From Rhodosorus marinus CCMP1338 (taxonomy: Eukaryota; Plantae; Rhodophyta): DNA of 64,000 nt. The notes beneath the pieces were generated by a model. It was not told the DNA's origin, did no database searches, and was given only the letters and a program-made list of their open reading frames with translations. Below, piece after piece: positions 1-64,000 of the stretch. The position numbers were made by a program, and so were the translations under genes. Location of the stretch: positions 1,240,001 to 1,304,000 of the forward strand of contig JAMWBK010000006.1 in the NCBI GenBank assembly GCA_029953675.1, written 5' to 3'. Numbering within the stretch: position 1 is the first letter of the stretch; every line of letters starts with the position of its first letter.

Positions 1-1337
1 TAACTTACCCAATGCTCTTCAAACTGGAAAGCTTGGGAGGTCAAGCAACCCACTGCGGAGTGTTAGAGTTTCTTGCAAAGGTAAGAAGCTTCTATGAGGC
101 TATTAACCTGCGAGCTCGTTGGCAATTTAAGCTGACTTGTATGCATCTCCTTAGGAGGGACATGTGTATATTCCATACTGGATGATGCAGAATCTCCAAA
201 TCAATGAAGGCGACATGCTGAAGGTAACGTGGAATTCTTGAGTACCGACTGCTGCAGAAGGCAGAGGAGTCAAACTGCAATCTAAGAAATATTACCATGT
301 AATCCTTCAGGTGGGAAATGCGGTTCTTGAAAAGGGGAATTTTGTCAAGTTCCAACCGCAGACAGAGGACTTTCTGGCAATTTCAAACCCAAGGTCAGTC
401 TTGGAGCGGACGCTGAGAAGTTTCACTTGCTTGTCCAATGGTAAGAAGCTGTGTGATGTTCGGTTGAGGATTGCCAGAAGCGCAATGTAGCGCTTTGCTT
501 CTTTTTTCAGGAAACTGAGAAACCTCTCTCATGTGGGGACGCGAACTCCACAGGCGATTCAATTCCTATTAACTACAATGGCAAGAACTATTGGATCGAT
601 GTCCTGGACGTCAAGCCAGTGAGTTTGCTTGTATAAACCTATGCCTGCCTCAGCTCGGCTTCTAACCAATAAACCTGGACGCATCATTTCTGCGCCTTGT
701 TTTCATGATCAGGGTACGGCTGTGTCGATCATCGAAACGGACGTCAACGTAGACTTTGCTCCTCCTCCGGGGTACAAGGAGCCCATAGCCCCACCGAAAC
801 AGGAAGGGTCTTCTTCAAGACCAGGTCAGGTTATATTCGGAGAGGACAAGGTGGGCGGCAAGCCAGCTATAGAGTCAAAAGGGAGAAAGTTGGTGGAATC
901 ATCTGACTCAGAGTCTGAAGAAGAAGGAGAGTCAAAACCCGCAAAACCAGAGCAGAGATTTCCAGGGGATGTAGGTGGATGCCATACTCTGGTCCAATAC
1001 TCAATTATGGTGCTGAGTTTTGACTGAAATATTCTTTCCCCCCCATCTAATCTTATCGGGAAAGGGTAACCTGCTGAGGAACCCTACCAAAGGAAGGGCC
1101 TTTATTCCCACTTCAACTGAGGAACAGAAGCCTAAGGAAGAAGAACAAGAGAGGAAGCCCTCCGAGCCGTTTAAGGCATTCAGCGGTGCCGGGCAGAGCC
1201 TCCGAGGAGCTACAACGACGGGAGCACCATCCGCAGTGGTGGAGGAGACGCAGACGGCCGAAAACGGCGGAGAGGAAACAGTGGAAAAACCCAAGTTCGT
1301 AGCATTCGGTGGAGCCGGGAGACGACTGAGGGACTAA
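1..1337 (+). CDS. UFD1: Ubiquitin fusion degradation protein 1, multi-exon, 5' end outside the window
   Basis: Spliced exons read YPMLFKLE..THCGVLEF, EGHVYIPYWMMQNL, KGNFVKFQPQTEDFLAISNPRSVLERTLRSFTCL, GDSIPINYNGKNYWIDVLDVKP and AVSIIETDVNVDFAPPPGY. The C-terminus has SHP-box-like FVAFGGAGRRL. Introns are GT..AG. Confidence 0.93.
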
Positions 1338-2976
1338 GCGATCAGCTTCGATTCTACCTGTATATTCGGCTCCGTCGAGCTATCGTGGTGTCCTTAGTTT
1401 TGGACATACGGGTGAAAACATACCGTGAACAGATTTGAGTAACAGATTTGAGTCTTCGTGAAAAAAGTCCAGGGCGTAGTGGATTGGACTGCTGATCCGC
1501 AAACTAGCCGATTGAGAAATGTGCGTGTACTGATTACTTGGTGTCCGTCCGAGCTTCGGAAGAAGTGCTCAACCGCCAAGTCGAGAGCGTAGCTCCCTGT
1601 TTGTCTTGCAGGCCGCGTTTCAAAGCACCCTGCTGTCTGAATTCACTGACCGGGTTGCTTCATAACGAATTAAAACAAGAAGCAAACTTCACATCGCAAT
1701 TCAGTGACGGTACCGATGTGTTGATCCACGCTTGTTCATGGGACCTCTACATCCGACGGAGCGGTCGTGTAGGTTTCTATATCACCCTTGAGTTTGGAGG
1801 TAGGGCGACTCGAGCAGAATCATGGGCCGCGTCGCAAAGCCGCGGGAAGCAATGTGCTGTCCCCCCGGTTGCTTTTAGAAACTAGAGACTTTGGAAAGAC
1901 CAAACCTGTGCACTTTAGCTCCACCGATAGTCGAGGTTTGGAGAACTACCTGCAAGTCTCGCTTCCACCGATATCGACAGCGCAAGAAAAGTGCCTAGCG
2001 ATCTCCCCCACTCGGCTTGCCAACCCTCTTCCAGCATTGCCATGAATTTCTTAAAAACTCCTTTTTAACCTCCACTTGTCAGACTCCACACTGAAGGATA
2101 AGTTTTCTATTAAAAAACGCATCCAGTCTACAAAACTTCTTAAAAAACTCCTCCGCGTCTATTATATTTTCCAAAATAAAAACAAAGCCCTTCTTTTTTC
2201 ATACGAAAAAAACAGAAAAAGGAGCTTTGGCCCAACTATTCTCAACTTCGACGCTTTTTTATTTCTACTAAAAAAACTGCATGGTAAAAACACAGGTGAA
2301 AATAAGTGTCACCCAATACGTTGTACATAAAAGAGACTAAATAATATAATATTATACTTTTATTACTATATAACCAGTCAAAATTAATTATATTTGATTG
2401 CATTTGAGATGACGCTTAACGTTGTAAGTTTTTCCTCAGCATTTGAAGAATTGTTGAGGTGTTTTTTTTCCTCGTTGAGGTGAGGGTGGTATGAGATTGT
2501 CAATCTTGTCTAAATATGTTTAAAATGGGAGTAAAACTAGGGATTTGAAAACGATATATGATTTTGATATTAGGGGTTGATGGATATGGATATGGTTATT
2601 GATTTGTTTTGTATGGAGAAAAGGAGGAGTTTGGTTCGTTTGGTGGACGTCAGATGATGATATGTACACAGAGGTAGAGTTTTCTATTCTTTAAGGGGAG
2701 TGGGGCTGCTGTCCGGGATTCGATGGAAGTGGGTAGTATGGAGGAGGTTTTCGAGCGATGAGCCTTGGCAGAGGAATTCTTTCTGTTAATTTTGCTGTTT
2801 TGTGGAAAGCGATGGGTCTGTGGGGTTGACGAGCAAAACCTCCGCCCTCCCTTTATCAAGGGGAGGCGGAGGTTTGCCGTGTATTGCTGACGGGAAGGTC
2901 TTGGAGGGCGAGCCGATGGACTACACTGAGTTTTGAGTAGTGGAGGGATCGAGTCCTGTGAGGGGGTAGGTGGAAA

Positions 2977-5830
2977 ATGGCTGAGGTTGGGACACAGGAC
3001 GAGGAGGTGGGGTCTGGTAAGGATTCATCTGCTTTTGAAAAATTGGACTGATCTTTCTGTCGTTGAATTGGCTCGTTAAGTTGTCTTGGCTTTAGTTTCG
3101 AAAGATGAGATGCCGGAGGCTGTGAAGGGTGATGCTGATGCTTCAATGCTGATGTTTGGGGAAAGGGAGTTGGAGGTGGAGGTGGAGCGAGCGGAAGTTG
3201 AAGTGACAACTGGTCCTGTTGCTGGAGATCAGACTGGTTCTGCAGATCGATCTGATGAAGTCGTAGCACTGGATGGGACGAATCTTCTCAAGGTTAATAC
3301 TCGAACGAAAGTCGTCTCTTTCATAGTCCCTGACAATGATACCCTTCCTGGCGAGCCCAAGCGCAGTGGCTTTAAGCAACACAGGCCACCATGTAAGTGC
3401 TTCTCTCTGACTCTTTTCTTTTCTCGCTGAATTGTGCTTGCTTCCTTGGTCGGACGCGTTGACTTGAACAGCTTCAACCTGACTTTTTCCGCAGTCTCTT
3501 TCAGCAAGATTTCATGGAGCTATTCAGTGATGCAGGCCAAGCTGGATCTCGAACTGGAAGGAAGCACAGGAGCAAATGCCGAGGAAGACACAATTGAACT
3601 GTTCCAGACGGCACTTGCTGCACGCGAGCAGCACCGAAAGGAGATAGACCTTACGCACGCCAAGATCCGGTCGGATGTGAAGATCATTTGTGCTTGCTGG
3701 CGAAAGGACTTCGGATGTACGAAACCGGACCCTGCGGATCAGAGGAAACAGGCGTTGGACGAATTCACCTTGCTTCTCAACGAGCTCGGCGCTGAACGTG
3801 AGTGAAAAGACAAATTTAGCTCCCCCTTGTTAATAGCGCTTCTTCTGTCTTTGCACTGAGGTGAATCACTCAAAGCGAATCGTCCACTCCACGACTGCTT
3901 CGACAGGTCTCAATATGATTGATCTTGTTCGAGGGTACCGAGTAATGAGAAAGTATCCTCAGGTGACCAGAAGCCCTCACGAGGACGAGGAGGCAGCTCC
4001 GCAGACTCTGAACTTCGACATAGAGGAGGACGAGAATGAAGATAACCCCAGTTCTCATGGCTCACTAGCACTCAATGAGCAGATCACTCAACTGGATTTG
4101 GCCGATCTTGAGAAGGCTCATCGCCTCTCCCTGCACGCCTGGGCAGCCTATGGAAGCAATTTCGAGGGCGAGGACAAGGATTTTTACGAGTACACCGATG
4201 GCGAGCTCGCGGCGGACAGGGAGTTCACTTGTGGAATAGTAAGCATCGAGAAAACGCTATTTACGGCTGAGAGTGTCTCAAAATTTGCTTGAATACCCTT
4301 CCGAACCAGAGTTGTTCTCAGCCATGAGTTCCGGTCACTGTCTACCGTATTAGAATGACGGAACTGTGAGATGATATTATTTTACGAAAACCCCTAACCC
4401 GATCGTCTCCCATTTGAACTATGCAGCTGAAGCTTCACACGCGAGATTTGGTCAAGTTGAGCACCTCCAAGGGTCCATTCAAGCCTCAGTTCTACGTCGC
4501 CGTCGACCACTCCATTGAAGCCATCGTAGTTGCTGTAAAGGGAACCACAAGCTTCGATGATCTAATGACAGACTTGTCTGCAAACTCGCTGCCCATAGTG
4601 GTCAGACCTCCTCCTTGGAGGTACGCTGCTGATTCTAACCTTGTTTTGATTCGAAAAATTCGATTGTGCTGAAACACTCGGTTGTGTTCTTCAATGATCC
4701 CTACCACAGTGCGGACTTTCACAGCAAGAGAGCTATAGTGGGCGGAACTCACATTGGTTTGTTCTTGAGCGCGAAGCACGTCCTCAGTGAATGTAGGGAA
4801 CTCCTGATAGGGTTGTCTGGGGAATTCGAGGAGTATGATATCTTTATTACGGGACACTCGCTGGGCGGGGGTGCGGCCTCACTGGTAACGATCCTACTCT
4901 ATAATGACGACGAGTTCCTTGCTAAAGCTGTAAGTTTCAGGAGTGGAGGTCTCACAACCTGTTCGCAACTCAATTGTGGTGGTTCTTTCCTCCATTCTTG
5001 AAACAGAATCCGGTTTACTGTATCGCTATTGGCCCTCCGCCAACTGTATCCGAACCAATTGCCGAAGCTTACAATGATATCATAACCACGTTTGTAAACC
5101 AAGACGACCTCATTCCCACACTTGGAGTTATCTCAGTGGCTACGTACCTGGAACTGTGTAAGGAGGTGAGGAAACTTCCGCTTCGCACGCGTCTTGCAGT
5201 GGACTTCGGATTAGCAAAGGTCGTTTCTAAGAGGCTGGAGAGAATTCGCCTCGATGACCTCGCGCGATTGACGAAGTTTCGGCTATTCCTCGCCGGGACA
5301 GTGTTTCACTTGAAGGCCAAGGAAAGCCTGAAGGAAATGGCGGAGTTCTTTGTACCTACCAAGACGAAGGTTGGGCTCAAAAAAGGACACTGTAAGACGC
5401 GCAAAATTCACCGCTGATGATTGCTCCACAATCGTTACAACATTGAATGATCTAATGCTCTGTCTTCTCTTTCTGCTCGCCCGGGATAGCTGCGGATCAC
5501 GTCGATAAGTATCATATGCATACGCACTTTGGAACGCAGTACAGGATGGTACGGAAGGATAGAAAAGATTTTCTGGAGCTTAGGATGGTTCCAAATGCGT
5601 TCTCCGACCACCGGCCTGTCGTGTACGTGGACATCTTGGGCGTGCTTTTGGAAAAGAAGAGGAAAAAGGAACGTAAGAAGAAGAAGGAGATGGAGAAGAA
5701 GAGGGAGAACAAGTCGCAAAGCAAGCCAGCAGGAAATCTTGGGTCGCGGTACTTTAGCAGTGTGAGAAACGCTTGGAACGAAGCGAACGAAGATTTGGAT
5801 GTCGAAGATCCATTGGCCGTACCTGGCTGA
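2977..5830 (+). CDS. Class 3 (alpha/beta hydrolase, DAG-lipase-like) lipase, paralog 1, multi-exon; start approximate
   Basis: Exon motifs FYVAVDHSIEAIVVAVKGTTSFDDLMTDL, ITGHSLGGG (about 4846-4872), AIGPPP, VNQDDLIPTL and DHRPVVY give a Ser-Asp-His triad. Confidence 0.85.
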
Positions 5831-8679
5831 GAGAAATTTGCTTGGTCCGGACCTCCCATCGCGACGAAAATGACGGCCTGGGCGCAAAAGGTAAATCTGA
5901 TTTGCTCTCCAGGTGAGACTGGGTATTCAGATCCTTGTCTGCTTGTTGTGACATGGATATAGTGGCAAAGACCAGTACTTTGCGGCAAGAGGCAAGGAGA
6001 CTCTAGTGCAGAGGCATGCGAGTCAATAGAGAGTGAAGGGGAGCAATTTTGCTGGAATAGCTGTCCCGGGAGCAAGGGGAAAATCGCCGCGAGAACCGAC
6101 GGACTTTTGGCTTGGGTTTTCTGAATAGCCTGGATATCACTATCAGGTTGTGCTGTAATTGACAGGGAGACAAAATCCCGTCAATGTCCCGGTTGGTGTC
6201 AGTTAGAACACAGCAACGAATGGAGCGGATAGGCACCGCTCTTTCCGTAGTCAAAGTTACAGCGCAGGTCACCGTTGCAACATTGGACCCCAAGCTCGAA
6301 GGCGAATGGTGAGTTCTAAATCGAAGTGGGTTCCCCTGTATGGCTTTCAGTGGGGGATGTACTGAAATCCAGCGGCCGCTAACCCCAACGTGATATGCTC
6401 GTTCCGTTGTCGAAAACACAAGTGCTTTCTTTTGGGCCCGGGCGGGCAGCAGATGCATGCGGATAGTCTATCTCCGAACAAAGCTGACCCCCTGCAGTTC
6501 AAGAACTCGAGGGATCAAAATGCGTCTAGCTTCCGTATTCTATCCGAGATTAAATCTACCTAAAAAAGAGCAATGCGGATCCCTAGGTTTGTGTCCCTCA
6601 GTTGTGTCTTTGAGCAAAACAATACTACCGTATCCGGGGTTCTCTCCAAACGTCTTCGCTGCCAATGAATGTTAGGACTCTAGTGCGTGACACGGAACTT
6701 CGTGCTTTCCCACTTTTGTTCAGCCAAATTCCTCCTACCGTCAGGCCCCCGCCACTCACGCCACCGGTACTCAACCCAAAACTATTAGTCAAGCACAACC
6801 ACTGCAAACCAATCAACTGGTAATCAAGCAATTCAGAACTCGCATTCAACAAACAATCAGGAGGTGAACTCTCAAGTTGAACAGTACAAGCGTTCATCTC
6901 TAAAACTGCCCAAGACCAAGGAACTTGACCTATGGAGCGGCGATGAAAACCACATTACCACGTCTCCATTGCCGAAAATCGCATATCAGTATCTATTCCT
7001 CCCTGAGTCCCCGCCCATATACCCAAGTCTGAATCAACACGGGGGACTCATCACTTGCTATTTTTAGATCCACACTCTCAAAAAACTTCACCAATCCGAG
7101 ATAGAATATTGATAGATTCAGTGACGAACCCCTAACGATATGCTGAGGCCCGGTCCGCAATCCTTTACATTTCCTCAAGGTTTTGGTTGTGTCGGTGGTT
7201 TGGGGGGGGCTGCAGTGGCTCTCAAAGCGTAGTAGCAACACTCACAATTCCAAGACTCTCGAATTGAGCAATTTTTTTTAAGACACAATGAGGCTGGAAC
7301 CCAAGCCTTGTATACGTCACGAAACAGAGGCCCCCCGCAAACCCTCACCTCCCCCCCCCCTTTCCTGGGCTCTGTGTAATGGCATCCTCTCACTTTGTGG
7401 TGATCGCACACGGTTTTATTCTCTACGGAGAAATAGTAGAATACTGAATTGTTTTCATATATACCCAAAAACTGCAGCATACCATATGCAAAATCAGGAC
7501 AAAAAAATAAAGAATACATAGGTTCCTAACACGTCCCCTTGCGGTTCCCTCTTTTTAAATCACTATTCAACACACCGCAACCTCTTGAACTGAAAACGTT
7601 AAATTGGAGGAGGTTTGTTTTTCGGAACAATTATTTGGTATTTTGCTCACTCGTTTTTTTTAAGTTTTAGAGCTTGGCGGGGGGTGGGCGTCGGTTGGGT
7701 CCCTAACCCCATGACCGCACTGCAAACGGAAATGTCATCGGATCTAAGGCCGTAAAACCCTAACGACTCCCTCTTGGCGATGCCCTGAAAGGGGGGAAAG
7801 GGAGAGGAACAAGGTGTTTAGAGGTGGCGACAGAGGGGCGGGGGGGAGTGGGCGGGCACGCGTGGAGCCAAAATGTCTTTGTACCTCGTACCTACGTAGC
7901 CTAAGGATGTATTGTATTGAGATATTGAGATATTTGCCTTACCCCTTTGCTTGATGGGCCTCGCCATTCGGAAATGTTGAGTTCTGACTGATGATGATGT
8001 GTTATTCGGCGGACCGGAGGGAGCGGGTGTATGTGTGTGTGTGTGTGGAGCCAGAATGTCTTTGACGAAGTGGTATCTTGTGGACTTGCAGCGTCCTTCG
8101 CATCTCATACCCAAGAGACACATTGAATTACAGATATTTTCTTTTGTCCCCTGCATGACAAGCCTCGTCATTTGGGAACGCTGAGCTGAATGATGATAAT
8201 GTTTCGTTCGGAGACCGGAAAAGAAAGGGGGTGGGGGTGGGGGTGGGGTCAAAATGTCTGTGCTGAAGCGGTCCTTCAAACTTGCCCCGGCCACACCTCC
8301 TCGCCCGACGGACCAATAGACACACACAGCCACTGCAACTAATACTGCCGCGGTTTTGCTGGATGGCGGTACGTACCCCAAGCGCATTGAGGTACCAAAT
8401 ATTTCCCCGCAGAGTATCGGCATTCGGGAACGAAGAGTTGACTGATGGTTGCTACCTTTCATCGGAGAACGTTGAGTTCCGGTCCCGGAATTGACTCTCA
8501 CCCGTTGCTCCTATTTATAGTATTTCAAACTCGGCAGTCGAGAGTATTTCGAAGCAAATTAACTGCAGCAAATTGTTACTCTGACAAAACTACCTATTAA
8601 GCTAACAACAAAATGTGTGAAATTGGCCCATTTTCAGATGGCACACTTCATATTGGTCCACCAAAAGATGGGACAAAAA

Positions 8680-8820
8680 AACCGTTAGAGACCCCTTTTT
8701 ATTACGATTATTCCTTAATGAATATATATAATTCAATAGAAATATATGTTACCAGGAGAACCGTTGAGGACCCTTTTTATTACGAATATTCCTTAAAAAT
8801 ATATATAAGCTAATAGAAAT
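8680..8820. repeat. Imperfect tandem duplication of about 79 bp, AT-rich
   Basis: aaccgtt..gacccttttt attacga.tattcctta..aatatatata..aatagaaat starts at about 8680 and again at about 8759. Confidence 0.7.
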
Positions 8821-9697
8821 AGAAAGTAGTGCATATTATAATAGAATAAAGATGTACAAGATATGAAAATTGTTAATATTTGGTAAATAAGTTTTTCTTG
8901 ATATATTGTTGTGCAATGTAAATAATAGTTGATAATAGATCCGAGTCCGTTCTATTAAATTACCCTCACGCATTGAATAAGTCAAGGAAGCTCTCTTCTT
9001 TGTACGAAACGTACTTTGAAAGAACAGAATTTCATCATGAACCGATGAATACTGAAAGAGTTTAATTTATAAGATGAAATTGGTAGTTTTGTCCTTGTGC
9101 ATTTGAGTGTAACTTACGTTCACCAAAGGGAGAGTGTTGAACGTGTGCTGTGGGTTCAGTAAAACCTCGGAGTTCTACCGCTGACTGTGTGTGTTTTGTC
9201 AGTCCGCAGAGGGTGTGGGAGGAAGAGCCGGTGGGGGGAGGAAGTGCGTTTTCTTTTTTTGCTTCCTGGTTTTGTGCCCGTTCATGTATTGAATGTGTTT
9301 GTTGGTATTTGACCGTGTTTCCTCGGTGTTGCGTCAGGAGTGTGACGGATTTTGGCTCCATTCGTTTTCGCGAATGACGCCGCAGGAAAATTTCGGATGG
9401 AAGAATCTGTTTTGCGGATGGGGATGTGCTCGGGGAGGTGAGTGGGTTCCTTCTCTTCTTCGGCGATTGCTTAAAATAGAAGATGAGTTTTGGTTTTTCA
9501 AATTTCGAGGGTTATGATGGCGGCGATGCTCATTTTTCGGAGATTCCTTGGCTGACCGGCCGGCCTTGTTGAACGCTAGCAGAACTGGTTTTGATGCTGT
9601 GAATAGGTATTCTACACTGGAAAAGGAATATGGAAATCCGCGCAACCCATAGGGTTTTGGAAAACTCCGAACTGGGACAGTCCACGGTTTCCTACCC

Positions 9698-9865
9698 CCT
9701 CTAAATTTTTTGTCCGTTGGAGTACTGTACCTGCGATTTGGGTATGTGAGGTGTATCAACTTATTTACGGCTTCTGATTATTTACCTCTAAATTTTTTGT
9801 CCGTTGGAGTACTGTACCTGCGATTTGGGTATGTGAGGTGTATCAACTTATTTACGGCTTCTGAT
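9698..9865. repeat. Perfect 81-bp direct repeat, period 87
   Basis: cctctaaattttttgtccg...acggcttctgat at 9698-9778 and 9785-9865. Confidence 0.9.
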
Positions 9866-10032
9866 CATCGGCTGGCTGTTTGCCGTTCTTTGAGGGGGTC
9901 CTCGTCTGGGCTCAAGAAATTCACTGCATTTTAATAGAAGAGTCGCTCTTCACACCCTCAGGTACGGCCACGGCTATAAAGTCTACTCTCGCAATAGTCT
10001 GCCGATGTTGATGAGCAGCGTGGGCACTAGGA

Positions 10033-12576
10033 GTGAGGAGTGCTTGCGAAAGTTCAGTCAGTCTGGGCTTGTTGAATGAAAACGAGAAAGGAGAGCTTCA
10101 GACCGTGATGTCTTTGACGAAGGGCACCGCAGAATCCGTTATGGATGAAGCACTGACAGATAGCGACGTCGAAAGTGAAGATTCGGTGTTGAGATCTGGA
10201 GTTTTCAATTGCAAAGCAGGCAACATTCCCGAGGAAGCACGCTGCTATTGGGACAACCTAGCTGAGCAGCTGTCTGACGACGGCAGCTGCACAAGCGGGC
10301 CGAGCACTCTATTAGATGAGTGGTCCTCCACGTTTGGGAAGAACAATACAGTTTCAGCTGAGGATGCGAGTGAGTATTTCAGCACACATCCATTGTCAAG
10401 GGAAGAAGAGAAGCGTTTCTGGGATACTGATCGGAAGAAACCTTAACCTTTCTCGGTGTTCCTGGATAGTACACTTCGATGGAGAGCTGTCTCGTTGTTC
10501 AAGCTTGGTGACTAACGCTGAAAGTGAATTGGAACAGAGCGTGAGTCAGGGTGACGAGGATTTCATCTCACAGTTTGAGAAGGATCTTATCGCACGTAAA
10601 GAGGAAGAGCGAGAGGATGAGCTAGCTCAAGCGAGTCTGAAGGGCGATTTGAAGCGCCTTATGTCAGTGTGCTGCCCGCGGCCCGATGCGGAGAGGAAAC
10701 GCGCTTTGGACGAGGTCGCTATGATCGCCAACCGCGTCGGTGCGGAAGGTACGAACTCTAATTTCAAGCAAATCCACTATAGATGAATTTCAAGCGACTA
10801 ACATTTCCCTTGCTCGACCAAAAACGGAAGAATTGAGCCTGATGTCAATTCTCCGAGGAATCCAAGTCGCAAAGAACTTCCCAGAAGTGAGCAGAACAAG
10901 GAACGAAGAGCACGAAATTCTCGGAAGAGGCACCCAAGCCCCGTCCGGATGTGCTCAGCCCTCCCCAACTGATGTCGAAGAGTTGGAGAGGACGAACAAA
11001 CTTTCCTCACACGCGCTCGCATCCTACGGTGGCGCTCTCGAGTTTATGAAGACGAAGGACATTTACGAGTGCTCAGAAGAGGAGCTCGCCGCAGAAGAGC
11101 AGAAGATTAGAGGACAGGTATGTTCCGCGAACATGACAAACCCGAACTGTTTATCAACTCAATCTCTTCCAAACCGGAAAGATTCGTTTCGCTGTTTGTG
11201 GGTTGATCATGAGGAGTCTGACGTTCTCCTTGCTTTTGCTCCCTTCTTGTTGCGCTCGTGTAGTTGGACCCAAGCAGTGGGAATTTTACACTGGTTAGTG
11301 GAGAGTCTGGTCCTTGCAAGCCGAGGTACTACGTTGCTGTTGACCACTCGATCAAGTCGATCGTTCTGTCCGTGAAAGGGACGAGCAACATTGATGATGT
11401 GATGACGGATCTTTCCCCCGACTTGCATCCGGTTGTTGCAAGGGCTCCTCCAAGGTGAGATGATCACGCGCGCTTCTGAAAAAGAAATTGCTCCTTGTGG
11501 CTGACTCGGCTTTGCTATCTCCTCCTGCAGTCATGGTGAATGCGAATCAACCCTGAAGCGACCGTTCGTTGTTGGGGGGGTTCACAGGGGGTTCTACCAG
11601 AGCGCGAAGCACATTGTATCAGGTTCTAGAAACGAGCTTCTAAGGCTCTCTGAGGAACATCCTGGATATGATATCTTTCTCACCGGGCACTCTCTTGGGG
11701 CCAGTGCAGCGTCGCTCGCTACAATTCTTCTGTACAAAGACGAGGATTATGTGAACAGAGCTGTGAGTTTCCTTCTTCACAACATTGCAGGTCCTTGCTT
11801 TAGAAATTGCTTGGAACTTCCACTGACTCAGTTTACCTTCTGCTCTACAATTTTTTTCCCACAACAGAATCGTACGCGCTGTGTCGCATTTGGTCCAGCG
11901 CCGTGTGTTACGGAGGCTATCGGGGAGGTCTTCAATGAGGTTATAACTTCCTACATCAACAACGACGATGTCGTATCGGCGATGGAGATTCACACCGCTG
12001 CTCAATTCGTTGAAATGTGCAAGGAAATTGAGAAGTTGCCGCTTCTCACCCGCCTCGCGATTAACTTCGGGTTTACTCGGCTTGTTTCCGGACAAATCAA
12101 GAAAATTCGAACATGCGATGTGGACCGCCTCCAGATGCGAGTGTACAGCGCCGGCACAGTCTTCCATATAAGAAGCAAGGAGGGCTGCGACCGTGTAACA
12201 TATAGGAACATGCAAAAACTCCAAGCACGTAAGTCCTACGACCATACTAAATACGTGTTTGCAAATTAGTTGCTAAGATTCTCCCCCTCGATCGTTTCTG
12301 CGCAATCCAGAGCCGAAAGAATGCTCCGATCCACAGAGGGTCCAGTATCACCAAGAAGAGCTGCGCCGCGTTGCAGACTCGATTGAGGTGGTTCCGGCCA
12401 GACGCCAAGGATTCCAGGATGTTACTTTCAGCGCGAATGCTTGGTTGGATCATCAGCCCAGCAATTACGTTAACATCTTTGGCTTCTTGCTCGCGGCGAG
12501 GAGAGCGGAAATCGAGGCGTACTGCTGCACAAAGGACCATCTCGATGAGCTTTCGACGCCCGCTTGGGTCGGTTGA
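10033..12576 (+). CDS. Class 3 lipase, paralog 2, multi-exon; start approximate
   Basis: Motifs YYVAVDHSIKSIVLSVKGTSNIDDVMTDL, LTGHSLGA (about 11680-11703), AFGPAP, INNDDVV and DHQPSNY. Colinear with paralog 1, with matching intron positions. Confidence 0.85.
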
Positions 12577-13153
12577 TTACGAATATATAGGACAACTACT
12601 GAAGGGATGTGCGCTTCTTGGCTGTTGGATATACCGAGCGCACACACCCCCCAAAACAACTTATGTAACAATGACGACGCATAGCAATGGCTCGTTTTGC
12701 ACATAGAAACTAGCGGATAGAGAACTGGCGGATAGAGCAGATGTATTTTTTTATTCTGCAAATAAATCGAGGCAAATTGCCTCTGTATTCAATTATTCTA
12801 CAAACTTCTCGCTCCCAACTCCTATCGCCCAGTATCACGGAGCTTTTGTGGACTCTTCGTTGCCTTCTTCTTGTAGACTTCTCGCCATTGTGTAGCCCTT
12901 TGGACTACCACGTAGTAAAAAAACGACAGCGCTTACCGCCTTCATGGCTTTGGTCGGGGAAAAATTATATGATTCGAAGAGGCCTCTAGACGGCACAATA
13001 CTTGGCATTTTAATGCAAACCCATATCCAGCTAACAAGACTAGGTAAACATATCCGCGGCCGCCTACCGGTCCAAAAACGTGAGATTTCTGGAAGCCCGC
13101 AGCGACGAGGCTAAGGAACTCATTTCCCGCCAAGTGAACGCATCGGCGGCTGT

Positions 13154-16100
13154 CTACCTGTTCAAAAATTTGAGATATCTGAAAGCCAGCAGCCCCACGG
13201 TCCTAGCGAACAAGGTGAAGCCAACAAGTGCGCCAACGGAAACCCACATGTTGTAGTCTGGGACGGTGAAACCCGCCAGAACCTGATTTCCGTTGGTTAT
13301 GGGACAGAACAGGCACTCCCCGGAAACGCTGGAGTCGAAGTATGTTCCTATGATCATTGGCAGACGACAACAAGTCGGAACAGTTAGCAACTTCTTCACG
13401 GCTTCGGTGCCTTCCGGTCCTCGTTTTGGGCTTTTTGGATTCCTTGCCTCCCGGGATTTCCGTGCAGGAGCTGTACTCTGATGGAAGCGTGAAACTCTGG
13501 AGCTCGCCCTCTTCGCATCGGAATGGTAGGTCTGTGAGGACATCTTTCAACACACCGCTGAGGTAGTAAGCCGAAGGATTCATCCAGTAAATCCAGATGT
13601 AATAACCAGGTATTGAGGCCCTCGGAATCAGGAAACCGCTCAACAGCGACAGAACTGACATCGCCAAGGGCGTAATTAGCAGACCGATGTCGACACTCGG
13701 AGAGAGTGATCCAAACATTGCACCAGTTGCAAACGCCCAGCTGCCGTAGATCAGCGAGAGAAGCAAGAAGAACGGATACCCGGAACCTGTTGAAGGAAAG
13801 CAATTGACGAGGTAGCGATTGGTTTTAGCCTTAGTCCGCGTCATCTTCCAAAACTCTGTCGAAGAAAACCGTACTTCGAAAGCCGACCATAAAGTAGAAG
13901 ATCGTAGAGAAGAGAATCTGACTTGTGAAGTTAAATGGCTGGTCGGCGAGGAGTAGAGGGAAGTAGTACGTGGATGCGGCGTAGGTTTTAGATGCGACTT
14001 CTCGGTAGTAAACAACACGCTCCCTAATAACATTAGGCACCGCCGCATTGAGGGATACATCCGCCGTAAGTCCTCCCATAAATGCTGCGCTCACGAGAAC
14101 CTGGGCGCCGGTCTGCGTATCGCTCACTTGAAGGAACGACAGACCGAGTAGCAGCGCTTGTACGACAGTAGAAAAAATTCTCGCAAAATTGAACTCGGGG
14201 GTGCGCCAGTAGCTGATCAGGAACCGTTTCCCATTCTCGAAAGCTTGAGTCCAGAAGCCCCTGGCATACTCGGAACTGTACGTGATCTCTTTAAGACCAG
14301 AGGGGAGTAATGCAGGATGCTCGTCCTTCGTATCGCCTGCCGGCACCAATGCATCTAACACCGCTGCCCTCTCATTGGATTGGTTCCAGACTTCATGCCA
14401 GTCCGTCTCATCTCCCTAATCAAACACCCGCGCAGAGAAAACGGGTGTGAATAGCGGCTCGGATATCGTACCAGGTGGGAACAAGGTATGGTCTCAGCAT
14501 AGATCCATACCTCTTTGAGCTTTGACACTCCAGCGCCAATCTGTTCCAGCATATAGTCGGCTGGATTCGAACCTGGCTTTATCGGGCTAGCACCATTGCC
14601 CTCAAAGTACGCTGTCAATTTGCTGGCTTTATCTCCAAGTTCGCCAAAGTAGACAGTTTTCCCTCCACGATGCAGCAGGAGAAGACTGTCAAAAGCTAGG
14701 AATACCTCCTTGGCGGGTTGATGAATTGTACAAAGCACTGCACATCCAGTATTGGCGACTCTGCGGAGAGCGCTGATTACCTATACGAACGGGCTCGAAA
14801 ACACCGTGTTAAGTCCATTGTCGGGTACCCCAATTCTGGCTTGAAGTGGGATGCATACCCTGAGTGCAGCACGAGAGTCCAGTCCCGATGTTGGTTCGTC
14901 TAGGAAGAGCACAGACGGTTGTGTGACGAGTTCGACCGCGATTGTGAGTCGCTTTCTTTGGTCGCTTGATAGGCCGACTTTTCCTCCTACTTCTCCGACG
15001 AGGTCGTTCTGAACCTCCCTTAACTCGAGCAGGTCTATAGTGTTCTCTAAAAGCTCGTTCCGCTGCTCCTCATCAAACTCATTGCCTATTCGGAGCCTTG
15101 CCGAGAACTTGATTGCCTCTCGGACCGTCGTCTTGCTCACGTGAATATCCATTTGCTCGACATACCTGAATAGTCAGCAGCGACAAGCAGAAACATGTTA
15201 GACGGACAGTTTTCATCCGGTGGCGCAGGTCCCGGGTTGCGCCAGCTTACCCAGACATTCGAGCAAAAGACATGTCCTGGGCAAAGCCATTCACAAGAAT
15301 CTCTCCACTAATATCGCCTTTCGTCTTCCTCCGCGCGAGGACGTCCATGAGTGTCGTCTTTCCAGCGCCAGAGGAACCCATCAACGCGCACAACTTCCCT
15401 GGGATAGCATACCCCGAAACGTCACGAAGCAGCTGCTTCTTCTCGCCCTTGTAATCCACAAAGTAGTTGATCCCGTTCCACGTAAGCCACGCTTCTTGGA
15501 AACTGCGCTGCTCTGTCAAGCTTTCTTCCGCATTATCGGCAATCGCGTCCACCTCAACAGTCGCAGTCTTGTTCACGTCCTTGAGCTTCACGATTGTCTT
15601 CTTACGCCATCGATATTTCTGCCTATTCGCGAACAGAACGATGCCAATCAAGTAGAGAAAAGTCACGCCCCAAATGTAGATCAAAGCATATCCAGTCCAA
15701 TTCCTATTGCAGGGCAAGCCGGCCATATGAGGAAGGAGATATGGGTCAGCAAGGATTAGTACAGATTCACGCCCACCCTTCCGAACAAGGTGCTCTCCTC
15801 TAGCAGTGTCGACCCACTTGCCGAAATCCCAAATGAGGAGATGAATCCTCGTCCTTCTACTGAAAAGGAGCTTCTCGAGGGCGACCGTGAGGAGACTTTG
15901 TATAGAAGCATTGGCTCTTGAAAGTTAAACCCTACACTCCAGGTGGGAACTGATAGTTGTTCTCGATATAACTTTCTCCGCTTTCGACTGGACAGCGTCG
16001 GTCCTCGAGCGGAATATTCGAGTTCCCTGCGGGAAGAAGTTCATCCTCTGCGCAGGTAAACTCCAGACCGACGAACTCGTTATAGGCGAGCCCTCGGAAG

Positions 16101-18782
16101 CAGTACTGGAGAGGGGATATCCAGTAGATCCAAACGAAGTAGGGCCGAACCCGAGCAAGCGGGATCAAAAAGCCGCTGTAGACCGTGAACGCGATTACGA
16201 TGAAGTTGACGATGTTCAGCGCTCCTTGATCGGTGCTGAATAACGTGGATACCAGCCGCCCAATCAGGTCTAAGTTCGTCACGAGGGTGAGCATCATAAA
16301 GTAGAAGTACGCGAACCGCAGTCCACTACAGTCGAAGAAGAAATCACAGCGTAATCAGAATAACGGGTCCGGTTTTCACTCTCCGTCACTCGGGCATACT
16401 TTCAGAGGGAAGGACGAACGTACCTGTCTGCTAAATTTAACCCGACCATGAAGTAGACAATCGTTGAGAAGATGAACACTACCGGAAGGTTCAGGCTCCA
16501 TGCATCCACGATTCCAGCGAAATGGAAAGGTAGGGACTGGTAGTACCTCGCCTCCTTCTGCTTGAGGTATATCGGCAGGGAATAGAATGATTTGGCAACA
16601 ACAGTCGCAGTCGCTAGGGCGTTCGAAATAAAGCTCTGGGCGTGAGGACGACGTGTCGTAGGAACAGACTTGTGCAGAGCCACTTACAAATTGAATAGTA
16701 CACGGCCGCGAGGAAGAGTACACTTGCTCGAACAAAAGCTCCCGTAGCGTTGAGAGGGACTTGCAGGAACAGGGTTCCTACAATCAACGCGAGGATGACC
16801 TGAATGGTAACGGTGATGATGACTGTGGTTCGTTCCCAGGTCATCCTCGAAAACCTTTTCAGGAGCGTGACAAACTGTGCGCGTGAGTTCTGCAAGGAAT
16901 CGCGCCGCAGGACTTCCTTCATGCTTTCATCCAGGTCAACAATTTTCCCTGCACGGCCGCAGACGCCTTCTTCAAGCCGAGCTTCGATGTCTGCATAGAT
17001 TTCCGAGCTCTCATACTTCTCCACAAACTCGTCAACACTCTTCGGGATGTCGTTGATCCGTGCCGGATTAGCAACCGACTGGCTCATTCCTGGATCCGAC
17101 ACTGAGAGAATGAAGTCCGCAATAGATCTCGAAGCAGGTCTTTGAAATCCCAAGCTTTCAAAATAGCCTTCAATTTTCTCTGTCGGACCGAAGTAGATGC
17201 TCTTTCCTTGGTCCAGAAGGAGCACCTTAAACGTACGAATACACAATCCATTCGATCAGAGGGCGGCCATTTGCAAACAGTGCTAGCGGTCTGATCGTGA
17301 CGAAGAACTTGTTCTCTTACTTTGTCAAAGAGCTCAAAGGCGTCGTTTCCAAGCTGTTGCAGCGAAACGAACACGATTGCGTTGTACTGATGAGCGAAGT
17401 CTTGGATAGATCTGCATATGTCCAAAGTCGTCGCCGCGTCGAGCCCTTTGGATATGTTGTCCATGAAGAAAACCGAGCCCAGTGTACCACATATTGCTTC
17501 TGCAATGGTAACCCGCTTCCGTTCTCCTCCGGAAACACCTCGGAGAGACGCATCACCTACGGGGGTATCCAGAGTGTGCCCGATACCAAGAGCACGAGCG
17601 ACGACCTCTACCCGGTGCTGTCTTATCACCTCCGCGTAAGGAAGAAAGTCCGGAATTCCACACGAAGCTGCAAAAGCCAACGTCTGTCGTACCGTTAGCA
17701 TTGGATAATGCTGATCTTCCTGCTTAACTGCCTGAAGAGAGTGCTTGTAAAGCTGCATAATCTCTTTATCCCAGATGTTCTCTCCGTTGTACAGCACCTC
17801 CCCGTGAACGTCCTTGAAGAGTTCTGTCTTTCCTGAAACCAGGTTCATGAAAGAACTCGCGCCGCCTCCAGGCGGAGCCTGAATTAGGACAATCTCCCCT
17901 CCTTCAACGTAGCCGGACATGTTGCTGACCACCCGGTGCCAGTCCTCAGGTCTTTCCGTGCACGAGGCACGTCTAGCGGTGCTCATAACTGGCCGTTGAA
18001 AACTTGTCCAGACCGTATCGAACCCTGTAACCTCTTCAAGGGGGACCTCAGCAGATACCTGAGACTTTTCAATGTAATCAGCATATGGCAACACAAAGAA
18101 GGAGCTTAGAGAAAAACTTGGATCCCAGCTTACGTTTTTCCAAGAAATACTCAATCCACCGGGAGCTAAACCGATGAAATCATCGAAGATCCTGTCCTCC
18201 ATCTCCTGCCGCGCCTTCATATCGAAGGAGCCGCTCCATGGGTCCATCCTGGCGTCGTCATACCACCTTCCATACTTGGTCTCAATTTCCTCCTTGAAGC
18301 TATACAATTCGCGGTCCTTCTCAAGGCCGAGAAGGCTCCGGAACTTGTAATAGGCATTATGCAAAACGCCGTCCATCCCTTGAACAAAAGACACAGAAGC
18401 AGATTCAATGGGGAGAGAAAGCCGCAGTAAAGCTTCACTGGTTTGAACAAAAGCACTGTCATATTGATGCAGACAAACAAAATTCAATCTTTCTCCACTT
18501 CAGAGAAACAAGCCAGATCACGTCGCCACATATATACAAAACTCCCAAGAGGAGAGCGCGCAAGCCAAACTTCTATGAGCTCACCTTTCCGCAGAACTAC
18601 CACACCAAAGCTCGCTCGTCGTCGCCCTTTCTCTTCGATCGAAGTTGGGTACCACCCACCTGAAGAACTAAACCCACCGCCTGGAGGAGTAACCCTCTTT
18701 CATCCTGATCGAACAGGTGAATCACCTCATCTTTTTTTGCGGAAACCTCTGCGGCAGATGGTATCCTGCGGTCTTGTTCCAT
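13154..18782 (-). CDS. Full-size ABCG/PDR-type ABC transporter (NBD-TMD-NBD-TMD), multi-exon; 5' exons (18376-18782) uncertain
   Basis: NBD1: APPGGGASS, VSGGERKRVTIAE, MDNISKGLD. NBD2: GSSGAGKTTLMD, LSSDQRKRLTIAVELV, LFLDEPTSGLD, CTIHQP. PDR-type TMD motifs WIYWISPLQY and WIYWMNPSAY. Confidence 0.92.
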
Positions 18783-19622
18783 TCCACTGCCTGGGTAGGA
18801 CGGGGGAGCTTACAAATACAATTTTCCGGAAAAAGACAACGATCAGGAATTGGGGAAACTCTCGATCCACGACGAAACCAAAACAGAAGGTCAAGCTGTA
18901 AAATTGTTCGCTATTTCCTCATCAATCTCCCCGATCGGTGGTTGTCCACTAGTATTTCTTCTTGAGGGGGGAACAGCCAAAAAAAGGGCTTGTGGTTGTG
19001 AAGCCCTGTTTGGGGTAACGCAATAACCGAGATGGAAATGAAAATGAACATGGTCATTCCGGTGATTCGTCATGTGCCATGCCTCCGACTCCCCCACATG
19101 CTAACAACACTAGTATATATCATAACTTACTTAAATGGTTAGGTGATCAGACTCACTCACGTCCCCACAACCCGCAAACCCTTCTGACTCCTCCTATTGG
19201 GAATATACCATTGGACATTTGTATTTGCTATTGCCAAGGGGGAGTGGGCTCCTCCAATTTTAGGTCGTACTCTGTTGAGAATTTTATACTTTTTACCCTT
19301 TTTTTTACAATGTATCCAACTGACCCTAGTTGCGTCCGGAAAAACTTTGTCGGACCTGAATAAAAAAAGAAAAACGAACCTTCGTCCAATAAATGGTCCG
19401 ATAACGACCGATTGTGTCCGATATTTTTCAATGATTTTTTTTTCATGTTTTTCCGTACGATGGTGGTCGTCGTATTGGCCGACTCACTCGACCGAGGTTT
19501 GGACCTTGCATCAACACGCAAGGGTTTTGACTATTAGTTTGGACCTTGCATCAACACGCAAGGGTTTTGACTACCTTTTTCTGTGGTTGGGTCCACAAAG
19601 GTTGGGGGTTTTTGCTTGATCA

Positions 19623-19836
19623 TGTCTGAACCTCCGCTGGCAGCTGTGTAATCCGTCTATGTTTTAGTGTCAGGCACCTATTTTAGTGTAAATCGTCAAT
19701 GTTTTAGTATCCACTGGTTTCTACTTTACTATCAGGTATTTTAGTTTACAGTAACCATGACTATATAAGGCCTAGCTTTGCTAGATCTTGAGACCTAGAA
19801 TTGAGTAAAGACAAGTGGGTTCGAAGAGTTCTAACA
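19623..19836 (+). repeat. 5' LTR
   Basis: Direct repeat of 23638-23850; TGT...ACA termini. Confidence 0.95.
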
Positions 19837-19938
19837 AAGTGGTCTCATCGCCTACGGAAGAAAGGAAAGGCTGATTTACGAAGAGAGAGAGAGAGAGAAA
19901 CCAACTTCGAAAACAAAAAACAAAAAAGACTTTACCAG

Positions 19939-20500
19939 ATGGCGACATTCTCTGTACCCCAACCGGACCAGTACGACGGCCGGCGTGACTACGTGGGGAT
20001 AGAGAATTTTCTGGCGTCTTTGGGAGGCTACCTCGAGTTTCACGGGGTCCCCAATGCCGACCGGCAGTCGGTCCGGTACGCGGGCCTCTTTCTTAAGGAC
20101 CAGGCCCGAACCTGGTACCAGGGTCTCGCCCGAGGACCGGACGGCATCCCGGCGTCCCTGGACTCTCTGGAGGGGTTTGAGTGGCACTACGGGCCCAGTT
20201 CCAGCCGCACGAGCATATCGAGCGGGTTCGAACGAAACTCCGACGCGCCCGTCAACGGGGCCCCAGCGTTGCACGGTTCGTCGACTATCTCGACGAACTA
20301 TTCATGCAACTGGGAGAGCATATCAGCGATTCGGAGAAGTTCACCGCTTCAAAGCGGGATTGACGGATCGGGAGCGCGATTTCGTATACTACAGTCGACC
20401 TCGCACGTACGATGAAGCCAAGGAGATCGCACTGAGCTTGGCTGGTGTACAGGACTCTCCCAACGAGATGACGAAGAGAGAGCCGGATCAGTCCCGGAGT
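19939..20500 (+). pseudogene. Retrotransposon gag, frameshifted
   Basis: MATFSVPQPDQYDGRRDYVGIENFLASL..YAGLFLKDQARTWY, continuing in a shifted frame as YLDELFMQLG..RFKAGL. Confidence 0.8.
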
Positions 20501-20784
20501 AAGCCCCCAACAGCTTCACCGCGTCGACCGCATACACGCAGTATAGGTTCACCCTCTACATCACGAGGAACCCATACACGGCGTCAGGTATGAGTTCGGG
20601 GCTGATCCGGCTCTCTCCTCGTCATCTCGTCTCGTGGGGAGAATCCTGTTCACCAGCCAAGCTCAGTGCGATCTCCTTGGCTTCATCGTACGTGCGAGGT
20701 CGACTGTAGTATACGAAATCGCGCTCCCGACCCGTCAATCCCGCTTTGAAGCGGTCTAACTGCGTCCGCGAGGTCGACTGTAGT

Positions 20785-23609
20785 CTACCTGACGAAAAGA
20801 AAGAGGGATTCTGCGATACCCTCCGAAAGGAGTTCCCGGATGTATTCAAGGAGGAGCTGCCATTGCCACCGGCAGAGCGGAAACAGTACGCGCTAAAGAT
20901 CCATCTCGAGGATGGGGCGAGTCCACCATCACAGCGACCGTACCCGATGTCGTTGGTAAACCGCGACAGACTAAGAAAAGAGCTAAAAGAGCTGGAGTGT
21001 CAGGGCTTCATATCACGCAGTCAAAGCCCATTCGCTGCACCGGTCTTATACGTGGATGAGAAGGACGGGGGAAGACGCCTGTGCGTAGACTACCGCCGGC
21101 TGAACAACATCACCATAAGGGAAAGGACGACTCCGCCAAGAGTCGAGGAGCTCATGGACACGTTGAGTAACGCCCGAGTGTTCACAACGTTAGATCTCAG
21201 GTCCGGCTACTTGCAACTTCCTGTTGACCCATCATCACGGGAAAAGACTGCGTTCACGACGTGCTTTGGACAGTACCAGTGGAATGTCATACCGTTTGGG
21301 TTGCAGAATGCACCCTCGGTGTTCATTCGCTACCTGACGGATGTGTTGCATGACCTTATCAACGAATGCGTGGTGTTGTACGTCGACGATATCCGGATTT
21401 ATTCGGCGACTGAGGAGGACCACGAGAAAGGTGTCCGACGGGTACTCCGACAACTAGAGCAGCATCAACTAGTCGTCAAACATTCGAAGTGCCAGTTCGG
21501 AGTACGCCAAGTATGCTACTTAGGTCAAAGCTTGGCGGGAGGCACTCGTCGTCCCGATCCAAAGAAGGTGGAGGCCATTCAGGGTTTTGCAGGCCCCAAC
21601 AACTTTCAGGGAAGTATGGGCGTTCATGGGCTTCGCAAATTTTCTACCGCGGTTTGTCCCTCGCTTTGCACAGGTGGCTGCACCACTGCACGCACTCACC
21701 AAGAAGAATCAGCAGTGGAAGTGGCACCAGGAGGAGCAACACGCCTTCAACGAAGTAAAACGGGCCATGTCGACCACCGCAACTCTGTATACGGTCGACC
21801 CGACGCTCCCTTTCATTGTTCAAGTGGATGCAAGTGACGCGGGTGTCGGCGGTGTTCTCTTTCAAACGCGGCAAGACCAGGAGGTGCCAGTGGCGTATAT
21901 GTCGCGAGCATTCAACGCAACGGAAAAGCGCTACAGCACCTACGAGAAAGAATTGTATGCCATCGTACTGGCAGTACAACAATGGTCCGTATACCTCAAC
22001 GGACAGCAGTTCAAGGTGCGTACGGACCATAATCCGTTGCGCTTTCTGCAGACGCAGAAGACGTTGACGCGACGACAAGCGCGATATGTCAACGTGCTAT
22101 TACCCTATTCCTTCACGATCCAGTATTTACGAGATAGTCTCAACATTGCGGACGCGGTAAGCCGTGATGCACTACGGGCCATCCGCGTCACATCAGATGC
22201 AGACTGGAGTCAAGACTACCGAGCCGACGCAGAGTTCTCCAAACAGTTTCAAACCCCTGCGCAATTTGAAGGATTTCAACGGAAAAAGGGCTTACTATTT
22301 CTACATGCAAGGCTTTGTGTACCCGGCAACCGCGTCGCCGAGGTCATTGATACGCACCATAAATCAGTGACGGCGGGTCATTTTGGGGCACGGGCCACGT
22401 ATCGAATACTACGCCGACGATACTACTGGCCAAGCCCGAGCCAGGATGTGCTCGCTCGGGTACGACAGTGCGAGGTATGTGCCCGCGAGCAACCGTTGAG
22501 ACGCCACCAGGGAGAGCTTCAACCGCTCCCAATCCCAGAGAAACGGGCAGTGGATTGGACCATGGATTTCATCACCGCGTTTGCCTCGATGAACGGTTAT
22601 GATGCAATAATGGTTGTAGTCGACCGTCTCACCAAATTTGCCGTTTTCATCCCGACTACAAAAACGGTGACGGCAGAAGAGGTGGCAGGTCTTGTTGTCA
22701 CACACATCATCTCCTTGTTCGGGTTACCCTGGAGCTTCGTCACAGATAGTGATAAGCTCTTCACCGCGACTTTCTGGCGACACCTTCTGCGATTGATGGG
22801 GGCTCAACAGCTGCTCTCTACCGCGTACCACCCCGAAACGGATGGACAGACGGAACGGGTCAATCAGACCCTACAAATTATGCTGTTGTACTAGTCCAAC
22901 ATGGATGGAGTGTCTACCCCTACTTCAGCTGGCCTACAACAACCATACGTCCGCCAGTACGGGATATCACCGTATTTTCTGTTAACCGGAGGGCATCCGC
23001 GTTTGAACTTGGACGTCTCAACCCCAACCCCGGCGACTACCAGCCTTGCCGACGCGGCGACTGCTTTCGTGAAGCGACAACAACAAATTCTTGCCGACGC
23101 ACGCAAGTACGTGGCCCTGGCGCAGGAGTTATATACTGACAACGCGAATTCACGGCGTCACACGAAGGTGTTCAACATTGGTGACAAGGTTTATTTGTCC
23201 ACGCGCAACCTCCCTCTGGAAGGCCCTATGCGGTTCAACCTCGCTGGTTGGGCCCCTTTCCAATTATCGAAAAACACTCGGACGTCGCGTACAGTTACCT
23301 AATGAAATGCTGGTACACCCGACATTTCATGTTTCCTTACTGAAGAGCGCACCGCCTGGGACAACTGAAACCCGACATATTCCTGTACGAACCAATCTAC
23401 ACCAGACGCAACCTGTGTTATCGGTATTGAGCGTGCGTACTGACGATGAAGGCACCCGCCAGTTTCTATGCTACCGCGAAAATGAATCGTGGACTGATGC
23501 TGTTTGGCTCCCTGAATACGACTATCCTACGGGCACCTTATCTGGACAACGCCTACGACACTACCTCAACTACCGAAGAATGCTCGATGCTCTTCCTGCA
23601 ACGTCTTAG
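20785..23609 (+). pseudogene. Gypsy pol (RT-RNase H-integrase-chromodomain); protease not visible
   Basis: RLCVDYRRLN, LDLRSGYLQ, PFGLQNAP, YVDD, VDASDAGVGGVL, TDHNPL, H..GHFG..CEVC, MDFI, TDSD, ETDGQTERVNQ, HPTFHVSLLK. Split over several ORFs. Confidence 0.92.
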
Positions 23610-23637
23610 AGTTTGTGCCCAAACTCTGCGGGAGCAG

Positions 23638-23850
23638 TGTGAGAACCTCCGCTGACAGCTGTGTAATCCGTATGTTTTAGTGTCAGGCACCTATTTTAGT
23701 GGAAAACGTCAATGTTTTAGTATCCACGGGTTCTACTTTACTGTCAGGTATGTTTTAGTTTACAGTAACCGTGACTATATAGCGCCTAGCTTTGCTAGAT
23801 CTTGAGACCTAGAATTGAGAAAAGACAAGTTGGTTCGAAGAGTTCTAGCA
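23638..23850 (+). repeat. 3' LTR
   Basis: Direct repeat of 19623-19836; followed by TSD GATCA. Confidence 0.95.
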
Positions 23851-26800
23851 GATCAACTAATGTTATGACAGCCTGTCGACTTCAGAAGTAATTTGTTAAA
23901 ACGCTTGGGGAGGTTCTCACATAATCATGATTCATTGCATGATAATGGCAGATTGTCGCTAAGAGAAGTAACCATGATTCATGATATGCGCGTGACAGCT
24001 TGTCAAGCCGAGAAATAATCATAATGCAATATTTGGAGAGGAGAGGATTGATTATGATACTAACGTTGATTGAATATCGGACGATTTATCGGACCTAATT
24101 TTGCGAAGCTTTTCAAGGAGACACCCAGTAATTTTGATACAGTTTTTAAATAGTTTTATCCATTTCGAAAATTTATCGAAACGTCCGATAAACTTTTGCG
24201 GACGGCCGGCCCAAGGCGCGGCACACTGCCATGACACTCGAAAAGCTTGTTCAGAGTAGAGAGGGTACTCAGTGGTTCTCAAAAGCGGTTCTCAAAAGCG
24301 CGGGAACTTCATGAGCTTTCGCATGTCATAGTCGGCACACCACCAGCTCTCAACCTCTCTATATACAGTGGTTTCTGAGCTTGTCTTAAAGGATTTTGCT
24401 CAGTTAATGACGTTTTACACTTTTAACACTTTTTACACTTTTTGTTTTACACTCGTATTGTTTTTATTCTAGTACCCCTTCAGGTAGGAGTGGGCCCCCT
24501 CCCTCCTCCGCTCTTGGCTATTTGCTACAGAGAGAGGCGGGCTTTGGGAGCTAAGATGCAGTCCTCATTGATGCTCACACGATCGATCAGGTCGTTTTAC
24601 TAAAAGAAAAGGCATACTATCGCTATGTAGAGACACTTTGAGAGCAAAAAGTCGCCCTTAATTGTTTGCTCGCACAATAGTGGGCATACTATCAGTTCAA
24701 CCGTTGGACAGACTGTCCTTTGAGCATTGTGCGAGAAGGCTTGCCTTGCACTCACCAACAGAATCGTAATGTTTTTTTTTGGGGGGGGGGGACGCTGGAT
24801 TTAACGGAATGGATATGTTAGGCCAAATGGCCGTGCTACATTGTGATTAGGCTGTGTCATAAGTTGTTTTCAAGGGGGACACGGGACAGCGAAATGGATG
24901 TGCTGCAAAATAGCAGTGCTACATTGTGGTTTGGATGAGCCATTCTTTGGCGGATGTCCGGGCTGGTTTGTAGTTGGAAGGATCGATTTTTTATTCAGAG
25001 GCCAGAACCCTGAGAGGACAAGGCATGACAAGGATAAGTGTTTTCTTCTAATCCATGGTCTTTAAGCGGAGGGCGGTTTCGGAGGGGGGGTGGTGAGGGA
25101 GTGGGTGGGTGGGATTCCAACTTCGGGAATTCCGTCTTGGGCCGGCAATTGCGCAGTGCGCAAAACGCTAGCAGGGGCTGCCAATCTGACTGACGACCAC
25201 TACTAAACAAAACGCTAGCAGGGGCTGCCAATCAGACTAATCAGAATACGTAATCGGTATGCCAAAGAGAACAATCTCTGGATCATGCCTGCTTATAAAC
25301 GGCTCGACACCATTGTAATCAAAGGACAAGAGATATACCCTCATCCAAAGATAAGCCCTAGGCCTCCAAGATGATTAGCCTCGGTGACAACTAGGTACGA
25401 CAGATGATGTCAATAGACTAAGCAGGGGACACACATCACTCACAAACATGAATCTCACATAGGTATAGTGGTATTACTCACCTGACCTGTATCCACTCAA
25501 AACAACAATGCAGCGACAGCTTTACATATACTGTACCCTATCTACAGGAGCCATGATCTGAATCTAAACCATAGCTATGACTGCTTGGATAGGGCAAGAA
25601 TCCTAATATGCGAAGCCATCAACATAACTCCTCCAGCAAAGCATTCCGAACAAGCGTTACCAAGTCGAATATACTCTGCCGACCAACTAAAAGACATTAG
25701 GGAAGCCTAGTAGCTGGATAAGAGGTTACCACATTGAAGATAAGCAAGTTCAGGGCATCAACAAGTATTACTCCGTATTGAAGCATGCCGAGAACACTTC
25801 CAGAACCACAATATATAGATCAACCTACAGGATTCGCTGTAGTCCCTCTATATTGGATACCTGGTCTAATCCCTAAGTCCTATGCTATTCGAACTTAAAG
25901 ACCTGGAAGCTGAGACGTCTTAAACAATGATGAAGCAGATAAAGTATCATCGAATAAGTCATTTGTGAATGATGCGTACATACACTCAAAGCGATCTAAC
26001 CATGCAACCAGTAGTCCATTGTCAGTCTCTAAACCTGTTATCCTAGTTATACTGCACCTATACGGGCTAAGTAATAGACTAAGATAAGTACACGCAAGCA
26101 GATATTGCCTGATATACCATACTCCAGAACCTCTAGAACCATGCGTACACTAGAGTTAGGCACTCGTACGGTTTCATCCAAGGATAGATTACTCCCAGTG
26201 TACTAAAGTAACAAGCGGGCAAGGTCTTTCATCATATGCAGTAAAGGAAGATCACCAGTAACCAACACCAAGGCAAGGAAGATACTAGGTAAATGTTCTA
26301 GAATACTCTATATCTCACCTTAGTGACTACTCCAAGTGCGCCGGCTTTCGTGGAAGCGAAGATAGGAATGCGCAGCTACTCGTGACTGTAAGGCGATCGG
26401 ATGTAACCCGGATCCATTAAATGCAGAACTAAGATTGGCAAGATTCCTATGAGAATCCAATCACACGAACTGCACTCACAAATGAGTGTTATGGTTGTAC
26501 CAGATAAACGAAACTCCGTACTTACAAGACAGTAGTGGGTGAAGACTACTATGTAGCGTTTGTTTGCATGGTTGGAATGGCTCTTGCTCGACGTTTGGTT
26601 AGCTTAGCCAGCTCAGGAAGTAGTTTCTGGGATAAGCTTGCCAACTGTCGTTGACCTTGCTAGCACGACAGGACAATCAATCGGAACGCCGTCACCAACT
26701 GAGCTATAATACAATGTTCTCTCTGAGCTTCCGCGGGATCGCTAAATGTTGAAAAGGAGTGAAATTTGATTCAATTGACACATCCCCAGCACCGAGGACA

Positions 26801-27308
26801 TGCTCTGCCCTACAGGATGGATAGCAAGTCAGCCACCAGTCACATTTGACACCCAATTCAAAGAGCTTAAAAGCTGTGGCTCGAAAAAAGCTCTGAAACC
26901 GTTCACAGTTCTGCTCTAAAAAGGTTGCTTCTATGCAGATCATTTTTAACTACATTCTGGTACCCAAGCTGGTTCACTATCAAGTTTTCTCTGTGATTCT
27001 TTTCTGCTGTAACTTGGTCAAGGCAATTCTCCAATAGATGGAGGCCGTTCGGCAAGTCCGCAATCTTTCGGTGCCCCCCGAGAGTTTGTAAAGAAATTAC
27101 TAGTCAGTTTAATTAGGTTGTCAGTATCAATTACTTTGCTATGAAGTTATCAGCGAATCATATTTCGATTCCTCTCCTTCGGCGTTTCATGTTGTTACAG
27201 GCGTGGATATCACCACAAGCGCACACATGCGCTCCTACGTTTTCAGCCTTTCAAGATTCCTTCTTCCTCTCCTCGCTGGCAATATATCCACGCTTTTTGG
27301 CTGCCACT

Positions 27309-30300
27309 TCATGGACTTGGCGTTGGCGTTGGCGTTGGCGTTGGCGTTGGGCTCGGCGTTGGCGTTGGGCTCGGTGTTGGCGTTGGGCTCGGCGTTGGCG
27401 TCAGCGTTGGGTTCCGGCTCGGCGTTGGCGTCAGCGTTGGCGTTGGCGTTGGCGTTGGCGTTGGGCTCGGCGTTGGCGTCAGCGTTGGGTTCCGGCTCGG
27501 CGTTGGCGTCAGCGTTGGCGTTGGGCTCGGCGTTGGCGTCAGCGTTGGGTTCCGGCTCGGCGTTGGCGTCAGCGTTTCCGTTGGCGTCAGCGTTGGCGTT
27601 GGGCTCGGCGTTGGGCTCGGCGTTGGGCTCGGCGTTGGCGTCAGCGTTGGGTTCCGGCTCGGCGTTGGCGTCAGCGTTGGCGTTGGCGTTGGCGTTGGCG
27701 TTGGGCTCGGCGTTGGCGTCAGCGTTGGGTTCCGGCTCGGCGTTGGCGTCAGCGTTGGCGTTGGCGTTGGCGTTGGCGTTGGGCTCGGCGTTGGCGTCAG
27801 CGTTGGGTTCCGGCTCGGCGTTGGCGTCAGCGTTGGCGTTGGGCTCGGCGTTGGGCTCGGCGTTGGCGTCAGCGTTGGCGTTGGCGTTAGCATTTCCGTT
27901 GGCGTTGGGCTCGGCGTTGGGCTCGGCGTCGGCGTTGGGCTCGGCGTTGGGCTCGGCGTTGGCGTCAGCGTTGGGTTCCGGCTCGGCGTTGGCGTTAGCA
28001 TTTCCGTTGGCGTTGGCGTTGGCGTTGGGCTCGGCGTTGGGCTCGGCGTTGGCGTCAGCGTTGGGTTCCGGCTCGGCGTTGGCGTTAGCATTTCCGTTGG
28101 CGTTGGGCTCGGCGTCGGCGTTGGGCTCGGCGTTGGCGTCAGCGTTGGGTTCCGGCTCGGCGTTGGCGTCAGCGTTGGCGTTGGGCTCGGCGTTGGCGTC
28201 AGCGTTGGGTTCCGGCTCGGCGTTGGCGTTAGCATTTCCGTTGGCGTTGGCGTTGGCGTTGGGCTCGGCGTTGGGCTCGGCGTTGGCGTCAGCGTTGGGT
28301 TCCGGCTCGGCGTTGGCGTTAGCATTTCCGTTGGCGTTGGGCTCGGCGTCGGCGTTGGGCTCGGCGTTGGCGTCAGCGTTGGGTTCCGGCTCGGCGTTGG
28401 CGTTAGCATTTCCGTTGGCGTTGGGCTCGGCGTCGGCGTTGGGCTCGGCGTTGGCGTCAGCGTTGGGTTCCGGCTCGGCGTTGGCGTTGGCGTTTGCGTT
28501 GGCGTTGGCGTTGGCGTTGGCGTTGGCGTTGGCGTTGGCGTTGGCGTTGGCGTTGGCGTTGGCGTTGGCGTTGGCGTTGGCGTTGGCGTTGGCGTTGGCG
28601 TTGGCGTTGGCGTTGGCGTTGGCGTTGGCGTTGGCGTTGGCGTTTGCGTTGGCGTTTGCGTTGGCGTTTGCGTTGGCGTTGGCGTTGGCGTTGGCGTTGG
28701 CGTTGGCGTTGGCGTTGGCGTTGGCGTTGGCGTTGGCGTTTGCGTTGGCGTTTGCGTTGGCGTTTGCGTTGGCGTTTGCGTTTGCGTTGGCGTTGGCGTT
28801 TGCGTTGGCGTTGGCGTTGGCGTTGGCGTTGGCGTTTGCGTTGGCGTTTGCGTTGGCGTTTGCGTTGGCGTTGGCGTTTGCGTTGGCGTTTGCGTTGGCG
28901 TTGGCGTTGGCGTTGGCGTTGGCGTTGGCGTTGGCGTTGGCGTTGGCGTTGGCGTTGGCGTTGGCGTTGGCGTTGGCGTTGGCGTTGGCGTTGGCGTTGG
29001 CGTTGGCGTTGGCGTTGGCGTTGGCGTTGGCGTTGGCGTTGGCGTTGGCGTTGGCGTTGGCGTTGGCGTCGGGCTCGGGCTCGGCGTTGGCGTTGGCGTT
29101 GGGCTTGGGCTCGGACTCTGACTCGGCGTCGGCGTCGGCGTAGGGCTCGGGCTTGGCGTTGCGGTTGGCGTTGCCGGGGAATCCGTTGGGAACGGAGTAA
29201 AATCCCACATGGGACCCCAAGTGGGCTCATGTGTGTAAGCCCAAGTGGGTGTCTCCATCGGTGTTTCTCCAGGGCCCAGTGTTGGCGTAATAGACGCGGA
29301 AGCGGTTGGCGTCTCACTCTCAGTCTCGGTCTCAGTCTCAGTCTCGGTCTCGGTCTCGGTCGGAGGCTGAGGCACCAAGGTCCCAGTCGGTGTCGGTATT
29401 GGTGTAGGGGTAGGAGGTTCTGGCGTCCTTATCGGCACGCGAGTGGGCGTTGGTGACGGAGTCGGACTCGGCGTTGGTGACGGAGTCGGACTCGGCGTTG
29501 GTGACGGGGTCGGACTCGGCGTTGGTGACGGGGTCGGACTCGGCGTTGGTGACGGGGTCGGACTCGGCGTTGGTGACGGGGTCGGACTCGGCGTTGGTAA
29601 CGGGGTCGGACTCGGCGATGGTGACGGGGTCGGGGGCACTAGGGTCGGGGTCGGCGGAGGAGGAGTTGGCTCTACCTCTGAGCCACACTGCAATCCAACC
29701 TGGCACCGCACAGACGCCTCGGAGAAGTATTGGGAACAATCATCCGCTCCCATCACCGGAAAAACATCTTCAACGACGCTGTCGTCTGATTTTAGCCGAG
29801 CCTCAGCGCGAGGGATCACGCAGATACTAGTGTTGCAGCAGTCGAAAGGACTACTGAATCTGTTTAGGCAGACGTAGACGCTTTTTTTCATCCATGGTCC
29901 ATCCGTTCGATCGACCTGGAAAGGTGAAGACCTCTCATCGCTACAATTTGCCCATGCTCCGGCCTCCAGACGAGTGAAGATCCACTCGTCGCTGAACATT
30001 TCAAACCGAAACCGAATACACCATTTGTTCGTGTATTCGATTTCCAAGCACACTTCTCCCACTGTGTCCCCTACACCCATCAGCTTGATGTCGTAACATT
30101 TCTTATTAGACGAGCCTCCCAAAGTTACAACCTCCTGGTTCGCCGCGTGGCTGGCACAAGTCTGTGGAACTGGAGTGGGCGTCGGGGTAGGCCCAATCCT
30201 CCCGTCGCACAGGAAAGCGACATCGCAACGAGCGAACACATCTCCTTGTTCTATCCTGCACTTCTTGCGTCCCAGTAGTGGATGTGCAGTTACGACCTGC

Positions 30301-30764
30301 GACCCTTTTGATGCGACGGCGTACGGGAATACGCAAATATCCGTGTTGCAGCATCCATCCCCAGTCCCCGCGGGCGCTTCGAACTTTTGTAAGCACATGT
30401 ATAGTTTTTTCTTCGTGAGAGGTCCGGTGCGGGAAACAAAGAAAGGGTCGTCAGTCTCTATCCCACATGACGCAGCCCCTCCTGCTCTCAGATCATTCCA
30501 AACCCATCCCTCATCTGCGAGGTAATTGAACCGTATGCAAATCTTCTCTCCGATATACTTCACATTCAAGTAAACTATCCCAACCCTTTCACCCGTTCCA
30601 TCGGCATGCAGAACATAATTTCGAGCATTATAATCCTTATAGATGTAATGATTCTCAAACTGTTCCGCGTAATCTGAACAGAGCTGCTGACATGTCCCAA
30701 ATCCTACCAGCAGACCCAACAGAATCAACCATTTGTACAAACCGAGAGCTTTTCTAGCCTCCAT
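27309..30764 (-). CDS. Secreted protein: signal peptide, two Cys-rich domains and a very long Pro-Thr/Ser repeat tail (extensin/mucin-like)
   Basis: Single [28 protein letters not shown] is a signal-like N-terminus. Two about 150-aa domains with VG.V..C.RF..GW/EW..DPF..Y.CL..F..CCN..ICV.P..C..C..C. About 600 aa of (PT)n follow; no TM or GPI signal seen. Confidence 0.85.
27315..29150. repeat. Coding (GGCGTT)n hexamer array with higher-order variants
   Basis: Tandem GGCGTT/TGCGTT blocks plus recurring ggttccggctcggcgttggcgtcagcg units encoding PT, QT and [13 protein letters not shown]. Confidence 0.95.
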
Positions 30765-33700
30765 CTTGCTTGTCAACAACAGCCCCGAAACAACAAAACA
30801 AAAATTTCCTTCTTCCTCATCTATCAAGCTATCCCTCTGGCTCTCTAAGGCCTTCGTACGATCCCCCCGCTACTGCGCCAGGCTTGCTCAATAACCAAAC
30901 CATTCCCTATGCATATACATATACATAGTAACTGGGCCGACACAACGGCAAGTAGCAAAAATCGCTTCGGGACTGACTCACCATATTCTGACAAAACACT
31001 TCCTCCCATTCCTCAGGACAACCGCTATTCCACTATCCCGGATGCCAACGGAACTCCCAGAATCCCCCCTTTTCCAACTCACTGTGTTGGGGGGCACTCA
31101 AGCGAGGGCAGCCAGAGCTATTTTAGCACCTTTTTTGTGTTTCTCTTCTGTTGCGACCTGGTAGATGTTCATCTTACACTCACTCCACGCCGAGAAACTC
31201 ATCCCAACTCCGCTCTCGATTTACGACGGAATCTGTTGTTTTTTTTGTCAACACGATCTTTCGGATACAGATTGTCCTCCACCTACCTCACCCCTCCGTC
31301 CTGGCTCCTTCAAAAGGAAAAATCAGTTCAAATATTTTTCTCAAATACAATTGGTGAAACTATATACCCTTCCAAAGACAAGCAGAAAAAAATTCGCGGA
31401 ACAAGTTTCCTCAGTTGGGGAAGCTTGCTCTAATTCATTAGGGGCACCCCTTTTTGCCGTTTTCAATTGAAAAGGTTGCACCGTTTTTGCATCAGGGAGA
31501 ACTGTGCACAGCGAGTTTTTATGATGAAAACGGGAAAAGCAAATATCTGCGTGGGCATCAAGGGGGGTTGTTATTGGCTTGATTGATTCCAACGGGTCAT
31601 TGTAAACACCGAAAGGTGGTAGCTGATGGAGGGATTAGAAACGGGGGCGATTGGTTGTAAAAATTTGTTGGGGTTAACGGGGATCGATCTACGGATCTTT
31701 TCTTCTACTTTCTTTAAGGTAGTAAGTAGTAGGAGTGGATTTCTTCGGTGTTTAGAATGGTGTGACATTTGAAGCAATCTTCAATTCGTTTATGAATCCA
31801 CCCAAGCTACCTCCTGTGATGAGTAAAAATAATGGCGTTTCGATTTATCCGAATAAAACGTTGGTGGGCGACAATTCAGTACGTACGAAGAGTGGCTCTC
31901 ATCCTAGCGGATGGACAAAAATACCAAAACTTCAATATTAGCTCATTGATGGTCATTCATACCCTTGCTATCAAGTGTGGGGGCGGGGGGGAAAGGGTAA
32001 ACTTCCAGAGAGAGGGGATGCGAAGGAGAGAGAAATTTTGCGATACTATCCAGATTTTCATGCAGTTTCTAATTTTTCTGTATAATATTTGTTTTTAGAA
32101 CTCCTTTGAAGTAAAAAATGCTGCACTTGTCTGGTACGGTTTGGTTAACGCCTACTAGGCCCTTTTGCTGCTGGATACCATTGCATTCCTCGGTAGCCAG
32201 GTTTCCCGGCCGCCAAATGTAATTCTAGTTAGGGATGTATGTGCTCAAAATTTAAGACTGTCGCTTTAGATTTTCGAAAGGCTAGGGTTGAACGCGGCTA
32301 GTTTGAGGCAATGTGACCGATTTTTATAAGTTTTCGTGGCCCGGATTGCTTGTGCGTGGTTCGCTGGACTGCTGATAGATGGCTCGCATCTTGGCCGAGC
32401 CTTGTAACCTGAACTAAGGAATGCCTTCCAATAACGACCGAAAATTCTCTCGTAGAAGGGGTTGGCAGGTATTTTTGAGTCTTCATCGCGGAACCGGGGT
32501 TTTTTGTGTGTGGCCTCCTTGCTCGTCACCGACGTATCCACCACATGGAATTCGGACAGAATATTGACAATGAAATATTTGGCGATTCGAGTTTTCCAGG
32601 TACGAGGGAAGCACTTGCACTTGCGTGGAGAAAAGCTACTCGGGAGCAGTCCGCAGCAGGAACACTCAGGTTCTATTGGAAGATGAAAAAGAGGAAGAGA
32701 CACCACACGCTTTGTTTCAACTGTTTTGACACCATTCTGCGCCCCTTGGGGTTTCGACGGCTATGAGGGTGCACCTGGTCAAAACTTCTTCTATGATACT
32801 ATTTCCACTCAATCGCGCGTCGCGGGCGCCAGATTTCCCGAAAGATCGGACTCGCTGGAGGCTTTTTCAACGCACACACCTCTTGGACGAATGTTTTCTT
32901 CCAACAGAACATTCGTTAAGTCTCACATGAAAAGCAAAGCGTGCACCCAGCACAGCGCCTCTCGGCGCTGTGCTGGGTTCAGTTGGAGGACGATGTGGAA
33001 GACTACGCTTGTGGGAGGTTAGAAAATAAGAAGCACCCTGAGATCGATACCCAACCTTGCTTTCCAATTTGTACAGGAGTCCCGACGAACCTGCCCTATT
33101 GGAAAGGATGTATTGCAGAAAAAAATAGTGGAAACCAAATTAACGATGCACGGCTAAATTAAGAGCCACAATCTACGGAGAGTTTGGGCAACGTTTTTAT
33201 TTCTGGCCGAGCCTTATCCACCCAGAAAATCTGAAAAACCCTGGGACAAAAATAATACGTATTTTTCCGTTAGCATGTGTCCCTATCAACCAATCGCGCC
33301 CCCCCAAAAATCGAAAGAATACGATTCTCACCATTTCCATTTGAAAATTGGGCGGCACGGATGAGCTGTTCCAAAAGATCCGTCAATCAACAGAAATCTC
33401 TCATACGATTGAAGAAATTAGCCGGACAATTTTATATTTACAAAAGATGGATCCATTGATTGCCGGGGAGTAATTTTCTTAAAAATGTAAGCTTCCCTCT
33501 CATCATTACGTTTATTCAGACCTCTCCTGTTCTTGGTTGGATTTGTTTTTGGATTTTGAGATTATTTCCAAAACATTGTTCAGAAAATTGCTGTCATCCA
33601 TCCAATAAATAACGAGGAGAAAAAGGAAAAACGGTTATGCCAGAAAAGAAGGAACTCCTATGTTTTTCTCATTGGCTAGGTGGATAAATATTATAATTAT

Positions 33701-34769
33701 ATTGGGTTAGAAGATCGAAATTCGACAGGTATTTATCAGTACGTATTCCCAAAATCGTCGCCGGCTGCCCTCGAGTTCAGAGATCAGGGCAGGGGCAAAA
33801 ACGCTGACCACAGGGGGGATTGACCAGGTCTTGATTGACTCGAGTTTACACGGTCGATATGGACTGTACTAGCGTTTTATTGGCTTGCTAATTCTACAGA
33901 TATTCCACAGGTTTTGGGTCGCGAGGAGCGGCGGCACCTTCAGTTACGACACGGAATAGAACAGTCGGCATTCGGTACGGTAAGAGCTCCTCCGCTATAC
34001 AAAACAGAAGTATTTAGTCGGCTAACCAGAATGTGGTATAGCTTGTGGGCGCAAATTAGAAGAATGCAACCGATCTCGACTGCATTCCGGTAATACCGTT
34101 GACTCCTTCGTGTGCAGAGTCGCCGGTATTTGGTTTCCGCATAAACCCCACTGTTTTGAATCAAAACTGGGTTGCAAATCAGACGCAGATCGGGGTTCGT
34201 TTGGGGTGCCGTTGAGTATATGCCCCCGCCCAATGGTCCACGAGATACACGAACATCGGTCCTGAAAATACCGACAGGTGCGGTCTTCGTTTTGCTCCAG
34301 GACAATCATGAAGATTCCATAAGAATGATGATCATCATCTCCTTACCCGGAGTCTAAGATCCTCGAAGGAAACCACTAGGAAGGGCTCAAGGAGCGAGGC
34401 TCTGCAACGCAGGCATCGCTTCATGGGCGAAGAGCTGCGAGTAGCAAGTACCCACAAGCTTTTGACGCACTCCCTTTCATAGTCCAGTATTTTTCACACG
34501 AGGCTACTGAAAAACATTAGAAACTTTGAGTGTGTCGTGTCTGATTGGAATTATTCAGAAAAACAGTCCGACTCCTGCTTCAATAAACTGTGCGATAAGC
34601 GTCCGATAATCAATCAAAGTTGGTCTAATAGTGATTCCATATCGAGTGGAGATGATTGATTTAGTAATCAATAAGAATCCCTGTAGTAGTAACAGAGATT
34701 ATTTTTCAGGGGGTCTGAGTCCAATATGAGTTTATCAGACCTGACTAGAAAAGACAAGATAAGCAACCC

Positions 34770-35180
34770 CTCGTCCGATAAATGGTTCGCCAGCGACCGA
34801 TCGTGCCCGATGTGGTTTCAGTGATTTTTCATCTTTTTGGGTTTGCGCCGTGGTTTGCCAACTCGAGTAAGGTTTGACTTTTATCAACACCCTCTGGAAC
34901 GATTACACTTTCAGTGGCAACATAAAGGAGGTTTTTGCTTGCTCAAGAATTGCTATGACAGCCTGTCGATTTGAGAAGTAATCTGTTAGAACTCTCTGGG
35001 GAGGTTCTCACATTCACATAATCATGATTCAATGCATGATAACGGCAACTGTTCATGCCGAAAAGTAGTCATGATTCATGATATGCAAGGGCGAGCTTGT
35101 CGTGCTAAGAACTAATCATGATTCAAAATGCCTTGACCGGAGATGATTGACTATTGGACTGCGTTGATTGAATATCGAAA
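34770..35180. repeat. Uninterrupted copy of the dispersed repeat that hosts the gypsy element
   Basis: Colinear similarity to 19381-19622 plus 23851-24080; contains several ATCATGAT-type palindromes. Confidence 0.8.
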
Positions 35181-35419
35181 GTGCAATATGTCGGATTTCT
35201 GGCTCTGGCATTGAATATTGATCGTTTCCGGGTGTGACAGACTGTCATTGCCGATTTAATGGTTATTCTATACGCACGATGAATCATAGAAACCATCGAT
35301 TAGCGGAATTGTTCGTGTCGAAATCTCTTTCTCCGGCGACGTTGGAACGCGAAGTTTCATCAGATACTGCCGTAGGATTCCGATAAGTTTGTACGCTTAG
35401 GTTGTATCTCTTATAACTG

Positions 35420-35720
35420 AACGAATGAATTGGTTGAATCGGAGACTGAAGAAAAAACCCCTAGGGGAAGAAAAGACTAAGCGCGGCGAAGATCGCGCGC
35501 CTCCAACATCAAAGCAGCGTTCATACGCCACAGCAAGGAACTTAAACGGGTAAACAACGAGGACAGACGGTCAGGGCGTTGGCGGAACACTTCCCGGAGC
35601 CGACGAGAACCGACGGAACCCAAAGCACTCAATGACCAAGGCATGGAGTTCAGAGGAAGATTCTCTGCAGAGAAGTGCGCCATAAACGGCACGACTGGAC
35701 CTGCTGGGCTCATCTCTAAA
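35420..35720 (-). mobile_element. 3' fragment of a CRE-like RLE retroelement, subfamily B
   Basis: Encodes LVIECFG and, in a shifted frame, SVGSRRLREVF..PDRLSSLFTRLS.LLWRMNAALMLEAR, homologous to the subfamily A RLE C-terminus; T-rich 3' tail ending aattcatt. Confidence 0.75.
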
Positions 35721-36524
35721 CGGACCAGTCCGCTGTCCCCGATTGTTTCAGCTTGAGTTTGTGGAATATTCTTCGGAGAGGTGGTGGTACCTTTCCACTG
35801 TTCCTATGCTTCTGCGGCTTTCAAGCGGTGCGCTTTCGTTGTAATTCTGTTTGCGGCGCACTTCTCCGCAAAGAATCTTCCCTGAACTCTGTACGATTAT
35901 CGTGGTGGATCTGAGCAGGGCTCATCAGTATCCATGCTTCTGCGAAGATCCATCATGCCGATGTCACTGACTTGGTGCAAAGAACTTCGTGGGGTGGAGG
36001 TTTGCGCCATTTCTACAACAAGCTCCATGCAAAACAGAGCGTGTACTAATACTAAACACATTCATTCACTATCAAAGTTGAGTGGGCAAATGAATTCCCC
36101 ACCAGTCCGGGGAACATAGATGGGTACCCAAGCGGGCGGCACTCCCACCTGGAGGGGGACCACATAAAACACGAGCGCAAAAAAAGCGCAAAACAGTGTA
36201 AAAGGTGTAAAACGCTATATACAGTGGTTTCTTTCTTAAATCTTTTTGGGTTCACATCTGGAGTCTGAGGACAATGACCTACACAAACTACGTGAGGTTC
36301 CCCTGCTTTTGAGAACCCCTAAATGACTTATCTATTCTGAGCAGGCTTTTGGAGTGTTTTGGGATAACGTCTATACATAAATGGATGATTCTAGGGTCAG
36401 TCGACCTTAGATGCAATGGTAAAAAGTGCAAAAAATGCAAAAAAATGCAAAAAAGTGCGCAAAAGTGCAAAAATGTAAAAAGTGTAAAATTCTCAAGGGC
36501 CCCCTCCGCCGATTGTAGTTGACC

Positions 36525-36659
36525 CTCTGGCGCTCCAACGCTGCTTCGATGATCCGTTTATTCAGAGGCTAACTAACGCTGCTTCACTGTTGGACGCGCA
36601 CCATCAGCGTCTTGATTCTCGCTTCTCAGGGTAGTTAGGCTCTGAATAAACGGATCATC
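36525..36659 (+). mobile_element. Truncated subfamily A 3' end carrying an antisense 27-nt tail insertion
   Basis: ctctggcgctcc..cgcttctcagggtagttaggctctgaataaacggatcatc. Insert at 36548-36574 is flanked by AACGCTGCTTC at 36537-36547 and 36575-36585. Confidence 0.85.
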
Positions 36660-37039
36660 GTTAAATGAAAGTTTTTATCTGGATGCAAAACAAAACGAAG
36701 GGGAAAAAAGTCCTACAACGGAGTATGTCAAGTGCCGGTGTCACCGTTCATATGTCAGTAAACCACAACTGCATCTGGACTCCGAGCCCATGGCTTTGGC
36801 AACGCTCTTGCCAAGATGAACCGCACGCGGTGGAGAAGCAGCTCTTGGGTTGCTGCTCGTAGTTATGACAGTACTAGTAGTAGTTTTTTACAGCTAGCTA
36901 GCTTTAAAAGTGTATACTTTGAGTTAATAGACACACGCCTGTGACTCCCAATCCATTCTCGGAGGACGCCCACTCAAGGTCGTTAATTTCCCAGTAGGTC
37001 GCAACGGAATATGTACGGGTAAACAAGACAACTGCAACC

Positions 37040-37390
37040 TGCAAACAGCGAGGAGAGTCGGTCACCGCGGACGGTCTCCGCAACACGTTTGTAGACCTCA
37101 CTCTTTCCTGTCCTCGTGGCCGGGTTTGTGTGTTCTTCGACTCCAGAGCTTGGTGTGGGTGCTCGCATGCACCACCGCAAGGAGGTTACGTACCAGGAGG
37201 CCCTTGCGAACGCGCAACCAGGGAATCGCTACATCACACCGGTTCGGTCCGCATCAGGGTCCGCATACTATTGAGGTCTTTGGATTCATTCTCAGCTTGG
37301 GGCGACCTGGCTTCAGGACCATTTTCTGTCGATCTGGAGGAGACACACTCCCGTTTCCTCTCTTCGTTGAGCTTTATGACGTGACGTTCT
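37040..37390 (+). mobile_element. Diverged RLE-domain fragment (a third CRE-like lineage), frameshifted
   Basis: FVDLTLSCP, GVGARMHHRKEVTY and PHTIEVFG align with YIDLSIPCP, GAAARSMRQVKDSQY and VPLIIECFG of subfamily A. Confidence 0.6.
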
Positions 37391-37408
37391 AATACGGCCT
37401 TAGTCTTA

Positions 37409-37648
37409 TCGCCTGGTACCTCTGGCCATTGAGTGCTTTGGGTTTCTGGATTCCGTTGGTTCTCGTTGGCTTCGGGAAGAGTTCCATGAACGCCGTGACC
37501 GTCTGTCCTCGTTGTTTACCCGTTTAAGTTTCTTGCTGTGGCGTATGAACGCTGCTTTGATGTTGGAGGCGCGCGATCTTCGCCACGCTTAGTCTTCTTT
37601 TTCCGCCTCGGGGTTCTTTCTTCAGTCTCCGATTCAACCAAGTCATTC
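37409..37648 (+). mobile_element. Short subfamily B element, about 240 bp, with possible TSD AGTCTTA
   Basis: Starts tcgcctggtacc; encodes LAIECFGFLDSVGSRWLR..RDRLSSLFTRLSFLLWRMNAALMLEAR; AGTCTTA at 37402-37408 and 37649-37655. Confidence 0.8.
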
Positions 37649-39009
37649 AGTCTTAGAGACCCGTTCTTTTGGTTTTTAGCCTGGCTTCCTTCCCCAAAGA
37701 TTTGTTGTGTATGGTGATGAGTTGGGATAATTCAGGTGTATATGAGCTCGGCTCGGCTCAGCAGTTGGTGGCCGACTGGGAATTGGAAATGAAAGCTGAG
37801 GAGCGAGGATTTGTTCGCAAGGCAAGCAACTGAAAGAGCCTGGCCGAATAGAGATTTGCTGGTGAATCTGACTTGGAGTTCTAGTCCCGCATCTACAGAA
37901 CGCAACTCGACAAAGCGCAGTGTCTTCCCAGAGAGTCCAGATGCTACATGTTGAGCTGAATTTGTCAAGTGGATTCGGTCCAATTCAAATCCATTGAGTA
38001 CACTTGGGGAAGGATCTGAGAAAAAATTCCTTCGCAGTTCCCTGATTGGGAAGGATCTCTGTAAGGTACGTATTGAGTTGCTGGTAATGAATGAATTTGT
38101 TTAGACGCTGGTAATAGGGTATAGATTGATAATCATCTCAGACGACGACTTACCGATGCATTGAATGGATTGGACCACATGTATTATGCTGTTTAGCCCT
38201 TATTAGGGGCTTGTTCAGTATGTAAGTAGTAGATGCGATACACAGCAGAAGCTACGTACGTAGAAACATATGCACGAAGTATACGCGCTTCAGAGCAGCA
38301 ATTGAGCGGATCAACATGGCCGAATGGAATCTAGAAGTGAACGTAGGTAGTTTGGCTGCTTCTCCTGCTTTCCATCATTTGTTTAACCCCGTGCGGAGCA
38401 ACGATTCCGCGCAGTAAATCACCCCTGAAGCTAGGAAGTAGACTGGCTTGTGGAGTCACGCTCGACCAAGTACGTCGCAGCAACAAAGGCGGAGGGACGC
38501 CCCAAAACCAGACTATTGCTTTCTTTGAGTCCAACTTTCCTGGGGTTAGCCCGCAGCAACTGGCATACCAAGACACCAGCTTACTTCGCCAGAAAAACCG
38601 CACGAGTCTGCTCGTTGAAGAGGTTTCAGCACGTTCGATCTGAGCCTGCCGCCGCAAAGGTTCCAGAAAAGAAGAGACCCTTGCATTTGAAACGTGAAGG
38701 CAATCGTCTAGCAGCCTCCCCTTTCCATCCATTTTAGCCCGCAAGGGCTTCTCCCGACATATTCGCTCGTTCTATGTCCCCGTGGATGCTGTTTTTCCCA
38801 AGAACCAGTCCTCAGCGGCCAAAATCCGGTTCTTAATCTTCATCTTGATATTATATATTAGTATATATTTGGAGAAAGAAATAATATATTACATAAACTA
38901 TGAAAAATCAAATTCAAAAATCAAATACCTTTTGAATAGCGAAGTAATTTTGAATGGGGAATCGGAATAAGAGTTGATTGGGTGTAAACGATGAGGTTGT
39001 AGATATTTA

Positions 39010-39268
39010 ATGAATTTGTTTAACCGGAGACTGAAAGAATAAACCCCGAAGGGGAAAAAACAGACCATGCAGCAGGCGAAGGTGGCGCCTCCTCCTCCAA
39101 CATCAAACCAGCGTTCATACGCCACAGCAAGAAATTTAATCCGGTAAACAACGAGGAGAGAAGGTCAAGGCGTTCGGCGGAACAACTCCCGAAGCCAACG
39201 AGAACAAGCGGAATCCATAAACCCAAAGCACTCAATGGCCAGAGGGTACCAGGCGATGAGCTAGAGTC
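39010..39268 (-). mobile_element. Short subfamily B element
   Basis: Reverse complement reads tcgcctggtaccctctggccattgagtgctttggg..gtggcgtatgaacgctggtttgatgttggagg..aaattcatt. Confidence 0.78.
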
Positions 39269-42200
39269 GATGCACGAATGACTGGGGAAGGCAAAGCCCC
39301 GCAGTGGCTATTTCAACTCCTTGGGACATGTTTACTGAAGATGTTTAATAAGGCAAAACAAAAAAACAATATGTATTTAAAAATTATTAGGGATATTTAT
39401 TTCTTTCTTTTTGGAAATATCTTGAAATCCCATCGTCTTCAGGACAACTCGAGTAAGAGGAATTAACTGGCCTAATTAGTCAATATTGAAATGATTTAGA
39501 CCGTATCAAGAATGCGAATAACTAAGGTGGAATCCCTATTCAGTTCGCGTCGCCCTATACGTAGCTGAAACCGTCTCCCACCCATCCTCTTCGAAAGATA
39601 TCGGCGGAAGGGGAGGGGGATGGAAACAGTCCTTACATCCCCCAGTATCCCGCCACTTTTCATCCCTGGTGCACAGCAAAGCACAACGAGAACTGTACTC
39701 AAAGTTGGAGTCCAACTTTCTTGCCCGGGGTTTTGATATATGCTTATTCATCAAATGAAATGGGTGAATCGACTGAAGTTAAGCTGATCCCACAACGTTC
39801 TTCTAATGCTCAACAGTGCATTCGTCAATTTGTTTTGCGGTTGGTCTGCTTCAGTACCGTGAAAGTGTGGCCCGCGCACGTTGAAGTAAAATGGAACCTT
39901 ACTTCCTGGATAAGCCAACATTGGCTAGATGCGCTCCGGAAAAGGCACACCTCAAGGAAAGTCAACTATCGCACCCTACTTCAGGAGAGCTTTGGTGTAA
40001 AGGCTAGGTGATGGCACAACCACAACCATATCATTGCATATTCCGATTGAGGAGATTGAATACGTATTGACCCCGCGTGATTCAGTGTCTCGAATCCGGC
40101 CTTCGGCTCAGGAATCAAAGAGAGGCCCTCGGTCCGGATAGCGTGAAAAACATGAATTTTAGGAATCACGAAGGGCGGTGGATTAGGTGAACACCCACTC
40201 ACCGCAACGAATTGGGGGGCAACCAACCAGTTCCCTGGTTGGTTAACTGTAAGCGCAACAAGAATCACATGGCTAAGTTTGAGTTGAGTGACCTCAAGTC
40301 GTCAGAGCACACATATGTGCACACAATGTGCACAATGAGCAGACCACACAAACAGAAAAGATGACTCCCGGACTCCCAGTCTCACTTTCCACTCCGCTTA
40401 TCGCCCCCCCTAAAATGGAGCAGCTCAATTCTCCTCCGCAACTGGTTGGTTCCCCTGGCACATTTTCGCAGCCCGTAAAGGGCTATTCTGCTCTAAAACA
40501 TAACCCATACAAAGTCAAGTAAATCAAACTGGAGCTTGGAATTCAACCGGGGACCTCTCTGCAGAAGCTGCTTCTTGGACCTGAATTGCTGCGTGTTGGA
40601 ACAAGTTCCGCAGCTTTTCAACAGGTGTCTAACGACTGTCTCGAGATTTTTGATTCACCCGCAATTCATTTTGCCCTAGTTTTTTAGACTCCGTTTCTGC
40701 TCAACTTCTCAAAGCCAGTGTCTCGACACGTTAATAAAAGGCAAAAAATAATCGAAGGCATTATTCCAGACAAAGGAACCACCCCCCTTTTTTTATGTGC
40801 GTCCAAGTAATTCATGTTCAAATAGCACATCAACGCGTCCTAGCGACATCCTATTGCGGACTGTGTATCCGACTACGTATTGTCCCGTCGTTTGGGGAGC
40901 GGGCGCTCGGGATGAAAAGCCGTCCTAGTTTGGTATTTAGTCTGAGGATTGTGATTGTTATTGGTCAGTGGGTCGAATCTCAACATGCGATAGTTGCAGT
41001 GAACACGAGTTTCTTCTCTTGCTTGTTGAGGCGGGGGAAGCTAGGTCTCTGCAAAGTGGGGGTTGGAAGTTGGGGGAAAGGTAGCGATTCAATCTCCATG
41101 TATTCAGTACCTGAGAAACCGTTGATTGGGGTATGAAAACAGTCATACGCTCCCCATTGGCTCATAATTTTCTTCCCCCATCTCCTGCCCTAGTGTCGAT
41201 AATAATCCATAATCACGACAGTACACTCAAAATTAGACAATGTCATCACAGAAAAGTACGATAAAGTTTATATAATTCTAATATGTGTCTAGAATCAACA
41301 TTATTATAGTCACATACCTCCTTTTCCAAGGCAAGTTGATTTGTCTCGTCCCTGTCCACTGATGAGAAAATCTCACGAAGAGCACTCGGCAACAATCAAA
41401 CAGGTATCTTTCAAAAACCTACCAAATAATGAGATACGAAAAGCCCTATTGCGAAGCGAAAAGCTCAGGTTCTCGCTTTCTAAGTAAAAACGAAGTGATT
41501 CTTTTTTTTTTCGTGACAAAATTTGATTCAAGAATCGAATATTCTCATTGACTGTTTTTTTAAAAACAATAGATTTCAATTTTATGAAATATTTTAGAAG
41601 GACTTAAAAACAGATATTATCAAATGTTCAAGAATTCAGTGGGTTAGAAGAAATATATGTTTTCATAGATGATGACTAAAAGAGAGGAAAAAAAGAATTG
41701 GATTATCTGTTTTTCTCTTTTAGATTCAGTTGGTAGAGACCAACTCACCAAAGAGAGAGCTCTTTGGTGGGTAGTAGTTCTGGCAAATGATATTTCTGTG
41801 TCCTCAGTGTCTCTTCGCTTCAGCTACACAGTGTACTCAGCAAGGTATGCGTGGAGGAAACTGGGGACAGGTGGGGGTGGAAGTATTTTATCTTTTCTGT
41901 CTGATTGCGCGCTTTTGCCTCAATAGGCAGGATATAGGCCCGAGAAAAGCGCGAGTAGTGGATTGATCCATAAACCCAGGACGTGATTTTGCCCTGCTTG
42001 GGCGGTTTTTCTTTTTTTGCCGGGGTCTAGTACTGTCAGATGACTCTGCCAAGGCGCACTGGGGCATTCCAGGGGCGCAGAACTCTTGGGTAGTTACGTA
42101 GTACTCTGCCAGTGCACCAAAGAACTTTGTCAAGATAAGGCGGTGTTCATTTGCACGGCAGAAGAAATCGTGGAAGCAGTATCGCGATATGGTGAGCGAT

Positions 42201-42892
42201 CACCCCCCCTTCTTATGGTCCGGAAACACGCATTCGTAGACATAGAGATTAGAACAAGACCGGCAGGTCGTAGATGAAGGGCACTGGTGTCGGTTTTGCA
42301 TGTTAATTTCATTTCAAAGAGAGAGAGAGTGGTCCAATATCAAGGCTGTCTACTACTCTGAAATTGACGGTCTCTGACAAGGGTGAGAATGATTTCCCAG
42401 TGGGGAGGTCGACCAGCGCTCATGAGCCATCGTGACCTCGAAGAGTGACGTTGTGCATAGGCTTGCGCTCGAAACTCAGCAGAGCTATACGTTCTGCATG
42501 CAGACGAGAATTCAACAATAACGTGAACCATTCTCAAAACACACGCATAGGATCTTGTGCACATGCTCATCTGAAATATACAAAAATTCTTAAACCTGTT
42601 CCCACAAGAATTGCGACAGATTTTACGCTCAGCAAACTTCATTGCCTGTCGAATCAACGGAGTTTGGGTTTGCTGCGTCCATGAAAGCTGTGTTTCGAAA
42701 ATTTCGGAACGCGAGGACAACCCTAATGGGTTTTCGAGCAACGTCTTGGATTTAGGGCAACATCTAAGGTATATAAGCGGACTAGGACCTCTCGCTTCTG
42801 CGCTTGGGTCTGAGGGAAGTGTGCGAACTACTTGGAGAATTTGGACGAGGAGGCTACATTGTGAGTTGTTGAAAGGTGTTAGTAGCGAATTC

Positions 42893-43918
42893 ATGATGTT
42901 TAGAAGTGCTCCCTACGTTGTCTTGGCTGTCATAGTCTTGGGTGCCCATGCTACGTACGGTCAGGAAGAAAGTATTGATGGTGTTGCCAGACAACAAAGA
43001 AGTGCCCAAAGGTGCTCTGCCTTCGCGAATTCTTACGATGAAGTAACCGTTTTCAACGACGGCAATTACAGATGTTACCGGCTTCGGATTGATGGAGATG
43101 GATATGAAGTGGGCAGTGTTTGCGTGGCAATTAAGCCGTTTAATGGAAAGACTTGCGCAAAGTTCAGATTCCAGAATTACAATGGCTGGCTATTCACTAA
43201 GGTGAAGGCCGGTGTGAAAGCCACTTGTGGTTCAAAGTCTGCGGACCCCTTCCAAGTACAGCTTCAGACAAATTACGACTCGAAGGTAAAAGCATATGTA
43301 TGCCTGGATCAGTTCAATGTCTTTCCAGGCCCATCCGGCGAGGGATGTTGCAATAGACCGATTTGCATCTTCGCTCAGGCGGAAGTCGAGAGAAGGGGCA
43401 GGGCCAAGGTCGCCTATCCCAAAGCAGGCAAGAAGGATTGCTTTATGCAAGGAATTGACGACTTCTCACGCTGCGAGGTTCCCCTGCTCTGTAAGAACGC
43501 CGTTGCGACTCCGACTCCCACTGCAACTGCGAGCCCTTCTGCCTCGTATACGCCATCACCAACTTTCCCTATCGACCCCACTGCAACTGCGAGCCCTTCT
43601 GCCTCGTATACGCCATCACCAACTTTCCCTATCGACTCTACTGCAACTCCGACAGCTACCGAGGTCGGCACTGAAACCCCGACGGCGACACTGCAAGAAA
43701 GCTTTACTCCGACTCCGAGTGCGACCTTGGAGGGAAGTGTTGGTGTGGAATCGCCAAGTGCAACTGCGAGCCCGAGCTTTGGATTCGAGTCTTCTGCTGA
43801 ATTTCCAACTGCTTCCGAGACCCCGTCTCCTTCCTTCGGCGTTGACCCGTATTCTACTGACTTCGAAACTGGAACTCCCACTGCGACTCTTGCCGCCTCG
43901 GATGAACCCGAGCGCTGA
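42893..43918 (+). CDS. Secreted protein with one Cys-rich domain (paralogous to those in 27309-30764) and a Ser/Thr/Pro tail
   Basis: MMFRSAPYVVLAVIVLGAHATYG signal-like start; YEVGSVCV..CAKFRF..GWLFT..C...ADPF..YVCLDQF..GCCNRPICIF..C..C..C; 60-bp tandem repeat at about 43516-43635. Confidence 0.85.
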   Translation: MMFRSAPYVVLAVIVLGAHATYGQEESIDGVARQQRSAQRCSAFANSYDEVTVFNDGNYRCYRLRIDGDGYEVGSVCVAIKPFNGKTCAKFRFQNYNGWLFTKVKAGVKATCGSKSADPFQVQLQTNYDSKVKAYVCLDQFNVFPGPSGEGCCNRPICIFAQAEVERRGRAKVAYPKAGKKDCFMQGIDDFSRCEVPLLCKNAVATPTPTATASPSASYTPSPTFPIDPTATASPSASYTPSPTFPIDSTATPTATEVGTETPTATLQESFTPTPSATLEGSVGVESPSATASPSFGFESSAEFPTASETPSPSFGVDPYSTDFETGTPTATLAASDEPER

Positions 43919-44796
43919 TAGAGGGATATCAGTGCGGTACTGTGAAAGAATGGGTGACAAGTCTTGGAGGGTTCTGAAACGGACAGACCGCGCCGAACTA
44001 CCGAGGGCTGCTGCAGCTTGGAATTTCAGTGCACCCCTCTTTTCCTCGGCGTTTCTTTGGTGGTTTGGGTTGTTGCCAGTCACACTAACTGCCCTGGTTT
44101 TTGATTACCTGAGACTCCGCGGTTGTTTTTAGGCGGAACAGATAGCCAACGTCTTGTTTTCGTAACCTACGTTTCGAGCGAGTAAAAGAACAGATTTCTG
44201 AACTTTGGCGAAGCCGTGCGGCACTGGAAGGACATACTCTATACTGGTTTTATTAGCATAGCCTAGAGCGCTACGCAAGGCGTGGAAAGGAACTAAGAAC
44301 TAGGTACTATATACTTGCAAGAATCGCCAGACATGCGACAGATGGAATCGGAAGCGACAGCAAATTTTGGAAGGTGGCTACTCAAGCATCGGCTTTTGCG
44401 TGCTCCGTGCGAGAAGGGCGCTCAGCATTCCCGTAGGCCAGATGCGATTGTCCTAGGTTTGTAAGGAGCCACACACCACAACATTCAAATTATCCAATGG
44501 CTTGTTGCTCTAATTGGCGAGGTCCTCGAGGAAATTCGTTAGCTAGCTATTATGGAACAACTGAGGTTTGCTTTGGTTCGGAACGAACAAGCTTGAAAGC
44601 TCCTAGAATTCACCCCACAAAAGTGATTTCCTGTGACCTAGTTTGCAGCTCCCGGATGCCGCCGCACTTGGGCGCCATCAGTAAGCAGGCTTTAATATCG
44701 TCCTCACGGAGCTGTCTTTTAAGTCTTTAGTTCTCTGGTTTACTGGAAAACTAACAGCCCCGAGAGTGGGGCCGATTTTGAATTTGCTATGCACCG

Positions 44797-44890
44797 TATT
44801 ATATGTATTATATATATTATATATATATTATATATATATATATTATATATATATATTATATATATATATTATATATATATATTATATATA
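44797..44890. repeat. (TA)n microsatellite, imperfect
   Basis: Direct observation. Confidence 0.95.
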
Positions 44891-45184
44891 TTTCGGACAC
44901 GAAGTCGATCCGCGTTCCGATTGGCGTAGTGCGGGGTAGATACCGAATGATAAAACGACAGCTGTTTAAAACACCAATCAAAACCGATCCCGCCAATTTC
45001 CCTCCGATCGCAGCCGCGTGCCGAAGAACCCGAGAACCGCAGAACACCTCGTATGCCAAAAACCAACTACGCTGCAGCGGCCCGTTCGCCTGCAAGTACT
45101 TGTTAGGACTCTAGAACCAAAGCTGGTACAAGCGTAGTTACTCAGACTCCGATTAAAACCAAGGTCAAGTCGACCTTAAGTAAG

Positions 45185-45430
45185 TTGCCTGGTACCTCCA
45201 TTGGGTACTTTGGGTTTGTGGTTCCGTTGGTTGTCGTTGGCTTCGGGATTTGTTCCGCGAACGCCCTGACCGTCTGTCCTCGCGATGTTTACCCGTTTAA
45301 GTTTCTTGCTGTTGCGTATGAACGCTGCTATGAGGTTGGAGGCGCGGGGGATCTGCGCGGTGCATAGTTCTTTTTTTTTCCCTGGTTTTTTTTTCTTTCA
45401 GGCTCTCAAGCCAGGCTAATTCATTCAATT
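45185..45430 (+). mobile_element. Short subfamily B element
   Basis: tgcctggtacctccattgggtactttggg..gcgtatgaacgctgct..gttggaggcgcg..aattcattc. Confidence 0.75.
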
Positions 45431-45611
45431 CAAGTAGACTCAAAATACACACGTGTTAGAGACTACCTTACAAGTCTACGGCGAAAAGGCTGAAATCATC
45501 TAGATGGCTGACATAGGGAAAAATGGGCTAAAGCTAAAGAAAAACCGTTTACCGGGCGTCAACCCAGCAATAAAGAAAGTGTTGGCCGGGAAGGCCATTC
45601 GGGATCATCCC

Positions 45612-45785
45612 TGGGGGTGGTACTGCGGTAGTACTACTACTAGGGTTGTTCCAAGTGGGTTGGGTTTTTCGTTGTTTACCCGTCTACTCCCCCTGTTTTC
45701 GCGGGTTTAACCACCTCTGGATCGTAAACAGTGGAAAACCCGACCCAATTGGCACAACCCTACTACTAGCGCAGTACCCCGCGAG
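45612..45785. repeat. Imperfect inverted repeat (about 55-bp arms), MITE- or hairpin-like
   Basis: gggggtggtactgcggtagt..agggttgttccaagtgggttgggtttttc pairs with gaaaacccgacccaattggcacaaccct..cgcagtacccc. Confidence 0.7.
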
Positions 45786-45912
45786 GGATAGCCGTATCGT
45801 GGGCAGTTAGTAGATAACCGGTACGTAGTAGCGTAGACGATTGTATCGTGATTGAACTGGATCGCTACCCGAGTCCTCGTCGAACGACTGTGGACTACCC
45901 GATCGAATACTA

Positions 45913-46138
45913 ATACTTACCTGGCCGGCTGATCGCTCCTCACGTAAGGGCATCTGCTTGGATGAGTGTGAGCATAGCACGTCACATTGTCTTTTCGGAC
46001 AACTGTGGCAGTCTCGCTTGACTCCTACGAAGTCACCTCTGTGTGACTGTCGACCGCTTAATTTCTGAGCATGGGGAGATTGATGATCCGTTTATTCAGA
46101 GGCTAACTGAGGAGATTCGCGTTCGCGCGACCTCCCCT
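45913..46138 (+). ncRNA. U1: U1 spliceosomal snRNA with an insertion in stem-loop IV (possibly pseudogenised)
   Basis: 5' ATACTTACCTGG; SL1 loop CTCACGTAA (U1-70K-like); SL2 loop with ATAGCAC (U1A-like); GTCGACCGCTTAATTTCTG (Sm site); SL4 GGGGAGATT..CGCG-TTCG-CGCG-ACCTCCCC, interrupted at 46082-46117. Confidence 0.88.
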
Positions 46139-48159
46139 AACTCCCCTGAACGGATCATCAATGAATTGTAGGTATTCAGGCACGTTAGGGATCAATAAAG
46201 AAAGGGCACCGGTTCTGGGGGAAAGTTGGGTGGAGTCCAATTTTGTGAACAAGAGAAGTGTAACTTAAGGCTTAATTTACACTTCCCTTCTTGTATTGCT
46301 GGGTTGACGCCCCATAGACGACAATCGGTAGTTCTAACAGGATTCTTCCAACATTTACACGTGTTCGCGCGGTGGCAACGGAAATTGCAGCGAGAGTGGC
46401 CCAAGCGGTACGCCTGGTTGCGGATCTCGTTGTGTCCGACCTAAATGCGCGTCGCAGTGAGTACATTCACCTCTCCATCCCTTGTCCTCAGGCGACCAGG
46501 TACCTGCCTGCGTCCGCTCGGCGTCGAGGAGCTGCAGCTCGGTGTATGCGGCATGTGAAAGAATCGCAGTTCGCGGCAGCGATGTCAAACCCTACTTTTC
46601 GCGATTCGGTGGTGACATATCCGTTTGTCCCCCTCATTATTGAATGCTTTGGCTTGATAGATAGTGTAGGTTCTCGCTGGCTGCGCGGTATCTTTCGCAA
46701 CGACCTAGGGCGTCTAGATAGTCTGCTCACGGAGCTTTCTTTGACCCTGTGGCGCTTAAATACTGCTTTATTTGTAGACGTCATCATCGTCTTATCTCTC
46801 GCTTCTCAGGGTAGTTAGGCTCTCAATGAACGTGATGTCCACGCTCAGCGCTACCTACGGGCTACCGTGCAACCGGCGAGTGGACTTTGGAAACCAGTCC
46901 GAGCCTGCTTATCATCCGGAACGTACGGGCTACAAAATCGAAGACTGGGGGAAACGGGGTCTCTAAGCATGATTTTTTCTTTTTTTGGGAAGCTTTGGGC
47001 CTGCGCGAGCAGATGCTTCTATACGTCGACTTGTGGGGTTGCGCATTCGTCCTATGTCACCCTGAAGATTTCCCGGGGTATGTTCGAAAGCGGGTTTTCC
47101 CGTGCCCTGGACCATCGCAATGTCCAACAACGGATAGGCCTTCATACAGGCGGTACACCGCGGCCAGAAGATTTCATTGTAGCACGGAAGATGAAGTCTC
47201 GCACACCAGGGGAAATCCATACGTCCGTTCCTTCAGAGCCTAACTACCCTGAGAAGCGAGAGACAAGACGATGATGACGCGCGTCTACAATCAAAGCAGC
47301 ATTTGAGCGCCACAGGGTCAAAGAAAGCTCCGTGAGCAGACCACCTAGACGGCCTGGGTCGTTGCGAAAGATACCTCGCAGCCAGCGAGAACCTACACTA
47401 TCTATCATGCCAAAGCATTCAATAATGAGGGGGACAAACGGATATGTCACCGCCGAATCGCGAATGGTAGGGTTTGACATCGCTGCCGCATACTGCGATT
47501 CTTTCACATGCCGCATAGACCGAGCTGCAGCTCCTCGACGCCGAGCGGACGCAGGCAGGTACCTGGTCGCCTGAGGACAAAATAATGGAGAGGTGAATGT
47601 ACTCACTGCGACGCGGTTTTGAGCGCAACATGCTCCTTTGTTGTTTAAAGCTTGGCTTTCATTACAGGGTATCGTGCTCGTCCACTTCGCCTTGCTCCTC
47701 TGTCGCAGCCCCGTCCTGCTGTTCCGTTGAAGATGCGCCCTCGTCCACGTTTTCAATGTCGTCAATTCCCTCCATCATTTTCGGGATCTCGTCAGGTCCT
47801 ATAACCGTAGGGATCCAATGCTCAAAGTTTAACAGAAAATCTCCGTAAATCATCTCTTTGAGAGGCTGAAAACGCAGAATGTTTCGGTAACGGTGGAGTG
47901 CTCCTCGTCGCCCGGACCTCCGAGAATAACCCTCATGAGGGACACGGGTTAGTTTGGCGATTCTGAGGCGAATGGCTGCTCGACCTATGAAACTTCTCTG
48001 GGTTTTCGTCGGATACGGAGTAAGTGTAAAAAGTTAGCATCGGGTTCCATTGCTGCGGGCCGGGGAGTGTGATTCCGCTCGCAACGCAGATCTTTGTTAG
48101 AGGAAGGGGCATGTCGGTTGTTATGTGTACCGGATCCACTGATGCCGTGGAACGCGTTG

Positions 48160-48416
48160 AGAATACAGACGTTGTACTCCAAATGTCCCGCCAGAGCCAT
48201 GATGAAGGAGGTCTTTCCATAACCAGGTGGCCCATGGAGCAAGTACCCACGCCGGAATGGAATACCCCTATCGACATAGCATTTTGCGCTTGATGAAAAC
48301 TCCGTGACGTCGTCGACGAGCTTCTGGGCAGTGGTTCCAGCCAACATTACAGAATTCAGAGGCCGCCTCCTCCGCGGATTCCCAAATACTTTCCACTCCG
48401 TCATCAGGGCGGTGTT
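48160..48416 (-). pseudogene. BCS1: Truncated BCS1-like mitochondrial AAA ATPase fragment
   Basis: [63 protein letters not shown]. No N-terminus, and Walker B and the second region of homology are not seen. Fused upstream to a CRE fragment. Confidence 0.85.
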
Positions 48417-49584
48417 CCCCTAGGCTAGAGAGGTCTGCGCCCACCAGTGTGCTCAAACGTCCCTCGCACGCTGATCGATGATCCGTTTATTCAGAGGCTA
48501 AGTACCCTGAGAAGCGAGAGACAAGACGCTGATGACGCGCGTACACAAACAGAGCAGAATTGGAGCGCCACAGGGTTAAAGAAAGCTCCGTGAGCAGACT
48601 ATCTACACGCCCTGGGTCGTTGCGAAACAGAGCTCGCAGCCAGCGAGAACCTTCACTGTCTATCAAGCCAAAGCCCTCAATGATGAGGGGAACGAACCGG
48701 TATGTCACCGCCGAATCGCAAAAGGTAGGGTTTGACATCGCTGCCGCGTACTGCGAAACTTTCACTTCCGCGTGGACCGAGCTGCAGCTCCTCGACGCCG
48801 AGCCACACGCTGATCAGCGCGAAGGGCTTCTAGCTTCACTTCCGCATGGACCGAGCTGCAGCTCCTCGACGCCGAGCCACACGCTGATCAGCGCGAAGGG
48901 CTAGCCAAGCCCCCCGCGTCGAAGGGAGCTGCCGCAGAAAATAGTTCAGGCGTTGACACGCACTGAACCTGAAGGCTCTGATAAACTGATGAACTCGCAG
49001 TGCCCACAGGGACACCGAATAGAATGAAGCCCTCGGGACGCCAAATGTCCGGGAACAGAGAGGGAACGGTACAAAATCTAGGACGCCACCTCGCCCAGAA
49101 GGGAGTACGCCTGCATCAGGAGTCCCGAGAAGGGTCACATCGTCATGGAAGGCGACGACGCGGACCCGCGGGAACTGATGCTGCACGCGCAACAGCGCCA
49201 ACTGCAATCCACATGCGTGCAGAAGAGCGCATGTGGATTGCAGTTGGCCCTTAGGGCCTTAGGGCAAAAAGGAAGACCCCTGCTGAACACCCGTCTGTGA
49301 CACAAAGCTCTGGCTGTTTACACCCAAGGTGACAAGGCGAGGGCAAGTTGGCCCCTCCCCGTAGACCCGGCGCACGAAACGGAAACCCGATGGGAAGAGC
49401 TGACGAACAACCTCGAGCGCGTGAACACGCGACACGCTGTTAAAGGCGTTCCCAAAATCAACCGAAAGTGTCCGAAAGGCTCCTCCCCGAGGCTGTCCAA
49501 CTGCATGATGCGAGTCACCAGTTCACAGCCGCCCGAATAGCCCACACGCACCTGGGTCAGGCCGAAAAATCCCCGCGCCTCATT

Positions 49585-51530
49585 GATGATCCGTTTATTC
49601 AGAGGCCAACTACGATCCGATTGTTCAGACGCTAACTACCCTGAAAAGCGAGAGACAAGACGCTGATGACGCGCATCCACAAACAAAGCAGAATTTCAGC
49701 GCCACAGGGTCAAAGAAAGCTCCGTGACCAGACTATCTAAACGCCCTGGGTCGTTGCGAAACAGAGCTCGCAGCCAGCGAGAACCTACACGATAGATATA
49801 TCAAGCCAAAGCGCTCAATAATGAGGGGGACGAACCGGTATGTCACCGTCGAATCGCGAAAGGTAGGGTTTGACATCGCTGCCGCGTACTGCGAATCTTT
49901 CACTTGCCGCATGGACCGAGCTGCAGCTCCTCGACGCCGAGCCGACGCAGGCAGGTACCTGGTCACCTGAGGACAAGGGATGGAGAGGTCAATGTACGCA
50001 CTACAACGCGCATCGAGGTCAGTCACAACGAGATCCGCCACCCGCTGTACCGCTGGGGCGTCACTCTCATCAGCGATTTCCGATGCCACCGCGAGAGCGA
50101 CCTCATACTCCACTTCTCGGTCCGTACCGAGCGATTGAGAACGAAGGTAGCGGAAAAGCAAGCGGTTGAGCCGCGTATGGCGTCTGGTCCGGGCCCCTTG
50201 AACCTCCGCACAAGACGCCAACACATGGGCACCATAATCACCCCACGGCACATTGGCCCCGCACAATGCGCGTCTAGAAAATCCCGCTCAACAGGCCAAG
50301 GGGGTTGCGGCAAACCCAGGTAAAGTCGTAAGCTTACACAAAGTTCGATATCGTTAATTGCCAACCGCGGATACGCAGGTATGACCGGGAAGAAACGGGA
50401 GCTGAGACTCCCCCCCAAACCGCGCAGGCGAGCCAAAGTCGACGCCGAGCACGAAGGTAAACTCAGAAGGGTGGCATACGAGTCCCGATGTATGTCCCAC
50501 GAAAGGGTTTTGTGGATTACATCGGTCCTCGAAGGGGCCGGACCGGACTGGGAAACGCCCTGCTCAGGCGGTCTCGACGGCACAGCCACGGCGTCAATAT
50601 CCTCGGCAGTTTCTACACCATTTCCAACAGACGGTGCTGCAGCAGAGACTCCCGAACGCTGGCCACCGAGGGAGTCAAGAACTGCCGCCCAGGAATCGCA
50701 CCGAGCCTGGGTACCACTCGGCAGGGCGTTACATTGTTGAAAAGCGGCCTCCAGTTCCGAAAAACCCCCCCCGAGCCGTGGGGCGAGAGTCCCGTCCAGC
50801 CGCCCAACCCGAAGTCCACTCAACAAACCACTCACATGCGGATCACACTCCGCAGACCATGTACTAAGCGCAGTGGCCCACGAACTCACCACAGCCGCCG
50901 GCTGGATCGACGCATAAGATCCCACAGCCAGCCCGCCCAACCGCACGGGCAACGCGATCTGCCGGTGAAGGACGTCCTTTTCTGCATCCCCCAAAACAGA
51001 TAGCTCAGCATCCATCAGCGTGCCGAGCACGTCCCTCGCTCGTCGGTCTGCGCGGAGCGCCAGCCAAGACCCCCACTCGGAGGGTAGCTGCCGCAAAAAG
51101 TACGTCAGCCTCTGGCACGCGCTGAACCGGAAGATGAGCAGAGCGGTCTGGAGGTACCCTTCTGGGAGAGTGCACGGCTCAGACAGGAGCTCAGCATGAT
51201 GACTCAGGAGCGCGGAGAGGCTGCGTTCAACAAATATCGGAGTGCCTAGGGGACACCGAACAGAAGGAAGCCCTCAGCTCGCCAAATATCTCGGAACCTG
51301 GATGGAACCGCGTCCGCGGTGCAGCGAGACCCCCCGCAGAAGTCGCACTTGGCATGGTTGATACGCAGCCCCCACCAAGGAAGCCACCTCGCCGAGAAAA
51401 TCGTAGGCCGGCACCAGATCGTCGGGAGTGCCAAGAAGCGTCACATCGTCATGGAAGGCGACCTCACGGACTCGCGGGACCTGATGTTTCAGCCGCAACA
51501 GCAGCAATCCACAGGCGTGCAGGAACAGCT
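49585..51530 (-). mobile_element. 5'-truncated CRE-like copy (RT C-terminus to 3' tail)
   Basis: ORFs 50023-51096 and 49733-50266; two stacked tails at about 49585-49640. Confidence 0.9.
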
Positions 51531-51544
51531 CTATGCATCCCTCC

Positions 51545-54500
51545 CGTAGACGCTTCCTCCGTCGTGAGCGAGCAGGATGTCTGAGTCTTTTAGGGAACAT
51601 TGCGAGCTTCCTGCTTTCTTTCCGAGCCCAGGGAGGACTGGCGCTCCCGCCTTTTCTCTTGCTTGGTTCGAAGGTTTTGTTGGGCGCTTTCCTCCTGGGG
51701 ATATCCCTCTTTGCCCTCGTTTGCCCCCAGTCTCTCTCCCTCATCGTTTGCGCAGGAGGGTTTCTTTTCTTTTGGATTTCCTGCTTATGGAGGTGGCCGA
51801 CCACCCTCAAGCAGCACTTGCTTGGAAGCTTTTGCTTGTTTTTCCTCGGCTAGTGCTCACGGTCTCCCAGGGGCACGATGCATGTCCAATTAGACGCAAA
51901 GTTCAGTCTTTTCTGGCGGGGGACTTTGCTTTCTTAGAATCTTTATACCTCGCTAGTGCCTCTTCTTCCTCTTCGTGGGGGACTTCACCTTTTTCTCGTT
52001 CCCGTAGGCAGGTACGGGCAAAGGTAGCAGTGGCACAGGGGGATATTCGGCGTGGGGCGGCCATCCTCCAGCAAGGCGCTTCAGTCGAGCCGTATCGCAC
52101 CGACCTGGCTGATCCAGTCACCGCGTTGTTCCCTGCGTGCGACGTGAGTTGGAACTCTGAGTTCCAGCGTGTCTTAGATGAATGCTTCGTAAAAATAGTA
52201 TGCTCAAAGTTGTTCAGCAATAACAAATTGTGTGGATAAGGGGGGGGTGAGTTTGGAGTGCTTCAGGTCGAACTCAAAACCTGACATCTCCTCTTCTGGG
52301 ATTCGTCATGGTAAGGCGTCATCCACAAAAATTTTCTTTCAGGCGATGAACTCCGGGAGCATATGCCCGTTGCGCTGGTCTTTTTGTCGATTCCTCACGC
52401 GGTAGGGGTCGGTTGCTTGTCCGGCCGGATGAGGTTCTGGCTCTGCTTAGGTCCGCCCCGAAAGGTCGTGCACTTGGTCCCTCAGGACTCCGGGTCGAAC
52501 TTTTTCACTGGTTGGGTGAAGAACGGCTGGACGCCCTTGCGCGGGTACTGGAGGGTCTTGTCAATGGGGACGATTTTTTCGTAGAGGCCTGGGCACTATT
52601 CTCGCGCTTCCAGCTGGTGGTCCTCTTGCCCAAGCCTGGACATTCAGACCAGACACCTTCGCTTCGGCCAATCGGGATGTGCGAAGCATTGCGGAAGCTG
52701 GCGAGCCGCTTTCTATCGCGTCAGCTCATTAGGGAGGCCAGGGGTTTTTCTTAGGTTGACCCATGTCGGTGTCGGCTATTCAGGTGGCTGTGAACTGGTG
52801 ACGCGTATACCTGCAGCTGGACGGTCTCCGCGATGAGCCCTTGGGCACGCTTTCTGTGGATTTCGCCAACGCGTTTAACAGTGTGTCTCGAGCACGCGCT
52901 TGAGGAAGTTCGTCAGCTTTTCCCCTCTGGCTTCCCGTTCTTACGCCGCGTATATGGTGAAGCGCCGAACGGGCCCCGATTTGTCACCTTGGGTGCCGAG
53001 AGCCACACCTTTGCGGCTCATACGGGTGTGCAGCAGGGCGATCCCTTAGGGCCGTTCCTGCACGCCCGTGGATTGCAACTGGTGCTGTTGCGGCTGAAAC
53101 ATCATCAGTTCCCGCGGGTCCGTGCGGTCGCCTTCCATGACGATGTGACGCTTCTTAGCACTCCCGACGATCTGGTGGGGGTCTACGATTTTCTCGGCGA
53201 GGTGGCTTCCTTGGTGGGGCTGCGTATCAACCACGCCAAGTGCGACTTCTGGGGGGGGGTCTCACTGCACCTTGGACGCGGTTCCATCCAGGTTCCGAGA
53301 TATTTGGCGAGCTGAGGGCTTCCTTCTGTTCGGTGTCCCCGTAGGCACTCCGATATTTGTTGAACGCAGCCTCTCCGCGCTCCTGAGTCATCATGATAAG
53401 CTCCTGACTGAGCTGTGCAGTCTTCCAGAAGGGTACCTCCAGATCGCTCTGCTCATCTTCCGGTTCAGCGCGTGCCATAGGCTGACCTACTTTTTGCGGC
53501 AGCTACCCTCCGAGTGCGGGTCTTGGCTGGCGCTCCGCGCAGACCGACGAGCGAGGGACGTGCTAGGCACGCTGGTGGATGCTGAGCTATCTGTTTTGGG
53601 GGATGCAGAAAAGGACGTCCTTCACCGGCAGATCGCGTTGCCCGTGCGGCTGGGCGGGCTGGGTGTGGGATCTTACGCGGGGATCTAGCCTGCGGCTGTG
53701 GTGAGTTCGTCGGCCAATGCGCTTAATACACGGTCTACGGAGTGTGATCCGCATGTGAGTGGTTTGTTGAGTGGATTTCGGGTTGGGCGCCTGGACGGGA
53801 CTCTCGCTCCACGGCTCGGGAGGGTTTTTGCGGAACTGGTGACCGTTTTTCAACAATGTAACGCCCTGCCGAGTGGTACCCAGGCTCATTGCGATTCCTG
53901 AGCGGCAGTTATTGACTCCCTCGGTGGCCAGCGCTCGGGAGTCTCTGCTACAGCACCGTGTGTTGGAAATGGTGTAGAAACTGCCGAGGATATTGACGCC
54001 GTGGCTGTGTCGTCGAGACCGCCAGAGCAGGGCGTTTCCCGGTCGGGTCCGGCCCCTTCGAGGACCGATGTAATCCAAAAAACCCTTTCGTGGGACATAC
54101 ATCGGGACTCGTATGCCACCCTTTTGAGTTTACCTTCGTGCTCGGCGTCGACTTTGGCTCGCCTGCGCGGTTTGGGGGTTAGTCACAGCTCCCGTTTCTT
54201 CACGGTCATACCTGCGTATCCGCGGTTGGCGCTTACCGATCTCGAACTTCGTGTAAGCTTACGACTTTACCTGGGCTTGCCGCAACCCCCCTGGCCTGTT
54301 GAGCGGGATTCTAGATGCGTATTGTGCGGGGCCAATGTACCGTGGGGTGATTATGGTGCGCATCTGTTGGCGTCTTGTGCGGAGGTTCAAGGGGCCCGGA
54401 CCAGACTCCATACGCGGCTCAACCGCTTGCTGTTCCGCTACGTTCGTTCTCAATCGCTCGATACGGACCGAGAAGAGGAGTATGAGGTCGCTTTGGCGGT

Positions 54501-54972
54501 GGCATCGGAGGTGGCTGATGAGAGTGACGCCCAGCGGTACAGCGGGTGGCGGATCTCGTTGTGACTGACCTCAATGCGCGTCGCAGTGAGTACATTGACC
54601 TCTCCATCCCTTGTCCTCAGGTGACCAGGTACCTGCCTGCGTCGGCTCGGCGTCGAGGAGCTGCAGCCCGGTCCATGCGGCAAGTGAAAAATTCGCAGTA
54701 CGCGGCAGCGATGTCAAACCCTACCTTTCGCGATTCGGCGGTGACATACCGGTTCGTCCCACTCATTATTGAGTGCGTTGGCTTGATAGATAGTGTAGGT
54801 TCTCGCTGGCTGCGAGCTCTGTTTCGCAACGACCCAGGGCGTTTAGATAGTCTGGTCACGGAGCTTTCTTTGACACTGTGGCGCTCCAATTCTGATTTGT
54901 TTTTTGAAGCGCGTCATCAGTGTCTTGTCTCTCGCTTCTCAGGGTAGTTAGCCTCTGAATAAACGGATCATC
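51545..54972 (+). mobile_element. Long CRE-like copy (pre-RT region to tail), frameshifted, with a foreign insert at about 52180-52379
   Basis: Colinear pre-RT, RT and RLE fragments ending VSRFSG*, followed by the 27-nt tail at 54946-54972. Confidence 0.9.
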
Positions 54973-54974
54973 AA

Positions 54975-55835
54975 CAGCCCTAAGGGATCGCCCTGCTGCA
55001 CACCCGTATGAGCCGCAAAGGTGTGGCTCTCGGCACCCAAGGTGACAAATCGGGGCCCGTTCGGCGCTTCACCATACGCGGCGTAAGAACGGGAAGCCAG
55101 AGGGGAAAAGCTGACGAGCTACCTCAAGCGCGTGTGCTCGAGGCACACTGTTAAACGCGTTGGCGAAATCCACAGAAAGCGTGCCCAAGGGCTCATCGCG
55201 GAGACCGTCCAGCTGCAGGTATACGCGTCACCAGTTCACAGCCACCTGAATAGCCGACACCGACATGGGTCAACCTAAGAAAAACCCCTGGCCTCCCTAA
55301 TGAGCTGACGCGATAGAAAGCGGCTCGCCAGCTTCCGCAATGCTTCGCACATCCCGATTGGCCGAAGCGAAGGTGTCTGGTCTGAATGTCCAGGCTTGGG
55401 CAAGAGGACCACCAGCTGGAAGCGCGAGAATAGTGCCCAGGCCTCTACGAAAAAATCGTCCCCATTGACAAGACCCTCCAGTACCCGCGCAAGGGCGTCC
55501 AGCCGTTCTTCACCCAACCAGTGAAAAAGTTCGACCCGGAGTCCTGAGGGACCAAGTGCACGACCTTTCGGGGCGGACCTAAGCAGAGCCAGAACCTCAT
55601 CCGGCCGGACAAGCAACCGACCCCTACCGCGTGAGGAATCGACAAAAGGATCTAAGACATGCTGGAACTCAGAGTTCCAACTCACGTCGCGCGCAGGGAA
55701 CAACGCGGTGACTGGATCAGCCAGGTCAGTGCGATACGGCTCGACTGAAGCGCCTTGCTGGAGGATGGCCGCCCAAGCCGAATATCCCCCTGTGCCACTG
55801 CTGCCTTTGCCCGTACCTGCCTACGGGAACGAGAA
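54975..55835 (-). mobile_element. Inverted duplicate of the 5' RT part of the 51545-54972 copy
   Basis: Shares the ttttcttaggttgacccatg and gtatacctgcagc variants with that copy but lacks the 52180-52379 insert. Confidence 0.85.
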
Positions 55836-58800
55836 GAGGGTAGTTAGCCTCTGAATAAACGGATCATCAAAAACGGGAAGAAGGTGAAGTCCCGCACGAA
55901 GAGGAAGTCATGGCCCGGACCAGACGCCAGACGCGGCTCAACCGCTTGCTGTTCCGCTACCTTCATTCTCAATCGCTCGGTACGGACCGAGAAGTGGAGT
56001 ATGAGGTCGCCCTGGCGGTGGCATCGGAGGTGGCTGATGAGAGTGACGCCCAGCGGTACAGCGGGTGGCGGATCTCGTTGTGACTGACCTCAATGCGCGT
56101 CGCAGTGAGTACATTGACCTCTCCATCCCTTGTCCTCAGGCGACCAGGTACCTGCCTGCGTCGGCTCGGCGTCGAGGAGCTGCAGCTCGGTCCATGCGGC
56201 AAGTGAAAGATTCGCAGTACGCGGCAGCGATGTCAAACCCTACCTTTCGCGATTCGGCAGTGACATACCGGTTCGTCCCCCTCATTATTGAGTGCTTTGG
56301 CTTGATAGACAGTGTAGGCTCTCGCTGGCTGCGAGCTCTGTTTCGCAACGACCCAGGGCGTTTAGATAGTCTGGTCACGGAGCTTTCTTTGACCCTGTGG
56401 CGCTCCAATTCTGCTTTGTTCGTGGACGCGCGTCATCAGCGTCTTGTCTCTCGCTTCTCAGGGTAGTTAGCCTCTGATCAAACGGTATGACCGTGAAAAA
56501 AAAAAAAAGAGGAAGAAGAGACACTAGCGAGGTATAAAGATTCTAAGAAAGCAAAGTCCCCCGCCAGAAAAGACTGAACTTTGCGTCTAATTGGACATGC
56601 CTCGCGCCCCTGGGAGACCGTGAGCACTAGCCGAGGAAAAACAAACAAAAGCTTCCAAGCAAGTGCTGCTTGAGGATGGTCGCCCACCAACCTCCATAAG
56701 CAGGAAATCCAAAAGATGCGCACCATAATCACCCCACGGCACATTTGGCCCGCACAACGCGCATCTGAATCCCGCTCAACAGGCCAAGGGGGTTGTGGCA
56801 AGCCCAGGTAAAGTCGTAAGCTTACACGAAGTTCGAGATCGGTAAGCGCCAACCGCGGATACGCAGGTATGACTGTGAAGAAACGGGAGCTGAGACTCCT
56901 CTCATTAGTGAGCTTGCGAGACAGAAAACGGCTCGCCAACCTGCGCAGGGTCTCGCACATCCCGATGGGCCGTAGGGATGGCGTCTGGCACGAATGCCCA
57001 GGCTTAGGCAGTAGCACCAGGTGCGACCGCGACAGTAGGGCCCATGCATCGTCGCAAAAATCGTCCCCATTTACAAGACCCTCCACCACTCGCGCAAGGG
57101 CGTCGAGGCCCTCCTCGCCCAACCAGTGCAAAAGCTCAACCCGGAGACGTGAGGGACCCGGCATGACCCTTCGGGGCGGACCCAAGAAGAGCCAAAACCT
57201 CTTCAGGCCGAACCAGCAACCTGCCCGTGTCAGTCGTGGAGGCGACATAAGGATCTAAGACGCGATTCGGCCTTGTCCTATCGGTTTGTTCCTCTCATCA
57301 TCGAGTGCTTTGGTTTAGTTGATTGTGTCGGCTCTCGCTGGCTTCGTGGGCTCTTTCGTCACAGCCCAAGTCGTCTTGCTAGCCTCCTCACGATGAACGG
57401 ATCATCATCGAGCTGTCCTTGACCTTATGGCGTTCCAACGCGGCTTTATTGTTCGACGCGCGTCATCAGCGTCTTGTTTCTTGCTTCTCAGGTAGTTAGG
57501 CTCTGATAAACTGATGATGATGAGGATCTAAGACACGCTGGAACGTAGGGTTCCAACTCGCGTCGTGCGCAGGAAACAACGCGGCAACTGTGTCAGCCAA
57601 GTCAGCTCAATAACGCTCGGCTGAAACGCGTTGCTGGAGAATGGCCGCCCCCCGCCGAATATCCCCCTGTGCCACTGCTGCTTTTGCCCTAGCCTGTCGA
57701 CGAGAACGAGAAGGAGGCGAAGTCGAACACAAAGAGAAAGTAGACACACTAGCAAGGTAGAAAGATTCCAGGAAAGCAAAGTCCCCTGCGAGAAAAGACT
57801 GGACTTTACGTCTAATGGGACAGGCATGGCGCCCCTGGGAGACAGTGAGCACTAGCCGAGGAAAAAGAAACAGGAGTTGCCAGGCAAGTGCATCCTGAGG
57901 GTGGTCGGCCACCTCCATCAGTAAAAAGTCCAAGAGAAATGACACCCGCCGGCGCAGCCGATGAGGAAGGCAAGCCGGAGGAGATTGAGAGCAAAGGGGG
58001 ATTTCCCCAGAGGGAAAACCAGCAACAAACCCCGAGAACCAAGAGAAAAGGCGAGAACGCCAGGCCTCGGAGCTACCGGAGCTGGGAAAAAAATCAGGGA
58101 GCTCGCAGTGATCCCGGAAGGACTCAGGCATCCTGCTCTTTCACCTCTGAGGAAGCGTCGACTGGATGTGAATCCGTAGGGGGAGCTGGGGAAGGCGCCC
58201 CTGCCACATGCGTCAAATGAGGACGCTTGGGCGGAGGACCACGCAAAGAAGTCAAGGAGGCGTAAACGTCCGCCAGAACCGCGGAAACCCGACCCCGAAC
58301 GCCAAATGGCGAGGGGGTACTAGGCTCGAGGGCGAGCGGATCCACCTCCGAATCCCCGCGAGCAAAATCCATGGCAGAAGGCTCAACCACAGCCAGAGGC
58401 TCTACGCACGCAGAGAGACGCCTCACTGGGAACACCTCAGCAAAATCAGGATGGGTCTCCAAAAGCGGAGTTTCAGAGACAAGGAAATCGTGGACAGCGG
58501 AGTGGAGAATGCCCCGAGTTGGAAGCCGGTCGCGCCGCTACCCGCCCGGTGCGGCCTTCGTCCTCCCAAGTGCTCCTTCGTGGGTCCGTTGAGGCCCGCG
58601 CGGGGGCCCTGGTAAGTACATTCCCTGCTGAGCCTGCCGTTGACTCTGTTCAACGGACCATATCTCCTCTCCGCTGGGTCTTGATGGCCAACGTGCGGCC
58701 CCAGCGCTCCTCGCGCTCCGGGGCCCGCATTCCTGTTCGCGATTTTCGTGACACGATGGCCTCGTGTCTCGGCGCGTCGCCCCGCGATTTTCTCTACGTT

Positions 58801-59299
58801 GATTTTTCGGGAAACCATGCTTCTTGGTGACAGATCCGTTTATTCAGAGGCTAACTACTCTGAGAAGCGAGAGACAAGACGCTGATGACGCGCGGTCCAC
58901 AAACAAAGCAGAATTGGAGCGCCACAGGGTCAAAGAAAGCTCCGTGAGCAGACTATCTAAACGCCCTGGGTCGTTGCGAAACAGAGCTCGCAGCCAGCGA
59001 GAACCTGCACTATCTATCAAGCCAAAGCACTCAATAATGAGAGGGACGAACCGGTATGTCACCGCCGAATCGCGAAAGGTAAGGTTTGACATCGCTGCCG
59101 CGTACTGCGAATCTTTTGGTCGCCTGAGGACAAGGGATGGAGAGGTCAATGTACTCACTGCGACGCGCATTGAGGTCAGTCACAACGAGATCCGCCACCC
59201 GCTGTACCGCTGGGGCGTCACTCTCATCAGCAATTTCCGATGCCACTGCCAGATACTGCGCACCAAATCCTATCTACTTTGTTGAAAACGTCTAATGCG

Positions 59300-61490
59300 C
59301 AGAGACCTGTTTTAGCGAATAAGGTTTTGACACGCGCGCTGGTGTTTCTTTAATGCTTGATTTTGATCGTTTGTCTGCGGAATCCCTCGCCCCTTCGGAT
59401 CTCCTTGGCGCTCGCGCAGAGGACATTCTGAGCTTGGCGGTTTCGGCCCATTTTGAACGGCTTTCAAGGGTTCAGAAAAACCTGCTAGATCGGCTCCCAA
59501 ATAGGGGTTTCCTCCTTGCTGCGGTCCAAGATTTCCTTGCCTCGGAAACTTCGCTTTTGGAGAATCATCCTGACTTTGCTCAGGTGTTTCCCGCTGGGCG
59601 TCTTTCTGTGGGTGCGGAGCCTTGTGACGACGTGGGGCAACTACCCTCTATGGATGTAAATGTCGATCCAGAGGTGTACCCGTTCGCCATTGAGCCGAGC
59701 ACCCCTTCGCCCTTTTGCGTTCGGGGGAGGGTCTCCGGCTCCTTAGGGGCTATCTATGCATCCCTCTCCTCTTTGCGTGCCCCTCCGCTCAAGCGCCCCT
59801 TCTTGGCGCCAGTTGCGGGAGGAAATTCTTCTGATTCCGTTGCGGAAATGAGAGCAAAGAATAGAAACCCCCTGGGTCACCCCAAAGCTTCAACCGGGGA
59901 ATATTAGAACCTTATCAATCTGCCTTTAGCTCCTGTAGACACTTCCTCCGTGGTGAGGGAGCATGATGTCTGAGTGTTTTAGGGAACATTGCGAGCTTCC
60001 TGCTTTCTTTCCGAGCCCAGGTAGCTTTGAGGACTGGCGTTCTCGCCTTTTCTCTTGGTTCGAAGGTTTTGTTGGGCGTTTTCCTTCTGGGGATATCCCT
60101 CTTTACCCTCGTTCGCCCCCAGTCTCTCTCCCTCATCGTTTGCGCAGGAGGGTTTCTTTCTTTTGGATTTCCTGCTTATGGAGGTGGCCGACCATCCTCA
60201 AGCAGCACTTGCTTGGAAGCTTCTGTTTGTTTTTCCTCGGCTAGTGCTCACGGTCTCCCAGGGGCGCGATGCATGTCCAATTAGACGCAAAGTTCAGTCT
60301 TTTCTGGCGGGGGACTTTGCTTTCTTAGAATCTTTACACCTCGCTAGTGTCTCTTCTTCCTCTTCGTGGGGGAGTTCACCTTCTTCTCGTTCCCGTAGGC
60401 AGGTACCGGCAAAGGCAGCAGTGGCACAGGGGGATATTCGGCGTGGGGCGGCCATCCTCCAGCAAGGCGCTTCAGTCGAGCCGTATCGGACTGACTTGGC
60501 TGATCCAGTCGCCGCGTTGTTCCCTGCGCGCGACGTGAGTTGGAACTCTGAGTTCCAGCGTGTCTTAGATCTTTTTGTCGATTCCTCACGCGGTAGGGGT
60601 CCAAAAAACCCTTTCGTGGGACATACATCGGGACTCGTATGCCACCCTTCTGAGTTTACCTTCGTGCTCGGCGTCGACTTTGGCTCGCCTGCGCGGGGAG
60701 TCTCAGCTCCCGTTTCTTCATGGTCATAATTGCGTATCCGCGGTTGGCGCTTACCGATCTCGAACTTCGCGTAAGCTTACGACTTTACCTGGGCTTGCCG
60801 CAACCCCCTTGGCCTGTTGAGCGGGATTCTAGACGCGCATTGTGCGGGGCCAATGTACCGTGGGGTGATTATGGTGCGCATCTGTTGGCGTCTTGTGCGG
60901 AGGTTCAAGGGGCCCGGACCAGACGCCATACGCGGCTCAACCGCTTGCTTTTCCGCTACCTTCGTTCTCAATCGCTCGGTACGGACCGAGAAGTGGAGTA
61001 CGAGGTCCCTCTGGCGGTGGCATCGGAAATTGCTGATGAGGTGACGCCCCAGCGGTACAGCGGGTGGCGGATCTCGTTGTGACTGACCTCAATGCGCATC
61101 GCAGTGAGTACATTGACCTCTCCATCCCTTGTCCTCAGGCGACCAGGTACCTGCCTGCGTCGGCTCGGCGTCGAGAAGCTGCAGCCCGGTCCATGCGGCA
61201 AGTGAAAAATTCGCAGTACGCGGCAGCGATGTCAAACCCTACCTTTCGCGATTCGGCGGTGACATACCGGTTCGTCCCACTCATTATTGAATGCTTTGGC
61301 TTGATAGATAGTGTAGGTTCTCGCTGGCTGCGAGCTCTGTTTCGCAACGACCCAGGGCGTTTAGATAGTCTGGTCACGGAGCTTTCTTTGACACTGTGGC
61401 GCTCCAATTCTGCTTTGTTTGTGGACGCGCGTCATCAGCGTCTTGTCTCTCGCTTCTCAGGGTAGTTAGCCTCTGAATAAACGGATCATC
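59300..61490 (+). mobile_element. CRE-like copy with its N-terminal region, internally deleted (RT missing), ending in the 27-nt tail
   Basis: N-terminal ORF pieces 59353-59907 and 60055-60600 are fused directly to post-RT sequence at about 60600; tail at 61464-61490. Confidence 0.85.
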
Positions 61491-64000
61491 ATGTAGGGGT
61501 CGCTTGCTTGTCCGGCCGGATGAGGTTCTGGCTCTGCTCCGGTCCGCCCCGAAAGGTCGTCCACCTGGTCCCTCAGGACTCCGGGTCGAACTTTTTCACT
61601 GGTTGGGTGAAGAACGGCTGGACGCCCTTGCGCGGGTACTGGAGGGTCTTGTCAATGGGGACGATTTTGCGCAGAGGCCTGGGCACTATTGTCGCGCTCC
61701 CAACTGGTCCTCTTGCCCAAGCCTGGACGTTCAGACCAGACACCTTCGCTTCGGCCAATCGGGATGTGCGAAGCATTGCGGAAGCTGGCGAGCCGCTTTC
61801 TATCGCGTCAGCTCACTAGGGAGGCCAGGGGGTTTTTTGGGTTGACCCAGGTCGGTGTCGGCTATTCAGGTGGCTGTGAACTGGTGACGCGTATCCTGCA
61901 GTTGGACGGTCTCCGCGATGAGCCCTTGGGCACGCTTTCTGTGAATTTCGCCAACGCGTTTAACAGTGTGTCTCGAGCACACGCGCTTGAGGTAGTTCGT
62001 CAGCTTTTCCCCTCTGGCTTCCCGTTCTTACGCCGCGTATATGGTGAAGCGCCGAACGGGCCCCGATTTGTCACACCTTGGGTGCCGAGAGCCACACCTT
62101 TGCGGCTCATACGGGTGTGCAGCAGGGCGATCCCTTAGGGCAGTTCCTGCACGCCTGTGGATTGCAACTGGTGCTGTTGCGGCTGAAACATCAGTTCCCG
62201 CGGGTCCGTGCGGTCGCCTTCCATGACGATGTGACGCTTCTTAGCACTCCCGACGATCTGGTGCCGGCCTACGATTTTCTCGGCGAGGTGGCTTCCTTGG
62301 TGGGGCTGCGTATCAACCATGCCAAGTGCGATTTCTGGGGGGGGGTCTCACTGCACCGCGGACACGGTTCCATCCGGGTTCCGAGATATTTGGCGAGCTG
62401 AGGGCTTCCTTCTGTTCGGTGTCCCCGTAGGCACCCCGATACTTGTTGAACGCAGCCTCTCCGCGCTCCTGAGTCATCACGATGAGCTCCTGCTCATCGT
62501 GATGACTCAGCTCCTGACTGAGCTGTGCACTCTCCCAGAAGGTACCCTTACCTCCAGAGCGCTCTGCTCATCTTCCGGTTCAGCGCATGCCAGAGGCTGA
62601 CCTATTTTTTGCGGCAGCTACCCTCCGAGTGGGGGTCTTGGCTGGCGCTCCGCGCAGACCGACGAGCGAGGGACGTGCTAGGCACGCTCATGGATGCTGA
62701 GCTATCTGTTTTGGGGGATGCAGAAAAGGACGTCCTTCACCGGCAGATCGCGTTGCCCGTGCGGTTGGGCGGGCTGGCTGTGGGATCTTATGCGTCGATC
62801 CAGCCGGCGGCTGTGGTGAGTTCGTGGGCCACTGCGCTTAGTACATGGTCTGCGGAGTGTGATCCGCATGTACTCACATGCGGATCGAACCACTCGGTTT
62901 GTTGAGTGGACTTCGGGTTGGGCGGCTGGACGGGACTCTCGCCCCACGGCTCGGGGGGGGTTTTTCGGAACTGGAGGCCGCTTTTCAACAATGTAACGCC
63001 CTGCCGAGTGGTACCCAGGCTCGGTGCGATTCCTGGGCGGCAGTTCTTGACTCCCTCGGTGGCCAGCGTTCGGGAGTCTCTGCTGCAGCACCGTCTGTTG
63101 GAAATGGTGTAGAAACTGCCGAGGATATTGACGCCGTGGCTGTGCCGTCGAGACCGCCTGAGCAGGGCGTTTCCCAGTCCGGTCCGGCCCCTTCGAGGAC
63201 CGATGTAATCCACAAAACCCTTTCGTGGGACATACATCGGGACTCGTATGCCACCCTTCTGAGTTTACCTTCGTGCTCGGCGTCGACTTTGGCTCGCCTG
63301 CGCGGTTTGGGGGGGAGTCTCAGCTCCCGTTTCTTCCCGGTCATACCTGCGTATCCGCGGTTGGCAATTAACGATATCGAACTTTGTGTAAGCTTACGAC
63401 TTTACCTGGGTTTGCCGCAACCCCCTTGGCCTGTTGAGCGGGATTTTCTAGACGCGCATTGTGCGGGGCCAATGTGCCGTGGGGTGATTATGGTGCCCAT
63501 GTGTTGGCGTCTTGTGCGGAGGTTCAAGGGGCCCGGACCAGACGCCATACGCGGCTCAACCGCTTGCTTTTCCGCTACCTTCGTTCTCAATCGCTCGGTA
63601 CGGACCGAGAAGTGGAGTATGAGGTCGCTCTCGCGGTGGCATCGGAAATGGCTGATGGGATTGACGCCCCAGCGGTACAGCGGGTGGCGGATCTCGTTGT
63701 GACTGACCTCAATGCGCGTCGCAGTGAGTACATTGACCTCTCCATCCCTTGTCCTCAAGCGACCAGGTACCTGCCTGCGTCGGCTCGGCGTCGAGGAGCT
63801 GCAGCTCGGTCCATGCGGCAAGTGAAAGATTCGCAGTACGCGGCAGCGATGTCAAACCCTACCTTTCGCGATTCGGCAGTGACATACCGGTTCGTCCCCC
63901 CTCATTATTGAGTGCTTTGGCTTGATAGATAGTGTAGGTTCTCGCTGGCTGCGTGCGAGCTCTGTTTCGCAACGACCCAGGGCGTTTAGATAGTCTGGTC
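61491..64000 (+). mobile_element. CRE-like copy, RT to RLE, frameshifted, running off the window end
   Basis: Colinear RT and RLE motifs across ORFs 61504-63911. Confidence 0.9.

Follow-up and report, generated by a model that had tools for sequence, protein, structure and literature searches.

Our data support the view that four short insertions in the 64-kb window (the whole stretch of DNA that was analysed) are genuine retro-insertions of the 3' UTR alone of a non-LTR retrotransposon, flanked by target-site duplications (TSDs), and that their lengths form a class of their own at the stop codon of the element. These tail-only units are probably the products of target-primed reverse transcription (TPRT) that terminated early, with a preferred stop near a predicted hairpin at the stop codon, on templates longer than 27 nt and with occasional template switching. 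On present evidence they do not reveal a new kind of mobile element. The first of them, at 36.5 kb, is made up of the following features.

36548-36574, minus strand: tail-only unit #1, GATGATCCGTTTATTCAGAGGCTAACT, an exact match to the 3' end of the element
36537-36547: left TSD copy of unit #1, 11 bp, AACGCTGCTTC
36575-36585: right TSD copy of unit #1, 11 bp, AACGCTGCTTC, identical to the left copy at 11/11 positions
36518-36659, plus strand: copy S of the element, older and 5'-truncated, about 104 nt long once the insert is subtracted; its tail is the AGTTAGG variant

The order across 36537-36585 is AACGCTGCTTC, GATGATCCGTTTATTCAGAGGCTAACT, AACGCTGCTTC, and the unit is 27 nt long, or 28 if the adjacent A/T is included. 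It lies antisense within the tail of copy S, and the duplicated 11-mer is copy S sequence. The perfect 11-bp duplication around 36548-36574, to which a preliminary description of this DNA had drawn attention, was confirmed, and the same position is single in nine other copies of the element, which provide a paralogous empty site for unit #1. It should be noted here that copy S has a 27-nt tail of its own at 36633-36659, an inverted partner 58 nt downstream of unit #1 that the preliminary description overlooked. Twin priming was considered for this inverted pair and rejected, since it predicts a TSD enclosing the whole pair and at 36.5 kb the TSD encloses the 27-mer alone. The surroundings of unit #1 are hairpin-forming (GCGCTCCAAC...GTTGGACGCGC).

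The reverse complement of the 27-mer forms the 3' end of a non-LTR retrotransposon of 3.44 kb, in agreement with its earlier identification as the complement of the ends of the long copies (54946-54972 and 61464-61490), counted from the stop codon. These ends belong to two copies.

51534-54972, plus strand: full-length copy A, 3439 bp, with ATG at 51577, TAG at 54944-46 and tail at 54946-54972
61464-61490, plus strand: tail of copy C, which spans 59930-61490, is full-length at the 5' end and has an internal deletion

Copy A is flanked by a 10-bp TSD, AACAGC(T/C)CTA (51524-33 / 54973-82), and has cut an older antisense copy into two parts, 49614-51533 and 54973-55907. When the window was mapped against the best copy, 46-64 kb was found to be a nest of element copies in both orientations. 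The 5' UTR of the element is about 43 nt, and three copies have an identical 5' end. With the reading frame closed by the TAG at 54944-46, which overlaps the first AG of the 27-mer, 26 nt are left as 3' UTR. It had also been stated that AATAAA lies inside the 27-mer and that no poly(A) follows the tail; both hold, the only AAA after a tail being that at 55869-71. Copy A carries a 199-nt insertion (52180-52378), without obvious duplication, which two other copies lack (GTCTTAGAT...CTTTTTGTCG). At 48761-48902 the 5' junction of a truncated copy, with 30 nt of its flank, lies within a tandem duplication of 74 nt (1.9 copies, 98% identity).

The reverse transcriptase (RT) was recognised by Pfam RVT_1 (E=2e-8 on one fragment) and by matches in PDB to L1 ORF2p (3e-12) and R2 (2e-10). 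Downstream of the RT a C...C...H...C motif precedes an RPD...D...K..Y...P..E..G region, and both are common to relatives from marine metagenomes. When 8-10 relatives were aligned with the element, no variation was seen at C, C, H, C, D, K and G and hardly any at RP...E. The C-terminal profile matches the CCHC motif and restriction-like endonuclease of R2 proteins (residues 990-1143, E=5e-8). On the strength of the RT and CCHC/endonuclease matches we class the element with the non-LTR retrotransposons of the restriction-like-endonuclease (R2-like) type. The N-terminal 220 amino acids, read from copies that are all frameshifted in the window (the ORF of copy A included), gave no Pfam match and no recognisable zinc-finger or Myb motif. 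Signs of TPRT are the precise 3' end, the many 5' end positions in copies longer than 100 nt (11 of 15 3' ends) and the TSD on copy A.

Like the restriction-like-endonuclease retrotransposons R2, NeSL, CRE, R4, HERO and Utopia (PMC4640811), the element encodes RT, and after it CCHC and endonuclease, in one ORF, and has a precise 3' end without poly(A), variable 5' junctions and non-templated junction bases. It differs from them in its 9-14 bp TSDs, in UTRs of about 43 and 26 nt and in its choice of target. Site-specific insertion is typical of most, though not all, restriction-like-endonuclease lineages. The four targets identifiable here differ, so the element is apparently not site-specific. 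All that these targets have in common is a tendency to begin with AA, as three of the four duplications do.

It is highly improbable that the units are artefacts of assembly or adapter sequence, a constant target site or solo remnants of recombination. For an artefact there is nothing beyond the general risk of repeat-rich assemblies, and against it stand four independent loci with different duplications. The 27-mer lies inside the TSD of copy A and hence belongs to the element, not to its target; a constant target site was rejected on this ground and because the solo units carry their own TSDs. A solo-LTR-like origin was rejected as well, since the 5' ends of the three full-length copies lack the 27-mer, so that there are no terminal repeats to recombine.

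The second unit has split a copy of the U1 snRNA.

46082-46108, minus strand: tail-only unit #2, 27 nt, exact, inside stem-loop 4 of the U1 snRNA copy
45913-46138, plus strand: U1 snRNA copy split by unit #2 (Rfam RF00003, E=2e-10)
46137-46159, plus strand: sequence adjoining the U1 3' end, CCTAACTCCCCTG then AACGGATCATC

The identical 27-mer had already been placed in U1, and both the exact match and the U1 assignment were borne out. Unit #2 is flanked by GGGGAGATT / GAGGAGATT (46073-81 / 46109-17), identical at 8/9 positions, or alternatively by GGAGATT at 7/7. There is no junction microhomology, and the unit fits exactly 27 nt. The U1 copy runs from model position 1 to about 164, with positions 140-164 resuming past unit #2 at 46111-46135, and it falls under the Rfam gathering score because unit #2 splits stem-loop 4. 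At its 3' end, CCTAACTCCCCTG agrees at 12/13 positions with the antisense of element CAGGGTAGTTAGG, which comprises the end of the ORF and the start of the 27-mer, that is, hairpin arm and loop. The following AACGGATCATC at 46149-59 is an exact sense match to the last 11 nt of the element tail and ends the U1 unit.

We infer that 46137-46159 is a template-switch or snap-back remnant. In a snap-back the cDNA would copy through the terminal palindrome, fold back and prime itself, yielding ...CCTAACTACCCTGA then ACGGATCATC. Around U1 and the tail a weak TSD candidate alone was found, GAATACTA vs GAATTGTA, identical at 6/8 positions and offset by AAT. A single TSD enclosing both is not demonstrable, and therefore 45913-46159 may be a chimeric retrocopy of the U6/L1 kind or a gene struck twice. 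Chimeric retrocopies made by template switching have been described for U6/L1 in mammals (PMC4476161) and for MGL in Magnaporthe (PMC2104539), and SINEs with snRNA heads are template-switch chimeras (PMC4494074). The likeness to these lies in a complete U1 followed by a very short element 3' piece in the same orientation, and in the tail-to-tail arrangement of unit #3 (below). The U1 locus differs from them in the extra 13-nt antisense segment at the junction, which suggests a snap-back of the cDNA.

The remaining two units, and one shorter piece, lie within the nest.

49585-49611, minus strand: tail-only unit #3, 27-29 nt, one mismatch
55838-55871, plus strand: tail-only unit #4, consisting of GGGT, the 27-mer (55842-55868, exact) and AAA, antisense into the older copy DF
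57393-57409, plus strand: 17-nt insertion ATGAACGGATCATCATC in an old copy, consisting of the last 14 nt of an older tail variant and ATC

Unit #3, correctly reported earlier as a one-mismatch copy, directly adjoins the diverged tail of copy D (49611-49637), and a 5'-truncated old RT fragment follows the unit; the flanks of unit #3 show no identifiable TSD. For unit #4 the duplication can be drawn in two ways. In the first it is AACG(A/G)GAAGA (55828-37 / 55872-81), 10 bp with one mismatch, and the insert is GGGT, the 27-mer and AAA. In the second it is 14 bp with two mismatches, GGGT is read as target, and the insert is the 27-mer and AAA. Of the copy of about 31 nt that had been described at 55838-55868, the exact 27-mer thus stands and the length is ambiguous between 27 and 31 nt. 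The empty site of unit #4, ACCTTCTTCTCGTT, is present in three paralogous copies (A, C and G). Four nt upstream of the 27-mer, unit #4 has the G of the element, and the other TSD copy and all three paralogous sites have A. The template or cDNA therefore extended past 27 nt, at least there. No TSD was found for the insertion at 57393-57409. The exact 11-mer AACGGATCATC occurs twice more in the window, at 46149-59 and in the 57393-57409 insertion, about 0.03 occurrences being expected by chance.

The census from which the length class emerges consists of 15 element 3' ends in one 64-kb window, largely from a single nest of copies; the 17-nt internal insertion at 57393-57409 was counted apart. 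The 27-mer with up to three mismatches was found 9 times in the window and not at all in 100 window shuffles. Half-pattern scans, and scans allowing as many as eight mismatches, brought the total to 14 tail copies, and no additional older or degenerate solo copy was found in the window at up to eight mismatches. Further matches to the 27-mer, at 48477, 58830, 46813, 47219, 49611, 56465 and 57494, are the ends of longer copies. Identity to the current tail is 27/27, 27/27, 26/27 and 27/27 for the four tail-only units, and the lengths that their junctions allow are 27-28 nt for #1, 27 for #2, 27-29 for #3 and 27-31 for #4. In full, the lengths of the 3' ends are 11-13, 27-28, 27, 27-29, 27-31, about 104, 260, 329, 396, 470, 479, 580 and 3008 nt, one full length and one full length with deletions. 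Four of the 15 thus fall into the 5-nt bin of 27-31 nt and none between 32 and about 100 nt; the probability of at least four in that bin is about 8e-4 under a log-uniform length null. The preliminary description had named a peak of truncation lengths at exactly 27 nt as support for a discrete unit, and a smooth continuum as evidence against it. In the small sample of ends counted here there is such a peak, at 27-31 nt, and the length is not always exactly 27. The proposal that TPRT aborts reproducibly near the stop codon fits this cluster and the TSDs.

The duplications of the units are identical at 11/11, 8/9 and 9/10 positions and 9-14 bp long, and thus resemble the 10-bp TSD of copy A, so the same machinery made the tail-only units. 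This bears upon the idea that end joining sealed short abortive cDNAs or RNA fragments of the element into random DNA breaks, with no part played by its endonuclease. Such capture would account for the 57393-57409 piece without TSD and for unit #3, whose TSD is not identifiable. It is improbable, as three of the four units have TSDs of 9-14 bp like the 10 bp of their parent, and three of the four identified duplications begin with AA, as a staggered enzymatic cut would give. Microhomology at the junctions, summed over the four units, amounts to 6 nt (P=0.01); without unit #4 the value is P=0.10.

In the early-termination reading, the endonuclease would nick the target with a stagger of 9-14 bp, copying would start at the 3' terminal C of the RNA and end after 27-31 nt, and the short cDNA would then be joined to the upstream target end, sometimes through 1-3 nt of microhomology. 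The position of the stop may be related to a feature of the element RNA.

54938-54958, plus strand: small hairpin predicted in the RNA, its arms UCAGGG and CUCUGA enclosing the loop UAGUUAGC, which contains the stop codon

The last 34 nt of the element RNA are predicted to form this hairpin followed by 14 single-stranded nt up to the 3' end. It is predicted in three of three tail variants at -7 to -10 kcal/mol. On this predicted fold, the units of 27-31 nt would end at the junction of the loop and the 5' arm, and the pieces of 11-14 nt would have about the length of the 14-nt single-stranded run that precedes the stem. The enzyme could be stalling where the hairpin signal is held. Alternatively, the nascent cDNA could fold back on starting the second arm, by which its 3' end would be pulled off the template; such foldback would also explain the 11-14 nt pieces and the foldback-like remnant beside U1. 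Template switching is indicated by the tail-to-tail abutment of unit #3 and by the 11-mer after U1, preceded by the antisense segment with 12/13 matches. Counting against early termination are the weak hairpin, the small census and unit #2 with its lack of microhomology. The energy of the hairpin is not better than that of shuffled sequences (z -0.3 to -1.1), and folds of the last 100 and 193 nt are unremarkable (z 0.0 and 0.3), so that a strong structural block is not supported.

The other possibility raised in the preliminary description was a discrete 27-nt RNA mobilised in trans as a SINE-like unit. Here the 3' UTR would be severed at the stop codon, for example by cleavage in the hairpin loop or at the ribosomal A-site, and would then be copied in trans, right to its end, by the enzyme of the element. 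A length of exactly 27 nt would suit all four units, unit #2 carries no extra base of the element, unit #3 with its full tail against a full 27-mer resembles an end-to-end template jump, and the boundary falls within the predicted loop. Set against this are the element-derived base at -4 in unit #4, the junction microhomology (P=0.01) and the pieces of 11-14 nt, which a 27-nt RNA leaves unaccounted for. Moreover, no ribozyme, other Rfam family or tRNA-like structure was found at the tail; a processing signal of ribozyme or tRNA-like kind at the boundary was rejected, there being no Rfam match (gathering threshold or E<=10) and nothing from ARAGORN. The 27-mer by itself has no predicted structure, and no part of the tail is less conserved than the 3' half of the 27-mer. 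We consider such an RNA unlikely, and its particular form, a 27-nt RNA released by a cut in the stop-codon loop and copied end to end by the enzyme in trans, a little more so. If true, a 27-nt RNA copied in trans would be the smallest retroposed unit described and a natural read-out of the minimal template of an R2-like RT. The claim was accordingly not sustained, and neither was the suggestion that the 27-mer is the cis-signal recognised by the enzyme. Conservation among the copies is 95-97% at 16-60 nt from the end and 80% in the last 15 nt, the lowest bin of the tail, so any recognition signal would straddle the boundary of the 27-mer and not coincide with it.

The tail-only units are by-products, dead on arrival and not a self-propagating family. 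All four have the 3' tail in common with a partner LINE, as SINEs may have, and an own promoter or small-RNA head is lacking, the unit being a LINE tail of 27-31 nt with no tRNA or Rfam family attached. Among the four copies, a small sample, there are no private shared changes. They are not a SINE-like family, as they have no means of transcription of their own and show no sign of a separate lineage. SINEs of the stringent type, like UnaSINE1 of the eel with its partner UnaL2, carry the 3' tail of the partner LINE and are about 80-500 nt long. The likeness to them is that the mobilised sequence is the LINE 3' tail, where the enzyme starts; in contrast, the units here are 27 nt, without head, body, promoter or sign of a separate lineage, and most of what is conserved in the tail lies upstream of them. 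They also resemble the 5'-truncated 'dead on arrival' copies of L1 and R2, with which they have in common the colinear 3' end, parent-like TSDs, possible 5' microhomology and no coding capacity. They differ from those copies in being 27-31 nt long, confined to the 3' UTR and clustered in length, with none from 32 to about 100 nt in the window.

Units #1 and #2 lie outside the nest in palindromic sequence, and both are antisense and 40-85 nt upstream of another tail. Their placement is not explained by simple random insertion. The two sites hint at local re-targeting or at a preference of the endonuclease for structured DNA. In local re-targeting, an enzyme that remained on a new insertion, or was drawn to hairpin-forming DNA, would nick the opposite strand tens of bases upstream of a tail and start a second abortive copy, so that the micro-units would be coupled to another insertion event and not independent. 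This would modify early termination without excluding it. In its favour are the positions of units #1 and #2 upstream of the tail of copy S and of the U1-tail remnant, at palindromic sites, and the fact that copy S makes up only about 100 nt of some 46 kb of non-nest sequence. Such cases are two in number, and unit #4 and copy A were inserted far from any tail; we regard local re-targeting as doubtful at best.

A protein search gave no relative closer than about 30% amino-acid identity, and exact scans of metagenome, prokaryotic genome and viral contigs with the last 21 nt of the tail gave no match. In the closest related family (L001-L025, on marine metagenome contigs from JGI and ENA) the 3' UTR is about 60 nt long and contains, 21 nt past the stop codon of that family, the motif GTAGTTAGC that this element also has; the motif was absent from three of three more distant relatives tested. 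The tail of that family was defined from two loci and then scanned, which gave 17 family hits representing about 9 distinct loci. None of these roughly 9 tail-bearing loci was a solo tail, and the early stop is therefore not a general trait of the family. In most of its loci GTAGTTAGC is followed by a variable linker of 3-11 nt and then by an identical ATTCACACCCCACGAGATGAACCTGGTGAACAG, which means either that the family targets a repeat or that its true end is further downstream.

The early steps of TPRT are at present studied chiefly in vitro and with engineered R2. Should the cluster prove to be genome-wide, early-terminated units would be a natural record of the first steps of TPRT by an R2-like enzyme, showing where the copy starts, where it first fails, how the product is joined and when templates are switched. 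Fragments of 27 nt are ignored by repeat annotation, yet one of them has split a U1 snRNA copy here. Tail-only insertions may thus be an under-counted source of small insertions.

The window contains several other features. At 27317-29662 there is a degenerate hexamer array, (TTGGCG)n, of about 1.8 kb with 24-nt repeats, lying in a minus-strand open frame of 1172 codons; the region is rich in GC, strongly skewed between the strands and without a Pfam match. The pol region of a Ty3/gypsy-type LTR retrotransposon, with RT, RNase H and the zinc-binding and core domains of integrase, lies at 20746-22894. A gene for a transporter of ABCG/PDR type occupies 13203-18487 on the minus strand, its best match being an MMETSP transcript (77% identity), which suggests that the host is a marine protist. 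Among the retrotransposon copies, at 47985-48404 on the minus strand, there is a fragment of a BCS1-like AAA ATPase that comprises the Walker A region.

What the first reader, a model, noticed from the sequence alone, without database searches (positions are those of the whole stretch)
45913..46160. U1 snRNA gene hit by the retroelement tail in stem-loop IV, with a second scar at its 3' end
Seen: SL4 reads GGGGAGATT-[27-nt tail, antisense]-GAGGAGATT-CGCGTTCGCGCGACCTCCCC, a 9-bp TSD with one mismatch. Immediately after the 3' end come CTCCCCT-AA-CTCCCCT and a sense-strand tail remnant, TGAACGGATCATC (46147-46159). The 18-kb retroelement pile begins about 200 bp later. Established: RLE elements are often site-specific for multicopy small-RNA genes (CRE/SLACS and NeSL for spliced-leader genes, Utopia for U2). 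Inference: this family may prefer U1 SL4, which would be an unusual target for a CRE-clade element, and the locus may have seeded the cluster.
Basis: partly seen in the sequence, partly recalled or inferred. Interest (0 to 1): 0.8.

Follow-up and report, generated by a model that had tools for sequence, protein, structure and literature searches.

The report
Retroelement tail stub inside U1 gene
A U1 spliceosomal RNA gene copy in an unidentified microbial eukaryote carries a 27-base stub of a neighbouring jumping gene in its last hairpin, but nothing in this window shows that the jumping gene aims at U1.

Summary
Window 45913-46137(+) is the only Rfam match in 64 kb. It matches U1 at 45.8 bits (E 2.7e-8), below the 69.5-bit gathering score. 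Stem-loop IV is split by 27 nt (46082-46108, antisense) that are 27/27 identical to the 3' terminus of a repeat family. The insert is flanked by an 8/9 direct repeat, GGGGAGATT / GAGGAGATT. A 13-nt sense tail remnant (46147-46159) and a tandem 9-nt duplication follow the U1 3' end.

The family is a non-LTR retrotransposon with a reverse transcriptase and an R2-like CCHC plus restriction-like endonuclease C-terminus. Its 28-nt tail is the stop codon plus a 25-nt 3' UTR.

The inference of a U1 stem-loop IV preference is not supported here:
- Ten clean 3' junctions in the window have ten different flanks, sharing only a purine then A/T after the tail.
- Three targets defined by their duplications (9, 10 and 14 bp) share no motif.
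- No other U1 fragment flanks any copy.
- Five loci of relatives have no snRNA gene nearby.

CRE-clade membership was not tested. The genome could not be reached, so the genome-wide test remains undone. The most likely reading is an ordinary, extremely 5'-truncated insertion by a low-specificity family next to its own pile. Whether this U1 is a working gene or a retrocopy is open.

The parts
45913..46137 (+). U1 snRNA-like gene copy. It is 225 nt as it stands and 189 nt without the insert and one duplication copy.
   Evidence: RF00003 scores 45.8 bits (E 2.7e-8), the only Rfam hit in the window. The 5' AUACUUACCUG is intact. Loop I and loop II motifs are near consensus, and there is a 30-nt extra hairpin in the stem-loop II region (alignment).
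46060..46069 (+). Sm-site-like AATTTCTGAG
   Evidence: Aligned to the model's AAUUUgUGg.
46073..46081 (+). Upstream copy of the target-site duplication, GGGGAGATT. This is the original 5' strand of stem-loop IV.
   Evidence: It pairs perfectly with CUCCCC at 46132-46137, and the restored hairpin folds at -17.5 kcal/mol.
46082..46108 (-). 27-nt tail-only insert of the RLE retroelement. It covers the last 2 nt of the stop codon plus the 25-nt 3' UTR.
   Evidence: 27/27 identical to the tails at 54946-54972, 55842-55868, 61464-61490 and 36548-36574.
46109..46117 (+). Downstream copy of the target-site duplication, GAGGAGATT, with one mismatch
   Evidence: Together with 46118-46137 it forms a weaker but complete stem-loop IV (-11.9 kcal/mol). 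This matches the Rfam partial hit to model positions 140-164.
46118..46137 (+). Stem-loop IV inner stem, UUCG loop and 3' strand (CGCGTTCGCGCGACCTCCCC)
46130..46147 (+). Tandem 9-nt duplication ACCTCCCCT / AACTCCCCT at the U1 3' end. Its origin is unexplained.
   Evidence: Read directly from the sequence. The two copies sit side by side and do not flank the remnant, so this is not a normal target-site duplication.
46147..46159 (+). 13-nt sense-strand tail remnant TGAACGGATCATC, of an older subfamily type
   Evidence: ACGGATCATC is matched exactly. The remnant is 13/13 identical to the diverged tail at 57394-57406. With its flanks it forms a perfect 14-nt inverted repeat with the stem-loop IV insert (I5).
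46365..64000 (.). Pile of nested and rearranged copies of the same RLE non-LTR family, in both orientations
   Evidence: BLAST map and inverted repeats. RVT_1 lies at 52833-53315. CCHC and RLE motifs lie at about 63438-63908.
61463..61490 (+). Reference 28-nt tail TAGTTAGCCTCTGAATAAACGGATCATC. The first three bases, TAG, are the ORF stop codon.
   Evidence: The ORF segment ends ...LVSRFSG at 61462. The tail is matched.
36538..36585 (-). Comparator: a 28-nt tail-only insert (36548-36575) with a perfect 10-bp duplication ACGCTGCTTC. It sits 56 nt upstream of the 3' end of an older sense copy (ending at 36659).
55828..55885 (+). Comparator: a 27-nt tail-only insert (55842-55868) followed by AAA, with a 14-bp duplication (12/14). 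It lies inside an antisense copy.

Best explanation
A U1 snRNA gene copy lies beside a retroelement-rich region. It was hit by an ordinary target-primed reverse transcription event of a low-specificity non-LTR retrotransposon that carries a restriction-like endonuclease.

Proposed sequence of events (inferred from the junctions):
- The U1 sense strand was nicked at GGGGAGATT^CGCG.
- Reverse transcription of the element RNA stopped after 27 nt, at the stop codon.
- The other strand was cut 9 bp away, giving the 9-bp duplication.

Because the duplicated 9 bp is the 5' strand of stem-loop IV, a slightly weakened stem-loop IV is rebuilt downstream of the insert. In effect the insert sits between the Sm site and stem-loop IV.

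The 13-nt sense remnant just past the U1 3' end is the trace of an earlier event by an older subfamily. The hits reflect intense local activity of the family, and possibly attraction to its own earlier remnant. They do not reflect recognition of U1. Shown: the sequence anatomy, the duplications, the family type and the lack of a common target. Inferred: the order of events and the mechanism.
For: - The insert is 27/27 identical to the family tail, and the duplication is 8/9.
- The U1 call splits into two collinear Rfam hits around the insert.
- Three other tail-only inserts of 27-28 nt occur in the window. Those at 36548 and 55842 have clear duplications of 10 and 14 bp in unrelated sequence. 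The one at 49585 directly abuts an older tail and has no recognisable duplication.
- Ten clean 3' junctions have ten different flanks. They share only a purine at +1 (10/10, P about 1e-3) and A/T at +2 (10/10, P about 8e-4).
- The three targets defined by their duplications share no significant similarity.
- No other U1 fragment exists in the window.
- The family has an RT and an R2-like CCHC plus RLE C-terminus.
- The antisense insert matches the young consensus exactly, while the sense remnant matches an older subfamily. This fits two successive events.
Against: - Two events of one family within 80 bp of a 190-nt gene is unlikely for random insertion. Roughly 190 bp in 64 kb is 0.3% per event.
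- Outside the pile the four tails form two inverted pairs, at 36.6 kb and at U1. This points to some non-random targeting that the simple model does not explain.
- Only one U1 locus and about 16 element ends could be examined.
- Most junctions lie inside the pile, where targets are other copies. A moderate preference for U1 cannot be excluded.
- The tandem ACCTCCCCT / AACTCCCCT duplication remains unexplained.
Confidence: 0.55

Rival explanations
1. The family has a real preference for U1 stem-loop IV, nicking at GGGGAGATT^CGCG, in the way Utopia uses U2 or CRE and NeSL use spliced-leader genes. On this reading the locus is one of many occupied U1 genes.
For: - Two traces of the family lie in or beside one U1 copy.
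- RLE lineages are often target-specific (PMC4640811).
- Utopia families vary in how strict their specificity is (abstract).
Against: - Nine of ten clean 3' junctions in the window are not in U1, and they share only R-W after the tail.
- The two other inserts with clear duplications lie in unrelated sequence with no shared motif.
- No U1 fragments flank other copies.
- Five loci of the nearest relatives found show no snRNA gene.
- The sense remnant lies outside stem-loop IV, at a different position and in the other orientation.
Confidence: 0.1
2. Homing to its own tail. New antisense tail-only inserts are directed to DNA 40-60 bp upstream of an existing tail of the same family, for example by the element protein binding tail DNA. 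On this reading U1 stem-loop IV was hit only because an older remnant already lay 38 nt downstream.
For: - The same architecture occurs twice outside the pile. At 36.6 kb an antisense 28-nt insert lies 56 nt upstream of the 3' end of an older sense copy. At U1 an antisense 27-nt insert lies 38 nt upstream of the older sense remnant.
- In both cases the sense tail is the older or more diverged one.
- My estimate of the chance that four random events in 46 kb form two such pairs is about 1e-5.
- Two further tails directly abut older tails, at 49585/49613 and 57406/57407.
Against: - There are only two cases.
- The U1 remnant is only 13 nt, which is little to bind.
- The 55842 tail-only insert is not near a tail.
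- The spacing differs between the two cases (38 versus 56 nt).
- No biochemical precedent was checked.
Confidence: 0.15
3. The U1 sequence is not a resident gene. It is a chimeric retrocopy or a SINE-like unit with a U1 head. Reverse transcription started on the element's 3' end, copied 13 nt, then switched template to U1 snRNA. This is the route known for snRNA-LINE chimeras and SINEU elements. The stem-loop IV insert came later.
For: - The U1 and the 13-nt remnant are on the same strand, only 9 nt apart, and the remnant ends at the element's exact 3' terminus.
- Tandem tail-to-tail and 113-nt-to-tail joints in the pile suggest that this RT often switches template after very short products.
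- There is precedent in snRNA plus L1 or Alu chimeras and in U1- or U2-headed SINEU elements (PMC4494074).
Against: - No duplication flanks the putative chimera. The best match is 6/8, and 8.3% of random position pairs do as well, whereas this family's real inserts show 8/9, 10/10 and 12/14.
- The extra AACTCCCCT between U1 and the remnant needs an ad hoc second jump.
- Only one copy is in the window.
- All U1 protein-binding motifs look intact, which fits a gene equally well.
Confidence: 0.2

Closest known systems
Extremely 5'-truncated non-LTR retrotransposon insertions made by target-primed reverse transcription
   Same: The insert keeps the exact 3' terminus of the element and is flanked by a 9-bp target-site duplication. 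Sister events in the window have 10- and 14-bp duplications.
   Different: The truncation point is unusually uniform. Four tail-only inserts are 27-28 nt, starting at the stop codon or one base inside it. The element has no poly(A) and ends in GGATCATC.
Utopia (U2 snRNA gene-targeting RLE non-LTR retrotransposons) and other target-specific RLE clades: CRE, NeSL, R2, R4
   Same: The element is an RT plus RLE non-LTR retrotransposon, and one insertion lies in a spliceosomal snRNA gene (PMC4640811).
   Different: Utopia copies share one and the same U2 flank, starting at U2 nucleotide 39. Here ten junctions have ten different flanks and only one is in U1. Clade placement was not tested.
HERO-type RLE elements, the RLE clade with many families that are not target-specific
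   Same: An RLE element with apparently low target specificity and variable duplication length (statement in PMC4640811).
   Different: No phylogeny was run, so this is a resemblance in behaviour only.
Dada-U1 DNA transposons of zebrafish
   Same: They are transposable elements found inside U1 snRNA genes (PMC3706591).
   Different: Dada elements are DDE DNA transposons with 6-bp duplications at one fixed U1 site, present in many U1 copies. Here the insert is a retroelement stub at a different site, in one copy.
snRNA-LINE template-switch chimeras and SINEU elements with U1 or U2 heads
   Same: A U1 sequence is followed on the same strand by the 3' end of a LINE-like element (PMC4494074).
   Different: No flanking duplication was found, the tail is only 13 nt, there is an extra 9-nt duplication, and only one copy was seen.
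R2 retrotransposon protein (solved structures 9nl3, 9dou, 8gh6)
   Same: A profile of the C-terminal CCHC plus PD-(D/E)XK-like region matches R2 residues about 984-1150 at E 2.4e-7. The RT matches at E 4.4e-10.
   Different: R2 is strictly specific for 28S rDNA. This family's RPD motif reads RVAD. No N-terminal zinc finger or Myb domain was detected by Pfam.

Membership tests
U1 spliceosomal RNA (Rfam RF00003) | Covariance-model score at or above the gathering score of 69.5 bits | tested here: not met
   The score is 45.8 bits as the sequence stands, with E 2.7e-8 in 64 kb. The split stem-loop IV scores 12.9 bits separately.
U1 spliceosomal RNA (Rfam RF00003) | 5' end AUACUUACCUG, which pairs with 5' splice sites | tested here: met
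   Exact match at 45913-45924, unique in the window.
U1 spliceosomal RNA (Rfam RF00003) | Loop I (U1-70K type) and loop II (U1A type) motifs, and an Sm site | tested here: met
   In the alignment, UCACGUAAGG aligns with the consensus AUCAaGAAGg, CAUAGCAC with CAUUGCAC, and AAUUUCUGA with AAUUUgUGg. A 30-nt lineage-specific hairpin is inserted in the stem-loop II region.
U1 spliceosomal RNA (Rfam RF00003) | 3' terminal stem-loop IV | tested here: met
   With the insert removed, GGGGAGAUUCGCGUUCGCGCGACCUCCCC folds at -17.5 kcal/mol, z -3.7. The partial CM hit covers model positions 140-164.
U1 spliceosomal RNA (Rfam RF00003) | Expressed, capped and Sm-bound RNA from a resident gene with an snRNA promoter | not testable with these tools
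   No transcript data are available, and there is no second snRNA gene in the window to define a promoter element.
RLE-encoding non-LTR retrotransposon | Reverse transcriptase domain | tested here: met
   RVT_1 scores 34.4 bits against a cut-off of 29.6. It also matches L1 ORF2 and R2 RT structures.
RLE-encoding non-LTR retrotransposon | C-terminal CCHC motif plus a PD-(D/E)XK restriction-like endonuclease | tested here: met
   The motifs C..C..H..C, RH(T/N), E, R(VA)D, D and K..Y align with relatives. The profile matches the R2 C-terminus at E 2.4e-7.
RLE-encoding non-LTR retrotransposon | 5'-truncated copies with a constant 3' end and target-site duplications, and no LTRs | tested here: met
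   Sixteen 3' ends were mapped, with truncations from 13 nt to more than 2.5 kb. Duplications are 9, 10 and 14 bp.
Target-specific RLE lineages (CRE/SLACS, NeSL, R2, R4, Utopia) | Copies share the same flanking target sequence in a multicopy gene or repeat | tested here: not met
   Ten clean 3' flanks are all different, and only R-W after the tail is shared. Three targets defined by their duplications are unrelated. This rests on the window only.
CRE clade | Placement in an RT phylogeny with CRE1, CRE2, SLACS and CZAR, and the CRE domain layout | not tested
   No reference sequences were at hand. Database relatives are unnamed, the best being 40% identical over 21% of the query.
snRNA-LINE template-switch chimera or SINEU-like element | snRNA followed on the same strand by the 3' end of the partner LINE | tested here: met
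   U1 lies on the + strand at 45913-46137 and the remnant on the + strand at 46147-46159, ending at the element's terminus.
snRNA-LINE template-switch chimera or SINEU-like element | A target-site duplication flanking the whole chimera | tested here: not met
   The best match is GAATACTA / GAATTGTA, 6/8 at a 3-nt offset. 413 of 5000 random position pairs do as well.

The most novel reading that the evidence does not exclude
The family's insertions are not random. One possibility is that it recognises DNA next to its own 3' tail, a self-homing that would explain the inverted tail pairs and the pile. Another is that it has a genuine secondary preference for U1 stem-loop IV. A further possibility is that the U1 plus 13-nt tail unit is the first U1-headed chimera or SINE made by an RLE-type reverse transcriptase in a protist.
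Probability: 0.15. Interest if true: 0.55.

Novelty: new member of a known kind. Interest (0 to 1): 0.25.

Why it matters
If the family really targeted U1, it would be the first retroelement lineage known to me to be specific for U1 genes. The literature I read names Utopia and Keno for U2 and Dada DNA transposons for U1. Such a lineage would add a case to the idea that early RLE elements survive by homing to multicopy RNA genes. The window does not support that.

What remains is a clean textbook example of an extremely truncated insertion. Its target-site duplication rebuilds the hairpin it interrupts. There is also a small curiosity: tail-only inserts of a constant 27-28 nt, equal to the stop codon plus the 3' UTR, which tend to lie near older tails.

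Tried and rejected
- **Scoring U1 without the insert.** I used the two collinear partial hits and folding instead.
- **Reaching the source genome.**
  - The tail 22-mer and the U1 27-mer are absent from viral contigs.
  - The tail 20-mer gave two hits in metagenome contigs (L001, L002). Their context is unrelated, so they are chance matches, as expected for a 20-mer in a collection that size.
  - An exact look-up of a window ORF found nothing.
  - The RT-RLE composite has no close relative. The best is 40% identical over 21% of the query.
- **Identifying the organism.** An ABC-G ORF is 77% identical to an unnamed MMETSP transcript, and the cluster look-up gave no species.
- **Twin priming as a single event producing both tails.** Rejected. 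The duplication flanks only the antisense insert, and the outer flanks do not match.
- **A structured 3' UTR as the cause of the constant 28-nt stop.** The last 150 nt fold no better than shuffles, z 0.06.
- **A shared motif among targets, such as CGCGCG near the nick.** Not significant.
- **The GGATCATC at 45602-45609 as a third tail.** It is only an 8-mer match, which is chance level.
- **snRNA genes next to relatives of the element.** None were found in five loci.

Full report
**1. What is there**

- A default Rfam scan of the window reports nothing.
- A scan at E-value threshold finds a single family in all 64 kb: U1 (RF00003) at 45913-46092(+). It scores 45.8 bits with E 2.7e-8, against a gathering score of 69.5.
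- A second, collinear partial hit at 46111-46135 covers model positions 140-164, which is stem-loop IV, at 12.9 bits.
- The alignment shows:
  - an exact 5' AUACUUACCUG;
  - near-consensus loop I (UCACGUAAGG) and loop II (CAUAGCAC);
  - an Sm-like AAUUUCUGA;
  - a 30-nt extra hairpin in the stem-loop II region.
- The 5' 12-mer occurs once in the window, and no other U1 fragment exists in it.
- ARAGORN finds no tRNA gene.

I accept the U1 call as homology. Three caveats apply: it fails Rfam's curated threshold, I could not score the excised sequence, and nothing here shows expression.

**2. The insert**

- 46082-46108 is 27/27 identical, in antisense, to the end of a 28-nt tail, TAGTTAGCCTCTGAATAAACGGATCATC. 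That tail occurs 8 times at <= 3 mismatches, with zero expected by chance.
- It is flanked by GGGGAGATT (46073-46081) and GAGGAGATT (46109-46117). An 8/9 repeat at zero offset occurs in about 1e-3 of random position pairs.
- With the insert and one duplication copy removed, stem-loop IV folds at -17.5 kcal/mol (z -3.7).
- The duplicated 9 nt is the 5' strand of the stem. So the downstream copy plus 46118-46137 is itself a complete, weaker stem-loop IV (-11.9 kcal/mol). The outer stem can also still close around the insert (-19.4 kcal/mol).
- In effect the insert lies between the Sm site and a rebuilt stem-loop IV.

**3. The second scar**

- TGAACGGATCATC at 46147-46159 lies on the + strand and ends at the element's exact terminus. 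It is 13/13 identical to the tail of an older, diverged copy at 57394-57406.
- With their flanks, the two tails form a perfect 14-nt inverted repeat, ATTGATGATCCGTT / AACGGATCATCAAT.
- Between the U1 end and the remnant lies a tandem 9-nt duplication, ACCTCCCCT / AACTCCCCT. The two copies sit side by side rather than around the remnant, so it is not a normal target-site duplication. I cannot explain it.

**4. The element**

- The pile from about 46365 to the window end is a mosaic of copies in both orientations.
- Conceptual translation gives a reverse transcriptase. RVT_1 scores 34.4 bits against a cut-off of 29.6.
- The C-terminus carries C..C..H..C, RH(T/N), E, R(VA)D, D and K..Y motifs that align with database relatives.
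- A profile of that region matches the CCHC plus restriction-like-endonuclease part of solved R2 proteins at E 2.4e-7.
- The ORF stop codon is the TAG that opens the 28-nt tail, so the 3' UTR is only 25 nt.
- Its clade was not tested. Its RT matches L1 ORF2 and R2 about equally.
- The best database relative is only 40% identical over 21% of the query.

**5. Does the family aim at U1?**

I mapped 16 3' ends.

- Ten end cleanly in GGATCATC, and their downstream flanks are all different. They share only a purine at +1 (10/10) and A/T at +2 (10/10). This means a nick after W-Y, mostly TT, on the primer strand. The chance of each is about 1e-3.
- Three tail-only inserts have clear duplications:
  - 9 bp in U1;
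  - 10 bp (ACGCTGCTTC) inside the 3' UTR of an older copy at 36.6 kb;
  - 14 bp inside an antisense copy at 55.8 kb.
- The three targets share no significant similarity.
- Five loci carrying the nearest relatives I could fetch have no snRNA gene within reach.

Known target-specific lineages are recognised because their copies share one flank. Utopia copies, for example, are followed by U2 starting at nucleotide 39 (PMC4640811). That defining feature is not met here. [quoted passage not shown]

**6. What is odd**

- Outside the pile there are only four tails, and they form two inverted pairs with the same layout. In each, an older sense tail has a young antisense 27-28-nt insert with its own duplication lying 38 nt (U1) or 56 nt (36.6 kb) upstream.
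- By my rough estimate, four random events in 46 kb would do this with probability near 1e-5.
- Four tail-only inserts have nearly the same length, 27-28 nt, starting at the stop codon or one base inside it. Ordinary 5' truncation should give scattered lengths.
- Two further tails directly abut older tails, at 49585/49613 and at 57406/57407.
- These points suggest either insertion near the family's own tails or frequent early template switching. With two cases outside the pile this is a lead, not a result.

**7. Gene or retrocopy?**

- The layout of U1, then a 13-nt tail on the same strand, recalls snRNA-LINE template-switch chimeras and U1- or U2-headed SINEU elements (PMC4494074).
- The expected duplication around the whole unit is absent. 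The best match is 6/8 at an offset, and 8.3% of random position pairs do as well. This family's real inserts show 8/9, 10/10 and 12/14.
- I therefore keep the retrocopy reading as a rival at about 0.2.

**8. Limits**

- The source genome is not in the collections searched.
- The organism is known only as a relative of an unnamed MMETSP marine eukaryote, through an ABC-G ORF that is 77% identical.

**9. Verdict**

The insertion, its duplication, the second remnant and the RLE type all hold.
- The proposed preference for U1 stem-loop IV fails the only test available.
- CRE membership and the idea that this locus seeded the cluster are untested.
- This is a new member of a known kind, and interest is low to moderate.

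Noticed in passing
window 36548-36575, 46082-46108, 49585-49612, 55842-55868: Four tail-only inserts of the RLE family have almost the same length, 27-28 nt. That equals the stop codon TAG plus the 25-nt 3' UTR. Reverse transcription seems to end repeatedly at the ORF boundary.
   Followed up: partly
window 36538-36659 and 46073-46159: Outside the pile the family's tails occur only as two inverted pairs. In each, a young antisense tail-only insert lies 38-56 nt upstream of an older sense tail.
   Followed up: partly
L003 3140-3200 and L004 7715-7770: A 40%-identical relative from a GC-rich metagenome contig also ends its ORF in ...RVSG*. It carries TAGTTAGC 22 nt after the stop, so the tail motif may be conserved across distant family members.
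   Followed up: no
window 45546-45579 and 46287-46320: A 34-nt inverted repeat is 82% complementary, with a 25-nt core at 96%. Its arms lie 707 nt apart and bracket the U1 and both tail fragments. No target-site duplication is evident, and its meaning is unknown.
   Followed up: partly
window 45619-45778: A long imperfect hairpin lies 135-294 nt upstream of the U1 start, with arms of about 60 nt and a 44-nt loop. It has no Rfam match.
   Followed up: no
window 45187-45405: A 200-nt dispersed repeat has copies at 37411-37602, 35442-35624 and 39094-39238, 83-85% identical. It is unrelated to the RLE family.
   Followed up: no
window 27317-29102: A 1.8-kb array of the hexamer TTGGCG has GC 0.63 and strong skew. 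It lies inside long ORFs on both strands, for example 27309-30827(-), 1172 aa. On the minus strand it would encode Ala-Asn repeats.
   Followed up: partly
window 20746-22894: Ty3/gypsy-type pol ORFs carry RVT_1, RNase H, an integrase zinc-binding domain and rve. This is an LTR retroelement unrelated to the finding.
   Followed up: no
window 13203-18487 (-): ABC-G type transporter ORFs carry ABC_tran and ABC2_membrane. The best relative is an MMETSP transcript at 77% identity, which is the only clue to the host lineage.
   Followed up: partly
window 45981-46010: The U1 carries a 30-nt extra hairpin (CACAUUGUC-UUUUCG-GACAACUGUG) relative to the Rfam model, after the U1A-type loop. No repeat matches it, so it is probably a lineage-specific expansion.
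   Followed up: no
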